In this document: positions 1 through 64,000 of the stretch, one piece after another
Numbering within the stretch: position 1 is the stretch's first letter
Layout of the letters: every line of letters starts with the position of its first letter
NCBI GenBank assembly: GCA_964445435.1
Contig: CAYUKU010000003.1
Span: 841 to 64,840 of the forward strand
DNA: 64,000 nt
Source: an uncultured Gammaproteobacteria bacterium
GTDB lineage: Bacteria; Patescibacteriota; Microgenomatia; UBA10105; UBA927
Direction: 5' to 3'
Notes under the pieces: generated by a model
The model's database searches: none
Told to the model about the DNA's origin: nothing
Seen by the model: the letters and a program-made list of their open reading frames with translations, nothing else
Program-made: the position numbers and the translations under genes

Positions 1-1959
1 TGACAGCCGGGGTGAAATCCAGTCGTATGTTTTGAGTTTCCAGCCGCTGCTTTACAATTTCAAGCTCCTTATCGACAATTTTTTCCATAAGCGCAGGCGT
101 GAGCCGGTGAAAGATAATCAGTTGGTCCAGTCGGTTGAGAAACTCGGGTCGAAATGCCCGATTGACCACTTCCAGAACCTTGCGGCGCATATCTTCTTCA
201 CTTTTTCCGCTTGTTTCTGAAATAAGGTCGCTCCCCAGGTTTGAAGTCATGATGATAACGACGTTTTTGAAACTCACGACGCGCCCTCGGCCGTCGGTGA
301 GGCGCCCGTCATCAAGCATCTGAAGAAATACGTTGAATACCTGCGGGTGCGCTTTCTCAATTTCATCAAACAGGACGACACTGTACGGCTTCCTTCGCAC
401 TGCCTCAGTCAGCTGACCTCCTTCTTCGTATCCGACGTATCCCGGCGGAGCACCGATCAACCGTGCGACGTTATGCGCCTCCTGGTATTCACTCATGTCA
501 ATACGGATAAGAGCACGCTCGTCGTTGAACAAATACTCGGCAAGCGCTTTGGCAGTTTCCGTTTTCCCGACGCCGGTCGGCCCAAGAAAAAGAAAGCTTC
601 CGATGGGTTTCGCCTCTTCGGCTATGCCCGCCCTATTTCGGCGGATTGCCGCAGACACCTTCCGGATCGCTTCGTCCTGCCCGATGACACGCTTGTTTAA
701 CTCTGTTTCAAGATGAATAAGCTTATCTGACTCACTGGAGAGGAGTCGTGTCACGGGAATCCCGGTCCAACGGGCTACCACGCGCGCGATATCATCATCA
801 CGTACCTCCTCGCGAAGCAACCGTTCCTCTGAGGGAATCTTACCAATCTCCTTTTCCAGTTGGGCGATTCTTTTCTCCGCTTCGGGAATTTTGCCGTACT
901 TGACCTCAGCTGCCCTCTCCAGAAGTGCATCGCGCTCAGCTCTGTCCAACTCAAGACGGAGTTGATCAAGCACAACCCGCTGTTTTTGAAGCTCGCTTAT
1001 AATATGTTTTTCTTTCTCCCACCGGTCAGACAGCGACTCCTCTTTCTTTTTGAGTGTGGCAATGTCTTTTTCGACATTCTTCATCCTCTCTCCGGCGTCT
1101 TTCTCGCGTTTGAGGGCCGCCTTCTGAATTTCCAACTGCGTTAAGTGGCGCTTGAGTTCGTCAAGTTCCAGAGGCATACTCTCCGTATCAATTTTGAGCG
1201 TCGAAGCGGCCTCATCGACAAGATCAATTGCCTTGTCCGGCAAAAACCGATCCGCGATGTACCGTGAAGAAAGTGTCGCCGCGGCGACAAGGGCATCATC
1301 CGTTATGCGTATACCGTGATGCACTTCGTATTTCTCTTTGATGCCCCGCAAAATTGCAATCGTGTCTTCAACGGACGGTTCGTCCAGATACACAGGCTGG
1401 AATCTGCGCTCAAGTGCAGCGTCTTTCTCGATAAATTGACGATACTCCCGTACCGTTGTGGCGCCAATGGCATGAAGCTCGCCCCGCGCAAGAGCGGGCT
1501 TAAGAATGTTTGCCGCGTCCATGGAGCCTCCCACAGCGCCAGCGCCCACGAGCGTATGGAGCTCATCCATGAAAAGAATATACTTGCCTGCCGCCTTCTC
1601 TACTTCTTTCAGAAGCTTTTTCAGACGGTCTTCAAATTCTCCGCGGAAGGCACTTCCTGCCACCAATGACGCCACGTCGAGAACGAGAATTTCCTTGTCT
1701 TTCAACGTTGAGGGAACATCTCCAGCCACGATACGCGAGGCGAGTCCCTCTGCAATCGCCGTTTTCCCGACGCCGGGGTCCCCAAGAAGCACGGGATTGT
1801 TCTTCGTGCGGCGTGCAAGAATCTGCATCACACGACGAATCTCCTCATTCCGTCCAATGACAGGATCAAGCTTCCCCAAGCGCGCGCGCTCTGTGAGGTT
1901 TACCGTAAATTTTTCAAGCGGATTTCCTTCATCCTGCGATGGTTGATATTGAATATCCA
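1..1959 (-). CDS. clpB: ClpB-type AAA+ disaggregase (NBD1, middle coiled-coil, NBD2); 3' end runs off the window; no N-terminal domain
   Basis: The minus-strand translation reads [44 protein letters not shown]...[14 protein letters not shown] (Walker A), then a long coiled-coil middle domain, then a second Walker [21 protein letters not shown] and the C-terminal ...[11 protein letters not shown]. The frame stays open past position 1. An in-frame stop lies 4 codons upstream of the ATG, so the protein starts immediately before NBD1. Confidence 0.85.
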
Positions 1960-2001
1960 TAAAGATATTCTAATCGCATTAGCACTCATCTGTCAAGAGT
2001 G

Positions 2002-2469
2002 CTAAGTAAGTCCAATTTCCAACGACACATCGATCGGCTCAAACCCCTGACTCTTATAAAACGCGATTGCACGAACGTTCTTCACATACGCATTCACATA
2101 CAGGGTTTGGTATCCCAAATCGGAAGCTCGTCTTTTCAGCTCTGAGATGAGTTTAGCTCCTATCCCCTGGGAGCGATATCTCGAAGAAACACCCATATCG
2201 TTGATTTCAAGAGTTTTCACTGTGCGATATGTGATATTCTTCTTGCTACCAACAATATACCCTACCGGGATGCCGTTATCCACCGCCAGAAAGCATAAAT
2301 ATTCAGGACGTGACGTAACTTCCTTATAATATTTTTCTCCTGCAGGTGTTTGCGCAAATTTTGGGTTGAGAAATGCATCATATGGAAGATTTGAGACTAT
2401 CACCTCATGGTTCAGTTGACGTATAACTTTCCAATCTTCCGGCACAGCGGCTCGAAATTCGATAGCCAT
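2002..2469 (-). CDS. GNAT family N-acetyltransferase
   Basis: 155 aa with an acetyl-CoA binding-like segment (RSQGIGAKLISELKRRASDLGY) and typical GNAT size. Confidence 0.7.
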   Translation of the reverse strand: MAIEFRAAVPEDWKVIRQLNHEVIVSNLPYDAFLNPKFAQTPAGEKYYKEVTSRPEYLCFLAVDNGIPVGYIVGSKKNITYRTVKTLEINDMGVSSRYRSQGIGAKLISELKRRASDLGYQTLYVNAYVKNVRAIAFYKSQGFEPIDVSLEIGLT

Positions 2470-2470
2470 A

Positions 2471-3370
2471 TCACATTGACCGAAGAATCTTTATCCGCTC
2501 CTTAATCGGCGGATGGGTGTTAAACAAGTTCGCAAACCAGGCGCCGAACTCCTTCCCCTTAAACGGGTTGGTGATGTACAAATGCGCTGTTGCGTTCGTC
2601 GCCGCCTCAAGAACTTCTCTATCACCTGAAAGCTTCTCAAGGGCACGCGCCAAACCCTCTGGATATCTTGTCAGGCTGGCACCCGAGGCGTCGGCCAGAT
2701 ACTCCCGCCGCCTTGAGATAGCAAGTTGAATAAGCGAGGCGACAATCGGAGATATGATGGCAAGAACGATACCCACAAGCAGCAGAATTTGTCCCATCCC
2801 GCGGTCATCATCCCGGCTTCTTCGATGGCCGCCCCACCAGAGACTGCGCATGAACATGTCGGCCAGGAATGCAACGGTTCCTGCCAGAACCGCCACCACA
2901 GCCATGAGTCGCGTGTCGTAATTTTTGATATGTGAGAGCTCGTGGGCAATAACGCCCTCAAGTTCCCGCCGCTCCAACCGATCGAGAAGCCCAGTCGTTG
3001 CACATACGACTGCATGAGCAGGGTCGCGGCCCGTCGCAAATGCGTTCATTGCCGTGTCATCAATGACGTACAATCTGGGCTTGGGAACTCCTGCGGCAAT
3101 TGCGAGATTCTCAGAAACGGTGAAAAAGTCAAAATCGCGCTTCCGGTCTGCGGGTCTTGCTCCCGACATCGCAAGCACCATCGAGTCGCCGAAATAATAA
3201 CTGACGAAGCTTGAGATTATGGAAAAGACAACTGCGACAAACATCCAGGAGTTTCCATACCCCAGGGCGTTGCCCATTACATAGGCAGCAAAAACGACAA
3301 ATACCACAAACCCTGCCATGAAGGCATATGATTTTGCGATATTTGCGCGAATCTGTGAGTGGATGCTCAT
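2471..3370 (-). CDS. htpX: HtpX-like M48 zinc metalloprotease
   Basis: HEXXH motif ([13 protein letters not shown]), multiple TM helices, and the usual pairing with an upstream LemA. Confidence 0.8.
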
Positions 3371-3924
3371 GAGCTGAAGCTCACCTTGACCCCTTTGCGC
3401 TCGGATTCCTCGGCACGGAAGAATTCCTTTTCCTTAAATCCCATCATGCCCGCCAGAAGCACGTTCGGAAATGTTTTTACCTTCAGGTTATACTCCATAA
3501 GCTGCGTGTTATAAAACTGCCGCGCGTAGGCCACCTTATCTTCGGTGTCTGAAAGTTCCTTTTGAAGATGCGTGAAATTCTCATTTGCTTTCAGCTGCGG
3601 ATAATTCTCAGCAACAGCAAACAAACTTTTCAGGGCTCCCGTGAGCATATCATTGGCTTTTGCCATGCTCTGCGGGTTGTCCGCCTTCATAAGGGCGCTT
3701 CGCGCTTTCGTCACCTCTGAAAAAACCGTCTTCTCATGCTTGGCATAGCCTTTTACGGTTTCGACGAGATTCGGAATAAGGTCAGCTCTGCGCTTGAGCT
3801 GGACATCAATCTGGCCCCACGCTTCATCAATCTGGGTCGACTCAGTTACAAGCCCGTTGTAGAGGCCCCATACGTAAAGAACAAGAAGGCCGAGAATACC
3901 AATAACGATCCATGTTGGCGTCAT
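3367..3924 (-). CDS. lemA: LemA family protein
   Basis: 185 aa with an N-terminal TM segment and a LemA-like body ([35 protein letters not shown]...[10 protein letters not shown]). Its end overlaps the htpX start by 4 nt. Confidence 0.75.
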
Positions 3925-3934
3925 ATGATCCTCC

Positions 3935-5716
3935 TTACTTAACTAACCAACGTCTAAACACATTATACTCCATAGTGTTTACTACGTCATGTTTGGTCGC
4001 CCATCCGCGGCGCGCAACCGATACGCCATAGCGCATCAGGTCCATATGTTCAACCGCGTGCGCGTCAGTATCGATCGTGAACCGGAGTCCGCGTCTCACT
4101 GCATCATACACAAGCGTGTCTGGCAGGTCGAGCCGATCAGGATAAGCATTTATCTCAAGGGCGATATCGTGCTTCTTGGCCACCGCAAAAATTTCCGGCC
4201 AATTGGCGTCCACCCCTTCGCGGCTCCCCAGAAGTCTTCCCGTGGGATGTCCGAAAATACGTACCTTCGGGTGGTAACCAAGCGCTTTGGCGATCCGCTC
4301 TGTGACGGTTTTCCTTTCCTGGGTGAAACTCGAATGAATCGACACAACAACAGCGTCGACAAACTCAAATGCACTATCTGGAAGAGCCAGTTGACCGGTG
4401 GGCATGATATCCACCTCACACATCACAAACACGTGAACCGGTTTTTTGTGCTTGGCATTCCATGTGTCTTCCTCTTTCCGGTAAAACTCCAAACGTTTCT
4501 TCATAATACCGGTAATATCCGCTTCCGAATGATTAGACAACCGCGGATTATGGTCGCTGATGCCGATGTACTCATACCCCAGGCTTGCGGCTTTATCCAT
4601 ATGCGCCGAAAGCGGATTGGCGCCAAGATCATGGGATGATTTGAGATCATACGACGTATGCATATGAAGGTCGCCCTTGATATCCGAAAGTTCGAGAAGT
4701 TTAGGAAGTTTGCCTCTCTTGGCTGCTTCTATTTCCCCTTTGTCTTCCCGAATTTCGGGTGGAATGTACGGGAGGCCTACAATCTTATAGAATTCTTCCT
4801 CTGACGCCACTTCTCGCACTTTACCCGTTTTCGTATTTTTTATTCCGTGTTCATTGAGGGAAAGTCCTTTGGTGAGGGCCAGTTCACGCAGCTTGATGTT
4901 ATGATTCTTGCTTCCCGTAAAATATTGAAGCATCGCGCCGAAAGCCTGCGGCTTTTGCACCCGCATATCGACCTGCCGCCCGCTATGAAGCAGTAACGTC
5001 GCCCCGCTCGGGCCTTTCTCAACAAGTTTCTGATGAGGATACGTGAGGAAATGGTCTATTGCTTCCTTGGGTTTCGTAGTCGCAACCGCAATATCAACGT
5101 CACCTATTGTGGATACCTGACGTCTGAGACTTCCTAACACGTCAATGCGCGAGACTCCGGAAACCCGCTTCATGTGCGCGATAACTTCTTGCGCTATCGC
5201 ATCCGCGATGGGAAGCGGCATGCGAACTTCTTTTATTTGTCCTGCCCTGTATACGGCAATGGCTCCCAAAATATCCTCTTCGGATTTCTCCCCGAAACTT
5301 TCAATTTCAGCAATTTTATGCGCCTTTGCCATTTTTTCCAGGTCAGAAACGACAGTTTTGGGGTCTTTGAGCTTCAGGTGGGTGACGAGTTTGTAGGCTT
5401 TTTTGGGCCCGATCCCCGGGACAAGAAGAAGCGGGAACATGGACGCAGGAACTTTTTTCATGACGTCCTTGAAATGGCCTACCGTTCCCTTTCGGAACAA
5501 CTCATCGAGGTAATGAGCGATGCCTTGACCGACCCCGGGAATTTCGTTGAGCTTTCCGTCATCCCAGAGATCCTTCACGTCGCTCGTCAGATGTTCGATA
5601 CTATCGGCAGCGCGATCGTACGCGATTATCTTAAACCGATTCTCGCCTAACACCTGGTAAGCAGCGGAGACTTGCCGAAGGAGGGCAGCAAGCTCGAGAT
5701 TCGTCGCGGCTCTCAT
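3935..5716 (-). CDS. polX: Family X DNA polymerase (Pol beta-like core plus C-terminal PHP phosphoesterase domain)
   Basis: 593 aa. The N-terminal part has helix-hairpin-helix and Pol beta-like motifs ([23 protein letters not shown]). The C-terminal part has PHP-type histidine motifs (DLHMHTSYD..., ISDHNP). Confidence 0.8.
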
Positions 5717-5743
5717 ACGGTCTATCGTATCAAAACGCGCGCA

Positions 5744-8700
5744 TTATGTCGAAGATTTCCCGTTCTTCCTTGCTTTTTTATCGTTCATTTTCTCGGCTGA
5801 CCTCCGTATCATCTCCATCAGATCGGAGGGTTGCACACCTAAAATATCATTTACGTATCCTTTAAATGATGCCCTGCTTCTGCCGTCTCCACGCGAAAGA
5901 AAGGGCAGATCCACATAGATCCGGGGCAGGACATAATCTCCCCCTTGCCTCTGAACCGTGAGAATTGTGTCCATCGTTAACTCCTCCGGGTCCACACCTG
6001 CTTCGACAAGGGACTCGGCAATCCGATTTGCCACAATTCTCGGCTGTGCATTCTCAATGTACATCCGATACGAACGATCATAGGATGGATCTATTTTTCG
6101 TGCTGCCGCCGATAAAACCAAAGTGGGCGAAGTTCCGGACGCTCTGCACGCGGTTTCAAACGCGCTTTGAGGGATGCCAAAAACGATATCAAAACGCGGT
6201 TGAAGAATCGTTGGCACTGCGCCTGCCTCGTGAATCCGGTGAAGTTTCAGACGACTGACTGCAAGTTCAACAAGGCGTACCTCAGTTGCCCCTGCATACC
6301 CGTTCGTTTTGTAACGTGAACGAATTTGGGCGTAGATGTCATACGTCATCGTGCGTCCCCTCTGACTCGGCGAAAGAAGTGTCGTACCAAATCGAATCGC
6401 GGACGCCACTCTTTGGATTTTTTGCACGAATTCATCGATTTGGATCAATTCTTCTCTATTCCGGACATATACCACATCAGATTCTATCCCGGCGCCTCCG
6501 TGTACATACTCCACCATTTCTGCATTAAGAGCCGTTACCATGGCGCTAATTCGTTTCTCAATCCCCTGACGCACAAACCCAAGAAGCTCACTCCCCCGCG
6601 TTGAAAGTTCGAGGTTCGGAGGTTTGAGATAGGTAAGCTGTTGGGGAGTTTTCTTAAGAACGTGGATCACCCGGATAAGATCGAGAAAATACGCAAGCGT
6701 GATTCGCTCTTCGCCGTCGTTATCCTCAAGAAAAGTATTGGCAAGTGACGTAACGGTGTATTCCATACTTTTTATCGCAAAATCCTCCAAAAACCGCGCC
6801 GCTAGCATACGCTGGAGCTCTTCCCGCGACAGGGATTCTTCATTCCCCGATTCGGATTCGGATATAACATTCTCAATATAGGCCTGCAATGATCTGGGAA
6901 CGAGTACAGTATCAAGCGGCTTCCTTTTTCCGATGGCCACCTCCTCGTTATACATAAGCCGCGCAAGTTCCTGAATCTGCTGGGCTTCCAGACGGAAATA
7001 CGGCAAAAGCCACCACCGAAAACCGGCGATTTGCTCAAAGGATTTTTTGTTCGGCTCAAGCTTAATTTTCCCGTCCCGACGGGCGAACTCTGCTGCGAGA
7101 ATCGGCTCTCCTCCCGAAGCCAGATATTCCCGATACTTGGGAATCACGAGTGCTGCGATTTGACTGAGCTCTTTGATGTTCACGAGCCTCCGGTTTCGTT
7201 TTTCCCTAACCGCGGTGATTATGAAATGATACGGCGTTCTGTATGACCGCTCCGATCCCTTCGTAGGTCCGAAAGAGAAGGTAATATTTTGATAATCGGC
7301 AACATGGCGTTCGTATTGTTTGCGGGATCGGAATGCTACCCTTGCGTCGCCCATCGACACTCCCATAATCTGAAGAGCAGACTTATATCCCTTGACATCA
7401 GCGTCCTCAAACGGCCAAATCTCAATCACCAGGCACGGATTGCCGTTTTCATTCCGACGCATCACCCGTCCCATATCCTGAAACGGCCGGTATTCAGAAC
7501 GTTTCCACGGTTTGAGAATAATCACTTCAAACGTCGGAATATCCAGCCCCTCGCCGATCATGTCAACGCCGATGATCGTTGTCGTCTTGCCTTCCAGGGC
7601 GCGCTGGACGATATCTTCGTTTTTTCGACTCGATTGCTCCGAGTGCATAAACTCAACCTGGTCTGCTATAGCCTTCCCGTACTCTCGCTCCAGAATAAGC
7701 TTAATTTGCTCCAGAAGAACCCGGCCTTCCTCTATGGAATCAGCCTCGATGAACGTGGGCCGGATGGTAACCGTTTCTCCATCAACAAAAACGGATTCCT
7801 CCAGGAAATTTTCGATTTTTGCACGGATCGAGAGTTCAAGCTCAACTTCAAGCGCGTTTGGCTTGTCTTCCTTCTTCGATTTGCCCACCTCTGCCAGTTT
7901 CTCTCTGAGTTTCAGTACAGTTCTTTTCACCGCGATGGGTGGCGTCACACCTGTCTCAATGGTGTACGCGAGCGGAACTGAAAGAATTTCCTTAAATCCC
8001 AAGTCCGTAAGCGTATGGCCGAGCCCCGGCGTTGCGGTGAAGGCAATCTGCGTCGCTTTGGCAAGGGCCGTGTGACGGGAAAGAATACTTCTGTCCCAAA
8101 GGAGATTGTGTCCCTCGTCCCAAATCACAAGGGGAATTTCTCGCTTCGACTCTTTAAGCATGCGAAACAGCCGACGCGCAGACTGAAACGTCGTCATGAT
8201 AACCCGTCCGCTTACGTTCTTCTCCTGTCCGTCAAACCGTGAAATCTCTCCCTCGTCAAACACCCTACCAAACGCACGCAACGTCTGGTTCATGAGTATC
8301 GTTCGTGAGGTGATGAAAAGAACATTTTGTGCCCCCAGGTCAAGTGCTTCCTTCATAAGACGCGCCTCAACGTCCGTTTTCCCTGACCCTGTGGGAGAAG
8401 CCACCCATCCGCGGAATGCCTCGCTCTTGCTCTTCCCGTTATGCGCATATAACTCCATCCCGACCGCAGTCTGAATGGCAGGTTGATGGCTCCAACGATA
8501 TTGGCCGGCATCAATTCTGTCCATATACTCTTTGCCGTACGTTAGAAACAACTTCTTCCCCAACCTCCCTACGAACGTTTCCGGTTCGTGATTCTGGATT
8601 CGCTCGAACGTTTCGTGGATGCGATGCGGGTCCATGAGGTAATCCGGAGCCTGCAGATTGAATGCGACGGAACCATCAGGCCTTCTATCCACAATTGGCT

Positions 8701-9121
8701 TGACATCAGAAGCTGCCGCGCCCGTGAATGATCCGTCAGTCCTAAGAGAGGTTATACCGACAAGCTCTCGGATGTTTTTCCCCTCATCAAATCCGGACAA
8801 CCATTCAAACAGCGACGAGAGGGGAATATCTTGACCCGTTTTAGGATCCTTATATCCCTGAACGTAATTGACTCTGCCGACGCGATATATTTCCACAGGA
8901 AACACGCCATACCGCTCTCCTTCAATAAATGCTGTCGGAGTAGTCTGCATGCCCTGCGCCCCCTCATCCAGAGGAACGGCAATATCTATATGCGCCGTCA
9001 GCGGATCAAGAGAATTTAACTGGGAAAGCGTGAGGTTGCCAAAAGAGTAACGGGTGTGCCACACCGTTTCCGGCTGGTCCACCACCATGACCTCTTCTTC
9101 GAGCTCCGTTGAAGCGACCAT
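5744..9121 (-). CDS. Large SF2 (DEAD/DEAH, ResIII-like) helicase with N- and C-terminal extensions of unknown function
   Basis: 1125 aa. Visible helicase motifs are Walker A (ASPTGSGKT), motif II (VIWDEGHN), a TAT-like motif (FTATPG) and motif VI (QDMGRVMRR). About 230 aa at the N-terminus and about 470 aa at the C-terminus have no recognisable motifs. The gene ends 27 bp upstream of polX on the same strand. Confidence 0.75.
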   Translation of the reverse strand: MVASTELEEEVMVVDQPETVWHTRYSFGNLTLSQLNSLDPLTAHIDIAVPLDEGAQGMQTTPTAFIEGERYGVFPVEIYRVGRVNYVQGYKDPKTGQDIPLSSLFEWLSGFDEGKNIRELVGITSLRTDGSFTGAAASDVKPIVDRRPDGSVAFNLQAPDYLMDPHRIHETFERIQNHEPETFVGRLGKKLFLTYGKEYMDRIDAGQYRWSHQPAIQTAVGMELYAHNGKSKSEAFRGWVASPTGSGKTDVEARLMKEALDLGAQNVLFITSRTILMNQTLRAFGRVFDEGEISRFDGQEKNVSGRVIMTTFQSARRLFRMLKESKREIPLVIWDEGHNLLWDRSILSRHTALAKATQIAFTATPGLGHTLTDLGFKEILSVPLAYTIETGVTPPIAVKRTVLKLREKLAEVGKSKKEDKPNALEVELELSIRAKIENFLEESVFVDGETVTIRPTFIEADSIEEGRVLLEQIKLILEREYGKAIADQVEFMHSEQSSRKNEDIVQRALEGKTTTIIGVDMIGEGLDIPTFEVIILKPWKRSEYRPFQDMGRVMRRNENGNPCLVIEIWPFEDADVKGYKSALQIMGVSMGDARVAFRSRKQYERHVADYQNITFSFGPTKGSERSYRTPYHFIITAVREKRNRRLVNIKELSQIAALVIPKYREYLASGGEPILAAEFARRDGKIKLEPNKKSFEQIAGFRWWLLPYFRLEAQQIQELARLMYNEEVAIGKRKPLDTVLVPRSLQAYIENVISESESGNEESLSREELQRMLAARFLEDFAIKSMEYTVTSLANTFLEDNDGEERITLAYFLDLIRVIHVLKKTPQQLTYLKPPNLELSTRGSELLGFVRQGIEKRISAMVTALNAEMVEYVHGGAGIESDVVYVRNREELIQIDEFVQKIQRVASAIRFGTTLLSPSQRGRTMTYDIYAQIRSRYKTNGYAGATEVRLVELAVSRLKLHRIHEAGAVPTILQPRFDIVFGIPQSAFETACRASGTSPTLVLSAAARKIDPSYDRSYRMYIENAQPRIVANRIAESLVEAGVDPEELTMDTILTVQRQGGDYVLPRIYVDLPFLSRGDGRSRASFKGYVNDILGVQPSDLMEMIRRSAEKMNDKKARKNGKSST

Positions 9122-9556
9122 AATAAACCTATAGTATACATCGGCGAAACCTCTGAATCAACCGTTCGGGGCATCAGAAAACGAAAGTTTTCATTTCCTT
9201 GTAACAAGTTCTGCCTGCTTCGCGCTTCAGGAAGCTATTTCTCTCACAAGGTCATACGGAATCGGCTTAGCCAGATCAAAGCTGATTGTCTCTTTTCCCC
9301 GCACGAAAGGGGCGATTTTTCTTCGAAACGTAGCGGGACCCTTGGGAGTAGGATAAAGGGAAACATGATGGGCAAAGCCGGCAAAATAGAGAACGTTTCT
9401 GTGAGTACGGAACGCGGGAATGTTGTAGCTGATACGCTGCGTAGCGATAGAATGACGCTATATATCGTTATGCACAGGTTTCCCCGACATCGTCAGCATC
9501 CCTAGGAAAGCTCGCAATAGACTCTTTCACAGAATGATCCGTCAGTAAATACGAAG

Positions 9557-10030
9557 TCATGATTCTCCTATGCGATGAATCCAACTGAAAACTTTTTTTA
9601 ACAAACCAACTTGTCCACTTTCGGGAGATGTATGCGTGAAGAAAAAAAACTGTGGGGATGACCTGTCTAACTGTTCAGGCACTGAAGCTTCGAATTGTAT
9701 CAGCGCGTTCCTTGCTTGGCTTTCTCTGTGTTGTTCTCCCGCTTTTATGGCAGAGGCTCCGACTATCTTCATGAGAACTGTGCGGGTGGCGTCCCGCAAT
9801 TGCTGCTGAAGCACTTCCCGCTGCTTTGCCACCGCCATCTCATCGGCGTTATGTAGATCAACAAGTTGAAGCGTAGCATTTATTTCCTCTTCGGTCGCTC
9901 CAAATTCTAATCTAACACGCTTAAATTCGGCTTTTTGTTCGGCAGATATTCTGTGCGACCGTAGTTGGGTCGCAAGAGGGATGTCCGACGATAGTGTAGG
10001 AAATCCGGGTTCTATTATTTCAACATGCAT
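9557..10030 (-). CDS. Hypothetical protein
   Basis: 157-aa ORF with protein-like composition and no recognised motif. Confidence 0.4.
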   Translation of the reverse strand: MHVEIIEPGFPTLSSDIPLATQLRSHRISAEQKAEFKRVRLEFGATEEEINATLQLVDLHNADEMAVAKQREVLQQQLRDATRTVLMKIVGASAIKAGEQHRESQARNALIQFEASVPEQLDRSSPQFFFFTHTSPESGQVGLLKKVFSWIHRIGES

Positions 10031-10156
10031 AATCTGTGGATAAAATGCGCTTATAAATAAATTTATTCAGCACCTGCAACTACGATCTTGGGTAGACATA
10101 CACACCCATTGCACCCTTGGGACCGCTCTGCGCCACCCCCACAAGTCGGAATTGGG

Positions 10157-10227
10157 AGCGGGATAAGGGAATCGAACCCTCTTCTCATCCTTGGGAAGGA
10201 TGCATACTACCGGTGTACTAATCCCGC
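10157..10227 (-). tRNA. tRNA-Gly (anticodon CCC)
   Basis: Minus-strand cloverleaf folded by hand: 7-bp acceptor GCGGGAT/ATCCCGC, D-arm, anticodon stem CATCC/GGATG with loop TTCCCAA (U33, CCC, A37), T-arm GAGGG-TTCGATT-CCCTT. CCA is not encoded. Confidence 0.8.
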
Positions 10228-10280
10228 CTATTCACGGAACAGAAACTACGTTTCTTTCCCGACGATTCTTCCTACCAGAG

Positions 10281-10321
10281 TGTTGCGACGGGTTCACACC
10301 CGAACGCACACCGTCGCAACA
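10281..10321. repeat. Inverted-repeat hairpin (11-bp stem, 19-nt loop) about 55 bp upstream of tRNA-Gly; one of a related family
   Basis: tgttgcgacgg-gttcacacccgaacgcaca-ccgtcgcaaca. The flank (ttcttCCTACCAgagTGTTGCGACGG) resembles the one upstream of tRNA-Asp. Confidence 0.6.
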
Positions 10322-10390
10322 GATTGATAACTCTTCGACTTCCTTTCTTTATAAGCCTTATTAATATATTTTACACGGTTCGGTACCAAA

Positions 10391-10425
10391 AGCGCCAGTG
10401 AAAGCTTCCACCGGCGCGTTTTTTG
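10391..10425. terminator. Bidirectional rho-independent terminator downstream of the LysM gene
   Basis: GC stem gcgcc...ggcgc followed by TTTTTT on the plus strand; the minus strand reads AAAAAA-stem-TTTT. It lies 20 nt past the LysM stop. Confidence 0.5.
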
Positions 10426-10444
10426 TACATTGCAATAAACAAAA

Positions 10445-10978
10445 CTACGGCAACTCCAAAATGTTGCCTGCATGAATAAGATCCGGGTTAGCTAACGTAT
10501 TGAGTCTCGCTATTTCGCTCCATCGATACCCGTTGTCGTACTGTGCCACGGCGATTTTCCAGAGACTATCTCCTGCCTTCACCGTATATTGTCGCTTCTC
10601 TGTCGTTGCCGACGAGACGACTCCTGTGGGTAGCGCAATTGGTTTCACATCGGGAATGGTTAACACGGCCCCTGCCATAATCCGGTCAGGATTGGAGAGG
10701 TTGTTTGCCCTCGCGATATCGACCCAATTGTACCCGCTTTTGAAGTATGTCTGTGCGATCGCCCAGAGCGTTTCGCCCTGTTTTACGGTGTGTTTAGTCG
10801 GAAGCGCCGTTTGCACGATTTGGTCTTTCTGCTGCTCTGCTGTCTGTCCCGCTGGAGCTGTCTTTGCTTTGAAGTAATTGAACGTAATCATGCCAATTAC
10901 TAAAACTACGGCAAATCCAAGCGCGAGCGATACATAGGAATCCGGCGTGCTAAGGCTCTTTTTCAAAGCTTTAAGCAT
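10445..10978 (-). CDS. LysM-domain peptidoglycan-binding protein, membrane anchored with two LysM repeats
   Basis: N-terminal TM helix followed by two LysM repeats (VKQGETLWAIAQTYFKSGYNWVDIARANNLSNPDRIMAGAVLTIP and YTVKAGDSLWKIAVAQYDNGYRWSEIARLNTLANPDLIHAGNILELP). Confidence 0.8.
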   Translation of the reverse strand: MLKALKKSLSTPDSYVSLALGFAVVLVIGMITFNYFKAKTAPAGQTAEQQKDQIVQTALPTKHTVKQGETLWAIAQTYFKSGYNWVDIARANNLSNPDRIMAGAVLTIPDVKPIALPTGVVSSATTEKRQYTVKAGDSLWKIAVAQYDNGYRWSEIARLNTLANPDLIHAGNILELP

Positions 10979-11024
10979 TTCGTTTCCTCCTTTCCAGGCA
11001 GTTTTGGAATATATTGGCGGGACC

Positions 11025-11102
11025 GGGGGGACTCGAACCCCTGACCTCCTCCTTGACAGGGAGGCGCTCTAACCAGGCTGAGCTACGATCCCATTATGGA
11101 GA
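11025..11102 (-). tRNA. tRNA-Asp (anticodon GTC), CCA encoded
   Basis: The minus strand reads GGGATCGTAGCTCAGCCTGGTTAGAGCGCCTCCCTGTCAAGGAGGAGGTCAGGGGTTCGAGTCCCCCCGGTCCCGCCA. The anticodon loop is CTGTCAA and the discriminator is G. Confidence 0.85.
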
Positions 11103-11148
11103 GACAACTAGACTCCCTCCAACTCTCTTTCCTACCAACGTGTCGCAG

Positions 11149-11190
11149 CTATTTCCCTCCGAACGGCACGCTGCGACGATTCATATCCTA
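11149..11190. repeat. Inverted-repeat hairpin (8-9-bp stem, 20-nt loop) about 45 bp upstream of tRNA-Asp, related to the tRNA-Gly upstream element
   Basis: cgtgtcgcagc-tatttccctccgaacggcac-gctgcgacg, preceded by CCTACCA as at tRNA-Gly. The stem differs from the Gly copy at paired positions. Confidence 0.55.
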
Positions 11191-11286
11191 ACCATAGACT
11201 TAATCACGCTCTCGCAGAATCAAATCGGGAAATAGCTTATAGATGATATCATGCGGTCGAAGAAGTGGTCAATCGTATACCGGCCG

Positions 11287-12795
11287 TTATCCCAAGCTTT
11301 TCCGAAGCACCGCAGCCTGCACAAGCAGATCGCTCGTCAGATTGTTGCGGTCGAAACGGGTAACGATAAGGTCGACAAGTTCCTTATGCTCCAGTTCTTC
11401 ATTCGATTGAGGTGACAATTCAGCCCCCAGATATTCCTCTATGGCCGCCACATCTGCCTCAACTCCCGCAAGCTGTGCATGTGTGCGAGAGAGCTTCTTG
11501 AGTGATTTTCTGTTCAGAAACCTCCCTGCCCGCCGCATATCATCTTTGAGATTGATATACGTCTTCTCAAGAAGCGGCAGAATTCCTTTTTTCTTGGCTT
11601 CCTGAAGGCCTCTTCCGGTGCCAATGAGCTCCGGCGGAATTCCGAGTGAATACATCGCCCCGGTAAATCCGATCGCACGGGGAAGCGTCACTTTCCCCAC
11701 ACCACGGGAATATCCAAACAGTCCGACATGCTGCACGCGCTCCCGGCGCTTCGGCAACAAACTCGCCACATCGTTTATCACCGGCGCCAACTGTTCCACG
11801 GTCATGCGATAGGGCTCCTCAAAGGAGGTGAACACATCTCGAAGCGCCTCTTCCTGGTCTTGTCCTATCTGCTTCGCTGTCCCTCGAGGAAGAGAGGCGT
11901 GAAGTGTTTTGACTCCTTTCACCACATCGATGAACGGAAAATCATACCGAAACGCGCTTTGGATAAGTGCGGTTCTGACTCCTTGGTATTCGTTTGCGAA
12001 TTGTTCAACAGTTGCGGGCGTCAGGCCTCCGCGAAACGGAAGCGAAGCACTGCCAATAATGGGAAAAAGTTCAATCCCCGTTTGCTTGGTGAACTCACGG
12101 TACCGCGAAAGCGCAAGTTTGATCGCAACAACCGTGGGAACGATCCCGCTGTTGAGCGCCGGATCGCTTCGGGCGACGTACGGTCGTATATACTCAGGGA
12201 CAAAGCCAAAGGATTTTTCATGAAGCGATACGTACTCCCGAAGAATCTCATCAGACCGGGAAATCGTCTCAACGTTCTCGAAAAGCGGAATAATCTCGAT
12301 GTGCTTAATCGTATCGGTGGAGAAGTTATAAAGCGTATGTTTGAGAGACGCGATCTCCCGGAACGCTTCCTGAATCGCAATCATTTCCGAAGCAGTCTGT
12401 GTCATGGGAAGAATAACCTCAAAAAGCGGTGTGCTGTGAAGACCTACCTGCTTGGCGAGACTCGCCGCGGCCAAAATCCCCATGAATGCACGACCCAAAC
12501 GAAACTCTGTCTCTACCTTCGGATTGGGGAGCCGAAAGGTGATGAATTTCTCCTTCCCGAGCTGATGTTGGGCGAAGTAATCGAAATGTTCTCCCAACAG
12601 TTTCTCGACCACCGATTCATCTACGAATTTCCCTTCCCAGTCCCACTTGTATTCATCTATCCCAAGATCGCTGAACGTAAGAAAACACTCTTTCACTTCC
12701 TGCCTCGTGCTAACAAACTCCTTCGAGTGCCAATACGGTTTGCCCGCATGATCAGGGTGTTGCGAGGCCATTGTCGTGGGGATAATCCGCTTCAT
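11287..12795 (-). CDS. ppcA: Archaeal-type phosphoenolpyruvate carboxylase (PepcA)
   Basis: 502 aa. The N-terminus (IPTTMASQHPDHAGKPYW) and overall length match the roughly 500-aa archaeal-type PEPC family, not the roughly 900-aa bacterial Ppc. Confidence 0.7.
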   Translation of the reverse strand: MKRIIPTTMASQHPDHAGKPYWHSKEFVSTRQEVKECFLTFSDLGIDEYKWDWEGKFVDESVVEKLLGEHFDYFAQHQLGKEKFITFRLPNPKVETEFRLGRAFMGILAAASLAKQVGLHSTPLFEVILPMTQTASEMIAIQEAFREIASLKHTLYNFSTDTIKHIEIIPLFENVETISRSDEILREYVSLHEKSFGFVPEYIRPYVARSDPALNSGIVPTVVAIKLALSRYREFTKQTGIELFPIIGSASLPFRGGLTPATVEQFANEYQGVRTALIQSAFRYDFPFIDVVKGVKTLHASLPRGTAKQIGQDQEEALRDVFTSFEEPYRMTVEQLAPVINDVASLLPKRRERVQHVGLFGYSRGVGKVTLPRAIGFTGAMYSLGIPPELIGTGRGLQEAKKKGILPLLEKTYINLKDDMRRAGRFLNRKSLKKLSRTHAQLAGVEADVAAIEEYLGAELSPQSNEELEHKELVDLIVTRFDRNNLTSDLLVQAAVLRKSLG

Positions 12796-12905
12796 AAGAA
12801 ATACAATGTCGTCATTGTATCACCTGAGGCTGTTTTCTGGTAAAATAGAATCCGACGAATCCGAACTACACAGATTATAAACCGGTGATAAAGTAGTTAC
12901 GAATC

Positions 12906-12944
12906 GTCGCAAGGGTGTGAAAGCGGATGCGAACCCCTTGCGAC
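12906..12944. repeat. Inverted-repeat hairpin (10-bp stem, 19-nt loop) about 50 bp upstream of tRNA-Thr, same architecture as the Gly and Asp elements
   Basis: gtcgcaaggg-tgtgaaagcggatgcgaac-cccttgcgac. It shares the GTCGCA core and a CGAAC-containing loop with the other two hairpins. Confidence 0.55.
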
Positions 12945-12994
12945 ACATCGTAGGGAAAAGCGTTGGAGAAAAACCGTAGGTTTTGCTCCAGAAC

Positions 12995-13068
12995 GCCTCT
13001 ATAGCTCAATGGCAGAGCAGCGGTATCGTAAACCGTAGACGTCAGTTCGATTCTGACTAGAGGCTCCA
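12995..13068 (+). tRNA. tRNA-Thr (anticodon CGT), CCA encoded
   Basis: GCCTCTATAGCTCAATGGCAGAGCAGCGGTATCGTAAACCGTAGACGTCAGTTCGATTCTGACTAGAGGCTCCA. The anticodon loop is ATCGTAA. Confidence 0.85.
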
Positions 13069-13072
13069 TAAC

Positions 13073-13804
13073 TTGCTATGCTCATCTATAATAGGTGGTA
13101 TGTTACGAAGCGGAAGAATCGAAGAACGAAAAGCCCGCAGAAAGATCACCCTTGCCGTCGTGGGGAGTATCGCAGTTTTGGCATTTTTCGCCCTGTTTGG
13201 CCTGAAAATTCTTGTCGGATTTAGCCTCCTTATCGATCGGATCCGCGGAAATACACCCACTACCCAATCTCAGGAAGCACTCATCCTCCCGCCGATTCTC
13301 GACCCGATACCGAGCGCCACCAATAGCAGCTCTCTTGTGGTGAACGGATCGGGACAGGCTGACCTCACGCTTCTTGTGTATGTCGATGGCGAAGAATCCG
13401 AAACAACAACCGTCTCGAAAAACGGTACCTTTACGATTACCCTCACCGATCTTTCCGAAGGCACCAAGCACATAAGCGCCAAACAAAGGGACGACAAAGG
13501 GAATATCAGTGTTCTTTCAAACGTGCTTAGCGTACTTATCAAGAAAAAGGGCCCGCTTCTAGAGCTCACCGCTCCTGAGGACCGATCGACGATCACCGGA
13601 GAAGATAACAAAGCAACCATCTCCGGCAAAACGGAAGAGGAAGCATCAATAACGGTAAACGGTCGGGTGGTCGTCGTCTCCGGAGACTCGTCGTTTACGT
13701 ATAAATACCCGCTCAACGAGGGAGAAAACAAACTGACAGTCGTCGCCACCGACCAGGCAGGAAATACCACGACCGTCGAACGCATCGTTACGTACCGGAA
13801 GTAG
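13073..13804 (+). CDS. Membrane-anchored protein with Ig-like / beta-sandwich repeats (hypothetical)
   Basis: N-terminal TM helix (ITLAVVGSIAVLAFFALFGLKILVGF), then Thr/Ser-rich beta-rich segments (TFTITLTDLSEGTKHISA, NKLTVVATDQAGNTTTVERIVTY). The real start may be M10 at about 13100. Confidence 0.5.
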   Translation: MLCSSIIGGMLRSGRIEERKARRKITLAVVGSIAVLAFFALFGLKILVGFSLLIDRIRGNTPTTQSQEALILPPILDPIPSATNSSSLVVNGSGQADLTLLVYVDGEESETTTVSKNGTFTITLTDLSEGTKHISAKQRDDKGNISVLSNVLSVLIKKKGPLLELTAPEDRSTITGEDNKATISGKTEEEASITVNGRVVVVSGDSSFTYKYPLNEGENKLTVVATDQAGNTTTVERIVTYRK

Positions 13805-14927
13805 ACGACCGTTCAGATGCTCCCACATACAACCACACGAAAAGAAGCACCCACGGATAAACAAGGCTGTTGACGAATACACTGTGAACCAGAAGCGCCG
13901 AAACAAGGACGACTAACCCTTCGGACATGCGGGCCATGCGACAGAGCAACCATGCATAGAGTAAGAAACCTACAACTCCGGTCGTGATAAGTAGGAAAAG
14001 GACACTGCTGTCCACGCCTGCGGCAGCTTTCGATACGACGCCGGGCATGATGGGGGGCGCGTCAAAAATTGGCCGGAACCGAAGCGTATTAAACCCATGA
14101 CCGAAAACAGGCGCCTCACTGAAACGGATCATGCTCGCCTGCCAGTTCTCCACTCTGGATACTGTGGAAGCCAGGCGCGTTAATTTCAGCGTGTCTCCTC
14201 CGGGCGTGGGAAGAAGAAGCACCAATCCGAAGAACACAAGTCCGATGAGAAATTTCCATTCTTTTTTGAGGATAATCCATACTACAACTCCCGTTGCAAA
14301 TGCCAGATAGCTGCTTCTTGAATAAGTAAGATACAAAGCCAGAAGATTCACGAACTGGGTAAACCACAAAACCCGACGCGGAAACAGTTTCGCATCTGTA
14401 AGACCGACGAAAAGCGTGAGAACGATACCCACACCCGCGAAATTCGGATCCAGGAACGTAGAAAACAGCCGGTAATAATGTGGGTCCCATCCCAGATACC
14501 ACAGATTACGTAAGCTCGGATACAGCGCGAGTTGAATAAGTCCCAGAAGCGACACTATCGACCCTGCGACATACAGCCCGCGTTTCAGGGCGTTTGCCAT
14601 CGTCTTCTGCTGCAGCGCTGCCACATAGACACCGGCATAGAGAATCCACCGTAAAAGATACAATGCCGCTTCACCCAACTGCGCCGGGGAATACTTTCCG
14701 GCATTCGCAACGAGGGATATGACTGCGGCGGCGGCAAATAGCCGGATGGGCATGATCAGCCTCGGCGTCACAAATCGTCCCTGACGTACCGCATTCCACC
14801 CGGTCGAAACAAGAAGCATGAAAGCGAAGATGTCATGCAGGTAAATAACAACACCGGGCTTAAGAGAAATTCCTCCGAGTTGCCCGGCTACGAGACTCCC
14901 CAATAAGAAGAAAAAGAGCCACTGCAT
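13788..14927 (-). CDS. O-antigen ligase-like (Wzy_C) polytopic membrane protein
   Basis: 379 aa with about 10 predicted TM helices. It sits at the edge of the glycosyltransferase locus, and its composition is typical of O-antigen ligase/polymerase family proteins. Confidence 0.5.
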   Translation of the reverse strand: MQWLFFFLLGSLVAGQLGGISLKPGVVIYLHDIFAFMLLVSTGWNAVRQGRFVTPRLIMPIRLFAAAAVISLVANAGKYSPAQLGEAALYLLRWILYAGVYVAALQQKTMANALKRGLYVAGSIVSLLGLIQLALYPSLRNLWYLGWDPHYYRLFSTFLDPNFAGVGIVLTLFVGLTDAKLFPRRVLWFTQFVNLLALYLTYSRSSYLAFATGVVVWIILKKEWKFLIGLVFFGLVLLLPTPGGDTLKLTRLASTVSRVENWQASMIRFSEAPVFGHGFNTLRFRPIFDAPPIMPGVVSKAAAGVDSSVLFLLITTGVVGFLLYAWLLCRMARMSEGLVVLVSALLVHSVFVNSLVYPWVLLFVWLYVGASERSSTSGT

Positions 14928-14928
14928 A

Positions 14929-15669
14929 CTATTTCAGCAGGTAAAGTTTGCTACGCGTAAGAAACGAATGGAAACTCATCATAAACGCGACGAGTGCCCC
15001 TGGTACACCGTCTAAGAACCCCAGACGAAGGAAGTAGTTGAAGAAAAACTTCGCCAGAGGGTAGCCGATAATCTGGACAATTGAACTTCGTACACCCTGC
15101 GCATGAAGAAGCCGCGCATTCAGACTAGAATACCGGTCAATTTCCTTGATAAATTGTGCGACGTCTTGATGGGGGAAATGTACAAGTGGCTGTGCGAGTG
15201 TTTTTGTCGGACCCTTCACGTCCCATATCTCGTGTACCGGACGAATCCATACCCCTGCTTTTCTCTTGGCGAGGCGCAAGAGCCGGATATGAGCAGTCTC
15301 TCCGTAACGCAATTCCCTCCCCCACAGGGCGTCTCGGCGTGAAAGATAATACCCAAGTATTTCGCGGTTATCGGGATTCTCAATTGCTCTTCGAATCTCC
15401 TCGGCAAGAGCATCACTGACAACTTCATCAGAATCAACGAAAAGAACCCATTCCCCTTTTGCCTTGGAGAGGGCGAAATTGCGCTGCGCGGCGAAATCGT
15501 CACCCAGTGCATGATTATATACCGCCGCACCTCCTTTTTTGGCAACCTGCGGCGTCTGGTCTGTTGATTCGTCGTCTATAACAATGATTTCATCGCACCA
15601 CGCGACGCTTGCGAGCGCTTTTGGCAGCGTGTTTTGGTCATTGTGCGAGAGAATGACTGCGGATATCAT
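14929..15669 (-). CDS. Family 2 glycosyltransferase (GT2)
   Basis: MISAVILSHNDQNTLPKALASVAWCDEIIVIDDESTDQT...VLFVDSDEVV carries the DxD-type motifs. The ORF is open to 15723 but the likely start is the ATG at 15669. Confidence 0.8.
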   Translation of the reverse strand: MISAVILSHNDQNTLPKALASVAWCDEIIVIDDESTDQTPQVAKKGGAAVYNHALGDDFAAQRNFALSKAKGEWVLFVDSDEVVSDALAEEIRRAIENPDNREILGYYLSRRDALWGRELRYGETAHIRLLRLAKRKAGVWIRPVHEIWDVKGPTKTLAQPLVHFPHQDVAQFIKEIDRYSSLNARLLHAQGVRSSIVQIIGYPLAKFFFNYFLRLGFLDGVPGALVAFMMSFHSFLTRSKLYLLK

Positions 15670-16817
15670 TGGAATTGATTGTACACCTAAAACGGGGTTT
15701 CTATACACTGGGCCGGATGTCACTGAGGAACATTCTTCCTTTCATTTTATTCGTATATTTGACGGGCTTTCTTGCCCATGCTGCTATCGTTGGGAAAACG
15801 GTCTACGGAGACGGCGCGTATTACTACTCCTGGTTACGATCAATCGCGATTGACCACGACCTGGATTTCCGAAATGACTATCGCCTCTTTGAAATCACAC
15901 AGAAAACGACGCAGGTCGGACTCATCGGCAATATCTATCCCATAGGGCCTGCACTATTCTGGTGGCCGCTTTTCACGGCGATAGATGTGGTTGTCCGCGG
16001 ACGGGGCATAAGCATGCCGTATCAGATCGGCATCGGCATCGGTGGCGTATGGTATGCCCTCTTTGGGCTACTTCTTCTTTTTGGGATTCTGCGGAAATTT
16101 GCCTCAGAGAAAATCTCCCTTACTTCGCTTCTTGCCGTTGCCTTCGCGACAAACCTGTGGTTTTACGGGTCACTTGATACTGTCAATTCTCACGCGCTCT
16201 CGTTTGCACTCGCGACGGTGTTTTTATCTCTCTGGGTATCGTCCAAGCGGAATCATCTCGTGACCGGAGCTGTCTTGGGGTGCATGGCACTGGTGCGCCC
16301 GCAGGACGCACTCTACGGATTACTTCTTGTTCCCGGCGCTACCTTCCGGTCTCTTGCGCTCAACGGGCTCGGATTTTTGGGCACATTCTCGCTTCAGATG
16401 ATTGCCTGGCAACTGGTGTACGGAAAATTCTGGGCGAACCCGTATCTTGACCGCGGATACGGGTTTGATTTCCTGCATCCGAAGATTCTTCAGACACTTT
16501 TCTCGCCCAACAACGGACTGTTTCTCTGGACCCCGGTAACACTCCTTGGATTCATCGGACTTTTCTTGCGGGATTTTCCCAAACCTCAGTACCGGCCGTT
16601 TCTTATCGCGATCGTTATCCTTCAGATCTATCTCGTTGCCAGTTGGACGACATGGTGGCAGGGCGCAAGCTACTCCGGACGCATGTTTGTGAGCATTCTC
16701 CCTGTTCTTGCGATCGGTTTGACTCATTTCTTCCGTCAAACGAAACGTCTGAACGTCGTCGTGCCACTTTCCATCGTAAATGGTATTCTTATCCTCGTGT
16801 ATTTATTGCAACACTAA
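15669..16817 (+). CDS. Polytopic membrane protein, GT-C-like (PMT/ArnT-like glycosyltransferase fold) or DUF2029-like
   Basis: About 11 TM helices with a large aromatic content. It is divergent from the GT2 gene and sits in the glycan locus. The likely start is MSLRN at about 15717. Confidence 0.45.
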   Translation: MELIVHLKRGFYTLGRMSLRNILPFILFVYLTGFLAHAAIVGKTVYGDGAYYYSWLRSIAIDHDLDFRNDYRLFEITQKTTQVGLIGNIYPIGPALFWWPLFTAIDVVVRGRGISMPYQIGIGIGGVWYALFGLLLLFGILRKFASEKISLTSLLAVAFATNLWFYGSLDTVNSHALSFALATVFLSLWVSSKRNHLVTGAVLGCMALVRPQDALYGLLLVPGATFRSLALNGLGFLGTFSLQMIAWQLVYGKFWANPYLDRGYGFDFLHPKILQTLFSPNNGLFLWTPVTLLGFIGLFLRDFPKPQYRPFLIAIVILQIYLVASWTTWWQGASYSGRMFVSILPVLAIGLTHFFRQTKRLNVVVPLSIVNGILILVYLLQH

Positions 16818-16819
16818 CC

Positions 16820-17509
16820 ATGCAAACGCACGGACACACCACACTCGAAAGCATGAGTCAGGCGCTCTGGTATAACCGGTGGACGATGAACAAATTCTCA
16901 TCATTTCTCACCGGCGATATCCTCGAAGTGGGTTGCGGTATCGGAAATTTCACTCCCGCCCTCGCGCGCTTCGGGCGAGTATGGGCAATAGATATTGACC
17001 GCGATGCACTCGCGCGTACCAAAAAACAAATCACAGACGGAGTAAAAGTGGGTTTCGGTGATATCGAGAAAGGGAAATATTTCTTCTCCAAACGGAAATT
17101 CGATACGCTCATCTGCCTCAATGTATTGGAACATATACAAAACGACGGGGACGCAATTCAAAACATGCACACTCTCCTTCACACCGGCGGACACCTTATT
17201 CTACTCGTGCCGATCTACCAGGCGCTCTACGGAACGATCGACAGTGCAATTGGCCACTATAGGCGATATGCGCCGACGGAAATTTTGAGGCTTCTGACGA
17301 ATTCCGGCTATCTCATCGTCTCGTCGCGGAAATTGAATTTCCTGGGAGCCATCGGATGGTGGCTCAGCGGCAGGATGCTCAGACGATCTACGGTAAGCAA
17401 GCGCAGAATTTGGCTCTTCAACCGTGTCGCCCCCTGGGTGCTGCCAGTGGAAGACCTCATCGAGCCACCGTTCGGAACTTCGATCCTCATCGTGGCAAAG
17501 AGAAGTTAA
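16820..17509 (+). CDS. Class I SAM-dependent methyltransferase
   Basis: SAM motif I (ILEVGCGIGNF) and motif II (DTLICLNVLEHI). The ATG at 16820 follows the upstream stop at 16817; the ORF track begins earlier at 16643. Confidence 0.75.
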   Translation: MQTHGHTTLESMSQALWYNRWTMNKFSSFLTGDILEVGCGIGNFTPALARFGRVWAIDIDRDALARTKKQITDGVKVGFGDIEKGKYFFSKRKFDTLICLNVLEHIQNDGDAIQNMHTLLHTGGHLILLVPIYQALYGTIDSAIGHYRRYAPTEILRLLTNSGYLIVSSRKLNFLGAIGWWLSGRMLRRSTVSKRRIWLFNRVAPWVLPVEDLIEPPFGTSILIVAKRS

Positions 17510-18676
17510 CTATTCTTTCAATATTTTTTGGTATAGCACTGCAATTTTCTTCGCCCCGATGGTTATATCGTGAACCGACACTGCCCTTCGACGGGCTTTG
17601 AGCATATATTTCTTTCGCAACTGCGGACTGGTGATGAAAGATTTAATTGCCCGAGTCAGTTCCCCGATGTTTCCTGGTGATACAATAATCCCGGCGTCGC
17701 CAATGTTTTCCGGAATGCCGCCTGTATCTGTCGTCACTATCGGTAATCCGGCTGCCTGCGCCTCAAGCAGCGCGGTACAGTACTGCTCTTGCCATGTAAG
17801 AGTAGGTTTGCTGGGAGCCACGAAAATATCACCCTTCTCGTACATGTGTGGCATTTCTTCGTACGAGGCCGAGGCGAATTGAATCCGATTTTCTAAATTC
17901 CACCGGCGAATCATGTCCTTCATTACTTTCTTTTGACTACCCTCTCCAACGAAAAGAAATGTAAGTGTGTATTCTTCAAGCTCTTCATCAGTAACGAGAA
18001 GTCTCGCCGCCTCCAGAATATCCAAGACTCCCTTGTATTCCTCCAGCCGTCCGACGAAAAGCACGGTGAGCGTTTTTATTTTTGATGAACGGCGCATCTG
18101 CGTTGTCCTGGCCGGCTGGAACCGCTTCGTGTCCACGAAATGCGGAATGACGGTAATTTTCTCCTCGTCCGCGCCTTCAACGAGTAGTGCCTCTTTCGTT
18201 TTCTGCGTTAAGGCAATGATGTGATCAAGCTCCTCCCTAGCCCGCCTTTTAAATCGTTTCCTGCCCCAGATTCCTTCATTGTTATGGGGAATATTTTCTA
18301 GAACAGTCGCTATCACCTTTTTCACATATCCCTTCTTTTTCGCATCCAGACACTGTTGCGTATAACGGAAATACGTTTCCGCCGTGTGGACGAGATCGAA
18401 TCCCCTCAAAGCTTCCTCCAGGCCATGGAGGTAGTGCGCATCCACGAACACTCTATTGAGAACGGGCATCTTATAGGGAAAGTCGGGCGAGTCCATGGGG
18501 CTGGGAAGTTTCACGACCGGGAATGCGAATGATTCATGGTATGGTTTCTCCGATCCGAACGCCGTGATGTCGAAGTCCTTCACCAGAGGTTCGAAGAATT
18601 GCATTTCGTAGCGGTTCAGAAATTTCCCGCGGACAATCGCGACTTTTGGTCTACTCATACCGCTTGATGATTTCAT
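17510..18676 (-). CDS. Family 4 glycosyltransferase (GT4)
   Basis: C-terminal GT4 signature (EAQAAGLPIVTTDTGGIPENIGDAGIIVSPGNIGEL). Confidence 0.8.
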   Translation of the reverse strand: MKSSSGMSRPKVAIVRGKFLNRYEMQFFEPLVKDFDITAFGSEKPYHESFAFPVVKLPSPMDSPDFPYKMPVLNRVFVDAHYLHGLEEALRGFDLVHTAETYFRYTQQCLDAKKKGYVKKVIATVLENIPHNNEGIWGRKRFKRRAREELDHIIALTQKTKEALLVEGADEEKITVIPHFVDTKRFQPARTTQMRRSSKIKTLTVLFVGRLEEYKGVLDILEAARLLVTDEELEEYTLTFLFVGEGSQKKVMKDMIRRWNLENRIQFASASYEEMPHMYEKGDIFVAPSKPTLTWQEQYCTALLEAQAAGLPIVTTDTGGIPENIGDAGIIVSPGNIGELTRAIKSFITSPQLRKKYMLKARRRAVSVHDITIGAKKIAVLYQKILKE

Positions 18677-19736
18677 AGACTTTTTCGGCGAACTTGCGCC
18701 AGGAATAGCGTTTCGATCGAGCTAAGCCTTTCTTGATATACTCTCGCCGTGCTTTTTCATTGTTCGCCATTGTCGCCAGTGCTTCAGTCAACCCTTGTAC
18801 ATCTTGAGGATCGACGAGTATCCCGCTATCGCCTACTACTTCCGGAAATGCACCCGTCGTGCTACCGATCACGGGACATCCACTCGCCATTGCTTCAACG
18901 GCGGGAAGGCAAAACCCCTCATAAAACGAGGGTGAAACAAACGCAACCGCTCCACGATAATACGCTGCCAGGTCGGAAACAGGCACGTGCCCAGGCTGTT
19001 TTACTCTTTCTCCTAGATTGAGTTCTTTTATCAAGATATCTATTTGTGGATCTTTCCAATAATCTCCTCCAACAAGATATAAGTCGAATATTTTCTTCTG
19101 CGTCTTAATGAACTCAGAAAAGCTTCGAAGAATAAGGGGAACATTTTTGCCAGGTTTCAAGGCACCGACAAAGAGGAAATAAGGATATTTTCCTTTATAC
19201 TCAAAACCTTTACCCGCAAAGGTATCATTGGTACCAGGATGTGCAACGGTAATTTTTTCCGTTGAAAGTCCATATGATGTCGAAACTTTCTTTTTTACCG
19301 AATCCGATACACAAACAATATTTGAGGCTTTGTGAACTGCCCTCTCAGTTAGTCTAGCCAATTTTGCACTTGTACCTGGATAATTAAAGGGATTAAAAAG
19401 GAAATTATTATCATGAAGAATAACAATACTATGTGGAGAACCGAAGGGAATTGCCTGTGAAGGACCGATAAATAAGTCTACTTTATGCAACAATAATTCG
19501 AGTGGCAATCTTATCTCGAACCAGCCTTTTTTCGGCTTAAGCACTCTATTATGCATGCGCTTACCTAGATTATCCAGTACGCTCAAGTCAATTTTTTCAA
19601 AGCTATATAACTCGTAGGAATTGTTCCCATCAAGCCTACTTAATTCCTTTAAAAGATTTAAAGTTACCCAATAAACGCCCAATTCTAAGCGTTTATCGTT
19701 TATTCCTAAAGCTCCCGCGTCAACTCCGATTTTCAT
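18651..19736 (-). CDS. Family 4 glycosyltransferase (GT4); base composition shifts inside the gene
   Basis: EGFCLPAVEAMASGCPVIGSTTGAFPEVVGDSGILVDP. The 5' two-thirds (about 19020-19736) is visibly AT-rich and the 3' third is GC-normal. Confidence 0.8.
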   Translation of the reverse strand: MKIGVDAGALGINDKRLELGVYWVTLNLLKELSRLDGNNSYELYSFEKIDLSVLDNLGKRMHNRVLKPKKGWFEIRLPLELLLHKVDLFIGPSQAIPFGSPHSIVILHDNNFLFNPFNYPGTSAKLARLTERAVHKASNIVCVSDSVKKKVSTSYGLSTEKITVAHPGTNDTFAGKGFEYKGKYPYFLFVGALKPGKNVPLILRSFSEFIKTQKKIFDLYLVGGDYWKDPQIDILIKELNLGERVKQPGHVPVSDLAAYYRGAVAFVSPSFYEGFCLPAVEAMASGCPVIGSTTGAFPEVVGDSGILVDPQDVQGLTEALATMANNEKARREYIKKGLARSKRYSWRKFAEKVYEIIKRYE

Positions 19737-20616
19737 AAAGATGTTTCAAGTATTTAAGTATTCCGTCAAATACTCCTCGGAACGGAGTCACTAGAGAATT
19801 TATACTTACTTCTCTACCGAATCCGAACATACATCTTAGAATCCAATTCACTCTGGTGATGACAAAAAATGGAAAAAGGAATAAGTTTCTATTCTTTAGA
19901 AAAAAGTAGGTTTCGTTACTAAAGAAGTGGAAATACCAAAAAAGTCTATTGTCTACTTTCCGCGCTCCTCCGTGCGGTTCTCTTAGGTGATAAACCAAGG
20001 CTTTTGGTTCGAAAATAATTTTGTATCCCTTTGCTTTAGCGCGAAGGGATAAGTCTGATTCTTCTCTCATTGCATTGCCGGTAAATTTTTCGTCGAATCC
20101 GCCAATCTCCTCAAATAACGTACGGCGCCAACTAGCGTTGCACCCAATAACCGTATCGATTTCCTGTTTAACAGTGGACGAATAGCCATCTGAAAAAATC
20201 GCCAATTTAGAAATTCTTCCAACTTTATCATTCGTATGTTGAATATTTTGTCCATATGCTATTGATCGCCCGCAGACTGCTGCAACGTTATCATCGGCAT
20301 AAGATAACTCGTGGTTCTGAACTAGGTTGGGCATGGCTACGACGTCGTCGTCTAAAAAAAGCAGATATTTTCCAGTGGCGACATTTGCGCCGACATTTTT
20401 CGCATGCGACGTGCTTGCCTCAGAAAGATATATATATTTAAGTTTTAGATCTTTTTGCTTTGCAATTGTGGCTATAATTTGTTTGTTGTTAACTTCTTGC
20501 TCTACTACGACTATCTCCCTAATAAACTCTTTTTCTGTTACTAAAGAGTTAAGCAATCGAACTAAACTTTTTCTTCTCCTATATGTGGGAACTACAATAG
20601 AAAAATTAGCCCTCAT
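19720..20616 (-). CDS. Family 2 glycosyltransferase (GT2)
   Basis: FSIVVPTYRRRKSLVRLLNSL...YLLFLDDDVV carries the GT2 DxD region. The DNA is AT-rich. Confidence 0.75.
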   Translation of the reverse strand: MRANFSIVVPTYRRRKSLVRLLNSLVTEKEFIREIVVVEQEVNNKQIIATIAKQKDLKLKYIYLSEASTSHAKNVGANVATGKYLLFLDDDVVAMPNLVQNHELSYADDNVAAVCGRSIAYGQNIQHTNDKVGRISKLAIFSDGYSSTVKQEIDTVIGCNASWRRTLFEEIGGFDEKFTGNAMREESDLSLRAKAKGYKIIFEPKALVYHLREPHGGARKVDNRLFWYFHFFSNETYFFLKNRNLFLFPFFVITRVNWILRCMFGFGREVSINSLVTPFRGVFDGILKYLKHLYENRS

Positions 20617-21766
20617 ATAAATTAAATAATCGCATGAATCCGATACGTTTTTTGTTAATATTGAATCTTGAAATTATGAAGCGCCTAGCCCTATCACCAA
20701 TTTCTCTTCTTTTCGCGGAATCATTCAGAATCATTTCCACCGCCTTTAGATATTCTCTTAGAGATCCACTATGAATAAGTATTCCGTTCTTACCATCTTC
20801 AATAAGTTCCCTGTTCCCTCCAATATCCGACGCAACCACGGGTAGTCCCATTGATAATGACTCTAGAAGGGCTATAGACAATCCCTCTTGATGGTTCGAA
20901 GGGAAAATAACGATATCGCTTATTCCCAAAAAGTCTCGCACTTTGTCCGTGTATCCAACCACTGTAACTCTTTCTTCCAGGTTTACACTTTTGATTTTAC
21001 CTCTCAAATAGTTTATTAATGGTCCACTCCCTACTATTAAAAAATGCAAACTTAAATCCTTTCGTGTCTGTATTAATTTAGTTGCTACTTGGAAAAATGT
21101 ATGAATTCCTTTTTCTTTTGTGATACTACCAATAAAAGTAATTATGATGTCATTTGCTTCAAAATTCATAGTTTTTCTAAGATTGTTTTTCTTCTCAGGT
21201 TTGAAAGGTTCGAAATGCTCAACATCTATTCCTATGGGAATATATAAGATTTTATCTGGCGATACTCCGCCGTTGATTAAATCTTTTTTAGTTCCCTCGG
21301 ATACTGCAAGTATCTTTCTTGAAAATCTGCTTACAATCGAATACAGAAGCTTTATAACTTTTGACCTAGGAGTTATGAAAAGTGGCCCATGTTCTATCCA
21401 TATGACTTTATAACCGGCTAATTTAAGTATCGGGGTCAGTAGTATTTTTTCCGTCATCGACTGAAGGCATATTAAATTGATTCGTTTACCTCCCATTAAT
21501 TTCCTTAAATTTATGTAATAGAGGAATAGATATAGTGGAAATGTAAATAGTAACTTCACTAATTGACTGTGTGTGCCTATTTCCATACTCAGTTGGGGCA
21601 CAGTTATGGTTTTCACTCCTAGGTCTGAGGCTTCCTTTGAAAATTTTTCAAAATTAGTAAGTAGATAGAATCTATATTTGGCGCTGCGAAGTTTATCGAA
21701 CAACAAATAGTTATATTTTTCTGCGCCACTAACACTAGAGCAAATCCTAATTACTAAAATATTCAT
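20606..21766 (-). CDS. Family 4 glycosyltransferase (GT4)
   Basis: EGLSIALLESLSMGLPVVASDIGGNRELIEDGKNGILIHSGS. Confidence 0.8.
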   Translation of the reverse strand: MNILVIRICSSVSGAEKYNYLLFDKLRSAKYRFYLLTNFEKFSKEASDLGVKTITVPQLSMEIGTHSQLVKLLFTFPLYLFLYYINLRKLMGGKRINLICLQSMTEKILLTPILKLAGYKVIWIEHGPLFITPRSKVIKLLYSIVSRFSRKILAVSEGTKKDLINGGVSPDKILYIPIGIDVEHFEPFKPEKKNNLRKTMNFEANDIIITFIGSITKEKGIHTFFQVATKLIQTRKDLSLHFLIVGSGPLINYLRGKIKSVNLEERVTVVGYTDKVRDFLGISDIVIFPSNHQEGLSIALLESLSMGLPVVASDIGGNRELIEDGKNGILIHSGSLREYLKAVEMILNDSAKRREIGDRARRFIISRFNINKKRIGFMRLFNLYEG

Positions 21767-22509
21767 AATTTGCGAGCCACAAGAGTAAATGCTTCACCTC
21801 TAAAAAAAGGTGAGAACCTTGAAAAGCCTTTCACAAGAAGAACATCGAACGCTATTATAAAGTGCCATAGAAATCGAAATTCCTGCCACTTTTGGAGTCT
21901 CAGTTTAATCATAATTCGGTTAAATAGATGAAAAGCCTTAGAAGTGAAGAATGTTATATCCTCTATTACAAAACCTTTACTTCTTAAACTCTCAATTATT
22001 TCTAGTGGCTTAATACCTTCTTCTATCGGACTTTCCCCCTGGCCCCTTTTTAAGGCCTCATAAGTAGGCTCTCTCAGTAGAAGATAGCCTCCGCGGGACA
22101 GGATAGCGCACCAGTTACTAAGAGCATGTTCTTTGCTGATTGTGTGGTGCAGTGCTCCTAAGGATATAATACAATTCGCTGACCCCTTAGGAAATCTGAT
22201 TGTTTCAATATCACCAACTTTAAAAGTACCTGATGGCATGTTTTTTTTTGCAATCTGGAGCATATTTTTCGAAATATCCACACCTATATAGCGAATATTG
22301 TTTAGTAAGTCGTTACTCAGTATCCTTTTGATTGAAATCGCTGGTCCACACCCCATATCAATAACAACATCCGATTTGCGAATATATTTTGCTTTTAGCA
22401 AAAACATTTGTTCTGGAACCTCCCAAATAAAATCATTCTCTCTTCTAAAAGAATATTTTTTTGCCGTTTTATCGTGATGAACTCGCTCAAGTTCAAGAAA
22501 GTTGTTCAT
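21763..22509 (-). CDS. Class I SAM-dependent methyltransferase
   Basis: VIDMGCGPAISIKRIL (motif I) and CIISLGALHH (motif II). Confidence 0.7.
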   Translation of the reverse strand: MNNFLELERVHHDKTAKKYSFRRENDFIWEVPEQMFLLKAKYIRKSDVVIDMGCGPAISIKRILSNDLLNNIRYIGVDISKNMLQIAKKNMPSGTFKVGDIETIRFPKGSANCIISLGALHHTISKEHALSNWCAILSRGGYLLLREPTYEALKRGQGESPIEEGIKPLEIIESLRSKGFVIEDITFFTSKAFHLFNRIMIKLRLQKWQEFRFLWHFIIAFDVLLVKGFSRFSPFFRGEAFTLVARKL

Positions 22510-23900
22510 ACATCGAAGATTAATTTGTATTCTTTCGTACCATGATATCTTCTTTGAAGGAAAGTAACATATATAGCGGAAACGATAAATTCCGTTATCA
22601 CGGTTGTCACACTTGCCCCCAGAAACCCGTAATTCGGAATAACAAACATATTCAGAAGAATATTCAAAAAAAGTGAAATAGATAGTACCTTAATTATTGT
22701 TTTGATTTCGCCGAAAGTTAGTAACACATGGTAATAAACGTTATTTAATAAAAAGAAAGGAACTGCTAACAAGAGTATTTTAAGCGAACTTACGCTTAGA
22801 GAAAACTCGGCTCCTCCCAGAAGACCTATAAGGGGTTCCGCGAAAATTAAACCTCCAGTGACGATAAATATCGATAAAACAACTAATGCGAAATATGTCT
22901 TACGCAACAGGTCACTATATCTATCAAAATTTGATTTTAGATAATATTTGGAAAGAAGTGGAAAGACGCTTGCCATATAAAATCCCCAAAAAGTAAGAAG
23001 ATTTTCGAGAACCTTGTAAGACAAACCATAAATTCCCACTTCTGATGTAGATTTAAATGCGGCAAGCAACAATGTGTCAATTTTAAAATAGAGAAGCGAA
23101 ATGAAGGTTGTAAGTCCTATGGGAAAACTATTCATCAAAATATTTCTAATAACCCGTTTGTCTATTGACAGATTGAAAAATAGGACATCTCTGATTGGTA
23201 TAGCGGAAACAAATAACCCGACCAAATTTCCAAGAAATACTGCAAAAACCAACCCAACAATATTAAACTTCAAGTAGACGAACAAAAAGGTGAAACCTAT
23301 AGTAATAAATTTTACTACTAACTCTATCCCTGCGACTAAATCGAGTCTGACTCTCGATTGCAATATCGAAGTATTGTAAGAAGCCAGATTACCGATTCCG
23401 ACTCCAAGTATTCCGACAAGAATTGCTTTTTTTACGGTTAATGAATACGGGGAGAAAAATAATCCAATTAAAGATAGAAGCACCGAAACGAAAACTAGAA
23501 ACAATTTTGTATTTATATACGAGGCCAGTACTATCCTTGCTACACTAAGTTTTCCTGCCAAATTTCTTACTAATGCGGTATTAAAGCCTAAATCAGAAAA
23601 AGCAATGAAAAAGGATATATATGCAAACACCAAAGAATAGTCACCATAACCACTAGTGCCCAAGTATCTTGTTAGTATTATCACGCTCGCTAAACTAATT
23701 AACAAAGATATCGTCCTAGAAATAAATTGAGCAATGGTGTTGACAAGGATTTTTCTATCTTCTAGCTCCTCCTCAACAGCTGGTTTGTTGTAGTTCGTCA
23801 TAAAACGACTAACAGATTTTAGCCAAGGAAATAATCCTAAACCCTTGACATAGCCTAATATTATACTTAATCTGAGATAAAGAGGCAGGTCTAAATACAT
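22506..23900 (-). CDS. wzx: Polysaccharide biosynthesis protein / Wzx-type oligosaccharide flippase (MOP superfamily)
   Basis: 464 aa with about 12-14 TM helices. The Leu/Ile/Phe-rich composition is typical of Wzx flippases, and the gene terminates the glycosyltransferase operon. Confidence 0.6.
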   Translation of the reverse strand: MYLDLPLYLRLSIILGYVKGLGLFPWLKSVSRFMTNYNKPAVEEELEDRKILVNTIAQFISRTISLLISLASVIILTRYLGTSGYGDYSLVFAYISFFIAFSDLGFNTALVRNLAGKLSVARIVLASYINTKLFLVFVSVLLSLIGLFFSPYSLTVKKAILVGILGVGIGNLASYNTSILQSRVRLDLVAGIELVVKFITIGFTFLFVYLKFNIVGLVFAVFLGNLVGLFVSAIPIRDVLFFNLSIDKRVIRNILMNSFPIGLTTFISLLYFKIDTLLLAAFKSTSEVGIYGLSYKVLENLLTFWGFYMASVFPLLSKYYLKSNFDRYSDLLRKTYFALVVLSIFIVTGGLIFAEPLIGLLGGAEFSLSVSSLKILLLAVPFFLLNNVYYHVLLTFGEIKTIIKVLSISLFLNILLNMFVIPNYGFLGASVTTVITEFIVSAIYVTFLQRRYHGTKEYKLIFDV

Positions 23901-25844
23901 GTGCTTAAAAGTCTAAGATTATTGTTCTTTTGCTCAACATGGTTATTACTTGCTCGAATTTTTCCAGTTCGAGCTGAAACCATCTTCTTAGATACCTTTT
24001 CTGGAGGCCATAACAGCTCTCTATGGACTATAGAAGAGAACAGATCTATTCCGATACCCTCCCCATTTGGAATTGGCGATACAAACACAGGGAACTTCTA
24101 CGTTCTGGTATCTACAACACAACCATTGCCTGCTAATAATATTGTATCCTTCGATATGAAAATCCATAGCGACCCTTCAGCGATGTGGTTTTCATGCAAC
24201 GATGCAAACAATTCCGCTAACGAACGGAGAGTTGCTCTACGAAATAATGGAACGTTTACCTTTGAAGTATTCTTAAACGGAGGCGGGTTAGGCAGTAATT
24301 TTATGAATTGGGATAATTCACCTGGAATCCATCATTTTGAATTTGACTGTTTTGGTAGCTTATTAATTCTTAAAGAAGATGATGTTACCCTTGGAAGCTG
24401 GGATCATACATCTACTTTTGTCCCAGATAAAGTCCGTTTTTTTTATAAGGACGGAGATACGGAATTCGCTAATTACCAATTATGCGATACCAATGGCTGC
24501 GATCCGCTGCCAAGCTCGACGCCCTCACCCACTCCCTCTCCATCCCCCACACCCACGCCAACACCAACGCCTACACCAACTCCGATTCCGGTGACAAAAG
24601 TGGTAGTTGTCCCGGGCATACTGTCTTCCATAAGCGACGCTCTCATTAACTGTGAACCAGGCGATGGATCTGAAACGTGGAATCTCATCGAATACGCGAA
24701 GACAACATACGAGCCTCTCTATCAGGGAATGCAAAATGCGGGATTTTCTGTGTACCCATTCTATTACGATTGGAGAAGAACGCCAAACCAGAACGCCGCT
24801 AATCTCGACGGCTTCATTGATAGTATCGTGTCTCCGGACGAAAAAATCTATGTACTAGGACATAGCTTGGGCGGATTGGTAGCGCGAGCCTATTTGGAGC
24901 AGGTGCAGCAGGACTCGCGCATCGATAGTCTGTTAACGGTGGGATCTCCCCACGCAGGCGCACTCGATTCATATGTAGTATGGGAAGGAGCACAATTGCC
25001 GGAGTGGCTGCAAGACAATATTCCGGCGCGTTTTCTTCATTTTTACATCTCCGCCTGGTGCCCACTTGTAAAGGGAAGACAATCTCCTATTGAGGGTGTT
25101 CGTAACTATATGCCCGTTTTTACGAATCTTCTGCCCGTCTTTGACTATCTCAGAGATCAAAAAACCGATACGCTAAAGCCCACCCTGGGACTCATCCACC
25201 AGAACACTTGGCTACCAAATAATTCCTTTTATTTCCCCTTCTTCGGAACAAGGGTGGGAACACTGCGAGGGACCAATCAAAAAACGTTGCGTGAATATGT
25301 AGTTAAACCACGCAGTCCTCTTGAGGCAAAACAAGGACTTTGGGATGACGGAAAGCCAATCTCGTACGTATGGTCCCAAGAGGGAGATAATAGGGTGCTG
25401 TTTACGAGTTCTTTCATCCCCGGAGGCGACAACAGTCGGGTTTTGCCGCTTGAACATAATGCGCTCGTATCATCTTCAGGTGGCATTACCCAAATTCTCG
25501 ATTTTTTTGGCATGGGGACTGTACTCCCGAATTTACAGGCGCTTACCTCTATGGAGCCAACCTCTGCTCTCATAGTTCTCTCAAATGAGGCAACACTCTT
25601 CATGGAGACACCCGACGGAAAAAAACAGTCGGATCAAAACGGCATGACCACAATTCTTAACCCGCAGGCAGGCACCTACAAGCTCACAATATCACCAGAC
25701 AAACCATTCGCCCGCTTCGTGATCTTGCAGCTGCTTCCAAATGGAAAAACACTATGGAAAGAATATCACGCTACTGGCAAAAGCATAGAAAAAAGAACAC
25801 TCAATTTTTCTCAAAAGTATCCATCCGAAAACATTTTGCAATAA
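23901..25844 (+). CDS. Secreted LCAT/PGAP1-like alpha/beta-hydrolase (lipase/acyltransferase) with an N-terminal domain and a Pro-Thr linker
   Basis: Signal peptide (MLKSLRLLFFCSTWLLLARIFPVRA), an N-terminal domain of about 190 aa, a PT linker (PSSTPSPTPSPSPTPTPTPTPTPTP), a YDWRR motif characteristic of the LCAT family, and the nucleophile elbow GHSLGG. Confidence 0.6.
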   Translation: MLKSLRLLFFCSTWLLLARIFPVRAETIFLDTFSGGHNSSLWTIEENRSIPIPSPFGIGDTNTGNFYVLVSTTQPLPANNIVSFDMKIHSDPSAMWFSCNDANNSANERRVALRNNGTFTFEVFLNGGGLGSNFMNWDNSPGIHHFEFDCFGSLLILKEDDVTLGSWDHTSTFVPDKVRFFYKDGDTEFANYQLCDTNGCDPLPSSTPSPTPSPSPTPTPTPTPTPTPIPVTKVVVVPGILSSISDALINCEPGDGSETWNLIEYAKTTYEPLYQGMQNAGFSVYPFYYDWRRTPNQNAANLDGFIDSIVSPDEKIYVLGHSLGGLVARAYLEQVQQDSRIDSLLTVGSPHAGALDSYVVWEGAQLPEWLQDNIPARFLHFYISAWCPLVKGRQSPIEGVRNYMPVFTNLLPVFDYLRDQKTDTLKPTLGLIHQNTWLPNNSFYFPFFGTRVGTLRGTNQKTLREYVVKPRSPLEAKQGLWDDGKPISYVWSQEGDNRVLFTSSFIPGGDNSRVLPLEHNALVSSSGGITQILDFFGMGTVLPNLQALTSMEPTSALIVLSNEATLFMETPDGKKQSDQNGMTTILNPQAGTYKLTISPDKPFARFVILQLLPNGKTLWKEYHATGKSIEKRTLNFSQKYPSENILQ

Positions 25845-25847
25845 TCC

Positions 25848-26495
25848 GTGAGCAAACTACTTATTGGCTTCGCTTCGATTTTTGTACATTCATATTTGCT
25901 TTTTGTATACTTTGTTATTTTTCCAATTCATAATTTTTTCGATCAACAGGTGCGGTACCTTTTCCCGACCAAAATCGCTAACAGTTATTATTATTATCGA
26001 AACGTTTTGGGCACTATACTGTATTGCGATACTGAAGGACCTCTATATCGTTTAAATTGTCGCCCGCTTCCGGAAGCAGACAAAGCAACATTTCAGGTTT
26101 TAGCTGTGCAGAACACCGGAAATAAAAAGATAAGCTCCGATTATGCGAAAGACGAAAATACGGTTTATTACCGGGAAAAAATTATTCCAGGGACTAATGC
26201 GTCTTCTTTTCATGCGTTAACGTTTGAGTTCGCCACCGACGGGCGAATTTATTTTCTCGATGGCGTACCGCTCCACGAATTCATCAAGAACCGCTTCGGA
26301 TCATCATATTCATTTAATCCCGATTCGATTGAGGTTCTTTCCTATAATTCAACAAAATACTATCTCATTCTGAAACACAAAACTGAATATTTCTATGTTC
26401 CGGCATCGCGAGATCCGGATTCCAGGGAAAATATTAAGCGAATATCCACAGAGGACGTCGATTCATTTCTTTCCACCGGAGCTCCGTTTCGGTAA
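25848..26495 (+). CDS. DKNYY-like repeat protein (hypothetical) with N-terminal TM/signal segment
   Basis: Repeated DxxTF / DENTVYY-type motifs (ADKATFQVL, AKDENTVYYREKII, TEYFYV). The assignment is tentative. Confidence 0.35.
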   Translation: MSKLLIGFASIFVHSYLLFVYFVIFPIHNFFDQQVRYLFPTKIANSYYYYRNVLGTILYCDTEGPLYRLNCRPLPEADKATFQVLAVQNTGNKKISSDYAKDENTVYYREKIIPGTNASSFHALTFEFATDGRIYFLDGVPLHEFIKNRFGSSYSFNPDSIEVLSYNSTKYYLILKHKTEYFYVPASRDPDSRENIKRISTEDVDSFLSTGAPFR

Positions 26496-26523
26496 GCAAT
26501 TCTTCAGACACGCGTATCGCGAT

Positions 26524-26939
26524 TTACAGGACGTGTTTTCTTAAGTGGTATATATAAAGCGCGCTCGTGAAGCAAAGAATGGACATAATATAAAAGAGCA
26601 CCTGAATGGCCAGTAGGTGCCAAATATTGTTGGCGAACATGTACAGGAAATACCCTGTTCCCATCATGACATACCCCAATGCGACAATCCGTTCCGGTCG
26701 CGCTACCTTATCAGCCCGTCCTGCGGAAAGAAGCACGGTCAGCCCAGCAACCAACGCAAAAACGCTGCCCGCAAGGCTGGCATCCAGAAGGTCACCACCA
26801 ACCTACTCGACAAAAGTGCATAAATCGGACCAAGCATGAATCCTGCAAGAAGTATCATGCCGTTCGTCATTAGGAGTATACGAAGCGCCCGGTTGAGGAA
26901 AAACCGTTTAACGTGAAGCAGGGATGATAAGACCTCCAT
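26524..26939 (-). pseudogene. MFS-transporter C-terminal remnant split over two frames
   Basis: Two adjacent minus-strand ORFs in different frames (26739..26939 and 26524..26754). Both are TM-rich and look like the last few helices of an MFS transporter (...GFMLGPIYALLSSRL / ...GYVMMGTGYFLYMF). No N-terminal part is present. Confidence 0.3.
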
Positions 26940-26960
26940 ATTGGCAGTATAAATTCTTTC

Positions 26961-27037
26961 TGGTGGGCGGTATAGGAGTCGAACCTATGACCTTTTCAAT
27001 GTCAATGAAACGCTCTAGCCAACTGAGCTAACCGCCC
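26961..27037 (-). tRNA. tRNA-Val (anticodon GAC), CCA encoded
   Basis: The minus strand reads GGGCGGTTAGCTCAGTTGGCTAGAGCGTTTCATTGACATTGAAAAGGTCATAGGTTCGACTCCTATACCGCCCACCA. Confidence 0.85.
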
Positions 27038-27110
27038 GATTTACCCTCATTATATCGTCTTTTCCCGTCCTTGACCACCCAGTTCGGGTGCATTACACTT
27101 AATACTGGAT

Positions 27111-27680
27111 ATGGAAGGCGTCAAACGTGCCATTGCCGCTTTTTTTGACTTCCTTCAGGGGATTGTGGTTGTCCTGGCAATCCTTGTCATGGTCTACCTC
27201 TTCCTCGTATCACCACAGGAAATCAACGGCGCCTCCATGGAGCCAAGCTTCTTTAACGGCGAGTATATTCTGACGAATAAAATTCAGTACAAAATGCGTG
27301 AACCGAAGCGGGGCGATGTGGTTATCTTCAAATCGCCAAAAAACAAGGAAGTCGACTACATTAAGCGTGTCATCGGATTACCAGGTGATACTGTCGCTCT
27401 GCGGGACAATTCGTTTTTCGTTAACGGGCAGAAAATCGACGAACCGTACCTGCGGCCTGATGTGGTCATTTTCGGCGGTTCGTATCTTCAGGAAGATCAG
27501 GAGATTACAGTGCCGGACGGAACGCTGTTTGTAGCCGGAGACAATCGGCCGCACAGCTCAGACTCCCGCGAGTTCGGACCCATTCCGTTTGAGGATATCA
27601 TCGGCGTTGCGTTTCTCCGGTACTGGCCGTTTGATAAATTCGGCACACTTCCGCATGTGACATACCCCAACGTACCGTAA
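27111..27680 (+). CDS. lepB: Signal peptidase I (S26 family)
   Basis: N-terminal TM helix, the catalytic Ser region GASMEPSF and the Lys-box region YIKRVIGLPGDTV. Confidence 0.8.
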   Translation: MEGVKRAIAAFFDFLQGIVVVLAILVMVYLFLVSPQEINGASMEPSFFNGEYILTNKIQYKMREPKRGDVVIFKSPKNKEVDYIKRVIGLPGDTVALRDNSFFVNGQKIDEPYLRPDVVIFGGSYLQEDQEITVPDGTLFVAGDNRPHSSDSREFGPIPFEDIIGVAFLRYWPFDKFGTLPHVTYPNVP

Positions 27681-27699
27681 AGAGCTTTCTTGGAAAATC

Positions 27700-28509
27700 T
27701 TACTTTCCGAGTTTTTCGTGGATGGTCTTGAGGGTTTTGCTTGTAGATTCCAAATTTCCACGGATGACGAAAACGAGCCGCGCTTCTACCTTGGATTGCG
27801 TGATTTTGACGAGTCCGTTGACTGCCTGAGCCAGATCCTTGGCCATGGTATCAAGTTCTTCGCTGTGAATGCGCTCGACCCTGAGAGTCGGTTTCTTGTC
27901 ATACTGGGCTTTCAGCCGTCGTGCGAGATCCTCTGCCCTTCGCACTGATGCGCTCTCGGCGAGGATCGTTTTGTAGGCCTCCACCATGAGCTTGACCTCT
28001 CCGAGGCCCGCAATGGCCCGTGCATGGCCCTCGGTGATGGCGCCGGAGATCAAGCCGTCTTTTATCGCATCAGGAAGAGCCAGAAGACGCATGGTGTTGG
28101 AGACATATGACTCGCTCTTTCCCACTCTCTTGGCGATTTCAGAAACCGGCAGGCCGAATTCCTCGATAAGTCGTTGAAATGCCTGTGCCCGCTCGATGGG
28201 ATTGAGATCTTCGCGTTGTACGTTCTCAACGATGGCCATCTCGAGCATCCCTTTGGCCGTCGTTTCTTTCACGATCACCGGGACAGTCGTAAGTCCTGCC
28301 AGCTTCGACGCGCGAAGCCGTCTCTCGCCTGCGATAAGCTGATATCCTGCCGGGGTCTTGGCAACCACCAATGGCTCGATGACGCCATGTTCTTTTATGG
28401 AATTGGATAATTCCGACAAACTTTCTGGTGCGATAAGACCGCGAGGCTGAAGCGGATTCGTCTGGATAACGTCAATATCAAGATGAAGAACCTGCTGTGT
28501 GTCGGCCAT
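27700..28509 (-). CDS. parB: ParB/Spo0J-family partition protein (no adjacent parA)
   Basis: ParB box (EPLVV...QLIAGERRLRASKLAGL) plus HTH and C-terminal dimerisation regions. The gene ends 3 nt after the rpmA stop on the same strand. Confidence 0.75.
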   Translation of the reverse strand: MADTQQVLHLDIDVIQTNPLQPRGLIAPESLSELSNSIKEHGVIEPLVVAKTPAGYQLIAGERRLRASKLAGLTTVPVIVKETTAKGMLEMAIVENVQREDLNPIERAQAFQRLIEEFGLPVSEIAKRVGKSESYVSNTMRLLALPDAIKDGLISGAITEGHARAIAGLGEVKLMVEAYKTILAESASVRRAEDLARRLKAQYDKKPTLRVERIHSEELDTMAKDLAQAVNGLVKITQSKVEARLVFVIRGNLESTSKTLKTIHEKLGK

Positions 28510-28512
28510 GCG

Positions 28513-28770
28513 TTATTGAGTTGTGGGCAGGATAGAAACGTACTGTTTTCCCCGGATCGTAGAGAACGCGACTTTCCCTTTCGAAACTGCGAAAATCGTA
28601 TAATCCCGCCCCATACTTACACCCTGGCCGGGATAAATCTTCGTTCCTTTTTGTCGTACGATGATGTTTCCGGGGATTGCGTTCTGGCCGCCATACATTT
28701 TCACACCAAGACGCTTGGATACGGAATCTTTGTTTCCTGCTGCTGTGCCGCCTGCTTTTACGTGAGCCAT
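28513..28770 (-). CDS. rpmA: 50S ribosomal protein L27
   Basis: MAHVKAGGTAAGNKDSVSKRLGVKMYGGQNAIPGNIIVRQKGTKIYPG. Confidence 0.9.
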   Translation of the reverse strand: MAHVKAGGTAAGNKDSVSKRLGVKMYGGQNAIPGNIIVRQKGTKIYPGQGVSMGRDYTIFAVSKGKVAFSTIRGKQYVSILPTTQ

Positions 28771-28779
28771 AGGATCAAG

Positions 28780-29931
28780 TTAATGCTTTTCTAAAATATA
28801 AAACATCCTCTTCACAACCGCCTGTGGACGGCTGTATTCTATCGGTCCAACCACGATAGTATATCCGAGGTTTTCACACATGTCAACAACTTTTTTCACG
28901 AAAAGGAGCCGTCCCGAGACAGCATATCCTGGCAGCGCAATAACGACTCGCCCGCCCGAAACAAGCAGTGACCGCCAGTCCCGAAGACATCCTATATAAA
29001 GTTTCTCTAAGCCTTTTATGGTATTCTTCACCTTTTGGATATCCACGAGTTTCTGGGTCGCAATCGCCGTATCGCCCATGTACGGCTCAGTTACGATCGC
29101 ATCGATCGATTCGTCTTCAAGTTTTTCAGACATGTGTACTGCGTCATGAACAAACAGTGAGGATACCTCACCTCCGGTTTGCGGCGCCGACCTGACAAGC
29201 CACGCGAGGTTTTCTTTGGCCTTCCGAACCGCACTTTCGGAAATATCACTCCCGACGACCTGCCACCCGCGCATGTAACCTTCCGCAAGCACGGTGCCCA
29301 TGCCGCAGAAAGGGTCAAGAAGCGTTTTTCGCTTTTTTGCTTTCGCCAGGGGGTCCATGTCCACGATATTGACGAGCATCCGGGCAACCTTGGGCGGAAG
29401 CATGCCGGATTTGGCATCGGCAAACGGACGCCCATAGTCTCTGTATCCCCATCCTTCATAATCCTGCACGGCAACCGTTTTGCCTATCACGAAGCCTTTG
29501 TCCGTTTTTGCGACGATAAGCTCCTCGATATGGCCCTTGTCTACCGAAACACTGGAAACCGTCTGACCGTGGCGCCAGGGAACGAATCGCGCGTGAACTC
29601 CGGCCGTCTCGAGCGCCTGTTTCATGGCAGTGAGAAGATTTCCCGGCAATACGACGCCATATGCGCTCACGCCGAAATACAACTTTTTCTCCGGCGAAAG
29701 AAGCCCCACGAGAGCATCGGCAGTTATCTCGGACACAAGCGCTACTTCAGTTGCAATTTTTACAGTACCTCCAAGCATTGCGAGGACGGTTTGCGGATTG
29801 GTAAGCTCCCCTACTGATACCCGCGCGATGTCATCTGAAATTCGCTCAGCGTCGGGAAACATGTTGCGTGCCTCTATGAATGCGAGATCAGCAGTGCGTC
29901 CAAAAACAAGAAGATAAGAAGAACCCCTCAT
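28780..29931 (-). CDS. THUMP-like N-terminal domain plus class I RNA methyltransferase (RlmL/Trm14-like, DPFCGxGT motif)
   Basis: DPFCGMGTVLAEG matches the m2G/m6A N-methyltransferase motif I, and NPPY-like TEPYMG is present. The gene is inserted between rplU and rpmA. Confidence 0.6.
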   Translation of the reverse strand: MRGSSYLLVFGRTADLAFIEARNMFPDAERISDDIARVSVGELTNPQTVLAMLGGTVKIATEVALVSEITADALVGLLSPEKKLYFGVSAYGVVLPGNLLTAMKQALETAGVHARFVPWRHGQTVSSVSVDKGHIEELIVAKTDKGFVIGKTVAVQDYEGWGYRDYGRPFADAKSGMLPPKVARMLVNIVDMDPLAKAKKRKTLLDPFCGMGTVLAEGYMRGWQVVGSDISESAVRKAKENLAWLVRSAPQTGGEVSSLFVHDAVHMSEKLEDESIDAIVTEPYMGDTAIATQKLVDIQKVKNTIKGLEKLYIGCLRDWRSLLVSGGRVVIALPGYAVSGRLLFVKKVVDMCENLGYTIVVGPIEYSRPQAVVKRMFYILEKH

Positions 29932-29934
29932 GTG

Positions 29935-30243
29935 TCAGCCCACGGCGACAACTTCGAGTTTCGTCAGCTGGGGCCGAAATCCGATGGCTTTGCGATAGCG
30001 TACTTTTGATTTAAATCTGCGAACGTCGACCTTCTCCCCCTGCATTTGCGTGACGATCTTCGCCTTTACCTTGGCCCCAGACACAGTGGGAGTGCCCACT
30101 TTGATTCCCTTTTGGTCACCCGTCAGAAGAACGTGGTCGAAGGTGACACTATCCCCTTCTTTTCCCTCAATACGGTCGACTTCTATGACGTCGCCCGCCT
30201 TCACGGTGTATTGTTTTCCGGCAATCGTAACGATGGCAAACAT
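29935..30243 (-). CDS. rplU: 50S ribosomal protein L21
   Basis: MFAIVTIAGKQYTVKAGDVIEVDRIEGKEGDSVTFDHVLL... Confidence 0.9.
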   Translation of the reverse strand: MFAIVTIAGKQYTVKAGDVIEVDRIEGKEGDSVTFDHVLLTGDQKGIKVGTPTVSGAKVKAKIVTQMQGEKVDVRRFKSKVRYRKAIGFRPQLTKLEVVAVG

Positions 30244-30255
30244 TGCGATATTGTA

Positions 30256-31347
30256 TCAAGATAGAGGCCCAATTGCAATGGCGCTCTGTTTAAGTTTTTC
30301 CCGTTGGAGCGACCACAAAATCCCAAATGCTATCGCAAGAGACAGAAGAGAGCTCCCCCCGTACGATACAAACGGAAGCGTAATGCCGGTTATGGGGATA
30401 ATGCCCATGTTCATGGCCGCGTTCACGAAAATCTGAACCACGAGCATCGCAAAAAGGCCAATCGAGTAAATAAACAGTCCCGGATCGCGCGCTTTACTGT
30501 CCACCAGGGGAGCAATAATACGGGTAAGCAGTGCGCCATAGAGAAATAAAAGCAGAATCCCTCCCACAAACCCCAATTCCTCGATAAGCGACGCGAAGAT
30601 GAAATCCGTATGATGCTCCGGCAGAAACCGCAGATGACTCTGGGTCCCCCTGCCAAGCCCGCGCCCGAAGAATTGGCCGCTTCCGACGGCGATCATGGCC
30701 TGGAGCGCATTATATCCGGCCCCCTTGGGGTCCAAGGCAGGATTAAGAAACGTGAGAATCCGATCTTTCTGATACGGCAGAAGTGCGTGCCACAACGCGG
30801 GGAAAGAGATGGCTCCCAGCCCGGCAACCGCAACGACAATGGCAACCGAGAGTCCGCCCGCAAGCATCATCGAAACCCAAAACGATCCGTAAATAATACT
30901 GCTTCCTAAATCGGGTTGCTTAAATACCAGCAAAAACGGGATGAGAAATAGAAGGACATGAAGCGGAATGTTTCTTAGATTCCTCGGACTGTATCTGGTC
31001 ATGAAATACGCAAACGCGAGGATGAAAAACGGCTTCGATAACTCGGAGGGTTGCAGTTGTACCCCTCCAATCATGATCCATCGTGTCGCTCCCCGGATGT
31101 TCGGGCCCAGATACGACAGAAGAAGAAATATATTCCCTATCACATATCCGTATGGGGCAAACCACCAAAACACCGCGTAATCCACCCGCGAGAAAAGATA
31201 CAGAAGAACCATCGCAAGCGCGAGAAACAATAACTGCTGCCAGAACGCTCCGACGCTGAGAGTAAGGAGTAAGAATAGTCCAAACGCGCAAAGGCACAAC
31301 AGAAGAAGAAGCGTTATCCAGTCGAAATGGTAAGCTCGTCTCCCCAT
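30256..31347 (-). CDS. rodA: SEDS-family peptidoglycan glycosyltransferase (RodA/FtsW-like)
   Basis: 363 aa with 10 TM helices and the SEDS C-terminal region (NMGIIPITGITLPFVSYGGSSLL). Confidence 0.75.
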   Translation of the reverse strand: MGRRAYHFDWITLLLLLCLCAFGLFLLLTLSVGAFWQQLLFLALAMVLLYLFSRVDYAVFWWFAPYGYVIGNIFLLLSYLGPNIRGATRWIMIGGVQLQPSELSKPFFILAFAYFMTRYSPRNLRNIPLHVLLFLIPFLLVFKQPDLGSSIIYGSFWVSMMLAGGLSVAIVVAVAGLGAISFPALWHALLPYQKDRILTFLNPALDPKGAGYNALQAMIAVGSGQFFGRGLGRGTQSHLRFLPEHHTDFIFASLIEELGFVGGILLLFLYGALLTRIIAPLVDSKARDPGLFIYSIGLFAMLVVQIFVNAAMNMGIIPITGITLPFVSYGGSSLLSLAIAFGILWSLQREKLKQSAIAIGPLS

Positions 31348-34139
31348 ACCACTGATTCTACCAAAGTCTTGGTTTGTATTACCGAGAGGAGCTCCTTGGG
31401 TAGGCTTTGGTACTTCCTGGGCAGAACAAGTGTAATTTTACGGTCAACCGGCAACCCCTGCTGTTTTCGCACTGCCTGGATCTCCCGCACAAGTTTTCGC
31501 GCGTCACCTTCCAGTTTAAGCTCTTCCGTCAGCTCGGTGGTGAGGGCAACCGTGATGTCTCCGGCGCCTTTCACAACAAGAATCTCCCGGATGTTTACTT
31601 CTTCCCGTACGACCTCAAGTATTTCTTCGGACACAGTGTCAGAAACGTTTGACACAACGGCTTTGGAGAGTGGCTGTCTGATGGGAATTCCTGAGGCCTT
31701 GCGTGCCGCGTGAATCTTCTCCACAACGCGTCGGGCCAGATCCATCTGTGACTCAAGGGCTCTGTCCTTCTTTGTTTTTCCTTCTTCCGGCCACATGGCG
31801 ACATGAACGGATCCTGCTGATGCGACCAAATTCTGGTATATGCGTTCGGTGACAAACGGCGCCACGGGCGCAAGGACGAGAACAAGCTGTTTTATCGCCC
31901 ACCCGAAGACGTGTTGTGCGGCTTTGTCCTCCCGCAAACGGTCACGGCTTCGCCTGAGGTACCAGGTCGAAAATTCCGAAATGTGCTGCTCAAGATATCT
32001 GCATGCCAAAACCGTATCATACGCATCAAACGCTTGCGTCACGGATGAGACGAGATGCGCGGTCTTACTTACCAACCAGCGATCAAGAACATGGACCGGC
32101 TTGAGCGGTTCATCTGATAAATCTCCTTCAGCATAGAGTTTGTAGAAACTGAAAATGTTCCACAGCGTCGAAACGATTTTCTGATACACTTCCTTCACCC
32201 CGTCTTCAGAGAAATTGAGATTCTCCGCTTTCATCACGACCGATCCCATGAGATAAAACCGAAGCGCATCCACGCCGTATTTCTCAAACAGAAGCGAAGG
32301 GTCAGGGTAGTTTTTCTTAGACTTGCTCATCTTGGAACCGTCTTCAGCCAGGATGGTTCCCGTGGTTACCGCGTTCTCGAAGGTGTGTTTGTCAAAGAGA
32401 CCGACGGACATAACGTGCAGGGTATAAAACCACGCACGAGTCTGGGCGATATACTCCGCGATGAATTGGGCCGGATGTGACTCCTCAAACAATTTCTTGT
32501 TCTCGAACGGATAATGGATGGAGGCATATGGCATGCTTCCTGATTCTATCCAGCAGTCGAATACCTCGGGGATACGCTTCCCCTTCACGGTCTTGTCATC
32601 ATCCACCCATACTTCCACATCATCCAGAAATTCGCGGTGAATATCCGTCAGATTTGCCACGCGTTTCGGATCGACGGCCCATTTCTTCAGCTCTTCAAGC
32701 GATCCCACGAGCCGCATCTTCCCGTCCCCTTTCCAGACCGGCATGGGCGTCCCCCAATAGCGGGATCGGGAGATATTCCAATCCGGCGCCGTCTCAAGGC
32801 CTTTTCCGAACCGTCCGTGTTTGAGATGGTCCGGATACCAGTTGATGTTCTCGTTTTGGGAGAGAAGCGTGGGCTTGAGCTTCTGGACATCGATAAACCA
32901 TGCGGGAACCGGCGCGTGATAGAGTCTCGTCTCGCAGCGGTAACAAACCGGCACACTGTGGATACGCTCTTCATCGCGATAGATAAGATTCCGCTTGGAT
33001 AAATCTTCGTTTACCAGGGGATTTACCTTCAGCATAAACATTCCCGCCCACGGCGTCACCTCAGGATTGAGTTTTCCCTCTTCATCCACGTGATATACCA
33101 GCTGCACGTTATGTTTCGTCATCACGCGGAAGTCGTCTTCTCCGTACACCGCAAGCGTAACGACTCCCGTCCCCTCTTCTGCCGTCACATAGGAATCGGC
33201 GATCACAACTCCTGCTTTCTCTCCATTTTTCCGGTCGGGGTAGAAGTCGTAATGCAGTTCGAAGGAGAACTGTTCGAGATCTTTTCCTTTGTATGTTTCA
33301 ACAATTTTATATGAGGGTTCTTTATTGAGAATCTCCAGCGTACTTTTGGCGAGAATGTAGAATTCATCGCCCTGTTTCACCTTCACATATTCAAGATCAG
33401 GGTTCACGGCGAGCGCAGGGGTCGCGAGCTTATTCCATGGCGTCGTAGACCAGGCCAGAAGGTACGTCGCATCCATATCTTTTAACTTATATTTATAGAC
33501 CGTGCTTGGACCGGGCATGTCCTTATAGCTGTTGTCCATCGCGATTTCGAAATTCGACAACGGAGTGGCACAGCGCGGGCAGTAGAGAATGACGCGCTTA
33601 CCCTCGTACACCAGTCCCTTTTCGTGGAGACGCTTGAACGCCCACCAGACGGATTCCATAAACGAGGTGTCCATGGTCTTGTAGGAATGTTTGAAATCCA
33701 CCCACCGGCCGATTCTTCGCACGACCTTCTCCCACTCTTTATCAAACCGCAGAATGGCAGCCCGGCAGGCCGCGTTAAACTTATCGATGCCGAGCGCCTC
33801 TATGCCCTTCTTTCCGCCTTTGAGCTCAAGCTCTTTTTCAATCATGTTTTCGATCGGGATCCCGTGGCAATCCCACCCCCATACGCGCTCGACTCTATAG
33901 CCCTTCATGGTCCAGTACCGGGGAATGACGTCCTTTATGGTCGAGGCGAGGATATGACCATAGTGAGGAAGGCCCGTGGCAAACGGCGGGCCGTCATAGA
34001 AAACATACCGCTTGTCTTCCGGGCGTGATGTGACGGACGTCTCAAACGCCTGGGTCTCGTCCCAATACTCCAAAACATCGTGCTCGCTTTTGGGAATATC
34101 GAGTTTTTCCTGAAAGTTCTTGATTTTTAAGTCCTGCAT
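31314..34139 (-). CDS. ileS: Isoleucyl-tRNA synthetase
   Basis: 941 aa with the HIGH motif (PHYGHILAS) and KMSKS (KMSKSKKN), preceded by a T-box leader. Confidence 0.9.
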   Translation of the reverse strand: MQDLKIKNFQEKLDIPKSEHDVLEYWDETQAFETSVTSRPEDKRYVFYDGPPFATGLPHYGHILASTIKDVIPRYWTMKGYRVERVWGWDCHGIPIENMIEKELELKGGKKGIEALGIDKFNAACRAAILRFDKEWEKVVRRIGRWVDFKHSYKTMDTSFMESVWWAFKRLHEKGLVYEGKRVILYCPRCATPLSNFEIAMDNSYKDMPGPSTVYKYKLKDMDATYLLAWSTTPWNKLATPALAVNPDLEYVKVKQGDEFYILAKSTLEILNKEPSYKIVETYKGKDLEQFSFELHYDFYPDRKNGEKAGVVIADSYVTAEEGTGVVTLAVYGEDDFRVMTKHNVQLVYHVDEEGKLNPEVTPWAGMFMLKVNPLVNEDLSKRNLIYRDEERIHSVPVCYRCETRLYHAPVPAWFIDVQKLKPTLLSQNENINWYPDHLKHGRFGKGLETAPDWNISRSRYWGTPMPVWKGDGKMRLVGSLEELKKWAVDPKRVANLTDIHREFLDDVEVWVDDDKTVKGKRIPEVFDCWIESGSMPYASIHYPFENKKLFEESHPAQFIAEYIAQTRAWFYTLHVMSVGLFDKHTFENAVTTGTILAEDGSKMSKSKKNYPDPSLLFEKYGVDALRFYLMGSVVMKAENLNFSEDGVKEVYQKIVSTLWNIFSFYKLYAEGDLSDEPLKPVHVLDRWLVSKTAHLVSSVTQAFDAYDTVLACRYLEQHISEFSTWYLRRSRDRLREDKAAQHVFGWAIKQLVLVLAPVAPFVTERIYQNLVASAGSVHVAMWPEEGKTKKDRALESQMDLARRVVEKIHAARKASGIPIRQPLSKAVVSNVSDTVSEEILEVVREEVNIREILVVKGAGDITVALTTELTEELKLEGDARKLVREIQAVRKQQGLPVDRKITLVLPRKYQSLPKELLSVIQTKTLVESVVWGDELTISTG

Positions 34140-34199
34140 ACTGTTAGTAATCCCTACGGAGATATGTGGCTTCTAAACTTGTGAATACGAATTCACTCG

Positions 34200-34440
34200 T
34201 TAAGCAGCCATCAAAAATCCGCTCTCCTTATACAATACCGTATATAAGGACGAGCGGCTACTCGTGGTACCACCTTATTCTCCATGAACCGCGCTTGCTC
34301 TGGTTCATGGCTCGATTCCTGCTGTAACGGGCTTACCCGGAAGGGTCTACTTGCCTTTCGGTGTTCTTCCTCCAGCTCGTCCGGTGATGTCGGACTTGGA
34401 CGCTGTTAAGTGAAGTATAACAAGATTGAAACGTTATCTC
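34200..34440 (-). promoter_or_regulatory. T-box riboswitch leader (Ile-specific) controlling ileS
   Basis: T-box sequence AATAAGGTGGTACCACGAG (minus strand, plus coordinates 34261-34279). An antiterminator can be drawn in which ACGAG pairs with CUCGU, AAGG pairs with CCUU, and a UGGUACC bulge is left free to pair the tRNA NCCA end. The 5' strand of the terminator is shared with this antiterminator. A stem III (CCATGAACC...GGTTCATGG) lies upstream, and a candidate specifier AUCA lies in the upstream region. Confidence 0.75.
34213..34257 (-). terminator. Intrinsic terminator of the ileS T-box leader
   Basis: The minus strand reads CCGCTCGTCCTTATATACGGTATTGTATAAGGAGAGCGG followed by ATTTTT, 74 nt upstream of the ileS ATG. 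Confidence 0.75.
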
Positions 34441-34597
34441 AACTCCTCTGTCTTAAAAACGCAGCGTCACCGCCTCCATATTTGTTTACGAAGGTAGGGG
34501 CTACCTTCTTCTGGTAGTAACGGATACCGTTTTTCTGAGATAGTGTATATCCTTCTCCGTTAAGACCGATGTGATGCTTTGAAGAATCGTATGCCAT
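34439..34597 (-). CDS. Small hypothetical protein (52 aa)
   Basis: Hand translation gives MAYDSSKHHIGLNGEGYTLSQKNGIRYYQKKVAPTFVNKYGGGDAAFLRQRS. Its ATG lies 1 nt after the stop of the upstream start-less ORF. It is below the ORF-track cutoff. Confidence 0.3.
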   Translation of the reverse strand: MAYDSSKHHIGLNGEGYTLSQKNGIRYYQKKVAPTFVNKYGGGDAAFLRQRS

Positions 34598-34598
34598 A

Positions 34599-34893
34599 TT
34601 AGACTTCAGTTAGTACGAACGCTCCGGTTCCGGAGTTAATAGTTACGTGGTATCTTTTCGTTCCATCTGAGGAATACATGTAGAACCCATCTGAGCCAAA
34701 CGAGCCTTCGAGATTCCTGATATTTACCTTTCGAGAACCCGTTCCCGTGTGCGCATGGAGACCGATCTTCTGAATTTCCGTAAACAGAGAAGGAGCAAGA
34801 TGTTGCAGCTCGATCTGACCAGGGCCGATTTGATCTCCTGTAACGGGAGCTTTGGCTGATGACTTAAAAGTTGAGTATCCTATATTCCCCCCC
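34599..34893 (-). pseudogene. Start-less open frame (about 97 codons) bordered by a G7 homopolymer; possible gene remnant
   Basis: Frame ...GGNIGYSTFKSSAKAPVTGDQIGPGQIELQHLAPSLFTEIQKIGLHAHTGTGSRKVNIRNLEGSFGSDGFYMYSSDGTKRYHVTINSGTGAFVLTEV*. There is no ATG/GTG/TTG before the internal Met, and adding one G to the tract does not create a long upstream frame. Confidence 0.25.
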
Positions 34894-34973
34894 TAAACAG
34901 CCTCAATTGAAGATGAGGGAGGATAGAAAGTGAATTAGATTATCGGGGATGTGGTATGATCCCTATCAAGTCT

Positions 34974-35132
34974 ATGAATAATAGCCCGTTGTGGGATTTG
35001 GCTATTTTGACCGTTATTATTGGATATATAGTATATAGATTCTTTTTTACGGATAACTTGCCTAATAGCTGTCGTCCTAACGATCAAGCATGTCTTGATT
35101 ATGTAGCTGAACAGGTAGATTATAGGAGATAA
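34974..35132 (+). CDS. Small single-TM membrane peptide (52 aa)
   Basis: MNNSPLWDLAILTVIIGYIVYRFFFTDNLPNSCRPNDQACLDYVAEQVDYRR. Its stop overlaps the AGGAG ribosome-binding site of the next plus-strand ORF. Confidence 0.3.
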   Translation: MNNSPLWDLAILTVIIGYIVYRFFFTDNLPNSCRPNDQACLDYVAEQVDYRR

Positions 35133-35134
35133 TT

Positions 35135-35410
35135 ATGCTCTGTATTGGAGGAGAGATAAGCGGTTTATGCGTAGAAGGTTTTCACCCGATTCTTGATTTT
35201 GGTTTTTTTGCCGCTCTTCTTATTCTTCTAGCAAGTCTTTTCACCTTGTTCATTCCAAATGAGAGTAGAATTCGGAGGATTTTAGCGAGCGTATTTGTTC
35301 TATACAGTCTTTTGATTGTTATCTTCAAACTATTCATTGTATCCCTACCAACCAAAGACATATTCTACTATCTCTTCAAAATTTTCTATCCCTTTTATCC
35401 ACTTAATTAG
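35135..35410 (+). CDS. Small two-TM membrane protein (91 aa)
   Basis: Strong RBS (AGGAGATAATT then ATG) and two hydrophobic helices (FFAALLILLASLFTLFI and LASVFVLYSLLIVIFKLFIV). It is convergent with the minus-strand small-gene operon. Confidence 0.45.
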   Translation: MLCIGGEISGLCVEGFHPILDFGFFAALLILLASLFTLFIPNESRIRRILASVFVLYSLLIVIFKLFIVSLPTKDIFYYLFKIFYPFYPLN

Positions 35411-35898
35411 GCGTAGAATCTCCCAGCAAAAGGCTTCGATAATTTATCAATTATGCCTTGAATAAAGGGGTCTATAAACTTCTGAATGACCCCCTGCCTT
35501 GGTGCAGGGGTAGGAGTGGTCTGTGGAGTTCCTACAGTAAAGCTGCCAACTCTAGTTCTTGTCGGAGCTGAGGATGCTGGAGATTGCGTAGGAACTGATG
35601 CTTTAATCGTTGTACCTATTGCTGGACCGGACGGTTTCGTTGCCCCTAGCACACTTCCGCCTGACGAAGCATTAGCTACCGAACGAGCTGATGGGACTGC
35701 TGGCGCAGATGGTCGTGATGGAGCAGCAGGACTTCCAGCGGGAGGAGGGGACAAACCAGTCGCTTTTGCTAACTCGGTACAAATTCCATTGGGAAGATAT
35801 CCATGATTCGGCTTTGCAGAAACCCGTAGCTGAGCCTCAATAAGAAGCGTTTTTGACAAACGAACATATGGTGCAGTTCTATTATATTTTCCTTTCAT
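35407..35898 (-). CDS. Pro/Ser/Ala/Thr-rich low-complexity protein (163 aa), last gene of the small-gene operon
   Basis: Structured N-terminal 50 aa (MKGKYNRTAPYVRLSKTLLIEAQLRVSAKPNHGYLPNGICTELAKATG), a PSAT-rich disordered core and a conserved-looking C-terminus (GVIQKFIDPFIQGIIDKLSKPF). Its start overlaps the end of the upstream zinc-ribbon ORF by about 17 nt. Confidence 0.5.
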   Translation of the reverse strand: MKGKYNRTAPYVRLSKTLLIEAQLRVSAKPNHGYLPNGICTELAKATGLSPPPAGSPAAPSRPSAPAVPSARSVANASSGGSVLGATKPSGPAIGTTIKASVPTQSPASSAPTRTRVGSFTVGTPQTTPTPAPRQGVIQKFIDPFIQGIIDKLSKPFAGRFYA

Positions 35899-36028
35899 AG
35901 CGTTTTTTTCTTTCTCGCAACCTTTCGCTACATTTTGGACATACGGTTACCTTTTCAGACCGGAATTCATCCGGACACAGCGTACATATTCTCCGTGTTG
36001 CTCGGTGATAACCAAAAGATTTAGACAT
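35882..36028 (-). CDS. Small zinc-ribbon protein 2 (48 aa, CxxC...CxxC)
   Basis: Hand translation gives MSKSFGYHRATRRICTLCPDEFRSEKVTVCPKCSERLRERKKRYERKI. Its ATG overlaps the stop of zinc-ribbon 1 (tATGTCTAA). Confidence 0.45.
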   Translation of the reverse strand: MSKSFGYHRATRRICTLCPDEFRSEKVTVCPKCSERLRERKKRYERKI

Positions 36029-36149
36029 ACCCGTTTTCTAAATAAAGCCTTAAACAAAAATGGCACACCCACAATCCTAACCATTCCCGGTTATGTTTCA
36101 GTTCAACTGGCGATACTTCATATCTGCACTCATTACAAACGTAGATCAT
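36021..36149 (-). CDS. Small zinc-ribbon protein 1 (42 aa, CxxC...CxxC)
   Basis: Hand translation gives MIYVCNECRYEVSPVELKHNREWLGLWVCHFCLRLYLENGYV. Its ATG overlaps the TGA of the upstream 61-aa ORF (ATGA). Confidence 0.45.
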   Translation of the reverse strand: MIYVCNECRYEVSPVELKHNREWLGLWVCHFCLRLYLENGYV

Positions 36150-36331
36150 ATGACTTCCCCTTCGTGTCTAGATTCTAAAGATGCGAATGCTCCATACAAG
36201 TCTTCTTCAATATCCTTCATACGGTGTTCGTGCTGTTTCGTGGTTATGAGATTTAACACCTTCATTCCTCCGGCAAGGCTTGACTGTAAAAATGCTATTC
36301 GTATTTTCAAAATCAACCATTTCTTATTCAT
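36146..36331 (-). CDS. Small helical hypothetical protein (61 aa)
   Basis: MNKKWLILKIRIAFLQSSLAGGMKVLNLITTKQHEHRMKDIEEDLYGAFASLESRHEGEVI. It is translationally coupled to zinc-ribbon 1. I prefer it to the antisense plus-strand ORF 36093..36353. Confidence 0.4.
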   Translation of the reverse strand: MNKKWLILKIRIAFLQSSLAGGMKVLNLITTKQHEHRMKDIEEDLYGAFASLESRHEGEVI

Positions 36332-36339
36332 AGTTTTCG

Positions 36340-36644
36340 TTAAAAATCTATAAATGCTTCTACTGGTTTCACTTCTCCGAGTCCTATCGCCCGCTCATAC
36401 AAAACCATAGGACGATCGGGAAACATAAACACCTTCTCCATCCGCTTTCCTTCCTTCTTCCATGCTTCCGGGCTGTAACCTCTTGAGCGTTCGGACATTC
36501 AACGATGAGCGTTTTCTTCTGCTTCATAGCGTCGTTTAAGATTCGTTCCTGAATAGCACACACCGTTCCGTAGATAGGCTTCTGAAACTTCATGTGCCAG
36601 AACTTACTTTCAACTGTTTGTACTTGTCCGTTATAGAGTTGCAT
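36340..36644 (-). pseudogene. Small gene split over two overlapping frames (MQLYNGQVQTVESKFWHMKFQKPIYGTVCAIQERILNDAMKQKKTLIVECPNAQ... / MSERSRGYSPEAWKKEGKRMEKVFMFPDRPMVLYERAIGLGEVKPVEAFIDF)
   Basis: Frame 1 (36384..36644) is protein-like up to about VECPNAQ and then looks like junk. Frame 2 (36340..36498) has its own ATG and a protein-like C-terminus. They overlap by about 95 nt over a purine-rich run (ggaagaaggaaggaaagcggatggagaagg). Confidence 0.3.
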
Positions 36645-37180
36645 ATGTTTCTCTTACGTCCCCCTCCCCCACAGCATTCTGCAGCCTTTTAGCTATTCCC
36701 CTTGTTTGCAGAGCCGTTTCCTAGAGATGAACCTTGCCCCACCTAAGTTCGGTCAGGTCAGTGCGTATCTCTGAGGTGTCCGTGTTCTGTTTTCAAGTCC
36801 GGCTAGTCCGTTTTTATTCGCAAACATTTAGGTAAACGGCGGCTACCGTGTCTGCTACCCATTCTTGTTTCCGTCACCCATGTGGAAGGGGTGTGGGTAA
36901 CGGAAATAAGCCTTCCACAGCTATTCCAAGAATGCTTTCAATGCAATTGCAAACCCCCTTCGACTCGTATATTCGGCGTCGTTGCAGACGGTAATTTTTG
37001 TTTTCTTTTTATTTCCGGCGAACCATGAACCGTAAGAGACTCGAAGATATACAGAAGGGTGTTTCTCCCATTTAATCGTGCGTACGTGGTTGAGAAATCG
37101 GCGAATGGACCCCGTTTCACATCTCTCACCTTTTACTACGACTGTATAGTTCGTTTCATAGTCGCTAATCCAACTATTTG

Positions 37181-37553
37181 TTATGATCTTGCGGTCAGTG
37201 GTGTTGGCTTTTCACCACCAACCGTCAGAGCATACCTGAAACTCCTAACTGCCTTTTGGAGGCTTGTAGGTACACCAACCTTGACTGGGTGGCAATCTTT
37301 GGTCCGGCAGAACCATCCCCACTGGCCCTTCGTAAGAGGTTTATTGTGCTTTGGGCACATGGGGACCTCTGCTTGCACATCGTATTCAGTGTGGGCAGTA
37401 TTTCCTTCATCATCGGGGAAAGCACTTTTCTGTGGGAGTTTTGCTTTATATTTTTCTATAAGCGGAGCGAACTCCTCCTCGTTATCGGTTCGGATAACAA
37501 TCTGCTCTGAGCGATCTGGACATTTTGGACCACTGAAATTTCTTATCTTCCAT
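37181..37553 (-). pseudogene. Cys-rich small ORF (about 124 aa) whose RBS and ATG are one frame off from the long open frame
   Basis: A strong RBS (AAGGAGGAACATG) starts MEDKKFQWSKMSRSLRADCYPNR*. The neighbouring frame is open for about 120 codons (...PKCPDRSEQIVIRTDNEEEFAPLIEKYKAKLPQKSAFPDDEGNTAHTEYDVQAEVPMCPKHNKPLTKGQWGWFCRTKDCHPVKV...) but has no start. The two frames would join at an A-run (TCCAAAATGTCC). Confidence 0.3.
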
Positions 37554-37740
37554 GTTCCTCCTTTGGATAGATGTACCCGTATTTATGGGCATCACGTTTT
37601 ATGACTCGGAAGACATTGGGCTGGAGAACTCGTTTGTGATATCGCTTGCGGAAGACGTCGGGGATAGCGTACGTTGAGAAATCATCCTCAAAATACAGCT
37701 TGCAGATTATTCTGTTGTAGTCTATTTTTGCTTTAGACAT
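37543..37740 (-). CDS. Small basic hypothetical protein (65 aa), first gene after the ftsZ terminator
   Basis: MSKAKIDYNRIICKLYFEDDFSTYAIPDVFRKRYHKRVLQPNVFRVIKRDAHKYGYIYPKEEHGR. There is no obvious Shine-Dalgarno sequence. Confidence 0.4.
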   Translation of the reverse strand: MSKAKIDYNRIICKLYFEDDFSTYAIPDVFRKRYHKRVLQPNVFRVIKRDAHKYGYIYPKEEHGR

Positions 37741-37770
37741 AGGTTTGGCGTATAATAACGCTCTAAACTA

Positions 37771-37791
37771 AAAAACCTGACCTGCGTCAGG
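37771..37791 (-). terminator. Rho-independent terminator downstream of ftsZ
   Basis: The minus strand reads CCTGACGCAGGTCAGG followed by TTTTT, 24 nt after the ftsZ stop. Confidence 0.65.
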
Positions 37792-37814
37792 CCTAGTATC
37801 AACCTACGTCTCTC

Positions 37815-38984
37815 TTAACTTCTCTGTCTTAGGAATGCGGGGATATCGAATTCGTCTTCCTCAGGAGGAAGCTCGTCATCAGGAACGGGAGGCGTATAAA
37901 CCGGGGTTGGCGCGGGACGCGGGGTAGCAGCTTGCTGGACCGGTTGTGCTTGAGCTGCATATGGCTGCGGCGCAGGAGCGGGCGTTGCCCCAAACGCGGG
38001 GCGGCCGGTAATTTCCCTCAGCCTTCGTTTCGTTTCATCAAATCCAGTTGCTATGACTGTAATCTTCACCTGATCCACCAGGTGCTCATCGATGGTTGCC
38101 CCGAAAATGATGTTTGCATCCGGATCCACGGCCGAGGCGATTTGTTTGGCCGCCTCATCGACTTCTGCCATCGTAAGATCCGACCCCCCGGTAATGTTAA
38201 ACAGCACTCCTTTGGCTCCCTCAATGGACACTTCCAGAAGCGGCGAGGCAATCGCGGTACGCGCTGCTGTTGCGGCCCTGTTCTCCCCAACCCCCGTGCC
38301 GATGCCCATGAGCGATGATCCTGCGTTCGTCATGATGGTGCGAACGTCAGCAAAATCGACATTGATAAGTCCGGGCATGGTGATAAGGTCAGCTATTCCC
38401 TGAACACCCTGACCTAACACGGAATCCGTGACGCGAAACGCTTCCAGAAGCGTCATTTTCTTGTCGATAACCTCCAAAAGCCGCTGATTGGGTATGACGA
38501 TAAGTGTATCCACTTTATCTTTCAGATTAGAAATGCCCTCTTCTGCTGCAAGCATCCTTCTGGTTCCCTCAAAATGAAACGGTTTGGTGACGACGGCCAC
38601 AGTAAGGGCTCCCATTTCCTTGGCGACTTGGGCGACGACGGGAGTGGCACCCGTCCCCGTGCCGCCTCCCTCCCCGCAGGTGAGGAAGATCATGTCGGTA
38701 TCCCGAAGATAGTCCTTAATTTTGTCTTTCGATTCTTCTGCAGCTTCTTTGCCGATTTCCGGCTTGCCACCCGCACCCAATCCGCGGGTCACCATATCTC
38801 CTATTTGGATTTTCGTAGGTGCCTGGCAGGTGAGAAGCGCCTGGGCGTCGGTATTTACGCCAATGAAATCGACTCCCGCGATCTGATTGACGGAAATCAT
38901 TGAGTTAATGGCATTGCAGCCGCCGCCGCCGATGCCGATGACCTTAATTTTGGCGAAACGGGCTATATCTGGTTTGATAAGCAT
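37815..38984 (-). CDS. ftsZ: Cell division GTPase FtsZ
   Basis: Tubulin signature GGGTGTG within [17 protein letters not shown], plus a disordered, Pro-rich C-terminal tail. Confidence 0.95.
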
Positions 38985-39036
38985 ATCTCGTATTCTCAGG
39001 GGCAGAGAATTAGTTCATTCTGAGGAAACTTCTTGT

Positions 39037-40335
39037 TCAGGGCATAAAGGACTTTACCAAATCTATGACCTTCCCTGCAATACCTTTGATCTGGACTTTT
39101 TGTCCGATACGGCCGAAGTTCTGTAAAAACGACGGATTATCTCCCTTATCCGTCCTTCCGCCGAACAGAAGCAGTCCGACGCTCGTTGTGTATGCCGGTG
39201 TCATAATTTCGTCGACCAGTCCGCTGACCTTTGAAGGCGATCCTATGTGAACTGGCATCGCAAGGTTGCGTCTGGCGCACTCAACTGCGCCAACCGTTTC
39301 CGAGCCGCCACCGGTAATGACGACACCGGACGGCGTCATGCCACCAAATCCGCTTCTTTTCAGTTCGAGTGCCACCATCGTAAATATCTCATTGAGTCTC
39401 GGCTTGATAATGCCCTCCACGAGTGTCCGTTTGGAAAGAGTTTTCAATTCCTCCGGCAGAGATAAGCCGGAAACATCCAGTTCATCTGCTTTCTCGGTTT
39501 TCGTTTTTGCTTTCTCCTCTTCATCGAATACTGCGGGCTGTTTCTGCGGACGGCTCAAAAGCAGCTTCACTCGTTCCGCACTCTCAAGGGAAATTCGCAG
39601 TCCCGCCGCCAAATCTTTCGTGATATTGATAGCCCCGATCGGGATAACGGATGAATATGACAGCGCCCCTTCCACGAAAATGGCAACATCAGTTGTGCCG
39701 CCTCCGATATCGACAAGTACGACTCCCAATTCTTTTTCCGTGTCTGAGAGTGTTGCTTCTGCCGATGCGAATCCTCCAAATACCATCCCGCTTACCTCAA
39801 CGCCAAGCTCTTCCACGCATTTGCGTAAATTCCGTAGCGCCGTTGCTCCGCCTGTTACCAAATGCGTATCGACTTCAAGTCGCACGCCGGTCATGCCGAT
39901 GGGATCGACAATCCCCTCCTGACTATCCACGACATACCCCCGTGGAAGCACGTGAAGAATTTCGCGCGAAGATGGAAGTGATATGGCCTTGGCCGCTTCG
40001 ATGACGCGCGCCACATCGTGCTGGGTGATCTCCCGGTCCGGCTCCGCTACTGCAACGACACCGTGCGAATTTTGGGAAGCGATATGATTGCCGCCGACTG
40101 AGATATATGCTCGGGCGACTGATGTTCCGGCCATCCGTTCCGCCGCTTCAAGCGATTGGGAAATTGCAGCGGTTGCTTCCTCAATATTGACGACCTGGCC
40201 TTTTCGTAGGCCCCGGCTTGGTACCGTCGAAACGCCCGAAACGACAGCTTCTCCTTCTTCGGATAGTGTGGCGATGAGCGTGGTAATTTTACTTGTTCCG
40301 ACGTCGATCCCGGAAATGACGTGGTCGCGTGCCAT
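39037..40335 (-). CDS. ftsA: Cell division protein FtsA (actin-like ATPase)
   Basis: ISGIDVGTSKITTLIA, DIGGGTTDVAIF and the SHS2 insert region. Confidence 0.9.
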   Translation of the reverse strand: MARDHVISGIDVGTSKITTLIATLSEEGEAVVSGVSTVPSRGLRKGQVVNIEEATAAISQSLEAAERMAGTSVARAYISVGGNHIASQNSHGVVAVAEPDREITQHDVARVIEAAKAISLPSSREILHVLPRGYVVDSQEGIVDPIGMTGVRLEVDTHLVTGGATALRNLRKCVEELGVEVSGMVFGGFASAEATLSDTEKELGVVLVDIGGGTTDVAIFVEGALSYSSVIPIGAINITKDLAAGLRISLESAERVKLLLSRPQKQPAVFDEEEKAKTKTEKADELDVSGLSLPEELKTLSKRTLVEGIIKPRLNEIFTMVALELKRSGFGGMTPSGVVITGGGSETVGAVECARRNLAMPVHIGSPSKVSGLVDEIMTPAYTTSVGLLLFGGRTDKGDNPSFLQNFGRIGQKVQIKGIAGKVIDLVKSFMP

Positions 40336-40338
40336 AGG

Positions 40339-41031
40339 TTAGAATTTTACAATCGGTTTGTCGAAACGAAGATCAACAACCGTGGGCAGTGTACCTTTTA
40401 TTCTAAACCCCGTTAACAATGTTTGTAAAGTAGCCAGTGTCTCTTTCGCATCCTTATCCTGAGGAATAAAAATGTTTAATTCCGGTGATTTGGCAAGAAA
40501 GTATGACCCTTCCTGATCGGTCATACTTTCTACCGGAATATCGCCGGGAAATGATTCAATCACTGCAATGGCAAGAAGCGCACGCGGGTCGACAATTTTC
40601 TCCCCTACCCGAATGTTTTCAAGAACAATCTCGACAAGCGGAAGCCTCAGCCCTGAATCGCCGTCCGCAAGAACTACTCCTTCCTTATCCACCAGAACCA
40701 TGCGCGTACCCGATCGCAGGCGAACAATGGGTTTTCTAAGAATCGGAACGACTCTCAATGTGTTGGGAAACTTCTTCTGAAACTGGATATCCGATAGAAG
40801 CGGATTATCCGAAAGAATCTCTGTCCGCATGTTTTCTGACGGAAAGAAAATGAGATTGCGTGAAATTCGCTGCTCGTCAATCACCAGCCGCACCGAATCC
40901 CCCACAACCTCGATAGACTGTATGGTAAACAACCACTGCCCAGCCCGGTAGAGGAAATATCCGGTGCCCAGTGTTATGATTATGCTAAGAATAATTCGGC
41001 CGAATTTTCGCCGGACGATGCCAGTCTGCAT
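40339..41031 (-). CDS. ftsQ: FtsQ/DivIB-like cell division protein (POTRA)
   Basis: Single N-terminal TM helix (ILSIIITLGTGYFLY) followed by a POTRA-like segment. The ORF is open to 41112 but the probable start is the ATG at 41031, just after the murG stop. Confidence 0.6.
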   Translation of the reverse strand: MQTGIVRRKFGRIILSIIITLGTGYFLYRAGQWLFTIQSIEVVGDSVRLVIDEQRISRNLIFFPSENMRTEILSDNPLLSDIQFQKKFPNTLRVVPILRKPIVRLRSGTRMVLVDKEGVVLADGDSGLRLPLVEIVLENIRVGEKIVDPRALLAIAVIESFPGDIPVESMTDQEGSYFLAKSPELNIFIPQDKDAKETLATLQTLLTGFRIKGTLPTVVDLRFDKPIVKF

Positions 41032-41032
41032 A

Positions 41033-42133
41033 CTATGAAAGTATAGCAGCAATCTGCTCTGAGAGGCGCTTGGCGCCATCGCGGGGAATCTGCGCCAAAG
41101 AAGAAGAATCAATTTTCATTTTTTGGGCGGCCGAGAGTTTGTCTATCATCGCGGCAAGTGTGTCGACCGTCGCGGAGTCCTGCGGAAGAATTTCCGCTAG
41201 CCCCAATGATTTCAACCAGAGGGCGTTTTTCATCTGTTCACCCCCGCTTGACCACGGAAGCGGGACGAGAATGGCGCGCTTCTTAAGCACCGCAAGTTCC
41301 ATCACCGTATTTGCACCCGATCTTCCGATGACAAGTTTCGCATGATGCATGAGCCACCCTGCGTGTGCGCTATCGAAATAATCCTGGACCACATACTTGT
41401 CTTTCAGATTATCCGGAAGCTCTTCCCGCAGCCGTATAGCCTGAGGATATGATATCTTGCCGGTCTGATGGACAACCACAAAACCGGAAAGCAGCCGACG
41501 GATTGACTGGAAAATAATCGCATTGAGCGATACAGCGCCCGTGGCACCGCCGGTTACATACAGAATATTCTCGCCGTTTTTTATGCCTTGGGGTTTGTCT
41601 TTCGTCACGGTGAGAAACTCCTTACGAAGCGGCAGCCCGGTTACGACGGTCTTTCGTATCGGGAAAACATGCGCGGTTTGTTCAAATGACACACAGATGA
41701 TACGGGCAAATTTCGCGATGATTCTGTTGGTCAGGCCCGGCGAAAGTGTTTGTTCGTGCGTAACAATCGGAACCCAGAGCATATAGGCTGCAAGTGCAAC
41801 GGGAAACGCGATATACCCCCCGAATGAGACGACGAGATCCGGTTTTTCCAAAAGAAGGTATTTCAGACCCAAAAGAAACCCAACGGGAATCTTGAGTAAG
41901 GAGATAAACGAGTGAATGCTGAAGACGCGCGTCAATCGGCCGGCAGTGATCGGGAGAAATCTAACCCCCCGTTTCTTGACAAGCACCTTTTCCGGTGATG
42001 CATGGGGTGACCCCTCGATTGCAGTGACTCTTCCGATATACACGAGGTCCCACTCCGGATGGGACAACTGAAGCTCTTCTATAAGTGCCAGTGCCGGCGT
42101 TACGTGCCCACCAGTGATAAGTATTTTTTTCAT
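41033..42133 (-). CDS. murG: UDP-N-acetylglucosamine--N-acetylmuramyl-(pentapeptide) pyrophosphoryl-undecaprenol N-acetylglucosamine transferase (MurG)
   Basis: MKKILITGGHVTPALALIEEL..., a GT28 fold pattern, and the position between ftsW and ftsQ. Confidence 0.85.
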   Translation of the reverse strand: MKKILITGGHVTPALALIEELQLSHPEWDLVYIGRVTAIEGSPHASPEKVLVKKRGVRFLPITAGRLTRVFSIHSFISLLKIPVGFLLGLKYLLLEKPDLVVSFGGYIAFPVALAAYMLWVPIVTHEQTLSPGLTNRIIAKFARIICVSFEQTAHVFPIRKTVVTGLPLRKEFLTVTKDKPQGIKNGENILYVTGGATGAVSLNAIIFQSIRRLLSGFVVVHQTGKISYPQAIRLREELPDNLKDKYVVQDYFDSAHAGWLMHHAKLVIGRSGANTVMELAVLKKRAILVPLPWSSGGEQMKNALWLKSLGLAEILPQDSATVDTLAAMIDKLSAAQKMKIDSSSLAQIPRDGAKRLSEQIAAILS

Positions 42134-42134
42134 G

Positions 42135-43178
42135 TTAGTGACGATACCGACTTATATTAAGCACAATTCCGATGGCTAACAAGAGAATGATAAGACTGGA
42201 TCCGCCGTAGGAAATAAACGGAAGCGGCACTCCCGTAAGGGGAATGAGCGCGACCATCGCACTTATATTCATAAGCGTTTGTATGCCGACCCATGAAAGA
42301 ATACCTAATGCAAGAAGTCGTCCGAAAGAATCAGGTGCATGAGCGGCAATACGAAACCCGCGCCCGATGATGAACAGGAATCCCAAAACGACAAGCGATG
42401 CCCCTACGAATCCGATTTCCTCTCCGATGATGGCGAAAATAGAATCCGTATTTGCCTCGGGAAGATATTCGTATTTCTGGCGCGATTTTCCGATACCCAC
42501 GCCCCACCATCCGCCCGAACCCAGGCCGATAAGCACCTGACGGATCTGATACGAACTGCCCAGGGGATCTTGACTAGGGTTAAGAAATGTCGTCAAACGT
42601 TCCATTCTATACGGCGCTGCTATTGCAAGTAGAAGAATTGCCCCCACGGCAACCGGCACCAGTCCCAGAACGTGTCCGATCGGTGCGCCGGAGAAAAAGT
42701 ATAAAGCCACGGCGATGCCTGAGAGGATGATACTGGTCCCCAGATCCGGTTCCAGAACCACAAGTCCGGCAATCATTCCCACAAGAAGAAGAAACGAGAA
42801 AAATCTATTTTTCTCGCCCTTCGAAAACCAGGCTGATAAGTACACGACAAGCGTCAGTTTCGCCAGTTCGGCCGGCTGCAAAACGAAAAATCCGAAATTA
42901 ATCCAGCGCCGGGCCCCTAAAGCACTAATGCCCACACCGGGCAGAAACACGATAAGAAGAAGCGCCATGGTAACCAGAAGCATGGGAACTGCGACGGTGT
43001 ACCAGAACCTATACGGTACCCTGCTCGTAATCCCAAGTGCCACGAGGCCGACAACCAGCCACTTCAGCTGCTCTTTCACGAAGTAATATTGATCCTGAAA
43101 ATCGCGAATGGCGATCGCGACGGAAGAGTCGTATACCATAAGCACTCCGAAGAGAGACAGTAAAACGACTCCCAACAC
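42135..43178 (-). CDS. ftsW: SEDS protein FtsW (lipid II flippase/polymerase)
   Basis: 10-TM protein with a PLPFISYGGSSL C-terminal motif, in the dcw position between murD and murG. Confidence 0.85.
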   Translation of the reverse strand: MLGVVLLSLFGVLMVYDSSVAIAIRDFQDQYYFVKEQLKWLVVGLVALGITSRVPYRFWYTVAVPMLLVTMALLLIVFLPGVGISALGARRWINFGFFVLQPAELAKLTLVVYLSAWFSKGEKNRFFSFLLLVGMIAGLVVLEPDLGTSIILSGIAVALYFFSGAPIGHVLGLVPVAVGAILLLAIAAPYRMERLTTFLNPSQDPLGSSYQIRQVLIGLGSGGWWGVGIGKSRQKYEYLPEANTDSIFAIIGEEIGFVGASLVVLGFLFIIGRGFRIAAHAPDSFGRLLALGILSWVGIQTLMNISAMVALIPLTGVPLPFISYGGSSLIILLLAIGIVLNISRYRH

Positions 43179-43273
43179 TAACTAGTGATCCGCCTTTCCC
43201 CCATGCGACTCTCCCCGCTGAAAAAGTTTCTTCGACGCGTTCTGTCTTATGAGTAATTTCTGAATTATATTCT

Positions 43274-44512
43274 TCATGCGGCAGTGGATCCGAGCTCCCG
43301 TATATATTTTTGAAATAATTCGCCCTTTTCTTCGAAATTCTTCCAGATGCTATAGCTGGGCGACGCAGTCGAAAGTAAACAAATACGCCCGGGTTTTGTG
43401 TGTTGATACGCAAATGCCACGGCTTCTTTCATGTCGCGGGTCGTAATGATGCGAAATTTCCGCTTCGCATACTTGGCAAGAATCTCCCCTATGCGCACCC
43501 CCGAATCCGGAAAGAGAACGACATTTTCTATACTGCTTCTGTCTATCATGCGCACCAGCTCGTCAAACACATACCCGCGGTCCTGACCGCCCAAAAAAAT
43601 CGTCTGCACGCCATCGAGCGCTTCTATCGCAGATATAGTAGACTCCGGAGTCGTGGAAATTCCGTCGTCATAGAACAGGATTTCCTTGTACGTTCCTACG
43701 TGCTCCAACCTGTGTGGAAGCGGCCGAAACGCCATGATACTCTCGCGCATAATTGCAGGGGGCACACGGAAAAGATTTCCCACGGTTACCGCAGCCCGGA
43801 CATTATCGCGATTGTGTTTCCCTTTCAGCGGAATCTCCTCATCACGGCAAGGCAGTTTGTCTGTGTACGCAAGGGCATGCGCAGGCGTCTCTGAAGCGAG
43901 GATCCGCAGACGTTCAAATGAGGGATTATAGACAAGGTAATCTTCATTCATAAGAAATGAGGCTATTCTTTTTTTGGCTTGCCAGTAGGCTTCAACTGAT
44001 CCGTGATGATCCATGTGTTCCGGGAAGAAGCTCACGAAAACTGCAATATGGGGAGAATACTCGATATCTTCCAACTGGTAACTGGATAACTCATAGACAT
44101 ATATATCGTCCTTGTCCTTCTCCTGCAACAATTCGGTAAGCGCCGGGTTTCCGATGTTTCCGACAAGATGTGCACGCAGTCCCGCGTTTTTCAGTATTTC
44201 GTAAATGAGTGTCGTTGTTGTGCTTTTTCCCTTGGTGCCCGTGATACCGACAACCGTCCCTTTGGTATTTGCGAAAAACATGTTGGTCGCAGTCGTATAC
44301 GGGATCCGGACGAGGTCACGCCTGACACTGGGTGATCTTACGGCAATGTCATACCTATCCTGATTCGCCAGATAATTCTCGCCGTTTACTTTATCGGCTA
44401 TGTCGATAACCGCATCGGGATAATAGTGACGAAGATAGTTCAGGGTCGCTTTTCCCTCGATCCCCATGCCGATGAGGAGAATCTTCTTGTTGGCGAATTG
44501 CTGTATGTTCAT
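43274..44512 (-). CDS. murD: UDP-N-acetylmuramoylalanine--glutamate ligase (MurD)
   Basis: KILLIGMGIEGKATLNYL N-terminus and the Mur ligase P-loop GITGTKGKSTTTTLIYEIL. Confidence 0.85.
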   Translation of the reverse strand: MNIQQFANKKILLIGMGIEGKATLNYLRHYYPDAVIDIADKVNGENYLANQDRYDIAVRSPSVRRDLVRIPYTTATNMFFANTKGTVVGITGTKGKSTTTTLIYEILKNAGLRAHLVGNIGNPALTELLQEKDKDDIYVYELSSYQLEDIEYSPHIAVFVSFFPEHMDHHGSVEAYWQAKKRIASFLMNEDYLVYNPSFERLRILASETPAHALAYTDKLPCRDEEIPLKGKHNRDNVRAAVTVGNLFRVPPAIMRESIMAFRPLPHRLEHVGTYKEILFYDDGISTTPESTISAIEALDGVQTIFLGGQDRGYVFDELVRMIDRSSIENVVLFPDSGVRIGEILAKYAKRKFRIITTRDMKEAVAFAYQHTKPGRICLLSTASPSYSIWKNFEEKGELFQKYIRELGSTAA

Positions 44513-45825
44513 ACCGATCGTATTATTTCATCAAATTCCGGAGGAACGAAATGGTGAGGCGTGTAAGAATCAGCAGGGAGAGGTTTTAGCGAAACAGCTA
44601 AGCTGGCAACCACCGCATCTTGCGCAAACTCGCCGCGTTTCATAACCGCCATGAATGCAGACGTTGCCTCCTGGGGTGTCCCGACACACTCAAATGGCTT
44701 AAACCCTTCAAGGCCCAGCAGTTCCCGGTAGACCGGAAGAAGTGCGGTATCGTCAAGGAGATTCTTCCCGAAAATATCTACAACGGTCTCTCTCGGCAGG
44801 TATTCCGACAGAAGTAAAAATACAAACGCACACTTGGGACATGTGCCGCACCACTGTCCACGCCGCGGGTCTCCCGTAATTTTGAAATTCGTATTACAGC
44901 TTGTAAATGAATGGAAATACTGCGGATAGGAAGAAAATGTTCCCGTGATTTCCCGTTCGGTGAAAGGCCGAAGAAGGGAAAATAGGCCAAGATCCGGACT
45001 TATGTGTCTGTGCGCATGCGATGCAAACATGCTTTCGAATTCCAGCGACTTACTCCATTGGTGGTTCATTTCCTCGCCCAGGTATTCTACGTTTCCATAA
45101 TTTGCGCTTTCTTCGTTTGAGGCGATGACATATTGGAAATCATACAAGGCAGCCGCCAGCATACCTGTACACATGAATATGGACGTAATCGGTACATGAC
45201 CGTTGTACGTACCCGGTTGGGCATTAAGATCCATAAGTTTCGGGTCGATAGTCCGTTTCATAGTCAGGAGGGTAACACCCATTTGAGAAGCAACCGCCTC
45301 ATGAATGGGCGTCGGATTGAGTGTAAAAAGAGCGAAATTTTTCCTGTGTTTCTTAAGGAGCTCTCCGGTCACGATAGAGTCCTTCCCCGCCCCCAAAAGA
45401 ACCAGACTCCGGGATGAAAATTTGACCCTGCCGGGTGACAAGGGAGACGTTTCTCCGTCTGAAGGGAATGAAACAAGCCCGCGAAAGTCAATCGTATTGC
45501 GATAGAAAAACTCCCCCAATCCCTTCGTATACAGTATCCGGAAAAACTCCGCCTCGGAAGAGGCAAGAGAATAAGAAACGGTGATGTCCCGCGGGCAAAA
45601 AGTTTTCCAGTAGCTTATGCCCAACAGAAGATGCAACTGTCGCGCGATCCGCTCGGCAAGAAGCTCGCGCTCCTGTCCGATAGAACCATCAGGAGGACGA
45701 AACGCGATCCGTTCAGTAAAAAGAATCTGTTTGTCACCATGCGTTAGTTCATATGAACATGAAAGCGATCCTCCCTGAATATCCAGTCCGTACGAAGAAA
45801 AAACGAAGCGCGTTTGTTTGGTCAT
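44509..45825 (-). CDS. QueC/ExsB-like PP-loop ATP pyrophosphatase-fold protein with a C-terminal CxxCxxC cluster, embedded between mraY and murD (candidate MurL-type epimerase; function unproven)
   Basis: PP-loop-like LVLLGAGKDS (compare SGGxDS) and the Cys cluster WCGTCPKCAF. The ORF is open to 45912, but the ATG at 45825 forms an ATGA overlap with the mraY stop. It is an unusual dcw-cluster member. Confidence 0.5.
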   Translation of the reverse strand: MTKQTRFVFSSYGLDIQGGSLSCSYELTHGDKQILFTERIAFRPPDGSIGQERELLAERIARQLHLLLGISYWKTFCPRDITVSYSLASSEAEFFRILYTKGLGEFFYRNTIDFRGLVSFPSDGETSPLSPGRVKFSSRSLVLLGAGKDSIVTGELLKKHRKNFALFTLNPTPIHEAVASQMGVTLLTMKRTIDPKLMDLNAQPGTYNGHVPITSIFMCTGMLAAALYDFQYVIASNEESANYGNVEYLGEEMNHQWSKSLEFESMFASHAHRHISPDLGLFSLLRPFTEREITGTFSSYPQYFHSFTSCNTNFKITGDPRRGQWCGTCPKCAFVFLLLSEYLPRETVVDIFGKNLLDDTALLPVYRELLGLEGFKPFECVGTPQEATSAFMAVMKRGEFAQDAVVASLAVSLKPLPADSYTPHHFVPPEFDEIIRSV

Positions 45826-46859
45826 ACTTTCAGAATCGAAAGCCATAACCCAAAAATCGCAAACACCACGCTCAGTATCCAGAAACGCATGACGATTTTT
45901 GGCTCTGGCCATCCCTTATGTTGGAGCCATAGATGAAGAGGCGCTGCCGAGAAAAGTTTCCGCCCGAAGTATTGCTTCCAGAAAAGCTGCAAAAACGACG
46001 AGGCGACCTCAATGACAAAAATCCCCCCTATAATGACCAATGCTGGTGCTTTCCCAAGGATAAGCGCTACTACGGCAAGGGTCGCGCCAAATGAAAGCGC
46101 TCCTACATCGCCCAAGAAAATGCGTGCGGGGAAGACGTTGAAGTACATAAATGCAAGTAGTCCCCCAAGCCAGAGGGCGATAAATACAGAAAGCGGAGAA
46201 TCAAGAATTGAAGCAGAAATCACCCAAAACGCGACAAGAGAAACCAAAAGCACCCCGGATGCCAGTCCGTCCAACCCGTCTGTGATGTTATAGGCGTTCG
46301 CAAACGCGATAATGACCAGGATTGCCATGAGCACGTAGACCCATCCCATATGGATGATCCCAACAAACGGGATGTAAAAAATATCTATTTTAAGATCATG
46401 TACGAGCCAGAACCCGATAATGGAGGCAAGCATAATCTCGAATATGAGCTTATGCCGGAGCCGCAACCCGAAAAAACCGGAACTGGCAAGCATGAATGTC
46501 TTCTTCGCATCGTCGAGAAGCCCCAGGATGCCAAATGACAGAAACGTGAATAACAATATCTTTATTTCGCTCATCATGGGATACACGGAGGTAATCGGTA
46601 TCCAAAAATATTTCATGATAAGCATGGTGAGCGGAAACAGGAGCGTGACAAGAACGATAATCAAAAGTCCTCCACCCACCGGGGTTCCTGCCTTTTTCTG
46701 ATGGAATCGGTCAAATATGGGCGTCCTCTTATCAAACGCGTCTAATGTTTTTTGTTTCAGACGCTGGAAGCGCCACCGATACAGAAGCTGGATAAAGGGT
46801 ACGTAGAGAAGACTTGTGAAAAACCAGGAAAATAATAGTAAACCGAGTAAAAATCCCAT
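45822..46859 (-). CDS. mraY: Phospho-N-acetylmuramoyl-pentapeptide transferase (MraY)
   Basis: 10-TM protein with the conserved DDxxD-type region (GLLDDAKK) and the NAYNITDGLDGL motif. Confidence 0.9.
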   Translation of the reverse strand: MGFLLGLLLFSWFFTSLLYVPFIQLLYRWRFQRLKQKTLDAFDKRTPIFDRFHQKKAGTPVGGGLLIIVLVTLLFPLTMLIMKYFWIPITSVYPMMSEIKILLFTFLSFGILGLLDDAKKTFMLASSGFFGLRLRHKLIFEIMLASIIGFWLVHDLKIDIFYIPFVGIIHMGWVYVLMAILVIIAFANAYNITDGLDGLASGVLLVSLVAFWVISASILDSPLSVFIALWLGGLLAFMYFNVFPARIFLGDVGALSFGATLAVVALILGKAPALVIIGGIFVIEVASSFLQLFWKQYFGRKLFSAAPLHLWLQHKGWPEPKIVMRFWILSVVFAIFGLWLSILKV

Positions 46860-46867
46860 ATGAAAAC

Positions 46868-47242
46868 TTACCAGCCCATCTCAACCACGAGGTAGGGTCC
46901 GAAAATGAAAAAAGCAACAAGAACCGCGCCAAAGGCGACGGTGAGCATCATTCCGGCCGAGACGTCTTTGGCAATTTTTGCCTGCGTTTTCCACTCAGTG
47001 GTAATCAGATCTGTCATGGATTCAAGGGCCGTATTTATCATCTCGCCTGCAAGTCCCAGGAGAATGGTAAATACGATGATCGCTTTCTCAACTGATGTGA
47101 TGTCGAAATAATAGCTCAAATAGAGAGCAAAAACTGACAATACGAGGTGAACACGAAAATTCGGTTGCGTGCGTACGGCCCAGAGAATTCCTGCAAAAGC
47201 GTTTTTGAAGGAAATATGATGCTGGCGCAGCGTCTTCATCAT
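46868..47242 (-). CDS. dgkA: Diacylglycerol kinase / undecaprenol kinase (DgkA family)
   Basis: Three TM helices and the GEMINTALESMTD motif. The ORF track extends to 47341; the probable start is MMKTLRQ at about 47242. Confidence 0.7.
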   Translation of the reverse strand: MMKTLRQHHISFKNAFAGILWAVRTQPNFRVHLVLSVFALYLSYYFDITSVEKAIIVFTILLGLAGEMINTALESMTDLITTEWKTQAKIAKDVSAGMMLTVAFGAVLVAFFIFGPYLVVEMGW

Positions 47243-47288
47243 ACGTGGTACTGTAAGTATAGGTGAATGGCCCCAAAAACTCAAACAA

Positions 47289-48299
47289 CTAGTAGCCGCG
47301 CCGAAGGGTGCGCAGGGACTCAACCACGTACGGAATGCCATACCAGAGCGTCAATGGGAGGTCGTGGGCGTGAACATAGTTGACTTCACGGCCTCCGAAG
47401 CCCGTTTTGAACAACGTTATTCCCCTCCACGGATGATTTGGCTTGTCTTCAGGCGCTATTCCATAAAAATTGTACACTTTCATTCCTCTATTTTTTGCTT
47501 CCTGAATTGCTTCCCACTGAACCAGATGCGACACGGGGACGCGACTTGCAATTGAAGCTCCGTGGTGATAAATCGCCTCATTTGAGAGAAAAAGAACGAT
47601 CGCTCCGGCTACGAGTTTCTTCCCGTCATACCCAAGAAGAAGCACTGACTTTCCTGCTTTTGAAAATATCTCAAACTCCTCCGCAATGGATATGTGCCCT
47701 ACAAATCCGTGGCGCTTTGAGGTTTCTTCATAGAGACGGAAAAAATGTTTGAGCGCATCCGGATCGGTCGTTTTTCGCACCTCGACTCCTGCCTTCTGGG
47801 CAACTCTGATTTCATACCGAGTAGTCTTTCGCATGCCCATAAGGAGCTCTTCATCTGATTTTTCCAGATCCAATACCCAACAGCGCTCAGCGTCCACCTC
47901 ATGAATCGGCGCCCTTACGAGTTTCAGTTTCCGTAGTAATTCCATATTCTCCTTCGTATTGGCAAGAAGGGGGCTCACCCGGACAAACCATGCCAGCTCA
48001 CGGCGCGCGATAGGCGCTAACAGCTCGAGAAATTCCCGCCAATGGGCAACTCCATTGTGTTTCCACACCGGCCCGTGCCGGACATGAAGAAACGCCCCCC
48101 GCCGTGCCCGAACGACAAATATCTGTGCTACACCCACGACGTCTCTGCCCTCTGAAATAAGATATCTCAGTACCCGTTGACCGGATTTCTTCTGAACTTC
48201 GCCCCACAACCAACTTTGGAATAGAGCTTGAGGACAGTACGTTTCCAAAAACTTCTCCCAGACGTGCTCGTCATTCGCGTTTTCAAGGGTAAGACTCAT
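47289..48299 (-). CDS. FemAB-family peptidoglycan interpeptide-bridge aminoacyltransferase
   Basis: 336 aa with the FemABX signature LFKTGFGG in the C-terminal GNAT-like domain. Confidence 0.7.
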   Translation of the reverse strand: MSLTLENANDEHVWEKFLETYCPQALFQSWLWGEVQKKSGQRVLRYLISEGRDVVGVAQIFVVRARRGAFLHVRHGPVWKHNGVAHWREFLELLAPIARRELAWFVRVSPLLANTKENMELLRKLKLVRAPIHEVDAERCWVLDLEKSDEELLMGMRKTTRYEIRVAQKAGVEVRKTTDPDALKHFFRLYEETSKRHGFVGHISIAEEFEIFSKAGKSVLLLGYDGKKLVAGAIVLFLSNEAIYHHGASIASRVPVSHLVQWEAIQEAKNRGMKVYNFYGIAPEDKPNHPWRGITLFKTGFGGREVNYVHAHDLPLTLWYGIPYVVESLRTLRRGY

Positions 48300-48937
48300 G
48301 GATGTATTGTATGGTATTCTTTTTCGTTTTTCACTGTTGTCGGCTCGCCATGCCCGGGATAGATAACAGTATCATCGGGTAGATGCAATATGTCTGAAAG
48401 TGACTCGGATAGCTTCTTCGAATCGGAATACGAAAAATCCGCCCTCCCTAAGGCACCCCCCGCAAACACCGTATCGCCGCTTATAAGTGCGTGGGCCTCT
48501 TTGATATAAAAACACACGCTTCCCGGGGTGTGCCCGGGCGTCTCCATGACATGAACGTGAATTTTTCCGAGCATACGTGCATCGTTTTTTGCCAAAAATC
48601 CTCCTATGGCCGGCGGTCTCTCCACTATCGTCCTTCCCAAAAAGTGCGAGGCAGTTTCACTCATCCGTGCCACGAGAAATCGGTCTTTTTCGTGGATGAA
48701 AAACGGGATTCCAAGCGTGAGACTCAACTCGTGGGCAGCCATAATATGATCGAAATGTCCATGTGTCGCCCAGAGCGCCATGGGCTTCCCTCCGTCTCGC
48801 AGCGCATGATCGGCGACATACGAAGCGTCTTCTCCCGGATCGACAATGATGACCGATCCCGTTCGAATGTCCCGGAGAAGGTAACAGTTTGCGGCCATCT
48901 GACCTACGGTTAGCGTTTCGATTGAAATATCGCTCAT
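48296..48937 (-). CDS. MBL-fold metallo-hydrolase
   Basis: HxHxDH motif (ATHGHFDHIMAAHE). Confidence 0.75.
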   Translation of the reverse strand: MSDISIETLTVGQMAANCYLLRDIRTGSVIIVDPGEDASYVADHALRDGGKPMALWATHGHFDHIMAAHELSLTLGIPFFIHEKDRFLVARMSETASHFLGRTIVERPPAIGGFLAKNDARMLGKIHVHVMETPGHTPGSVCFYIKEAHALISGDTVFAGGALGRADFSYSDSKKLSESLSDILHLPDDTVIYPGHGEPTTVKNEKEYHTIHP

Positions 48938-50166
48938 GCGGAAACTTCCCGAATAATCCGTTCTGCGTCGCGTTTCGATATTCGGGTCGGTAAATTGACG
49001 ATGCGAGGAGAGATATCTTCAGCATTTGGACATGTTCCCTTCTTGTAAAAAATGCTTGAGAAAACAACCCCCTTCGGGTCGATAACATTGTAGTACCAAT
49101 TTCCCAGAATCAGCCCCTGATGTTTCGCTCGGGACAGTACTCTTGCCGGCACATCTACAAGTATCGGAAACCGAAGATACGAAGCGCCGGGTCTGGATGC
49201 AAGAAGCGTCACGCCCTTGGCACCCTTCAGTTTTTGGCGGTACAAATCGGCAATTTCCTTCCGGACTGCCGTATACCGATCAAGTTTTTTCAGTTGATTT
49301 ATAAGAAGTGCTGCAAGCCCGTTGGGGTATTTCCGAGGAAAAACGGAGGGTCGCTGCGCGCGTTTCTCCTCCGGATACACCGGAAATCCCAACCAGCCGA
49401 TACGCTGGAAAATCCACAGCATCAGCTTGCCTACGCCAAGCTGATACCATGGGAGGATAAACGAAAACGCGATGGGATGGAACATCTGTTGTGCGATCCA
49501 AAATCCCGTGGGATACGGAATGCTGCCATGAAGCTCTTTCAGTCTTCGAAAGACCGCGGGGTGGGTCTCTGAAACAGCGGCCAAACCACCAAAGACACTT
49601 GACACCACCTTATCGCGCCCGAAACTGAAAATGGCCCCGTCACTCAAAGTTCCGACTTTCCTGCCTTCATAGGTCGCTCCAAGGCTGTGTGCACAATCCT
49701 CGATCACGACAAGGTTGTTTTTCCGGGCAAATGCCGATATCCTATTCATGTCCGCCGGTACACCAAACGTGTGCTGCACGATGATCGCTTTTGTCTTCCG
49801 AGAAACTTTCTTTGGGAGATCAGAAGGATCGAGATTCAGCGTCTCGTCTATGTCGACATATACCGGCTTGGCTCCGGCCCAGATGACGCTATTGGCCACT
49901 GCCACACATGTAAACGCCTGAATAAGCACCTCGTCGCCGACGCCAATGCCAAATGCGCGAAGCAACAGAAAGAGCGCGGATCGCCCGCTGTTGAATGTCA
50001 GCACTTGGCTGTTACCAAGATATTTGGCGAACCACCGTTCGGCTGTTAAGCGCGCAGGGCCCATAACCCATCGCCTGGGAGAAAAAAACATGCGAAGGGC
50101 TACCCAGACATCATCACGTTCGCTATTGGGTGAAAGCGACCCAGAGACTACATTCGGCGATATCAT
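48934..50166 (-). CDS. DegT/DnrJ/EryC1/StrS-family PLP-dependent sugar aminotransferase
   Basis: Fold type I aminotransferase pattern with a probable catalytic Lys in SFGRDKVVS. Confidence 0.7.
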   Translation of the reverse strand: MISPNVVSGSLSPNSERDDVWVALRMFFSPRRWVMGPARLTAERWFAKYLGNSQVLTFNSGRSALFLLLRAFGIGVGDEVLIQAFTCVAVANSVIWAGAKPVYVDIDETLNLDPSDLPKKVSRKTKAIIVQHTFGVPADMNRISAFARKNNLVVIEDCAHSLGATYEGRKVGTLSDGAIFSFGRDKVVSSVFGGLAAVSETHPAVFRRLKELHGSIPYPTGFWIAQQMFHPIAFSFILPWYQLGVGKLMLWIFQRIGWLGFPVYPEEKRAQRPSVFPRKYPNGLAALLINQLKKLDRYTAVRKEIADLYRQKLKGAKGVTLLASRPGASYLRFPILVDVPARVLSRAKHQGLILGNWYYNVIDPKGVVFSSIFYKKGTCPNAEDISPRIVNLPTRISKRDAERIIREVSA

Positions 50167-51608
50167 ACGAGTAATTGTAGCACGGCGGCGGCCTGTTTCC
50201 CTTTGAAGAGAACGGTATCTCCTTTTCGTACCGTTTTGCGGATATGCTCTGCGGCTGCCTTTGGAGAAAGGACTAAAACGCCCATTTTGCCTGAGTATGC
50301 CTCAAAAACTTCCCTATAACTGTCATTGGTAAGAATAATCTCTGAAATTGTCTGTGACGCAAGTCTCGCAACATCCTCGTGACTGCTTTGAGCGTACTGT
50401 CCGAGCTCTATCATCGGTTGGAATACCATGATTCTTCTGCCTCGACGTGTTCCCAGATACAGAAGGGCAGCTTTTGCTGCGTCGGGATTGTTATTGAACG
50501 TATCATCGATAAATTGTGCCTGGTTGACACCCGGAACCGGAACCATGGTGCGCGTCACAGGAGTAATATGCCGGCACGCCTGGATAATTTCATCCAGGGT
50601 CATCCCGCATGCACGCGCAGCGGCAATAGTCGCCAGAGTATTGGAGACATGGTGTGTCCCCACGAGTGGAATTGAAACGGTTGCGGTCTCGTTCTTGGTT
50701 TTCAGTGTAAACGTGAGCGCATTGCCTTTCAAGACCGGCGAGACCCCGACATAAAGACATTCTTTCGCGAAAGACGTATTCGTGGTGTAGCCTATGACTT
50801 TTGTCCCCGACCCCTCCGCTTTTTGAGCCATCCGACGGACGAATTCATTATCGTAATTCATGATAGCAATGCCGTCATCGGTAAGTCCTTCGACTAATTC
50901 GTACTTCGCCTGAATCGTATTTTCCAGACTTCCGAACAAATCCTGATGCTGTGCGTTTACGGCGGTAACAATCCCGATCGTTGGCCGAACCATCTTTGCC
51001 ATGTATGCGATTTCACCTTTCTTATAGGCGCCCATTTCTACAATAAAGACTTCACAGTCAGGGGAAAGTTGCGCTAACACCACCTCTGCGATCGCAATGG
51101 GGGAATTTTTGCTGGCCTTCGTCGTAAGGACGCGATACTTCCGGGAAAGCACGGTACCAAGCATTTCTTTGGTAGAAGTTTTCCCGTAACTGCCGGTTAT
51201 TCCGATGACGATCATCGGTCTGTGCGCCCGAAGTTTTGTCACAGCCATGCGTATAAGGATCGCATGATATATCGCAGTGGGGAGTTTGAGCGCAGTAACC
51301 AAAACTGACACGACCGGAAACGTCAACGCATCAACCGCAAGAAGTCTAACGAAGAGCGATCCGGGAATACTCATCCCCAGGAAAACAAGGAAAGCAACAC
51401 TGAAAACTCCAAGCACTATCGTCTTCGGCGTAATCGAAGGCCGTCGTAAGGGCGGAAACAAAATCGACCCACCCTGCGGGCTTCGCAGGTGGATAAGCAT
51501 CCTGTCCCACCGGTATTCTTTCAAATACCAGAGACTTATGTATGCCAGAATGTTGAGAAAAATCCGTATCGCCCAAAAGGCGCCAAGAATGATAGAAAAA
51601 ATATTCAT
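50163..51608 (-). CDS. murF: UDP-N-acetylmuramoyl-tripeptide--D-alanyl-D-alanine ligase (MurF) with an N-terminal triple-TM extension of about 120 aa
   Basis: Mur ligase P-loop IGITGSYGKTSTKEML and the MurF signature DDTFNNNP. The first about 120 aa are hydrophobic helices (IILGAFWAIRIFLNILAYISLWY...) that replace the usual N-domain. Confidence 0.8.
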   Translation of the reverse strand: MNIFSIILGAFWAIRIFLNILAYISLWYLKEYRWDRMLIHLRSPQGGSILFPPLRRPSITPKTIVLGVFSVAFLVFLGMSIPGSLFVRLLAVDALTFPVVSVLVTALKLPTAIYHAILIRMAVTKLRAHRPMIVIGITGSYGKTSTKEMLGTVLSRKYRVLTTKASKNSPIAIAEVVLAQLSPDCEVFIVEMGAYKKGEIAYMAKMVRPTIGIVTAVNAQHQDLFGSLENTIQAKYELVEGLTDDGIAIMNYDNEFVRRMAQKAEGSGTKVIGYTTNTSFAKECLYVGVSPVLKGNALTFTLKTKNETATVSIPLVGTHHVSNTLATIAAARACGMTLDEIIQACRHITPVTRTMVPVPGVNQAQFIDDTFNNNPDAAKAALLYLGTRRGRRIMVFQPMIELGQYAQSSHEDVARLASQTISEIILTNDSYREVFEAYSGKMGVLVLSPKAAAEHIRKTVRKGDTVLFKGKQAAAVLQLLV

Positions 51609-52333
51609 ATCTTTTTCAAAAAGGGTTCAATATGAGATATGAATGTCGCCGGATCCTTAAACGGCACTCCATGATCGCGGTCTGCTATCACGACAAGCTG
51701 CGACCCTCGGATGCGCTCGTGCATTTTTCGTGCAATCCACACAGGAGTAATTTGATCCAGACTCCCCCACACCAAGAGACACGGGACAGCAACACGTGCC
51801 ATGGTCGGCGTGAGATCCTCCTGTACGATAAGTTTAAACGTTTCACGCATTACCCCTTCGGCACGATAAAATTCGCGCGCACCGACAAGCCAGTAATACC
51901 AAAGCCGGATTTTCTCTTGAAGGAGGCTAAACGGCCACAAGGAAAAGAAAAACTTCCCCACCTTTGCCAAAAGTATGAACACCATCAGTTTCTTCCTCGG
52001 CACGGGTGTAAACCCGGGCGTACCGGTTAGCACTAACGCCCTGAGCTCTTTCGGAGTGTCCATGCAGTATTTGAGCGATACTCTGCCTCCGAATGAATGA
52101 CCGATGAGAACCACGTCATTGAGTTTGTTCTTGCGGATATACATTTTCAGAAACTCAACATAGTGAGAAAGCGAATACGGTATAGGCGGAGCTGAGGCCT
52201 CTCCAAACCCGGGAAAGTCAGGGACAAACACGTTGTATCCTTTTTTTCGCAGTGCAGCTCCAAGTACTTCGAAACGCTTGGACGACAATCCCCATCCGTG
52301 CAAGATAACGATAGCAGGACGCAATTTTTTCAT
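51605..52333 (-). CDS. Alpha/beta hydrolase
   Basis: GxSxG nucleophile elbow (LIGHSFGGRVSL) and the conserved His near the C-terminus. Confidence 0.7.
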   Translation of the reverse strand: MKKLRPAIVILHGWGLSSKRFEVLGAALRKKGYNVFVPDFPGFGEASAPPIPYSLSHYVEFLKMYIRKNKLNDVVLIGHSFGGRVSLKYCMDTPKELRALVLTGTPGFTPVPRKKLMVFILLAKVGKFFFSLWPFSLLQEKIRLWYYWLVGAREFYRAEGVMRETFKLIVQEDLTPTMARVAVPCLLVWGSLDQITPVWIARKMHERIRGSQLVVIADRDHGVPFKDPATFISHIEPFLKKI

Positions 52334-52335
52334 AG

Positions 52336-53649
52336 TTAGAGAATTTTACGGAATTCGTCCCGGGAAGAAGCGGCTGTCTTCGTGTTGGAGACTGCTGTAT
52401 ATGAACCCCTGGCAAGCGAAACGAAGCTACCCTCAGGGATATCCCGATCCAGGGTGACGCCCGCGCCGACGAAGGAACCCCTCCCGATTTTGATACCCGG
52501 CATGATGCTTGCGTTGACGCCTATCCGAACGCCCTCCCCGATCATGCTTCCCAATTTCGTTCGCCCGGTCGGTACCTTCTGGTCCTTAACAACGGAAAAA
52601 ATTTCTCCATCGTCCAGTCGCAGATTTGCCAGGACCGCACCGGAACCCATACTCACGTTTCCCTCAAGGACACTGTCCCCGATGTAATTACTGTGAAACC
52701 AGGAGTTGTCTCCAATATAGCTTCGGGTGATATCGGTATTGAATCCCGTCACACAATGCTTCCCGAGATAACTCTGACGGATGATGTTATTGTTTCCGAT
52801 GATAGTATTATCCCCGATGTACGCAGGGCCGACTATTTTCGTATTTTCAAAAATACGCACGTTATCACCCAGATACACCGTGCCTTCTATCGTGACGCTG
52901 GGTTTGATTTGCACTCCCTTTCCTCTATGAGCCCTGAAATTATTTTCCCAAAGAGCCGAAAGTACATCCAGTACGTTCCAGGGATATTTGAGTGAGGCAA
53001 ATGACCCTTCATAGGGCATAACGAGAACTTTTTCCCGAAGCGCGAGCATTGTCATGGCCCGTTCATACGCGTCGTCGCTTCCCGGAGGGGTTTGACCAAG
53101 CTCTTCCAGGAATGCGGAACTGTCGCTTATATACTGTCCTGAAACCGCAACATACGGACCCGGTAATTCGTTTGGATGGGGCTTTTCTATGATTCCCAAT
53201 ACCCGGTTTCCGTCGGTTTTGAGGTACCCACCAGGAAAGTATTCTTTCGGTTTCCAACCCGCGATCACGGCAAATGCGTTTTCATGCTTTGCGAAACCAA
53301 CGACGCGCTCATACAAATCTGTGGGCACCACATCGTCAGCGATGACGATAAGAAGCCGACTGTTTTCGAGTTCTTCCCGTGCACAGAGAAGTGCGTCCGC
53401 CATGCCGAGCGGTTGCGCCTGAAGGACAGTCAGCGTGGGTTTGGGAAATTTGAGTTTCGAAATCATGTCACGATTATGGGTGTTGGATACGACCACTACA
53501 CGGTCAACTTCTGCCGGAAGCCCGGAAAGGGTATTCAACTCAAATAGGGTGCTTCCAAGAAAGGGAAAAAATGTTTTGTTGGTGTGAAACGGCCAGAATC
53601 GGCTGGCCGCGCCGGCTGCCAAGACAACTGCAACGAGCGGCTTGTTCAT
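52336..53649 (-). CDS. GlmU-like bifunctional sugar-1-phosphate nucleotidyltransferase / left-handed beta-helix acyltransferase
   Basis: Nucleotidyltransferase N-terminus (LVAVVLAAGAASRF) and hexapeptide-repeat C-terminus (IGDNTIIGNNNIIRQSYLGKHCVTGFNTDITRSYIGDNSWF...). Confidence 0.65.
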   Translation of the reverse strand: MNKPLVAVVLAAGAASRFWPFHTNKTFFPFLGSTLFELNTLSGLPAEVDRVVVVSNTHNRDMISKLKFPKPTLTVLQAQPLGMADALLCAREELENSRLLIVIADDVVPTDLYERVVGFAKHENAFAVIAGWKPKEYFPGGYLKTDGNRVLGIIEKPHPNELPGPYVAVSGQYISDSSAFLEELGQTPPGSDDAYERAMTMLALREKVLVMPYEGSFASLKYPWNVLDVLSALWENNFRAHRGKGVQIKPSVTIEGTVYLGDNVRIFENTKIVGPAYIGDNTIIGNNNIIRQSYLGKHCVTGFNTDITRSYIGDNSWFHSNYIGDSVLEGNVSMGSGAVLANLRLDDGEIFSVVKDQKVPTGRTKLGSMIGEGVRIGVNASIMPGIKIGRGSFVGAGVTLDRDIPEGSFVSLARGSYTAVSNTKTAASSRDEFRKIL

Positions 53650-54983
53650 ACTGATTCCCCCTTCATTCGTCGAATATTTGCGCCTAATCCTGTCAAACGG
53701 TCCTCAATCTTCTCATATCCGCGGTCGACCTGTTCTGCTCCGTGAATATAACTTTCTCCACTGGCAGCCAGGGCCGCCAAAATAAGCGTCGCACCGGCCC
53801 GAAGATCGTGAATGTCGACAACCGCGTTATGAAGTTTCACAGGACCGGTAATCCGTATCGCCTGATGGTACCCTTCGACTCTGTCAGCCCAATTGAAGTT
53901 ATAAAACTCGTCCGGATCCGAAACAGGAGGGTCGAAAAATTCCACGTGGGCACCCATCTTCTTAAGTTCACTCACATAGCTGAATCTGCTTTCAAATACC
54001 GTTTCATGGATGGTTGATACACCACTTGCCTGTGTCATAAACACTGCCCACGGAGCCTGCCAGTCGGTCATAAATCCGGGATGGGGCAGCGTTACCACGT
54101 CCGTAGGCTTCGGAGTATCATTCATAAAATATGCGGTTGTGTTTTCATCAATCTCATCGTACTGCCCCCCGGCTGCTTTATATTTCTCCAAAAAATCCTT
54201 AAGAACCGTTCTTCTGGAACCATGCACGGTAATCCGTCCCCGTGTCATAGCGGCGGCAAGAGCAAACGTCACCTCTTCGTTTCTGTCCGGCAATATTGCA
54301 TACGAAGCACCATGCAGACGTTCAACCCCGACAATGGTTATTTCACGCGGTGCGGTACGTCTGATATCTGCCCCCATACGCGTCAGAAGCGTGATAAGTT
54401 CATCAACCTCCACTTCTTCCGCCGCGTTTTTTAGAACAGTTGTCCCTTTCGCTAACACGGCAGCCAGAAGAAGGGTTTCGGTACCCGTATGCGTGTTCTT
54501 GGGAAACGTGATTGTCGCTCCTACCAGCTCATCCGATTTGGCGTAGAAATAACCATCCTGTGAGTTGTACTCGATGGACGCGCCCATATCTCGAAGCGCA
54601 GCTACATGCCGATCGATTGGACGGGCGCCCAATCTGCAGCCACCAGGGTTGGGTATTTTCGCCTTCTTATACCGGGCAAGAAGCGGACCTAGAACCATCG
54701 ACGAGGTGCGAAGGCGCGCACCCACCTCAAGTGGAACAGTCGAATTTCGAAGGTGTCCGTTCTGGATGGTCACCGTATGACCGACAATTTCATATGTAAG
54801 GCCCAGGCTCTTGAGGACCTCCAGAAGCGAAAACACGTCTGCAAGAAGCGGCAGATTTTCGATGATCAGCTTATCATCTGTGAGAAGCGATGCAATGAGG
54901 ACTTTCAGTGCGACATTCTTAGCCCCTCCCAGAGTAATCTGTCCACGCAGCGGCTTGCCACCGGTAATCACAAACGTATCCAT
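53646..54983 (-). CDS. murA: UDP-N-acetylglucosamine 1-carboxyvinyltransferase (MurA)
   Basis: MDTFVITGGKPLRGQITLGGAKNVALKVLIASLL and the EPT-fold repeats. Confidence 0.9.
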   Translation of the reverse strand: MDTFVITGGKPLRGQITLGGAKNVALKVLIASLLTDDKLIIENLPLLADVFSLLEVLKSLGLTYEIVGHTVTIQNGHLRNSTVPLEVGARLRTSSMVLGPLLARYKKAKIPNPGGCRLGARPIDRHVAALRDMGASIEYNSQDGYFYAKSDELVGATITFPKNTHTGTETLLLAAVLAKGTTVLKNAAEEVEVDELITLLTRMGADIRRTAPREITIVGVERLHGASYAILPDRNEEVTFALAAAMTRGRITVHGSRRTVLKDFLEKYKAAGGQYDEIDENTTAYFMNDTPKPTDVVTLPHPGFMTDWQAPWAVFMTQASGVSTIHETVFESRFSYVSELKKMGAHVEFFDPPVSDPDEFYNFNWADRVEGYHQAIRITGPVKLHNAVVDIHDLRAGATLILAALAASGESYIHGAEQVDRGYEKIEDRLTGLGANIRRMKGESV

Positions 54984-55132
54984 ACCAGGTTGTGAAATTT
55001 CGACTGTTGCCTTTTATGGCTTTCGAGTCTAAATGTCCCTTTCGTTATTAAGAACCCAACATTGCTCATAAAATATCCCTGATACTCGGGCAACGCGAGA
55101 AAGCCATGTCGAAATTCTACTACCTAGCATAG

Positions 55133-56113
55133 TTAGAATTCTCCCGCCCGTTCAATTTCTTCTTGAAGCGTGACGCCAAATTGGCTTTTAACTTGATCTC
55201 TGGCCTTAGTTATTAATTGTACCACATCAGAAGCAGTCGCTTTTCCGAGGTTAATGATGAAATTTGCATGTACCGGCGATATTTGTGCATCGCCAATAGT
55301 AAGACCTTTCAGTCCGGCGTGATCGACGAGAAATCCTGCACTTGTGGCTTTTTCGGGAAGTCCGCGCGCCATCACTTCGCTTATCGGCACGTTGCGAAAC
55401 GTACAGCCCGCGCTTTTGATCCCCTGGGGCTGTGTCTGCCTCCGATAACTGATACTTTCATTTGCGATAGACCAGAGACGGTCCTTGTCGTCGCGCGAAA
55501 ATGCAAACACCACGGACAGGACAATATCGCGGGAGGTCTGTATCACGCTGGTGTCATATGCAAATTGGAAATATTTCTGTGGCACCACTTTGCGTTGCCC
55601 ATCCGGCGTGAGAATCTCCGCCTGATACACGACATCGCCGACATATCCGGGAGGGTTCGTCCATTTTGAATTCATATAGACGGCGCCGCCCACCGACCCG
55701 GGAAGCCCCAAGTGCATTTCCAGACCACGAAGACCCTCCTGTGCCGTAAAGCGAACCAGTTGATTTATGACGACGCCGCTTTCCGCCTGGACATAGACTT
55801 TGTGCGTTTCCAAGTGCGCGGAAAGCTGACCCTTCATACCGACGACCCGAATTTTATTGGTACTGTTTTTTATCACCAGCCCGCGAATTCCCTTGTCTCC
55901 TATAAGGAGATTTGTTCCGCCACCGAGGATAAATACCGGTATATTCAATTTGCGAGCTTCAGTAACGGCAATCACAAGTTCATCGACAGTCGTCACGTTT
56001 ATAAAGTAGTCAGCTGGACCACCGATTTTGAAAGTCGTATACGGGGCAAGGGGTTCATCTTGCCTGAGTTTATCGCCGAATACCTTTTTAAGATGAATTG
56101 CTGTGGCTTCCAT
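55133..56113 (-). CDS. murB: UDP-N-acetylenolpyruvoylglucosamine reductase (MurB)
   Basis: FAD-binding region FKIGGPADYFINV and the MurB C-terminal domain. Confidence 0.85.
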   Translation of the reverse strand: MEATAIHLKKVFGDKLRQDEPLAPYTTFKIGGPADYFINVTTVDELVIAVTEARKLNIPVFILGGGTNLLIGDKGIRGLVIKNSTNKIRVVGMKGQLSAHLETHKVYVQAESGVVINQLVRFTAQEGLRGLEMHLGLPGSVGGAVYMNSKWTNPPGYVGDVVYQAEILTPDGQRKVVPQKYFQFAYDTSVIQTSRDIVLSVVFAFSRDDKDRLWSIANESISYRRQTQPQGIKSAGCTFRNVPISEVMARGLPEKATSAGFLVDHAGLKGLTIGDAQISPVHANFIINLGKATASDVVQLITKARDQVKSQFGVTLQEEIERAGEF

Positions 56114-56115
56114 AG

Positions 56116-57543
56116 TTATATGCGTGACCGCAGCCTATCTATCGTATCTTTTTCCCAACTGTATATGCTTCCTGCTCCCATAAAAACGACGACACTGTGT
56201 TTCTCCTGGACGTTTTGTAAAAATGAAATCACATCTTCTTTCCCCGGTGTGAAAAACACGTGCTGGTGATTTTTTCGGATTTCCTCACAGAGCATTCCTC
56301 CGGTTATCTCGTGTGTATCTCTTTCGCGAGCAGAAGCGTAAATGTCAGTGCACAGCACTATATCCGCATTCTCGAACGCCCGGCCAAACTGTGAAAAAAG
56401 CGCTTTCGTCCTAGAGTACGTATGTGCTTGGAAAACCGCGATAATCGTCTCTTTGGGATACCACAATCTGGCAGCAGTCAGTGTGGCAATAATTTCTCTC
56501 GGGTGATGCGCATAATCATCATAGAACGTCATGGTGTCGGTCTGTCCTAATTTTTCGAAGCGTCGCTTAGCCCCGCCAAATGCTGCAAGTGCACGTTTAC
56601 TTATCTCCCACGGCACACCCAGTGAAAATGCAGCGACGCACGCCGCCGCAGCGTTTGCCATATTGTGCGCTCCGGGAACCTGCAGCTTAATGGAGATGGG
56701 GTCTTTTTCATTGTGCATCAGTGTAAAAGTGCTTGCCCCCGCGGAAAACTGTTCGTCTGTTATGCGAAAATCAGCCCGCTGATTGCGTCCATACGTTATA
56801 ACGATTCGCGAGGAGTTCTTTGTGAGAATTTCGCTTGCAGGATCGTCGGCGTTTACCACCGTTATTCCCTTGGGAGGTTGGTTCATCTGAAGCTTGAGAA
56901 ACGCTTTTTTGACAGCGGCAAGCGTCGGATATACGTCCGGATGATCAAAGTCGATATTGGTTACCACAAGAATCTCCGGCGTTTGCCAAAGAAAACGGGG
57001 TGTCGCGTCGTGGGCCGGATCAGTGACATATTCGTCGGCCTCCGCAACGAAAAAATCCCCCTCCCCGAAGTGTCCGGGAAACCCGAGTCCGCCAATCACG
57101 CCGGATCCAATGGCATACGAGGGATCACCTCCAGCTTCCCGCAAAATGGCAGCAATCATCGCGCTTGTCGTTGTCTTCCCGTGGCTTCCGGCAACAGAAA
57201 TCTGTCTTTTGCCAGCCATCGCGTATCCCAGGGCCTTCCCATGGGGAAATGCCGGTATGCCCAAACGCCGAGCCTCAATAACTTCTGGGTTGTCCCGTCC
57301 GTGGTGAGCTCCCGTGTAGATAACGATATCCGGCTTCGCTTGTGCGATATGGGACGCATCGAAACCCACAAACGGCACGATATTCACTTCCCTGAGAATC
57401 GGATCGCTCGGAAACTCCTCTTCGACATCGGATCCCGTTACGGCAATACCCCTCTCCTTCGCCCAAACCGAAAGCGCCGCCATGGCAATTCCCTTGATAC
57501 CGACGAAATGAATACGTTTGACTGAATGGAAATTCATGTCCAT
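56116..57543 (-). CDS. murC: UDP-N-acetylmuramate--L-alanine ligase (MurC)
   Basis: IHFVGIKGIAMAALSVWAKERGIAVTGSD N-terminus and the Mur ligase P-loop. Confidence 0.9.
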   Translation of the reverse strand: MDMNFHSVKRIHFVGIKGIAMAALSVWAKERGIAVTGSDVEEEFPSDPILREVNIVPFVGFDASHIAQAKPDIVIYTGAHHGRDNPEVIEARRLGIPAFPHGKALGYAMAGKRQISVAGSHGKTTTSAMIAAILREAGGDPSYAIGSGVIGGLGFPGHFGEGDFFVAEADEYVTDPAHDATPRFLWQTPEILVVTNIDFDHPDVYPTLAAVKKAFLKLQMNQPPKGITVVNADDPASEILTKNSSRIVITYGRNQRADFRITDEQFSAGASTFTLMHNEKDPISIKLQVPGAHNMANAAAACVAAFSLGVPWEISKRALAAFGGAKRRFEKLGQTDTMTFYDDYAHHPREIIATLTAARLWYPKETIIAVFQAHTYSRTKALFSQFGRAFENADIVLCTDIYASARERDTHEITGGMLCEEIRKNHQHVFFTPGKEDVISFLQNVQEKHSVVVFMGAGSIYSWEKDTIDRLRSRI

Positions 57544-57546
57544 AGA

Positions 57547-58272
57547 TTATTGTACTGCCATAACGGCAAGGATTTCTCCGAACGTGCTTTCACTATCTTT
57601 TCGAAACGAAAAAAATCGATCGTTCTGGCAGGAAGTACACACGGGCGGACTATCAATCTGGCTTGCGGTAATGCCAGACCCAAGAAGTTCCAGACGATTG
57701 ACGTATCCTATATCAAGATGCCAGCCGTCATCCATTTTCGATGCGACCCGTTCATCCTTTTGGTATTCGTTCAAGAAGAGCTTTGCGCGATCCTCTGAAA
57801 CACTATAGCAACACATTCCGATATGCGGCCCTATGGAAACCCGGATGTTGGCGGCATTACTTCCCAGATCTATCATAGTCTGGAGCGTTTTTTTTGCGAT
57901 TCCGGCAATCGTACCTTTCCACCCTGCATGAGCTACTGCAAATATGTGTTTTTTCGTGTCCAAAAGAAGAAGCGGCACACAATCCGCAACGATTACTCCT
58001 ATTGATACTCCCTCCCGTCGGTCAACCACCAGTGCGTCAGCTTCTGATACTCTATTGGCGTGCGCGTCATCAATTACCTCTACGCGTGACCCGTGTACCT
58101 GATTTGCCATAACGAGCCGATCGGGATCCAAATGGAGACGCTTAAGAAACGCCCTGCGCGCGTCAAAACGACGCATATCTCCCGCATTCCGAAGCGAATA
58201 TGCGTGCATCAGTGCACTCTCGCGGGCAAGAAGACTTGATTGTATATACGCGTGATCGTTTGATATGAACAT
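57547..58272 (-). CDS. pgeF: YfiH/PgeF-family protein (DUF152, multicopper polyphenol oxidase-like; peptidoglycan editing factor / purine nucleoside phosphorylase)
   Basis: Conserved HAGWKGT and the Cys/His cluster typical of the family. Confidence 0.75.
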   Translation of the reverse strand: MFISNDHAYIQSSLLARESALMHAYSLRNAGDMRRFDARRAFLKRLHLDPDRLVMANQVHGSRVEVIDDAHANRVSEADALVVDRREGVSIGVIVADCVPLLLLDTKKHIFAVAHAGWKGTIAGIAKKTLQTMIDLGSNAANIRVSIGPHIGMCCYSVSEDRAKLFLNEYQKDERVASKMDDGWHLDIGYVNRLELLGSGITASQIDSPPVCTSCQNDRFFSFRKDSESTFGEILAVMAVQ

Positions 58273-58274
58273 GA

Positions 58275-59456
58275 TTACGAGCGCAACTTCCCCAAAAGTC
58301 TAATTGCCTCTTTGCGATCGTTCCAGGGGTATTCCGTCGTTCCGCGGCACAGACTCTGTTCATGGCCTTTTCCGGTGATGATAACCAAATCGCCCGGTTT
58401 GGCAACCGAAAATGCGTATTTAATGGCATCCTTTCTGTTTGGGTATCTGTGCATTTCAACGTCGGAATCGATACCTCGCGCTATGTCATCCATTATCTTC
58501 TCCACGCTCTCGGTACGATAATCTTCTTCGGTCAGGACGATGATATCGTCATAGGCGCTTGCCGCCTTTCCCATGAGAGGACGCTTGCTGTGATCTCTCA
58601 GCCCCGCGCTTCCGAAAACGTGAATCAGGCGCTTCTTAGTCATCTTGCGAGCCGTGCGAAGCGCCCGATCAAGTGCGTTGGGCGTGTGGGCGAAATCAAC
58701 AATGACGGTAAACGGAGACGTCGTAACCACGTCCATCCGCCCGGTCACTCCCGAAAAATCCAAAAGCGCCTCTCTGATGGTTTTTGGGGGTATCTCAAGC
58801 GCGCTGGCAACTGCGATGGCAGCAAGACAATTGTATCGGTTAAACTCTCCGGGAAGTTTAGTTTTGAAGGGGAATGTTTTGGGAGTCACCTTCGCCTCAC
58901 GGCGAATGCCATATGTTATGATCCTTTTCCCCCGATGAAGAACCCTCATCGCTTCACTGTACAGCTGTGCCTCATCGCGATTGAGAACGACGATGTCGCT
59001 TCGTGTAAGGAGGGATAATTTCGTTTTCAGGTACCTGGCAAACGTCTTATGCCAGTCGAGATGCTCGTGTGTTACGTTCGTGATAACGCCCACGGCAAAA
59101 GGGATTCCGAAAACCCGATGCTGCGCAAGACCATGTGACGTCACCTCAAGCACCATGTGCGTATCACCGCGGTCTACCGCATCTCGAAGATATTTCTGCA
59201 CCCAGTATGCATTGGGCGTTGTCACATGGAACCCTGTGTCATACGATTTCCCACCGATGACCGCATGAACGGAAGAAATCATCGACACCTTTCGGCCGGA
59301 GGCCTTAAGAATTTCGTAAATAAGCGTCGTGGTCGTGGTTTTCCCATCGGTTCCCGTGACTCCTATTACCGTCAACTTCCGTCCCGGGAAACCAAAACGC
59401 ACGACGGCAAAGCAGGCGATGAGAAGATGGTACAGGCTTTTCAACAAGCCGATCAT
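58275..59456 (-). CDS. murE: Mur ligase family protein, MurE-like, lacking the N-terminal domain
   Basis: P-loop IGVTGTDGKTTTTTLIYEIL, the DFAHTP motif and the KRPLMG region. At 393 aa it is about 100 aa shorter than canonical MurE. Confidence 0.7.
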   Translation of the reverse strand: MIGLLKSLYHLLIACFAVVRFGFPGRKLTVIGVTGTDGKTTTTTLIYEILKASGRKVSMISSVHAVIGGKSYDTGFHVTTPNAYWVQKYLRDAVDRGDTHMVLEVTSHGLAQHRVFGIPFAVGVITNVTHEHLDWHKTFARYLKTKLSLLTRSDIVVLNRDEAQLYSEAMRVLHRGKRIITYGIRREAKVTPKTFPFKTKLPGEFNRYNCLAAIAVASALEIPPKTIREALLDFSGVTGRMDVVTTSPFTVIVDFAHTPNALDRALRTARKMTKKRLIHVFGSAGLRDHSKRPLMGKAASAYDDIIVLTEEDYRTESVEKIMDDIARGIDSDVEMHRYPNRKDAIKYAFSVAKPGDLVIITGKGHEQSLCRGTTEYPWNDRKEAIRLLGKLRS

Positions 59457-59473
59457 GAAGAATATTATACCAT

Positions 59474-61150
59474 TTAGGACTTAGGTGCGATCCCTTTGTA
59501 GATAAGCACATCCCGAGCGATTGAGAAAAAAAGCGGTGCTGCGGTCTCCGAACCCCAGGGAGAACTGGTAGGCTCTCTCAATGTTATCAGCATTACAAAA
59601 CTCGGGTCATCCGCAGGCGCAAATCCCACAAACGAAGCTATCGTTTTCTTCTCGTCATAGTGTCCGGCCACTGGTATCTGCGCAGTTCCCGTCTTACCGG
59701 CGATACGATATCCCTTGGGTTTCGCCCACTTGGCCTCACCGTTATCAACCGCATTGACCATCATTTCCGTCATAACACTTGCCGCCTGAGCTCCGAGGAC
59801 GCGTTTCACTTTCTTGGGTTTGATTTCCACGATCTTCCCCCGCGTATCCTGAATTTTCGAAACCACGTGCGGCTCCATGAGCCAGCCACCGTTGGCAATA
59901 GCTGAAACCGCGCGAACCATCTGAAGCGGAGTCACCGCAATTCCCTGCCCGAAGGATGCAGTTGCAAGATCGATTTCCCGCCATTCGTCCTCGTGGCGAA
60001 GCTCAGCGGCTGCTTCATCCTCCAAATCGACGTTTGTGATACTGCCGAACCCAAAATCACGAATGTACCGAAGAAACAGATCCTTTCCCAACCGTCGCGC
60101 CACAAAGACCATGCCGACATTCGATGAGTGTTGGATGACCTCCGTCATCGTTTGTTTCCCGTGATACTCGTTATTCCATGTGCGAATAGAGTATTCTCCA
60201 ACGCGAACGGGACCGTCTTCGTCAACGACAGTTTCGGCCGTCAGTTTCCGCTCATTGAGAGCTGCCGCCATCACGAGTACCTTAAATGTGCTGCCAGGCT
60301 CATAGGTCGAGCCAACAATGGGATTTTTATAGAGATTTTTGTCAAATTGCGCGTAGAGTCCCGGATCGTAGGTGGGAAATGAAGCCATCGCCAGAATCTC
60401 TCCCGTTTTCGGATTCATCATAACCGCGGAGCCTTCCTTGGCGCCGTATTTTCTTACTCCCTCAAGGAGTCGCTTCTCCACGATGTGCTGTATTGTCCGA
60501 TCAACTGAGAGAATAAGCGAACGACCGTCTTCCGCCTCGATACGCTTAGATTCACCAACTAAAATCGGAGCCCCCCTGACGTCCTTTTCGATCTCTATCC
60601 GACCATCTTTCCCCCGCAATTCCCGGTCGTAAAATCCTTCAAGCCCGAAATACCCCTTGTCAGCACCATTCTGGTCGCTTCCGACAAACCCGATCAGATG
60701 CGCCGCAAGCGACGCTTCCGGATAATAACGTTTGGATTCACGCTCAAATTCCACTCCCGCGAGGCCAAGCGCATCGATCCGAGAAGTGAGCTCTTTGTCT
60801 GCTTTTCTTTTAAGCGGCACCCAATATCGACCTTCCTGAGAAATTTGACTCAATATGTCTTCTGGCGTCGTAGCAAGGGGTTCAGAAATAAGGCGGGCAA
60901 ACTGTTCAAGATTCTCGATCTCCTTGGGGCGCGCGACCACTAAATACGCCGGAACACTTAACACAAGGGGATTTCCGTCGGCTGAGACGATGCTTCCGCG
61001 AACAGCGGGAAGGGAAAACGTAAGATTGTATTGGGCGGCAGCTTCTGCCCGCAACACATCACCCCGTATGATTTGCCAATAAAACAAGCGAACGAGTGCA
61101 AAAAGGAATGCTCCTACGGTAACGAAAAATGCAATTTTTACCCGCCACAT
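59474..61150 (-). CDS. ftsI: Penicillin-binding protein 2 / FtsI (class B PBP transpeptidase)
   Basis: N-terminal TM helix, a PBP dimerisation domain, the SxxK motif (GSTFKVLVMAAAL) and a KTG motif (AGKTGTAQ). Confidence 0.85.
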   Translation of the reverse strand: MWRVKIAFFVTVGAFLFALVRLFYWQIIRGDVLRAEAAAQYNLTFSLPAVRGSIVSADGNPLVLSVPAYLVVARPKEIENLEQFARLISEPLATTPEDILSQISQEGRYWVPLKRKADKELTSRIDALGLAGVEFERESKRYYPEASLAAHLIGFVGSDQNGADKGYFGLEGFYDRELRGKDGRIEIEKDVRGAPILVGESKRIEAEDGRSLILSVDRTIQHIVEKRLLEGVRKYGAKEGSAVMMNPKTGEILAMASFPTYDPGLYAQFDKNLYKNPIVGSTYEPGSTFKVLVMAAALNERKLTAETVVDEDGPVRVGEYSIRTWNNEYHGKQTMTEVIQHSSNVGMVFVARRLGKDLFLRYIRDFGFGSITNVDLEDEAAAELRHEDEWREIDLATASFGQGIAVTPLQMVRAVSAIANGGWLMEPHVVSKIQDTRGKIVEIKPKKVKRVLGAQAASVMTEMMVNAVDNGEAKWAKPKGYRIAGKTGTAQIPVAGHYDEKKTIASFVGFAPADDPSFVMLITLREPTSSPWGSETAAPLFFSIARDVLIYKGIAPKS

Positions 61151-61152
61151 AA

Positions 61153-61443
61153 TTACCGGTTGCTATGAAGGGCAACGGGGAGCTCTGATGAACCCACTGC
61201 AACAAACTGAGATTTGGAAGGTTCGACAAAACCAAGCTCCTGTGCGCGGACACTAATGGTCGCAAGTGAAGAAGCTGAAGCTACTTTCTGTGCCAGAAGA
61301 TCGTTTTCCTGCCTCAGGCGGTCTATGGCCATATCCAACTGCCGAACGCGGTGACCGGACGGGGCAAGTCGGTTCGTAAGCACGATTTCCACCACAACCA
61401 GCGCGATGGCGAAAACTGGCATGATGCCGAGTATGCGTTTCAT
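61153..61443 (-). CDS. ftsL: Cell division protein FtsL/FtsB-like (septum formation initiator)
   Basis: 96 aa with one TM helix followed by a coiled coil (RVRQLDMAIDRLRQENDLLAQKV), in the dcw position after rsmH. Confidence 0.65.
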   Translation of the reverse strand: MKRILGIMPVFAIALVVVEIVLTNRLAPSGHRVRQLDMAIDRLRQENDLLAQKVASASSLATISVRAQELGFVEPSKSQFVAVGSSELPVALHSNR

Positions 61444-61448
61444 ACGTT

Positions 61449-62324
61449 TTAGATTTTCTGCGCTATACGTAATTTCGCGCTTCGGGCGCGGACATTGCGT
61501 ACAATCTCTTCTTCACTGGCAATAATCGGCTTTCGCGAGATTTCTTTCCACGTCTCACGCTTCAGCGCTTGTTTTACAATGCGATCTTCCCGCGAATGGA
61601 AACTGATAACCGCCAATCTCCCACCGGTCGCTAATATCTCGTAAGCGCCTGACAAACCCTCTTTCAGAGCCTCCAATTCTTCATTGATCGCCATTCTGAG
61701 CGCCTGAAAAACCCGCGACAGCACTTGGAATTCAATTTTTTTAGGCAATTCGAGCGTGTCGATAACACGTACGAGATCGCCTGTTGTTTGAATCGGCGCT
61801 ATCTGACGGGCGCGGACAATAAGAGCACTAATTGTCCGAGCACGCTCTTCTTCACCAAGCGTTGCAAGAATTTCATACAGCTCTCCCTCGCTTATCCGGT
61901 TTACTAATTGGGCTGCTGTCTCTCCCTGACCCTGATTAAGCCTTAAGTCCAGGGGTGCCTCGGCAAACCGATAGCTAAATCCACGCTTTGGCGTATCCAG
62001 TTGGTAACTGGATACCCCAAGGTCAAACAAAATCCCGTCTACATCCAAAAATCCGTTCTCTCGTGCGATTCGCTCTACATCCCTGAAATTCCCCTGCGCG
62101 AGCTTCCAACTCTTTTGGAAAACCGTGTTCGAGAGGCGTGCCCGGGCAAAGTCTATAGCCTCCCGATCCGTGTCTATTCCCAAGAGTATTCCACCGCGTT
62201 CTACGATCTCTTGTGCGTGTCCCCCTCCACCCAGCGTTGCATCAATGTAGTGTTTCCCCGCTGTTACCGCTAATCCGGCAACAACTTCTTCTTTGAGGAC
62301 CGGTTCGTGGTATGTGGCTATCAT
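61449..62324 (-). CDS. rsmH: 16S rRNA (cytosine1402-N4)-methyltransferase RsmH (MraW)
   Basis: HEPVLKEEVVAGL...YIDATLGGGGH signature. Confidence 0.9.
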   Translation of the reverse strand: MIATYHEPVLKEEVVAGLAVTAGKHYIDATLGGGGHAQEIVERGGILLGIDTDREAIDFARARLSNTVFQKSWKLAQGNFRDVERIARENGFLDVDGILFDLGVSSYQLDTPKRGFSYRFAEAPLDLRLNQGQGETAAQLVNRISEGELYEILATLGEEERARTISALIVRARQIAPIQTTGDLVRVIDTLELPKKIEFQVLSRVFQALRMAINEELEALKEGLSGAYEILATGGRLAVISFHSREDRIVKQALKRETWKEISRKPIIASEEEIVRNVRARSAKLRIAQKI

Positions 62325-62722
62325 GGCGAGGCGAGGCGACGTTTATATTCCATCCACTTCGTTTTATCCCAAATCTCGAAATGATCTCCCGCGCCTACAA
62401 CCACGACATTTGCCGTAATACCCGCATATTCCTTGAGCAGGGCAGGCAAAAGAATACGACCAAGTTTATCCGCTTCAACCTTCTCGGCTCCTGCAAACAT
62501 GTACCTTCTTACTTGTCGTGCCTTTTCGTCGGTTACCGGTGCCTCAAGCTGTTTGGATGCTTCCCTCTCCCAGCTTTCTTTGTCAAATCCGAAAATACAT
62601 GCGTCAAAGCCTCTGGATACGATCACCTCATCTGTTGCTAACTCTTGCCGAATCTTTCTTGGGATCGTCAGACGGCCCCGATCATCAAGTGCATGGTCAT
62701 ATTCCCCAAGGAATAACTTCAT
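62321..62722 (-). CDS. mraZ: Transcriptional regulator MraZ
   Basis: MKLFLGEYDHALDDRGRLTIPRKIRQEL duplicated SpoVT/AbrB-like fold. It overlaps the rsmH start by 4 nt. Confidence 0.85.
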   Translation of the reverse strand: MKLFLGEYDHALDDRGRLTIPRKIRQELATDEVIVSRGFDACIFGFDKESWEREASKQLEAPVTDEKARQVRRYMFAGAEKVEADKLGRILLPALLKEYAGITANVVVVGAGDHFEIWDKTKWMEYKRRLASP

Positions 62723-62867
62723 GAACCGATCCTACCACTTCTTCCCACTAATATCCATAGTTACCCATTTTTCACGGTGTGTCAAGAGGTATTTCACGAG
62801 AATTTCCCACGAAGCATGGTAAAAACGAGAGCACGATACCCAATGAGATGATGGAGGAGAGCTGAGG

Positions 62868-63335
62868 TTAGAGTTCGAATTCGCCTGTAAATTGGCTCTT
62901 CTTCCCGTCTGTATCTGTGAAGATAATCACGGCTGAAATCTTTGTGACGCCGGGATGCGGCTTACACACGTTTCGCGAACACGTCCCGAGGTAGATATCG
63001 TCACGCACAAATTCGTCTTTCCCGCTGATATCCAATGGTGCACTAGTGACCCCCTGAACGATCCCCTGTGTTTCATAACTCAATTCGTAGGAAAGTTTCG
63101 TATATTTGGAATCCAGGGCCGAAACGGAAAGGACTACGGTATTGTCTTTCACTTTGCTCTTGGTGATATCCACCATAATAGAAGCATCGGCAGGCGGAAG
63201 ACTTATGACCTCTTCCTCCTGGTCAACCGGTTGAACTTGCGGTTTGGAACCAAAAGCTGCCTTATAGGCGACAATCCCAGTAATCAAAAGAAGAACTCCC
63301 AATATGGCGGCAAGAACGGGTGTTTTTACTTTCAT
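62868..63335 (-). CDS. Membrane-anchored hypothetical protein
   Basis: N-terminal TM helix (VLAAILGVLLLITGIVAY) followed by a beta-rich extracytoplasmic domain with a Cys pair. Confidence 0.45.
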   Translation of the reverse strand: MKVKTPVLAAILGVLLLITGIVAYKAAFGSKPQVQPVDQEEEVISLPPADASIMVDITKSKVKDNTVVLSVSALDSKYTKLSYELSYETQGIVQGVTSAPLDISGKDEFVRDDIYLGTCSRNVCKPHPGVTKISAVIIFTDTDGKKSQFTGEFEL

Positions 63336-63350
63336 AGTCCTCCTATTGTA

Positions 63351-64000
63351 CTATGTTGAGCTCAATTTTTCCTGAAAATATTGTATCAAATTTGCTTTGG
63401 CAATTCGGTCCTGCTTCGTGGTGTCCCGATCACGCACGGTAACTGTGCCATCTTCCAGCGTCGTGTAGTCCACGGTTATACACCAGGGCGTCCCAACCTC
63501 GTCTTGAGAAAGATATCGCTTTCCTATATTCCCCCGGTCATCCCATGATACGGTCATATGCTTGCGAAGCGCTTCATGGATTTTGCGCGCTTCATTCACC
63601 AGGTCGGGTTTATTTGCAACCAGCGGAAAAACGGCTACTTTCTTAGGGGCCAGTCTAGGATCCAGTTTAAGGACAATCCGCTTTTCCTCTCTCACAAACG
63701 CATCCGTCAGCACCATAAGAAAGAGACGGTTTATCCCGACTGCCGGCTCAATAACGTGCGGGATAAATTTCCGACCGGTTTGAGGATCCTGATAGGACAA
63801 ATCGACGCCGGAGTGCTTGGACTGAACGGATAAATCATAATCGGTCCGGTAGGCTATGCCCCACAACTCTTTCCATCCGAACGGAAACTGGTATTCCAAA
63901 TCATACGTATCACGGCTGTAATGACTGCGTTCACGATCGGTATGCTGACGCCACCTGAGGTTTTCTTCCCGGATAGAAAGCTTCCGTACAACAAATTCCC
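63351..64000 (-). CDS. glyQS: Glycyl-tRNA synthetase (alpha2 type), C-terminal part; the gene continues beyond the window edge
   Basis: Class II catalytic core followed by an anticodon-binding domain (...FPFGWKELWGIAYRTDYDL...KKVAVFPLVANKPDLVNEARKIHEALRK...). The frame is open upstream of the TTG reported by the ORF track, to position 64000. Confidence 0.8.
   Translation of the reverse strand, partial: EFVVRKLSIREENLRWRQHTDRERSHYSRDTYDLEYQFPFGWKELWGIAYRTDYDLSVQSKHSGVDLSYQDPQTGRKFIPHVIEPAVGINRLFLMVLTDAFVREEKRIVLKLDPRLAPKKVAVFPLVANKPDLVNEARKIHEALRKHMTVSWDDRGNIGKRYLSQDEVGTPWCITVDYTTLEDGTVTVRDRDTTKQDRIAKANLIQYFQEKLSST

Follow-up and report, generated by a model that had tools for sequence, protein, structure and literature searches.

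The window analysed here is a 64-kb stretch (64,000 nt) of a Patescibacteria (CPR) genome. Three of its four tRNA genes, i.e., those for Gly, Asp and Thr, are preceded by a previously undescribed two-hairpin module of about 100 bases. From 5' to 3', the module consists of an A/T-rich box (TAnnAATC), a hairpin H1 with a stem of 8-11 bp and a loop of 19-20 nt, a single-stranded linker, a hairpin H2 with a stem of 11-12 bp, a loop of 3-4 nt and a purine-rich 5' arm, and a tail of 4-8 nt that extends up to position -1 of the tRNA. The linker is almost invariant and purine-rich, with the consensus ACAC-N3-4-GUAGGRA-N6-UYGGRR. H1 and H2 show no relation to each other; the sequences next to them on the 3' side are ACAC (H1) and AGAAY (H2). 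The features of the window are:

10153..10227, minus strand: tRNA-Gly(ccc); ARAGORN places its start at 10228
10228..10329, minus strand: Gly copy of the module, type A (covariance model 94.3 bits, E 1.4e-22)
Parts of the Gly copy, minus strand: box TATCAATC 10322-10329, H1 10281-10321, linker 10262-10280, H2 10235-10261, tail 10228-10234
10368..10373, minus strand: TAAAAT, a -10-like box 46 nt upstream of H1 of the Gly copy, candidate promoter
11015..11092, minus strand: tRNA-Asp(gtc)
11093..11185, minus strand: Asp copy, type B (covariance model 71.9 bits, E 8.9e-17)
Parts of the Asp copy, minus strand: box TATGAATC 11178-11185, H1 11142-11177, linker 11123-11141, H2 11097-11122, tail 11093-11096
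11243..11272, minus strand: tRNA-Asp promoter, sigma-70-type, TTGACC-18-TATCAT, TG-extended; kept in relatives with and without the element
12838..12846, plus strand: tRNA-Thr promoter, extended -10, TGgTAAAAT, 59 nt upstream of H1
12898..12994, plus strand: Thr copy, type A (covariance model 95.2 bits, E 7.8e-23)
Parts of the Thr copy, plus strand: box TACGAATC 12898-12905, H1 12906-12944, linker 12945-12963, H2 12964-12990, tail 12991-12994
12995..13068, plus strand: tRNA-Thr(cgt)
26961..27037, minus strand: tRNA-Val(gac), control without module; TATAAT 11 nt upstream of the mature 5' end

The start of tRNA-Gly was set to 10227 because its orthologues begin with GCGGGAT. The TAAAAT box upstream of the Gly copy is located after the terminator of the LysM gene. 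For the Thr copy, an outer helix of 5 bp (TACGA/TCGTA) is also possible; among the copies, an outer helix that pairs the box with ..GUA is present inconsistently.

H1 corresponds to the inverted repeats of the original prediction, which we recover at all three loci and with nearly equal spacing from the tRNA (Gly 53, Asp 49 and Thr 50 nt upstream). The predicted sizes hold for Gly (11 bp stem, 19 nt loop) and Thr (10 bp, 19 nt), while the Asp hairpin has the expected loop of 20 nt but a stem of 8 instead of 10 bp. H1 accounts for no more than about 40% of what is conserved; the second hairpin had been missed. A GTCGCA core was thought to be common to all left arms, but the Gly left arm carries TTGCGAC instead. 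The homology of the Gly and Thr H1 hairpins becomes visible only in an alignment anchored at the loop, in which three stem positions differ, each of them compensated. The supposed CGAAC loop is not one motif either: in tRNA sense, Gly and Asp show GTTCGG in the middle of the loop, and the truly shared motif, GAAC/AATA, lies where the loop ends on its 3' side. The CCTACCA...TGT flank is indeed shared by Gly and Asp, but it is not restricted to these two, as Thr has it too. It is the antisense of ACAC-N-GGTAGG, i.e., the start of the conserved linker, which is followed by H2.

We scanned the whole 64 kb with the unfiltered covariance model and obtained exactly three sites, all before tRNAs and co-oriented with them; the next-best candidates on the sense strand have E-values of at least 0.6. 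The motif suggested in the original prediction, searched as GTCGCA-N15-30-TGCGAC, gives 2 matches in the window vs. 0.05 expected. For ACAC-N2-6-GTAGGRA, 3 matches are found in the window (0.13 expected), every one on the tRNA-proximal side of H1. The 7-mer TTGCGAC/GTCGCAA occurs at chance frequency in the window (10 vs. 10.4 expected), i.e., the H1 arms do not represent a sequence motif. At the gathering threshold, Rfam 15 matches the four tRNAs and nothing else in the whole window, and with E-values up to 10 no family is placed on the tRNA leaders within 10100-13100. The terminator scan reports none at H1 or H2 and finds U-run terminators nearby at 10392-10417 and 10449-10468, while the promoter scan reports none inside the three window elements.

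Stem covariation and position relative to promoter and tRNA

Within the alignment of the copies, 14 of 21 stem pairs vary on both sides, and the observed score is reached by 0 of 500 shuffles. The fraction of paired cells is 88.8% compared to 39-50% with partners slid; H2 alone reaches 96.4%. MAFFT placed the shorter H1 arms of type B three columns off register, such that the H1 figures of this alignment-wide test are conservative. We therefore re-registered the arms by hand, which gives 113 standard pairs among 116 H1 cells and 10 different stem sequences among 13 copies. For the orthologous Gly-position copies of the relatives L025, L006 and L005, we count four double compensatory substitutions and zero broken pairs. 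That is, the aligned copies show both helices to be maintained via compensatory changes, in accordance with the earlier proposal that structure is conserved rather than sequence, for which a covariation check on relatives had been suggested. On the tRNA-sense strand, G.U pairs exceed A.C combinations by 6 to 1 in H2 and by 10 to 4 overall, which would be consistent with a sense transcript.

A pseudoknot of the loop's GUG with the flanking CAC was considered as well. Both strings are invariant, the variant copies (L009 and the Lys copy of L014) are uncompensated and the geometry is unfavourable, such that this pairing is unsupported.

Comparison with relatives also shows where the element is placed, i.e., between the tRNA's own promoter and the tRNA +1. 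Conserved native promoters are found 46-65 nt upstream of the element's H1. At filled Asp sites, TTGACC-18-TATCAT precedes H1 by 56-65 nt, while the same promoter is located immediately before the tRNA at the empty Asp sites of L003 and L025. The tRNA-Thr promoter TGgTAAAAT is kept both in L002, which has the element, and in L003, which has only a remnant. Likewise, the Arg(tcg) promoter TTGTCA-17-TATAAT is present in both L014 (filled) and L030 (empty). Two copies, L014-Lys and L020-Cys, reside in tRNA-tRNA spacers and show no promoter-like box. Given the native promoters upstream and these two spacer copies, the element is most probably part of the pre-tRNA leader and not a promoter, operator or terminator, so the promoter or operator role suggested originally is not sustained. 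Three different stems within one genome, changing by compensatory pairs as do the ten among all 13 copies, also misfit an operator bound by one dimeric protein.

Element-free tRNA genes of these genomes carry TATAAT 8-11 nt from +1, and most tRNA genes have leaders of 1-13 nt and no such element. Several copies show good -10 boxes 1-3 nt before H1 (L012 TGTGTATAATc, L020 TGtTAGTATtct, L006 TAAAATac). If these boxes fired, transcription would start inside the left arm of H1, and H1 would be unable to form in that RNA.

Occurrence, gain and loss among relatives

We found 15 full copies in about ten related Microgenomates lineages, i.e., the module constitutes a small repeat family, as had been suspected. 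The predicted tRNA association holds as well, for all three copies in the window and for 14 of 15 among window and relatives, where these copies adjoin tRNAs of nine anticodons. All 15 copies are oriented like their downstream gene. The fifteenth (L009) is a lineage-specific insertion at the junction of two tightly coupled genes, immediately before the ATG of the rmlA-like one.

Orthologous loci with and without the element are available for Asp (window vs. L003/L025), Gly (L006 vs. L026), Arg and Lys (L014 vs. L030) and rmlA (L009 vs. L027/L029). At the Asp locus, the whole extra block relative to the empty L003 site covers 11093-11229. All three copies of L003 are lost or truncated, i.e., decayed together. 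Judging from these losses, from L026 without the Gly copy and from L030 without the Arg and Lys copies, the element is dispensable. The Gly-position copy is retained in the window, L005, L006/L017 and L025, and the PEP carboxylases of these relatives are 69-74% identical to that of the window. Cross-genome paralogues are closer to each other than orthologues (window Thr resembles L002 Asp, window Asp resembles L012 Leu), one and the same tRNA may carry type A in one genome and type B in another, and L002-Thr is a chimera. Such patchy presence together with sequence types swapped between loci is the behaviour of a dispersed, exchangeable repeat. These genome comparisons show gains, deletions and exchange of copies among tRNA genes, and the arrival of one copy before a protein-coding gene. 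An orphan left arm is located beside a full copy in L014.

The 5' boundary of the element is ragged: H1 and the native leader are separated by 25-55 nt that show no conservation. That this stretch represents decayed older copies was rejected, since its local alignment scores are no better than those of shuffles; the orphan left arm of L014 stays an isolated case. Neither target-site duplications nor inverted termini were found at the Asp, Gly, rmlA, Arg and Lys filled/empty pairs, and no transposase, reverse transcriptase, RAYT or cas genes are among the ten neighbouring proteins examined.

For the scans of sequence collections, we used a strict pattern of linker and H2, to which 10 of 14 known copies conform. 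It matched 7 stretches in genome contigs (5 true, from 4 of 185,579 species genomes), 10 in metagenome contigs (2 true) and 0 in viral contigs. The distribution of the element looks narrow, where the pattern provides a lower bound because divergent copies (L014-Lys, L030-Val, window Gly) are missed. The literature search returned no description of such a tRNA-leader element; among its results were papers on REP/REPIN elements and RAYT (PMC8049555, PMC3184786) and a review relevant to MITEs (PMC10969869).

Possible function, origin and known systems

We favour the reading of a modular ~100-nt element of 5' leaders and inter-tRNA spacers, found in a subset of the tRNA genes of one Microgenomates clade, that yields a leader RNA released by RNase P; we give this an even chance of being correct. 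The element would be transcribed within the precursor and fold on its own into two hairpins, and the RNase P cut at the tRNA +1 would then detach it. The product would be a discrete leader RNA that carries one hairpin on its 5' side and is protected by the other on its 3' side; its working part may be the invariant purine-rich linker, i.e., a putative site for a protein or RNA. Release by RNase P with the linker as putative binding site is our best inference on function. Such a leader might act in cis, where it would affect precursor stability or processing or protect a long untranslated leader; equally, it might act in trans as a small RNA generated by RNase P. For the rmlA copy (L009), release by RNase P does not apply because no tRNA is located downstream.

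A further reading, which we deem improbable, concerns origin and class: the module might be a bacterial counterpart of the eukaryotic tRNA-targeting mobile elements, i.e., a non-coding RNA unit with an RNase P-defined 3' end, new copies of which are placed 5' of other tRNA genes and occasionally of other genes, and/or the released leader might be a new class of trans-acting RNA that RNase P generates in CPR. Copying could run via an RNA intermediate, e.g., with template switching or ligation taking place at processed 5' ends, after which reverse transcription and recombination would follow. Exact abutment to +1, ragged 5' ends, strict co-orientation and type swapping between loci would thereby be accounted for.

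The module may also be a selfish, non-autonomous mobile element without host function that favours the spot just 5' of a tRNA, which we consider a serious though unlikely reading. It could be copied as DNA (via ssDNA hairpins, of REPIN or IS200/IS605 type) or via an RNA intermediate, and its fold would be kept because it is needed for mobility or because self-contained hairpins spare the folding of the tRNA. Filled and empty orthologous sites, cross-genome paralogues more alike than orthologues, the swapped types and the chimera, the orphan arm next to a full copy, the joint decay in L003 and the patchy, narrow distribution all argue for it. However, terminal inverted repeats and target-site duplications are absent at all filled/empty pairs, H1 and H2 are unrelated to each other, as the hairpins at the two ends of IS200/IS605-type elements are not, the element has a ragged 5' boundary, and the neighbouring proteins examined include no candidate enzyme. 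Furthermore, the Gly-position copy is kept with compensatory evolution while the neighbouring protein is only ~70% identical, and strict co-orientation with near-exclusive tRNA association requires a targeting mechanism for the tRNA 5' side, of which we know none in bacteria. Quite improbable, in our view, is a DNA-level promoter cassette ('mobile promoter') that drives the downstream gene, with TAnnAATC as -10 and H1 as operator or as supercoiling-sensitive cruciform at the transcription start. A -10-like box does adjoin H1 in most copies (that of L012 is perfect and TG-extended, those of L020 and L006 are good), the L009 insertion lies between coupled genes, a place at which an additional promoter might make a difference, and prokaryotes are documented to reuse promoters in front of unrelated genes (PMC3575422). 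There, as here, homologous 5' regions are found before unrelated genes within and between genomes; in our case, however, conserved native promoters stay upstream, and it is covariation of the RNA type that defines what is repeated. The boxes of the window are poor -10 hexamers (TATGAA, TACGAA, TATCAA) without a -35 and with a negative promoter scan, the stems differ within one genome and covary, unlike an operator for one protein, H2 with the strongest covariation would lie in the transcript regardless, and the copies in tRNA-tRNA spacers need no promoter.

A cis-acting RNA polymerase or processing signal similar to boxB-boxA, where a factor shields the long untranslated leader from Rho or directs processing by a nuclease, is very improbable to us. 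As in rRNA operons, a hairpin of variable sequence is followed by an invariant single-stranded box and here by a second hairpin, in a promoter-proximal position of stable-RNA transcripts. Still, the boxA consensus known from rrn and lambda nut is pyrimidine-rich, while the linker (GUAGGRA..UUGGRG) is purine-rich, such that an rrn-type boxA was rejected and only the architecture is similar. The module is also dispensable and confined to a minority of tRNA genes, most others here doing without it, and the need for a signal would arise solely from the insertion itself. To chance palindromes or unusual terminators of upstream genes we assign next to no probability. GC-rich stems in intergenic DNA would be in keeping with it, but terminator scan, covariance-model E-values (1e-16 to 1e-23) and covariation across about ten lineages already refute this reading, and the Thr copy follows a divergent gene instead of an upstream one. 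Intrinsic terminators have a loop of 3-8 nt and a U-run; the H1 loop measures 19-20 nt, and no U-run follows H1 or H2 at any of the three copies, as predicted, though ordinary U-run terminators are present nearby (e.g., 10392-10417).

Some further identities were considered and mostly rejected. H1 resembles some 36-nt CRISPR repeats in length and ends, but the window holds no arrays, the three H1 sequences differ, and no cas genes are among the neighbours examined. An ECF-type promoter reading of GAAC-N15-16-GTAGG leaves the covariation unexplained, and its spacing is about 2 nt shorter than that of the ECF consensus. For a tRNA-derived origin, as the T- and D-loop-like strings GUUCGG and GGUAG might suggest, there is no tRNA-model match on the leaders, and the strings are unconserved across copies. 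With regard to a CsrA sponge, an idea raised by the GGA motifs, a simple motif scan found no csrA-like ORF in the window, which says little for or against the idea.

CPR genomes are tiny and tightly packed. Since their tRNA leaders normally comprise a few nucleotides, a covarying module of ~100 nt between promoter and tRNA is unexpected, to which its exchange between different tRNA genes adds. If functional, the module would represent a hitherto unseen class of structured RNA that is connected with tRNA biogenesis, in organisms whose RNA biology has hardly been addressed by experiment. If selfish, it would to our knowledge be the first bacterial repeat family preferring tRNA 5' ends and would raise the question of how this site is recognised. 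In either case, the covariance model provides a means to annotate such leaders, and the filled and empty sites are natural experiments.

Among known repeats, REP/REPIN are short extragenic hairpin repeats, several per genome, long-lived, often co-transcribed with their neighbours and mobilised by RAYT. REP sequences measure 20-40 nt and reach copy numbers of tens to hundreds; most lie 3' of genes, oriented either way and often arranged as inverted doublets. The module shares with them the extragenic, multi-copy hairpins and a GTAG-type tetranucleotide beside the palindrome. It differs by its ~100 nt, two unrelated hairpins, 3 copies in 64 kb and co-oriented placement almost exclusively at tRNA 5' ends (14 of 15 copies); REP/REPIN identity was thus rejected, as the copies found in the window and its relatives are not scattered in both orientations. 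MITEs that are co-transcribed with flanking genes, e.g., the Correia elements of Neisseria, are likewise 100-150 bp long, non-coding and dispersed, vary in presence among close relatives through insertion and deletion, and fold as transcripts, but they have terminal inverted repeats and target-site duplications, which the filled/empty comparisons lack. An IS200/IS605-derived palindrome element would show similar subterminal hairpins at both ends that one TnpA recognises, while H1 and H2 are unrelated. Ty3 of yeast and TRE5-A of Dictyostelium are autonomous retroelements of eukaryotes, guided by recognition of Pol III factors to insertion sites that precede the transcription start. They, too, are mobile sequences found repeatedly and orientation-specifically at the 5' side of many tRNA genes; our module is ~100 nt, non-coding, inside the transcript and bacterial. 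Regarding the favoured leader RNA, the small RNA 3'ETS-leuZ of E. coli is excised from a tRNA precursor, and the 3' end of MALAT1 (MALAT1-mascRNA) is made by RNase P, which cuts at a tRNA-like structure downstream. The proposed likeness is a structured RNA that is co-transcribed with a tRNA, freed by tRNA-processing enzymes and protected by a terminal structure. The known bacterial cases of the 3'ETS-leuZ type are single-locus trailers or spacers, whereas the module is a repeated 5'-leader unit of many different tRNAs.

Anatomy and covariation of the leader module

The three inverted repeats described upstream of the window's tRNA genes are present where originally placed, 49-53 nt from the tRNA 5' ends. 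The tRNA genes (ARAGORN and Rfam) and the hairpins, in the following denoted H1, are:

10153-10228 (-), tRNA-Gly(ccc)
11015-11092 (-), tRNA-Asp(gtc)
12995-13068 (+), tRNA-Thr(cgt)
26961-27037 (-), tRNA-Val(gac)
10281-10321, H1 upstream of tRNA-Gly, stem 11 bp, loop 19 nt
11142-11177, H1 upstream of tRNA-Asp, stem 8 bp, loop 20 nt
12906-12944, H1 upstream of tRNA-Thr, stem 10 bp, loop 19 nt

As stated in the original prediction, none of the three hairpins is followed by a U-run, while nearby ordinary terminators do have one. With regard to shared sequence it has to be corrected, i.e., the Gly left arm contains TTGCGAC and not GTCGCA, and the supposedly common loop element CGAAC is in the Gly and Asp copies the antisense of a mid-loop GTTCGG, distinct from the loop-terminal GCGAAC of the Thr copy. 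Once the copies are read in tRNA direction and aligned from the loop, their loops match (tGTG...GAAC). The idea of a conserved structure rather than sequence holds: the Gly and Thr stems differ at three positions, each compensated on the opposite arm.

Aligning and folding the window leaders reveals a conserved block of about 100 nt, larger than the hairpin alone. This module consists of an A/T-rich box (TATCAATC, TATGAATC and TACGAATC in the three window copies), H1, a linker, a second hairpin H2 and a short tail up to the tRNA (e.g., AGAAC or AUAAU). The linker is nearly invariant (ACAC-N3-4-GUAGGRA-N6-UYGGRR) and its motif is observed three times within the 64 kb compared to 0.13 expected occurrences, while H2 has a stem of 11-12 bp and a loop of 3-4 nt, e.g., UGGAGaAAAACC-gua-GGUUUUgCUCCA. 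A covariance model from 12 copies, run without filters over the whole window, matches exactly the three tRNA leaders (95, 94 and 72 bits); besides these, nothing on the sense strand falls below E = 0.6. The same search finds no copy in the tRNA-Val leader, which shows a TATAAT 11 nt from the tRNA 5' end instead. No Rfam family matches the module leaders (gathering threshold over the window, E up to 10 over 10100-13100), and we did not find a description of such a tRNA-leader element in the literature.

Two sequence types coexist within genomes. In type A (window Gly and Thr copies), H1 ends ..GG/UGUG..GAAC/CC.., while type B (window Asp copy) shows GUCGCAGC/GUGC..AAUA/GCUGCGAC and an H2 that contains GUUGUCUCUCC. 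In the window Asp leader, the native AGCUAUUUCCC (11227-11237), just 3' of the promoter, can pair without mismatch along 11 nt with the loop and right arm of H1 (11147-11157, GGGAAAUAGCU), and this alternative pairing would compete with H1. Here, AGCTATTT is native to Asp leaders of relatives, while type B copies typically have AATAGCT.

Covariation statistics are based on a model-fitted alignment of 13 copies. Both sides changed in 14 of the 21 pairs, standard pairs fill 88.8% of the cells versus 39-50% when partners are slid, and none of 500 column shuffles attains the observed covariation score. H2 cells are paired in 96.4% of cases, while the H1 figure of this alignment is an underestimate, since the shorter type B arms remain out of register in both the MAFFT and the model alignment. 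Using hand-registered H1 arms, 113/116 cells are standard pairs, with 10 different stem sequences among the 13 copies. The original prediction suggested looking for covariation in orthologous upstream regions. The clearly orthologous Gly-position copies of three relatives (L025, L006, L005) show four pairs with changes in both partners and no broken pair; such compensation is evidence independent of copying between loci. On the tRNA-sense strand, G.U pairs exceed A.C mismatches (6 versus 1 in H2, 10 versus 4 in total), an excess that leans towards a sense transcript, with a same-strand single-stranded DNA hairpin also compatible.

Distribution and turnover among relatives

Between tRNA-Asp and tRNA-Thr lies a gene for an archaeal-type PEP carboxylase, whose closest homologues, where named by source, are labelled Patescibacteria or Gottesmanbacteria. 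The same three tRNAs are found at the relatives' syntenic loci (PEP carboxylase 69-86% identical). The Gly position carries a copy in the window, L005, L006/L017 and L025 and none in L002 and L026; among the syntenic loci compared, the Asp copy is restricted to the window and L002, which also share the Thr copy. L003 lost all three copies via three different deletions, such that H2 alone remains at the Gly position and just the 3' half of H2 at Thr.

Pattern scans revealed additional copies before tRNA-Leu(taa), Arg(tcg), Lys(ctt), Arg(ccg) and Cys(gca), as well as one in the Roizmanbacteria contig L009 that ends 5 nt 5' of the start codon (ATG) of an rmlA-like gene. In a relative of the Leu/Arg/Lys scaffold, neither Arg nor Lys has a copy, but a divergent one precedes tRNA-Val(cac). 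In total, we found 15 full copies in about 10 lineages, where the strict pattern of the two large collection scans makes both the copies per genome and the taxonomic breadth minimum estimates. The proposed association with tRNA genes extends from all three window copies to 14/15 copies overall (nine anticodons, one of the 14 tRNAs being a decayed pseudogene), and all 15 are co-oriented with the downstream gene.

Types were also exchanged: the Asp copy is B in the window versus A in L002, the Thr copy is A in the window versus B in the L003 remnant, and the L002-Thr copy is a chimera. Near-identity over 60 nt is also seen between some paralogues of different genomes. The copy in L009 is an insertion: orthologues of its rmlA-like gene (75-84% identity) have an upstream ORF ending 4-6 nt (L027, L029) or, in L028, 89 nt from the ATG, with no module found by the covariance model in these three upstream regions. 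Terminal inverted repeats or target duplications are absent from all compared pairs of orthologous loci with and without module (filled/empty sites). The 5' junction of the inserts is ragged, with 25-55 nt of unrelated sequence; a decayed older copy was rejected as its source, since local alignment was no better than for shuffles. Among the ten neighbouring proteins examined, none is a transposase, a reverse transcriptase or a Cas protein, and CRISPR arrays are absent from the window.

Several loci deserve a separate remark. L025 holds, at 12304-12378 (-) and 11532-11604 (-), a decayed tRNA-Gly duplicate that ARAGORN calls 'tRNA-Stop(tta)' and, 700 nt away from it, an intact tRNA-Gly(ccc) without module. 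The duplicate has mismatched acceptor and anticodon stems but retains its leader module (linker GUGGGG in place of GUAGGG). The L020 module sits after tRNA-Ala(cgc) and is followed by a tRNA-Cys(gca) with unusual D-arm (about 709-780 (+)) that ARAGORN does not call. CPR-type modules are also carried by L012/L014 (PHFX01000034.1, labelled Candidatus Brocadia sp. WS118) and L011 (CAYHFH010000058.1, labelled Gammaproteobacteria), which are probably mis-binned Patescibacteria; the closest named homologue of a PHFX contig protein (77% identical) carries the label Gottesmanbacteria. In L011, a stretch of N within or between two copies suggests an assembly break at the repeat. Finally, a low-GC (0.29) Clostridia-labelled MAG shows a 379-bp tandem duplication (L013 5680-6183 / L015 7964-8485 (-)) containing ACAC-N4-GTAGGAAAGGGAGTTGGGAGGGAAACC and then a different, longer A8/T8-closed hairpin. 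It adjoins tRNA-Leu but is convergent with it. Its covariance-model scores are weak (18-20 bits, E about 0.01-0.03), compatible with a distant relative as well as with chance.

The syntenic loci share a terminator hairpin after the LysM gene (window 10392-10417 (-); L002, L003, L005, L006, L025, L026), for which the apical GGAAGCUUUC is kept while the stem is wholly different between relatives (GCGCCGGU, CGCCACU, CCUGACG, CAUCAAU); in L026 it lies 7 nt from tRNA-Gly and lacks a U-run. Window 20001-24000 is a low-GC island (0.35 versus about 0.50 elsewhere) within a run of minus-strand genes; its counterpart in relatives holds variable glycosyltransferase and methyltransferase genes, and it is probably a variable surface-polysaccharide cluster.

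Transcription and interpretation

In these genomes, the canonical -10 box of module-free tRNA genes is found at 8-13 nt from the 5' end of the mature tRNA, i.e., their leaders are only a few nucleotides long. Filled sites retain the same native promoter further upstream. The Asp promoter (TTGACC-18-TATCAT) precedes H1 by 56-65 nt in the window and L002 and directly precedes the tRNA in L003 and L025, the Thr promoter (TGnTAAAAT) is common to window, L002 and L003, and the Arg(tcg) promoter (TTGTCA-17-TATAAT) occurs at the filled site of L014 as well as at the empty one of L030. For Lys and Cys, the copies are located in tRNA-tRNA spacers without a promoter-like box. Both observations place the module within the precursor transcript, with its 3' end at the site of RNase P cleavage. 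We infer that the module is transcribed with, and released from, the precursor. A good -10 box precedes H1 by 1-3 nt in several copies, L012 showing a perfect TG-extended TATAAT; should these boxes fire, they would truncate H1 in that RNA.

The Ig-domain protein gene downstream of tRNA-Thr has a TATAAT 7 nt before its start codon (ATG at 13100; window 13087-13102). Together with the TATAAT boxes 8-11 nt from +1 of tRNA genes, it suggests a common occurrence of near-leaderless transcripts in this organism. The rmlA-like genes of the Roizmanbacteria-type contigs (L027, L028, L029, L009) have no Shine-Dalgarno before the ATG, with or without module.

Among the originally offered explanations, a small repeat family stands, in the form of a dispersed repeat, while a promoter or operator is unlikely given the native promoters retained upstream of the module. 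Terminators or chance palindromes are excluded by the missing U-runs, the model matches of 72-95 bits and the covariation in the stems. The module is a dispersed repeat with turnover and exchange between tRNA leaders, and at the same time its two-hairpin fold and single-stranded linker are under purifying selection, or something equivalent, over long divergence. The main rival reads the same repeat as a purely selfish element, to which we assign a minor, though appreciable, chance.

Given both selection on fold and linker and repeat turnover, we read the module as a structured leader module of tRNA precursors. That is, the tRNA's own promoter would transcribe it, its RNA would fold autonomously, and RNase P would remove it from the precursor, with the invariant linker being the likely interaction site.

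Follow-up and report, generated by a model that had tools for sequence, protein, structure and literature searches.

Cryptic lambdoid elements such as e14 and phage 21 occupy the 3' end of the icd gene in E. coli, and phages and genomic islands likewise integrate at the 3' ends of tRNA and tmRNA genes, where tandem arrays of islands are also found. Another connection between cryptic prophages and the host is provided by DicB (of Qin) and Kil (of Rac), which inhibit the cell-division protein FtsZ. Here we describe a locus between ileS and ftsZ of a Gottesmanbacteria (CPR) bacterium, contained in a stretch of 64,000 nucleotides (henceforth the window). We propose, with a probability of about 0.9, that this locus is the defective remnant of a temperate, tailed Microgenomates (CPR) phage, inserted by a tyrosine integrase at the 3' end of ftsZ.

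According to this interpretation, the island resembles the icd elements in that the 3' end of a conserved and essential protein-coding gene serves as target of a tyrosine integrase, a surrogate 3' end keeps that gene intact while the displaced host copy lies at the far junction, and decay to a cryptic remnant is possible. It differs from them in its target, the region of ftsZ encoding the C-terminal peptide, in its CPR host, in the small size of the surrogate (only 8-10 codons and a terminator) and in the loss of the integrase. With the tRNA/tmRNA islands, the elements at the ftsZ site share a short, highly conserved attB, the restoration of the gene 3' end by the element, and arrays split by displaced gene ends (compare L003 and L096/L097 below); unlike in those islands, the repeat is protein-coding, and selection is seen as purely synonymous differences between its copies. 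As with DicB and Kil, a cryptic prophage is tied to the cell-division machinery, but in the present case it is the attachment site that makes the connection, and an inhibitor homologue was not detected.

The first-pass annotation of this DNA had drawn attention to a 3.4-kb island of small ORFs, and this description holds: between ileS (31314-34139, minus strand) and ftsZ (37815-38984, minus strand) the longest minus-strand ORF has 163 aa, and no other interval of the window that is free of ORFs of 200 aa or more is as long as 34140-37814 (3675 nt). The GC content is 0.44 in the ileS-ftsZ stretch versus 0.49 in the whole window. The island proper extends from about 34,463 to 37,812 and contains only small ORFs, several of them broken:

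A65, 37543..37740, minus strand: intact, basic ORF of 65 aa, the first phage gene after attL
B, 37245..37553, minus strand: pseudogene of a ~105-aa Cys/His phage early protein, with two frameshifts
C96, about 36921..37211, minus strand: start-less frame, homologue of a phage protein of 77-81 aa
ORF-free stretch, 36645..36920, minus strand: 13-bp inverted repeat (about 36860-36905) and a 22-nt block (36834-36855) shared with phage contig L083
E, 36340..36644, minus strand: pseudogene of a ~100-aa phage early protein, with one frameshift near 36475
F61, 36146..36331, minus strand: intact ORF of 61 aa
G42, 36021..36149, minus strand: peptide of 42 aa with CxxC...CxxC
H48, 35882..36028, minus strand: peptide of 48 aa with CxxC...CxxC
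I163, 35407..35898, minus strand: P/S/A/T-rich ORF of 163 aa, counterpart by position of a 226-243-aa P/S-rich phage protein
M91, 35135..35410, plus strand: membrane ORF, matching in position and size the 87-100-aa opposite-strand ORFs of L081, L082 and L083
M58, 34956..35132, plus strand: membrane ORF, counterpart by position of 46-51-aa ORFs in L081 and L083
K97, 34599..34883, minus strand: homologue of a 91-96-aa phage structural-module protein
J52, 34439..34597, minus strand: chimera of the first ~47 codons of a LamG-domain phage protein and the displaced ftsZ tail

Most details of the earlier description were also borne out, namely the overlapping stop and start signals (ATGA at 36146-36149; H48 overlaps both G42 and I163), the Cys-pair peptides (G42, H48 and B), the P/S/A/T-rich, the basic 65-aa and the two plus-strand membrane ORFs, an ORF-free stretch of roughly 280 nt, and two frame-broken ORFs, which the phage homologues allow us to identify as B (two frameshifts) and E (one). 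The start-less frame beside a G7 tract is present too, but it is not the only one, C96 being a second. A plus-strand GTG ORF of 181 aa (37059-37604), antisense to B and A65, is judged to be spurious.

Neither the island nor the rest of the 64-kb window encodes a homologue of an integrase or any replication, packaging or lysis gene. With the hallmark genes gone from the island, its phage origin therefore rests on comparison. The profile searches suggested in the first-pass annotation recognised no phage family: the island ORFs gave no Pfam match above the cut-off and nothing in PHROGs below E 0.03. PADLOC returned no matches, and in these three resources no known toxin, antitoxin or defence family was found among the island components. 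Comparison with the following uncultivated phages was more informative:

L083, Logan SRR28913357_58026: uncultivated phage contig
L093, JGI Ga0604594_0000303: uncultivated phage contig
L081 and L082, IMG/VR UViGs: about 44 kb each, carrying the same structural block

Homologues of A65, B, C96, E, K97 and J52 occur across these contigs in phage order, and the island keeps that order. The relatives carry LamG tail-fibre-like, amidase, HNH and integrase genes; they are contigs of 27-45 kb with integrase, lysis and structural genes, whereas the island retains only about 3.4 kb. In L083 the order is a P/S-rich protein, two opposite-strand membrane ORFs, the K97 homologue (68%), a 1122-aa LamG protein, an amidase, an integrase (PF00589), attP, a helix-turn-helix (HTH) gene (the A65 homologue), the B homologue (67%), a gene-free stretch and the E homologue (48%). 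Since the protein identities range from 29 to 74%, the ancestor of the island was a mosaic relative and none of these four phages. Of the options raised in the first-pass annotation, that of a decaying mobile element or prophage thus proves right and has strong support, whereas the toxin-antitoxin module and the regulatory small-protein module find none, most of the ORFs being homologous to phage genes.

Among the right-hand genes, A65 is 71% identical to a 63-aa gene adjoining attP in L093 and 29% identical to a 73-aa gene of L083 that matches Sigma70_r4 (E 7e-7), and is probably a helix-turn-helix regulator. The N-terminus, body and C-terminus of B lie in three separate frames; its homologues P0001 and P0002 are 65-66% identical to it. 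C96, whose frame contains no ATG, GTG or TTG start, is 53% identical to positions 3839-4057 of L093, downstream of the A65-like gene, and 39% identical to positions 12017-12193 of L083. In the ORF-free stretch, which has no significant fold (z = -1.34) and no Rfam match, the block 36834-36855 is identical at 21/22 nt to L083 10773-10794, likewise gene-free. E, split into two pieces in different frames, is 47-49% identical to a 105-aa gene of L083.

The middle genes are less readily placed. For F61, exhaustive HMMER searching of 1.84 billion representatives recovered nothing but the sequence itself, and G42 has no homologue in the searches, including Pfam, PHROGs and comparison with the phage contigs. 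H48 weakly resembles a 67-aa ORF adjoining NinG in the phage-like contigs L084/L085/L087 (38% across 34 aa; E 0.002-0.004, the database being small); a word-index search with H48 gave no match. None of F61, G42 and H48 therefore has a convincing homologue. I163 precedes two opposite-strand membrane ORFs, as its counterparts do in L081, L082 and L083, and in its central part it shares 47% identity with the protein of L082 (E 0.001), hhalign giving a probability of only 22%; it is probably a truncated or chimeric derivative of the 226-243-aa phage protein. M91 has no significant sequence match, and M58 yields a single weak tblastx piece against the phage contigs. Homology of I163, M58 and M91 is mostly positional.

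On the left, K97 is 62-68% identical to its counterparts in L081, L082 and L083, and its start is ATA (34881-34883), mutated from the ATG that is aligned in all three of these phages. J52 is 60-74% identical to the N-termini of large proteins in the same three phages, its first 47 aa matching the LamG protein of L083 (in which a Laminin_G_3 domain was found) at 74%. Its phage parent is a protein of 1111-1122 aa, and the in-frame fusion ends in AFLRQRS and a stop codon. The deletion end in J52 is in frame and lies a few bases from the left edge of att homology, which the deletion model described below treats as a coincidence of microhomology.

Both ends of the island carry a direct repeat that the first-pass annotation had overlooked (34437-34462 and 37813-37838):

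attL, 37813..37847, minus strand: final ftsZ codons with the stop and the next few bases, phage-supplied in the 3' part
attR, 34437..34462, minus strand: displaced ancestral host ftsZ tail, one copy of repeat D1
direct repeat D1, 34437-34462 and 37813-37838, minus strand: copies of the ftsZ tail flanking the island
terminator hairpin and T-run, 37773..37794, minus strand: Rho-independent (terminator scan), now ending ftsZ
promoter-like site, 34414-34442, minus strand: overlaps the old ftsZ stop codon; 10/12 in the scan, with TG
ileS T-box leader, 34243-34409, minus strand: 43.7 bits, E 1.5e-7 (RF00230)

D1 is the best direct repeat within 34000-38100 and flanks the island exactly. Its two copies encode AFLRQRS and a stop codon, with all 5 coding differences synonymous; as nucleotide sequences alone the copies are only modestly similar, matching at 23/36 positions without gaps where 300 shuffles gave 19.6 +/- 0.9 and reached 23 at most. 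Comparison with a sister strain tells the copies apart. The attL tail differs from the native tail of that strain at 9/32 positions, all synonymous, and is followed by phage-type sequence. The attR copy is identical to the native tail at 24/27 nt, including 15/15 in the 3' half (CAG AGG AGT TGA GAT, the same in both), and is similar to the native tails of L001 and L009. The FtsZ protein of the window is full length and keeps its conserved tail.

The phage contigs contain the corresponding attP. In both L083 and L093 it is placed between the integrase gene and the A65-like gene and copies the ftsZ 3' end with the reading frame restored, followed by the same terminator as in the island. In L093 it encodes PAFLRQRS and a stop, and the subsequent hairpin and leader are nearly identical to window positions 37741-37775; in L083 the encoded FtsZ tail is followed by a hairpin matching the window terminator (26/29 nt between 37764-37792 and L083 9604-9632). 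The hairpin that now ends ftsZ thus aligns with the attP regions of both phages and, judging from these alignments, is phage-derived. The clean ftsZ terminator taken in the first-pass annotation as one boundary of the island belongs to the inserted element and not to the host.

The other proposed boundary, an ileS riboswitch, is detected as a T-box but falls below the Rfam gathering score (43.7 vs 93 bits) because Stem I is very short, with 75 model positions replaced by 6 nt. In the leader one can recognise GGUGGUACCACG as the T-box sequence, a terminator hairpin and, within the loop of the short Stem I, an AUC. It is predicted to work like a T-box, of which it is an atypical short form. The number of promoter-like sites around 34414-34442 is that expected by chance.

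The sister-strain contigs L100 and L101 lack the island, their identity to the window being 96% up to position 37813 and 98.7% from 34353 onward. Their ftsZ-ileS site is not bare, as it contains an unrelated 234-aa ORF. The synteny comparison suggested in the first-pass annotation found the island ORFs in none of 80 ftsZ-anchored relatives, and the lineage-specific small-protein system that it had envisaged is at odds with the absence from the sister strain as well as with the phage homology of most ORFs. Nor did the phage, viral, metagenome and genome collections searched contain another copy of the 3.4-kb unit, and no lysogen with an intact relative of this phage adjoining ftsZ was found. 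In L002, L095, L096/L097 and L099 an integrase of the same family is encoded 130-560 nt away from the ftsZ stop (those of L094 and L098 do not adjoin the ftsZ 3' end). Gottesman-, Levy- and Curtissbacteria all have members of this family adjoining ftsZ. Behind ftsZ, L003 (two), L007, L021 and L096/L097 (three) contain displaced ftsZ tails, which thus form arrays in several Microgenomates. We regard the ftsZ 3' end as essentially established as a recurrent attachment site in Microgenomates, and the location of the island, formerly considered unusual, is not. The site appears to be undescribed, the element itself being of an ordinary kind.

We propose the following scenario to connect what is directly observed, i.e. 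the phage homology and synteny, the way attP is built in the relatives, the repeat at the flanks, the absence from the sister strain and the gene lesions. A tyrosine integrase would have recombined the phage site-specifically into the last ftsZ codons, attP bringing the surrogate tail (PAFLRQRS and stop) together with its own terminator; therefore the FtsZ protein would be unchanged, and ftsZ transcription would end at the phage hairpin. The original host tail would have been pushed 3.4 kb downstream to become attR, its old stop codon overlapping the promoter-like site of the ileS T-box. One deletion, near 35,900, may have removed the replication, packaging, head and tail genes. Another, starting at codon ~47 of the LamG tail-fibre-like gene and reaching the left edge of attR, with its junction in a GCGT(A/T)T microhomology, would have taken the rest of the LamG gene, the lysis cassette and the integrase. 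Point lesions disabled B (two frameshifts), E (one), K97 (ATG to ATA) and C96 (no start). The exact crossover point and the order and mechanism of the deletions are what we infer from the present arrangement. Compared with its intact relatives, the island shows 3 frameshifts and a truncated J gene, has lost 2 start codons and lacks ~35-40 kb. The loss of the integrase fits a remnant, and hence the island cannot be called an excision-capable prophage; it is presumably immobile now and mostly non-functional.

A different reading would make the island a still-mobilisable, satellite-like miniature integrative element, for whose movement a helper phage would supply the integrase in trans and whose small proteins (the A65 HTH protein, the zinc ribbons and the membrane peptides) would be functional cargo. 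It would account for the retention of both att copies, for the position of the J52 junction at the left edge of att homology (as expected of the element's own attP arm), for the strain-variable occurrence of the island and for its intact ORFs (A65, F61, G42, H48, I163, M58 and M91). Nonetheless, we consider it distinctly unlikely, as ~5 of ~13 ORFs are visibly disabled or truncated, the genes are a collinear subset of a 38-44-kb phage with no architecture of their own, and, as stated above, no second copy was found.

The source being a metagenome-assembled genome, phage reads might also have been joined to a host contig through the short identity between attP and the ftsZ tail, the phage attP having 10-15 identical bases in common with host ftsZ. 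We give hardly any credence to such an artefact: L102 (4478 nt), an independent Logan assembly, reproduces the entire island and both junctions at 100% identity, with zero mismatches, the exact runs in common fall short of the k-mer lengths usual in assembly, the insert represents a deleted and mutated derivative rather than a phage genome, and the distal tail copy matches the native tail of the sister strain. The frameshifts of B and E could be errors common to both assemblies, if the same reads underlie both. Finally, a host-evolved, lineage-specific operon of regulatory or toxin-antitoxin-like small proteins between ftsZ and ileS, which the tight packing with overlapping stop and start signals and the lack of Pfam, PHROGs and PADLOC assignments might have suggested, is already contradicted by its absence from the 96-99% identical sister strain and from all the relatives compared, by phage homologues of six members in phage order, by att-type repeats at its flanks and by the pseudogenes among its members, and is extremely improbable.

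Beyond the phage-remnant interpretation, it is tempting to consider the codons of the C-terminal peptide of FtsZ as a dedicated attachment site used by one clade of Microgenomates phages and islands, at which the phage-borne tail tunes the divisome and J52 serves as a decoy. We regard this extended reading as improbable, its functional part (divisome tuning and the decoy role) being purely conjectural. If it were true, lysogeny would rewrite the extreme C-terminus of FtsZ, as in the case of L083, which would install ...LRQGRR in place of ...LRQRS/QKN, and J52, with its 47 phage residues followed by AFLRQRS, would be expressed as a decoy for partners of the FtsZ tail such as FtsA.

The 3.4-kb island between ileS and ftsZ is, with a probability that we put at roughly nine in ten, the remnant of a phage that integrated at the 3' end of ftsZ and subsequently decayed. 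The window comes from Candidatus Gottesmanbacteria (Microgenomates, CPR), its FtsZ being 78-80% identical to the FtsZ of four Gottesmanbacteria MAGs, and the island is bordered by the following genes:

31314-34139, minus strand, ileS
37815-38984, minus strand, ftsZ

No other stretch of the window as long as the gap between them is free of ORFs of 200 aa or more; the longest minus-strand ORF in the gap has 163 aa, and the GC content of the island is 0.44, compared with 0.49 for the window. An independent Logan assembly of the locus (L102) reproduces positions 33604-38081 with zero differences. From the ftsZ side, the island comprises A65, B, C96, an ORF-free stretch, E, F61, G42, H48, I163, M91/M58 (plus strand), K97 and J52. 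All features listed in the first-pass annotation can be found in the sequence: stop and start signals overlap, and there are peptides with Cys pairs, a protein rich in P/S/A/T, a basic protein of 65 aa and two membrane peptides on the plus strand; some frames are broken, one has no start codon and lies beside a G7 tract, and the ORF-free stretch is present. The longest ORF of the island, GTG-initiated and 181 aa long (37059-37604, plus strand), is antisense to both B and A65; none of the loci compared has a homologue of it, and sense-strand composition probably accounts for it.

What the first-pass annotation missed is the best direct repeat in 34000-38100, the two copies of which (34437-34462 and 37813-37838) bracket the island exactly. 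The proximal copy (attL) is the end of ftsZ with its stop codon, and the distal copy (attR) is the end of the 52-aa ORF J52 (..GGGDAAFLRQRS), also with a stop codon; the seven codons common to both copies show five differences, all of them synonymous. As a nucleotide match the repeat is modestly above chance (23/36 ungapped positions versus a null of 19.6 +/- 0.9), and for this reason the case rests instead on comparisons with phages, their attP sites and a sister strain.

For six island ORFs there are homologues in phages, arranged in phage order; another three have counterparts by position. The start-less K97 (34599-34883) is 62-68% identical to a 91-96-aa protein encoded by two IMG/VR viral contigs of ~44 kb each (L081 and L082) and by a 26.8-kb Logan contig (L083). 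In each of these contigs, the gene that follows (J) encodes a protein of 1007-1122 aa, with a Laminin_G_3 domain in L083, and J52 is 60-74% identical to its first ~47 residues. Upstream, the three contigs encode a 226-243-aa P/S-rich protein followed by one or two small opposite-strand membrane ORFs (two in L081 and L083), which is the same arrangement as the window order I163, M91/M58, K97, J52. We regard the homology of I163 to the P/S-rich proteins as positional, because hhalign yields a probability of only 22% and the central match, found with L082 only (E 0.001), is composition-rich. Beyond the large gene, L083 carries an Amidase_3 endolysin, an opposite-strand PF00589 integrase, a 300-nt gene-free region, a 73-aa HTH gene (Sigma70_r4-like, 29% identical to A65) and a 46-aa gene, followed by a homologue of B (P0001, 67%), a gene-free stretch and a homologue of E (48%). 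In the JGI phage contig L093, whose integrase is 52% identical to that of L083, the gene adjoining the integrase is 71% identical to A65, and a homologue of C96 is present at 53%. The idea of a new small-protein system is accordingly abandoned, as the island ORFs are prophage-remnant genes and pseudogenes.

F61, G42 and H48 are orphans: an exhaustive search with F61 matched only F61 itself, and a homologue search with H48 found nothing. Scans of all island ORFs with Pfam, PHROGs and PADLOC gave nothing significant, the 50,697 deposited phage genomes searched with the island by blastn contained no match, an exact-pattern scan of IMG/VR with the att sequence of the window gave none either, and exact look-up of the window FtsZ and F61 in the contig index returned no record. 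Querying metagenome and viral contigs with an alignment of B homologues revealed further phage-like contigs, none of which adjoins ftsZ or an integrase; thus, no intact lysogen of this phage was found. The reading of the B N-terminus as a "CPKCP" zinc ribbon was ruled out, since the homologues read KFQWSKFSPDRSEQ and the frameshift is placed elsewhere.

The attP sites tie these phages to ftsZ. Between its integrase and HTH genes, L083 has the sequence GAG TTA GAC ATC CCC GCA TTC TTG CGG CAA GGC CGC AGA TAG, which encodes an FtsZ C-terminal tail with a stop codon, followed by a hairpin and T-run identical to window 37764-37792 at 26/29 positions. The corresponding stretch of L093, CCC GCG TTT TTG AGA CAG CGG TCA TAG, encodes PAFLRQRS-stop, which is exactly the tail of Gottesmanbacteria. 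Next come a hairpin and a leader (TTTTTTAGTTTAAGGCGTCATTATAATCTAAACCTATG), nearly identical to what the window has between its ftsZ terminator and the start codon of A65. The "clean ftsZ terminator" of the first-pass annotation is therefore present, but it is part of the phage attP arm and not the boundary of the host sequence.

The direction of the exchange is indicated by a sister strain (contigs L100 and L101), whose FtsZ falls in the same 90% cluster as that of the window. It is 96% identical to the window up to 37813 and 98.7% identical from 34353 into ileS, and its ftsZ-ileS interval contains no island sequence but an unrelated 234-aa ORF. The native ftsZ tail of the sister, GCG TTT CTA CGG CAG AGG AGT TGA GAT, agrees with the distal copy of the window at 24/27 positions (15/15 in the 3' half) and with the current ftsZ tail of the window at 20/27. 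The last 32 nt of the window ftsZ differ from the sister at nine positions, all synonymous, and the aligned stretch opens, some 85 nt farther upstream, with 79 nt that show no difference. The native tails of two other compared loci (L001 and L009) likewise resemble attR. The distal copy is therefore the tail that the host had originally, and ftsZ now ends in an imported one. The sister's 234-aa ORF (L100 11193-11897), at the same ftsZ-ileS site, belongs to no Pfam family; the 5' half of the T-box leader (L100 11900-12060) is diverged and ~30 nt longer than in the window, despite flanks that are 96-99% identical.

We propose that a temperate phage used a tyrosine integrase to recombine attP with the conserved codons of the FtsZ C-terminal peptide; the crossover is predicted to fall within or close to ATCCCCGCATTC...TAAGACAG. 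Thanks to the surrogate tail and terminator, ftsZ would have remained functional and insulated, the ileS promoter-like site (a consensus match only) and T-box would have stayed attached to the displaced tail, and later deletions and point mutations would have left an immobile 3.4-kb remnant.

Compared with its relatives, the remnant is missing two blocks: all that separates the early genes from the P/S-rich gene, and all from J codon ~47 to attR. The latter block comprises the remainder of J, the lysis genes and the integrase; no integrase homologue occurs anywhere in the 64-kb window. I163 may be a deletion chimera, since its N-terminal ~50 residues do not match the phage protein. B is spread over three frames (N-terminus, body and C-terminus), with indels at about 37,519 and 37,296; the frame of E is interrupted near 36475, K97 begins with ATA (34,881-34,883) at the position of an ATG in three phages, and C96 lacks an ATG, GTG or TTG start. 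J52 reads GAC GCT GCG TTT up to the junction and TTA AGA after it; here J of the phages has GGGD-[VS]-[AS]-Y, and the sequence of the att copy is ..CC(C/G) GC(A/G) TT(C/T), from which we infer a microhomology-mediated deletion that is in frame by chance. The position of this junction is also what keeps alive the main rival explanation, a trans-mobilisable mini-element. Against it speak the pseudogenes and the fact that the phage, viral, metagenome and genome collections searched yielded no second copy.

The location, initially considered unusual, proves to be a recurrent one. Among the 69 homologues of the L083 integrase (E <= 1e-30), members lie 130-560 nt from the ftsZ stop codon in L002 (a Gottesmanbacteria MAG), L095, L096/L097 (Levybacteria) and L099 (Curtissbacteria), the L096/L097 arrangement being seen on at least 24 contigs; two further ones sit away from ftsZ. 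Downstream of ftsZ, L003 (two), L007, L021 and L096/L097 (three) have displaced in-frame copies of the FtsZ tail, each with peptide and stop codon preserved. In the relatives, ftsZ and ileS are separated by anything from ~50 nt to 6.8 kb, and the cargo in between is unrelated. Together these observations make the site a hotspot created by an attachment site rather than an oddity.

At some of these loci two or three islands form an array in which every island is closed by a displaced FtsZ tail (PAFLRQKN* or IPAFLRQRN*), as in L096/L097 (ftsZ stop +4510, +5811, +7281) and L003 (copies ending near 12,530 and 14,650, which have an upstream "IPVL" motif in common); among the genes carried are def, an HTH_3 repressor-like gene and a Fic/MazE pair. 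The motif TAGCTTCA(A/G)A(T/A)TTCC.C is conserved after the ftsZ stop codon in L002 (11177-11200), L095 and L096, loci with an integrase gene adjoining ftsZ, and may be an arm or integrase-binding site common to that sub-family of elements. Integrase homologues that are not at ftsZ (L098 10541-12456 and 8530-9858, L094 7025-8365) have a Peptidase_S24/SRAP gene pair as their neighbour, and those in L098 are also close to a Thoeris-like ThsA/ThsB cluster; they may mark a second site at which the family integrates, one with defence cargo. Among close relatives, the ileS gene that follows ftsZ is of two widely divergent types, ~28-30% versus 47-66% identical to the window IleS (L001, L005, L010, L014, L016, L017, L022 versus L003, L004, L009, L012, L015, L026), which suggests xenologous replacement at a conserved position.

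Within the ORF-free stretch, only a 22-nt block, GCAGACACGGTAGCCGCCGTTT (in 36834-36905, minus strand), is shared with L083 (21/22 identical), where it also lies in a gene-free region; immediately upstream of it on the minus strand lies a perfect 13-bp inverted repeat, UUCCGUUACCCAC / GUGGGUGACGGAA, forming a strong local hairpin. Block and repeat could be a phage regulatory or origin element; a structured RNA finds no support in the fold (z = -1.34) or in Rfam, where nothing matched. The ileS leader T-box (34243-34409, minus strand; E 1.5e-7) scores 43.7 bits against an Rfam gathering score of 93; the shortfall is due to a very short Stem I (GUCCG-ACAUCAC-CGGAC), whose loop contains the Ile codon AUC. 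Both the T-box sequence and a terminator hairpin are present. The leader resembles the ileS T-boxes with ultrashort Stem I of Actinobacteria.

Integration into gene ends is familiar from e14 and phage 21, which occupy the 3' end of icd, and from the phages and islands, tandem arrays included, in the ends of tRNA and tmRNA genes. The window element works in the same way, but differs in its target, the ftsZ tail, and in its host group, the CPR Microgenomates. It is ordinary as biology, and useful for linking CPR phages to hosts and for understanding a hypervariable locus beside the dcw cluster. An essential division gene joins the list of protein-coding attachment sites; our literature search returned no description of ftsZ as an integration site, no Gottesmanbacteria prophages and nothing else relevant. 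The "mystery island" is explained, and the appropriate annotation for its ORFs is that of prophage-remnant genes and pseudogenes. The attachment site likewise explains the hypervariable ftsZ-ileS junction and the island arrays separated by displaced ftsZ tails. Lysogeny by tailed phages is documented in Gottesmanbacteria and other Microgenomates, where phage-host links are mostly speculative. As the attP of L093 encodes exactly the Gottesmanbacteria tail, an FtsZ-tail attP offers a sequence-based host assignment for uncultivated phage contigs such as L083 and L093.

Follow-up and report, generated by a model that had tools for sequence, protein, structure and literature searches.

An overlapping trio of small open reading frames, two with paired CxxC motifs, in a putative prophage remnant at the 3' end of Candidatus Gottesmanbacteria ftsZ

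Three small, overlapping open reading frames (ORFs) on the minus strand of a Candidatus Gottesmanbacteria (CPR) genome are probably orphan early or accessory phage mini-genes, held in a decayed prophage at the 3' end of ftsZ; they read as viral leftovers and not as a protein complex conserved in the host. Within a 64,000-nucleotide stretch of DNA (the window), the triplet is part of a 3.4-kb insert, low in GC and strain-specific, that separates ftsZ from the T-box leader of ileS. By comparison of sequences, the insert is a prophage remnant on the evidence of (i) its colinearity with phages, (ii) att-like repeats at a conserved target, (iii) its absence from a close relative and (iv) its decay. 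The half that bears the triplet is assigned to the phage only by its position, composition and gene style. Neither the insert nor the triplet is a new kind of system.

The GC content of the insert is 0.439 in both halves, against 0.488 in the host and 0.35–0.44 in the phages. A 96%-identical relative (L002) lacks the insert and has, after ftsZ, an unrelated 887-bp filler and then ileS; the site is empty or otherwise filled in L002, L003 and other Patescibacteria, among which direct ftsZ–ileS adjacency is common. A 26-nt direct repeat stands exactly at both borders, at 37813–37838 and at 34437–34462 (attR), and the five differences between its copies are all synonymous or stop-for-stop. The attL copy encodes AFLRQRS and a stop, the last eight codons of ftsZ, at 37838–37815 (minus strand). 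Against the native ftsZ end of L002 this copy has seven mismatches, and the ileS-side copy three. Over the last 172 nt of ftsZ, 10/52, 6/60 and 4/60 nucleotides are mismatched to L002, compared with a mean of 2.2/60, and the codon changes in the final 112 nt are all synonymous. These comparisons mark the ileS-side copy of AFLRQRS as the native-like one and the ftsZ-side copy, with the tail sequence GCATTCCTAAGACAGAGAAGTTAA, as the putatively imported one; the direct repeat and the alignment with L002 place the candidate surrogate 3' end at 37813..37985 (minus strand, attL side).

Just past the ftsZ stop codon the insert carries a terminator-like hairpin with a T-run (37773..37794, minus strand), a consensus match only, with a 9-bp stem that includes four GC pairs and is followed by TTTTAGTTTAG. 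At the other end, homology to L002 restarts at 34353, and the flanking host DNA contains the ileS T-box leader (34243..34409, minus strand; Rfam RF00230, E 1.7e-7, with a score of 43.7 bits that is below the gathering score of 93). An RNA gene does not explain the insert, because the ileS T-box is all that Rfam finds there. Profile scans and a map of the reading frames found no integrase gene in the insert, which also lacks a complete attP.

The phage relationship is carried by three minus-strand features that are colinear with nine phage loci: a Pro/Ser-rich ORF of 163 aa (35407..35898), a homologue of a 93-aa phage protein (34599..34883) and the N-terminus of a protein of ∼1,100 aa (34439..34597). 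The same order and orientation are found in L087, L089 and L091–L096. The 93-aa homologue matches all nine of the phage loci that cover that gene (tblastn identity of 50–55%, E ∼1e-31, to L087, L089 and L091); it starts with ATA where the phages have GTG or ATG, and is probably a pseudogene, judging from its sequence. The ∼1,100-aa gene is reduced to a stump, the first 44 codons of which are 65–71% identical to the phages and the frame of which continues straight into the displaced native FtsZ tail, AAFLRQRS and a stop, on the attR side. Among the products of the related phage loci are an SU10-type adaptor, CHAP, Amidase_3 or M23 lysins and a tail fibre, the last with a PHROG E value of 4e-39. 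One of them, L093, carries a tyrosine integrase (PF00589), and an FtsZ-tail-like YFPTFLRKP with its stop abuts the integrase there (one match against 0.005 expected). Scanning IMG/VR with alignments of the 93-aa protein and of the structural-module family described below added one locus only.

From about residue 58 on, the 163-aa ORF belongs to an unnamed phage structural-module family of 23 members (P0007–P0029), with which it has in common a Pro/Ser/Thr-rich middle, the motif IGTTIKA and a short amphipathic C-terminal tail. An exhaustive search returned P0007 as its sole match (E 1.7e-5). The two sequences have the block VGTPQTTPTPAPxQG in common, with seven synonymous changes and one R>K replacement, and VGTPQTTPTPAPRQG...DKLSKPFAGRFYA aligns with P0007; GPAIGTTIKASVP aligns with GPGIGTTIKASIP of P0016. 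The N-terminal domain of the family (GNSIGSLLRFIQEQKSQSP...GSPIR...QEPL...VVSxKPE), which L092 and every one of the 23 members possess, is missing from the 163-aa ORF and was found in none of the six frames of the insert. Because residues 1–57 are unrelated to this universal domain, the 163-aa ORF probably represents either a chimera made by deletion or a family member that has been truncated. The triplet itself was considered as an out-of-frame shadow of the missing domain and rejected, the domain HMM being absent from all frames.

The probable history of the insert is as follows. A temperate Patescibacteria phage would have integrated site-specifically into the 3' end of ftsZ, bringing its own synonymous version of the last ∼110–170 nt of the gene, including the essential C-terminal peptide AFLRQRS, and displacing the native end to the far side of the prophage. 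Two later deletions would then have shrunk the prophage to 3.4 kb: one would have joined the attL-proximal small genes to the middle of the structural-module gene, creating the 163-aa ORF, and the other would have taken out all that lay between codon 44 of the ∼1,100-aa gene and the last eight displaced ftsZ codons, the genes for lysis and the integrase included. The integrase would have been lost in this second event. Point decay afterwards would have frameshifted two genes and cost one its start codon. A small circular integrative element or satellite is less likely than such a deletion remnant, given that the ∼1,100-aa structural gene is broken off at codon 45 by the right end and that the 163-aa ORF comes without the N-terminal domain of its family.

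Signs of decay are the truncation of the ∼1,100-aa gene to 44 codons, the ATA start and two frameshift-type junctions. The first of these junctions lies in a probable frameshifted gene at 37181..37598 (minus strand), which begins MEDKKFQWSK (ATG at 37552) and continues in a 133-codon frame where a start codon appears only late; the switch falls at an A4 run, both frames stay open for 98 nt, near the simulated frameshift median of 116 nt, and an independent assembly record gives the identical sequence. The second probable frameshifted gene (36340..36644, minus strand) consists of an 86-aa ORF overlapping a 52-aa ORF, and the two frames are open together for 112 nt, a length typical of a frameshift; towards its end the 86-aa frame abounds in W, C and R, a common mark of translation out of frame. 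The insert begins with an orphan ORF of 65 aa (37543..37740, minus strand), called as a gene in the Logan assembly, where it forms a singleton cluster, and without a family match in Pfam, PHROGs, NCBIfam or PADLOC.

A partial precedent is offered by e14 of Escherichia coli, which PMC6379469, in citing Hill et al. 1989, describes as a cryptic (‘grounded’) prophage in the 3' end of icd that supplies a surrogate end for the gene. As e14 is portrayed in that passage, the two have several things in common: an insert in the 3' end of an essential gene whose terminal codons are supplied (here with synonymous differences only), a displaced native copy at the other end and a defective, much reduced prophage. 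Set against the same description, the present insert differs in its target, the conserved C-terminal peptide of ftsZ in a CPR host, in its size (3.4 kb against 15 kb), in the loss of its integrase and in the displaced copy, which is only eight codons long and fused in-frame to the stump of a phage gene.

Within this remnant, the sequence-only reading had described minus-strand ORFs of 61, 42 and 48 aa, overlaps of ATGA, ATGTCTAA and 17 nt, and two Cys pairs in each of the two smaller products; the ORFs and overlaps are exactly as it gave them, and the Cys pairs are present and non-random. The 61-aa ORF (36146–36331; MNKKWLILK...EGEVI) starts 8 nt past the preceding stop codon and is annotated as a gene in the NCBI record. 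The 42-aa ORF (36021–36149; MIYVCNECRYEV...CHFCLRLYLENGYV) has its ATG in a 4-nt ATGA that it shares with the TGA of the 61-aa ORF, and its cysteines are arranged as C5-x2-C8 ... C29-x2-C32. The 48-aa ORF (35882–36028; MSKSFGYHRATRRICTLCPDEFRSEKVTVCPKCSERL..., ending in ...YERKI) has its ATG within the 8-nt ATGTCTAA shared with the TAA of the 42-aa ORF, carries C15-x2-C18 ... C30-x2-C33 and overlaps the 163-aa ORF by 17 nt. At the triplet junctions the start overlaps or abuts a same-strand upstream stop, as in a coupled operon, and both Cys4 peptides have two CxxC knuckles that would supply four metal ligands, as in a zinc ribbon. The two were also compared as possible tandem paralogues, and give no alignment.

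That such small frames are chance openings in AT-richer foreign DNA, never protein-coding, is highly improbable. This explanation draws on the want of homologues of the triplet, on disagreement among gene callers (Logan gives a 37-aa alternative frame and several antisense ORFs) and on codon usage. By a codon score trained on the host, with a coding range of 0.23 ± 0.11 and a spurious-ORF range of −0.15 ± 0.13 bits/codon, the 42- and 48-aa ORFs score −0.12 and −0.31, in the spurious range, in a test that is weak for foreign, Cys/Arg/Lys-rich sequence. Against chance, the 61-aa ORF scores +0.16 bits/codon, inside the coding range; CxxC-x6-30-CxxC pairs occur in 4 of 1046 small open frames of the window, against 0.52 per Markov-simulated window; two directly adjacent CxxC...CxxC ORFs would be expected ∼3e-4 times; and all starts are ATG preceded by T, with exact start/stop overlaps. 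A T at −1 precedes the ATG of all four ORFs (61, 42, 48 and 163 aa), a feature shared by 24 of the 37 host starts (p 3e-6), and overlaps of −4, −11 and −17 are host-typical. The triplet ORFs were probably once genuine genes, and would have been translated.

By the same score, the antisense ORF of 86 aa on the plus strand (36093–36353), which had been dismissed as spurious, does look so (−0.19 bits/codon, within the spurious range), and when the upstream part of the insert, which covers it, was compared with the related phage loci by tblastx, none of the frames showed homology. An uncertain hydrophobic ORF of 91 aa, downstream on the plus strand (35135..35410), scores +0.14 and has a weak PHROG match (E 0.048); small opposite-strand ORFs likewise follow the family gene in L093 (81 aa) and L085 (46 aa).

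A different possibility is that the 61-, 42-, 48- and 163-aa ORFs are pieces of a single phage gene of ∼310 aa, split by three single-base indels in homopolymers; the ancestral product would have run from a helical region through two zinc fingers and a basic helix to a Pro/Ser-rich tail. The ORFs overlap briefly and succeed one another in frames 1>0>1>2, G4, A4 and A7 runs lie at the three junctions, where a 1-nt indel would fuse the frames, two other genes of the insert look frameshifted, and the conceptual fusion weakly matches a double zinc ribbon (DZR_2, E 0.026). The geometry of the junctions, however, is not that of frameshifts. Only 19, 14 and 62 nt are open in both frames, compared with a median of 116 nt after simulated ±1 frameshifts and with 98 and 112 nt at the bona fide frameshift junctions of the insert; the joint probability under frameshifting is 3e-4, or 3e-3 with 35%-GC genes (in which the simulated median is 62 nt), and falls to ∼1e-6 if an ATG is also demanded in each short dual-open stretch. 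Nor was any long homologue of the fused sequence found. A single broken gene is accordingly quite unlikely, and the geometry argues that these are genuine coupling-type gene junctions and not the debris of one.

Somewhat less unlikely, though still improbable, is that only the last junction is artefactual. The 48-aa ORF would then have been continuous with the N-terminal part of the 163-aa ORF in a single early regulator, in which a zinc finger preceded a helix-turn-helix-like segment, until a +1 slip at ∼35907–35913, in the A7 run, divided them. Here 62 nt of dual-open sequence is unremarkable for a frameshift (P 0.27–0.52), A7 is prone to slippage, and residues 1–57 of the 163-aa ORF show no relationship to the phage family and contain, by eye only, a helix-turn-helix-like ‘NGICTELAKATGLS’. 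No helix-turn-helix family match stands behind that motif, however, and the 163-aa ORF has an ATG of its own with T at −1 and an overlap of −17 that is also found among host genes. On the preferred reading, each ORF of the triplet is a phage gene in its own right within the attL-proximal block, or was one until recently.

It had been argued from the tightness of the overlaps that the products form a complex, and this is not borne out. The −4 overlap is the commonest junction in the host (6 of 33) and joins ordinary, unrelated enzymes. Shine-Dalgarno sites precede only 2 of 37 host genes, and the analysis of such sites is uninformative for the triplet because the host does without them; overlap does not imply a complex, because overlaps are ordinary operon construction in this genome. 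In such a system the start/stop overlaps would most likely permit termination–reinitiation. The idea that the three products are co-translated subunits of a still-functional complex, possibly domesticated by the host as, for example, a modulator of division or transcription, could also call on the intact state of the triplet amid decayed neighbours and on its place immediately downstream of ftsZ. Yet intactness is expected by chance at such short ORF lengths, the insert is missing from the 96%-identical strain, the terminator-like hairpin stands between ftsZ and the block, and overlaps are the default junction here; this explanation is highly improbable. A present-day function of the triplet is doubtful.

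Searches for relatives of the triplet point to orphan genes. No candidates for the 42- and 48-aa peptides emerged from a k-mer search of a protein collection of 5.8 billion clusters; the DNA of the whole insert has no similarity to 50,697 phage genomes and 72,556 plasmids; and the three peptides have no match in deposited phage genomes (tblastn) and no homologue in ten related phage loci (tblastx). Pattern scans of viral and metagenome contigs gave nothing real for the 48-aa ORF, the 163-aa ORF, the read-through concatenate of the four ORFs or that of the other insert pieces. One 19-residue viral match (L004) was dismissed as antisense to the true gene there.

Profile searches do not support membership of a zinc-ribbon family for either peptide: matches in Pfam, PHROG, NCBIfam, PADLOC and the PDB are all sub-threshold, and scans of all insert pieces and of the conceptual fusion with Pfam, PHROGs, NCBIfam and PADLOC gave nothing above threshold. 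The CxxC...CxxC pattern gives weak local Cys-knuckle matches to the zinc-ribbon and treble-clef families DZR_2 (PF18912), Zn_ribbon_6 (PF07191), DUF2116 and RIM2a_ZnF, at 16–19 bits (best 16.8–18.9) against gathering cut-offs of 25–27; because these scores are far below threshold, membership of a Pfam zinc-finger family is not claimed. NCBIfam has no match for the Cys4 peptides, and PADLOC only a non-significant one to Cas10c (E 0.095). The best PHROG match is of the 48-aa ORF to a DksA-like family (phrog_54, E 0.03). DksA/TraR zinc fingers are spaced C-x2-C-x17-C-x2-C, and in Ogr x22 is followed by C-x4-C; the x20 and x11 between the Cys pairs of the triplet peptides differ from both. A DksA/TraR C4 zinc finger was rejected for the 48-aa ORF on its x11 spacing and an E value of only 0.03.

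Single-sequence AlphaFold models, both of low confidence, show the 42-aa peptide (pLDDT 65.9) with its first Cys pair on a beta-hairpin and with a helix (residues 30–39) after the second, and the 48-aa peptide (pLDDT 59.5) with a basic C-terminal helix (residues 31–47). In both low-confidence models the second Cys pair sits at the N-terminus of the helix, an arrangement more treble-clef-like than zinc-ribbon-like; a zinc ribbon in the strict sense carries both knuckles on beta-hairpins of a three-stranded sheet. Foldseek comparison of the models with the PDB gave no significant match, and a PDB sequence search came back empty. The 42- and 48-aa products are best described as two independent, unrelated, predicted single-domain Cys4 zinc fingers, which would be expected to bind zinc.

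By analogy with known phage proteins they are probably regulators. Small zinc-finger regulators of phages include Ogr of P2, Delta of P4 and the Q-like antiterminators. In phage Mu, the small Cys4 zinc-finger protein Com is a translational activator of mom (PMC6483171). Like regulators of the Com/Ogr type, the triplet peptides are tiny phage proteins (∼40–70 aa) built on four cysteines and placed in early or regulatory gene blocks, but they have no sequence or profile similarity to them. On this analogy, the two Cys4 products most likely served as regulators, early or on the lysogeny side, by binding either nucleic acid or a protein of the host. A bolder proposal, and a very unlikely one, is that a lineage of temperate Patescibacteria phages uses the ftsZ 3' end as an att site and carries a mimic of the FtsZ C-terminal peptide beside its integrase gene or overlapping it, and that the intact triplet block by attL is a lysogeny-side module, still expressed, whose zinc-finger mini-proteins would act on host division or transcription.

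The triplet exemplifies the orphan mini-genes, left without annotation, with which phages litter the genomes they enter, and shows that gene callers miss ORFs of 42–48 aa even where the metal-binding signature is clear. Its context is more useful than the triplet itself: a prophage remnant is documented in a Candidatus Gottesmanbacteria genome, unassigned metagenomic phage contigs are connected to a CPR host, and phages are suggested to target ftsZ, swapping the conserved C-terminal tail of FtsZ for their own synonymous copy. This is a concrete, checkable lead, because CPR phage–host links and integration sites are still scarce. A comparable arrangement is seen in a phage of the same structural-module group, L089, where two neighbouring, mutually unrelated Cys4 mini-ORFs with paired CxxC motifs (15865–16074 and 15674–15868, minus strand) are joined by an ATGA overlap; unlike those of the triplet, to which they are not homologous, they are longer (69 and 64 aa), one is DnaJ-like (CxxCxGxG), and the structural genes of L089 are encoded on the other strand.

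The 61-, 42- and 48-aa ORFs that the sequence-only reading had proposed as a translationally coupled zinc-ribbon triplet lie in the attL-proximal (ftsZ-side) part of a decayed prophage, with Cys4 signatures and coupling-type junctions. All three are on the minus strand, at 36331-36146 (61 aa), 36149-36021 (42 aa, MIYVCNECRYEVSPVELKHNREWLGLWVCHFCLRLYLENGYV) and 36028-35882 (48 aa, MSKSFGYHRATRRICTLCPDEFRSEKVTVCPKCSERLRERKKRYERKI), and a Pro/Ser-rich ORF of 163 aa (35898-35407, minus) follows as the fourth of four consecutive ORFs. The segment is flanked by ftsA and ftsZ (40335-37815, minus) on one side and by ileS (34139-31314, minus) on the other. The ileS T-box leader (34409-34243, minus) reaches 43.7 bits (E 1.7e-7) against an Rfam gathering score of 93, and is a divergent CPR T-box that would escape default annotation. 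FtsZ in the window is ∼80% identical to that of Candidatus Gottesmanbacteria MAGs, which places the host in the CPR/Patescibacteria.

GC content is 0.44 in the 3.4 kb that separate ftsZ from the ileS leader, compared with 0.49 elsewhere in the window, and this segment contains exclusively small or broken ORFs. Over both borders of this insert, the window shows 100% identity to a separately assembled record (L001). In a close relative (L002/L003), with 96.3% identity across the dcw cluster and 98.7% across the ileS leader, the slot is occupied by 887 bp of unrelated filler encoding a single 234-aa protein, and in many other Patescibacteria ileS is found directly 3′ of ftsZ. The triplet-bearing segment is thus strain-specific accessory DNA, and the different cargo of the relative makes the ftsZ–ileS slot a strain-variable hotspot. 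The 234-aa protein (L002:11193-11897, L003:3856-4560) has an N-terminal membrane anchor and no Pfam domain.

The 163-aa ORF has a phage relative. An exhaustive HMMER search returned P0007, from an unnamed phage structural-module family, as its sole relative; the two share VGTPQTTPTPAP(R/K)QG...DKLxKPFxGxxYA*, and a 15-codon block of their DNA has seven synonymous differences and a single R>K change, showing purifying selection on the 163-aa frame in the shared block. Profile searching widened the family to 23 proteins, all of which share an N-terminal domain and have a Pro/Ser/Thr-rich middle with an IGTTIKA motif (also present in the 163-aa ORF) and a short C-terminal tail. Members are found in phage contigs of ≤46 kb within a fixed module: an SU10-type adaptor, the family gene (with an 81-86-aa ORF just before it in the phage loci L087-L090 and L095), a 93-aa gene, a gene of about 1,000-1,130 aa, and lysins (CHAP, Amidase_3 or M23). 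Upstream of the module is a tail-fibre gene (PHROG E 4e-39), blocks of tiny ORFs occupy the opposite strand of the phage loci, and a tyrosine integrase in one of these loci, L093, marks the group as temperate. Gene order in the window is colinear with the module, as the 163-aa ORF is followed by a frame homologous to the 93-aa protein (34883-34599, minus; 50-55% identity, E about 1e-31) and an ORF matching the N-terminal 44-48 residues of the ∼1,100-aa protein (34597-34439, minus; 65-71% identity). Colinearity and these two matches identify the insert as a fragment of a phage of this group. Right after the 163-aa ORF, the opposite strand carries a 91-aa ORF (35135-35410, plus) with two apparent transmembrane segments; small opposite-strand ORFs sit at the equivalent position in L093 (81 aa) and in another related locus, L085 (46 aa), and the 91-aa ORF may be a genuine small membrane-protein gene.

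A 26-nt direct repeat bounds the insert (37838-37813 and 34462-34437). Each copy codes for the FtsZ C-terminal tail AFLRQRS*, with five differences between the two, every one of them synonymous or stop-for-stop. Measured against the native end in L002, the ileS-side copy has 3 differences and the copy now ending ftsZ has 7. The final three ftsZ bins (60, 60 and 52 nt) show 4, 6 and 10 mismatches between the window and L002, where the mean is 2.2 per 60 nt; all codon changes in the last 112 nt are synonymous. The native-like ileS-side copy and the rising terminal mismatches mark a recombinant, imported surrogate end of ftsZ, ∼110-170 nt long, at 37813-37985, with the native end displaced. Surrogate gene-end logic is described in an account of prophage e14 in icd (PMC6379469); the insert is likewise a cryptic prophage that occupies a protein gene's 3′ end and supplies a substitute terminus, but unlike e14 its target is ftsZ and its host a CPR bacterium. 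It is a fresh case of an already known type, the cryptic prophage at a gene 3′ end.

On the phage side, L093 (GCA_034680565.1, JAXOUH010031180.1) carries an FtsZ C-terminal-tail look-alike, YFPTFLRKP*, on its plus strand (11600-11700). It lies right next to the start of the tyrosine integrase gene (10678-11670, minus), opposite about codons 9-17 on the antisense strand. The pattern P[AST]F[LMI][RK] is found in 69 of the 77 Patescibacteria FtsZ tails examined, and a strict version of the tail pattern has a single match across 104.6 kb of phage loci, compared with 0.005 in shuffles. The look-alike is a candidate attP mimicking the ftsZ 3′ end, and the data are suggestive of a phage group that targets ftsZ.

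The state of the remnant is consistent with point decay on top of two deletions. Codon 44 is the last of the ∼1,100-aa gene, whose frame continues into the displaced FtsZ tail; the family N-terminal domain is missing from the 163-aa ORF and from all six frames of the insert; and the 93-aa gene begins with ATA in the window, compared with GTG or ATG in phages. Two gene pairs of frameshifted look are probably frameshifted genes: at 37181-37598, MEDKKFQWSK is followed by a shift at an A4 run and a 133-codon frame with CPxH/CxxxxCH motifs, and at 36340-36644 an 86-aa ORF overlaps a 52-aa ORF. Homologues were found for neither. The genes neighbouring the triplet are dead. Window 36700-37180 has no clean ORF on either strand, just open frames of 64-96 codons without good starts, and both Rfam matches and homologues are absent. 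A terminator-like hairpin lies 3′ of the ftsZ stop.

The successive junctions of the four consecutive ORFs are ATGA, ATGTCTAA and a 17-nt overlap, exactly as the sequence-only reading had them, and the paired CxxC it described is present in both small peptides. Of the window's 1046 small open frames, 4 contain CxxC-x6-30-CxxC, whereas a Markov-simulated window yields 0.52; two of the 4 are out-of-frame stretches within host genes and the other two are the adjacent 42- and 48-aa ORFs. As two adjacent ORFs of this kind are expected by chance only ∼3e-4 times, the triplet observation is real and non-random. The two peptides were ruled out as paralogues. In both of their low-confidence AlphaFold models (pLDDT 65.9 for the 42-aa and 59.5 for the 48-aa peptide), the second Cys pair falls at the N-terminal end of a helix, an arrangement that would be treble-clef-like, not a classic ribbon. 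A promoter match of the sigma-70 type (TTGAAA-16-TACAGT, 36283-36310, minus) falls within the 5′ part of the 61-aa ORF. Transcription from it would begin shortly before the internal Met23 (ATG 36265), so that the true product might be a 39-aa protein from a short-leader mRNA.

Reading frames run 1>0>1>2 across the four ORFs and a homopolymer (G4, A4, A7) is found at every junction, as if they were pieces of a single gene split by frameshifts; this reading was therefore put to the test. Random +/-1 indels simulated in host genes gave a median dual-open stretch of 116 nt (62 nt in 35%-GC genes, the conservative control), compared with 19, 14 and 62 nt at the triplet junctions. The joint probability of these lengths in a broken gene is 3e-4 (3e-3 in the conservative control), and ∼1e-6 if an ATG is also required in each stretch, which makes a single split gene distinctly unlikely. 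The two probably frameshifted gene pairs of the insert have dual-open stretches of 98 and 112 nt. At 19 and 14 nt, the first two junctions have the appearance of designed start/stop overlaps between separate ORFs; the third (A7 run, 62 nt), between the 48- and 163-aa ORFs, is ambiguous.

The absence of Shine-Dalgarno sites at the triplet is uninformative because the host is essentially without them (2 of 37 long genes in the whole window). T precedes the start codon at -1 in 24 of these 37 genes, against a 28% background (p 3e-6), and in all four ORFs. The -4 overlap (ATGA) is the commonest host operon junction, and -11 and -17 overlaps are also found. Host-trained codon scores support the 61-aa ORF (+0.16) and lend no support to the 42-aa (-0.12) and 48-aa (-0.31) ORFs, the test being weak for foreign, Cys/Arg/Lys-rich sequence. 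Overlaps link unrelated enzymes throughout this genome, so the suggestion that they imply a complex is unsupported.

Homologues of the triplet ORFs and the other attL-proximal pieces were absent from the protein databases searched, viral and metagenome contigs, 50,697 phage genomes, 80 related ftsZ loci, 10 related phage loci, and Pfam, PHROGs, NCBIfam, PADLOC and PDB; the whole insert DNA matched no phage or plasmid record. Profile searches for zinc-ribbon families, a check that the sequence-only reading had proposed, left the triplet unmatched in Pfam, PHROGs, NCBIfam and PADLOC. Every insert protein is a singleton in a 15-billion-protein collection, in which the 42- and 48-aa ORFs are uncalled as genes. 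With homologues absent, the evidence on the triplet is intrinsic only.

The small-gene block of the related phage locus L089 (15674-16074, minus) contains two adjacent, mutually unrelated Cys4 mini-ORFs of 69 aa (CxxCxGxG twice) and 64 aa, overlapping by ATGA, the first with a weak match to Q-like antiterminator PHROGs (E 1e-4). Tandem Cys4 mini-genes such as this pair are thus normal in the phage group. The triplet may represent early or lysogeny-side phage genes, translated via termination-reinitiation in a Shine-Dalgarno-less system. Its two Cys4 peptides would bind zinc and, on the pattern of Mu Com (PMC6483171), could be small regulators that bind nucleic acid or protein. We infer that they might work like small phage zinc-finger proteins, although they fall outside any described family. 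The triplet itself is modest; the lead to an ftsZ-targeting CPR phage is the more valuable by-product.

Elsewhere in the window, host segment 15508-15687 has 40% aa identity (E 1e-14) to a glycosyltransferase/TPR gene of L089 (6063-6242), a hint that these phages may swap genes with Patescibacteria hosts. At 18651-23900 lies a second low-GC island (0.35-0.44), a probable surface-polysaccharide cluster of horizontal origin that encodes glycosyltransferases (GT1/GT4, GT2), a methyltransferase and a Polysacc_synt flippase.
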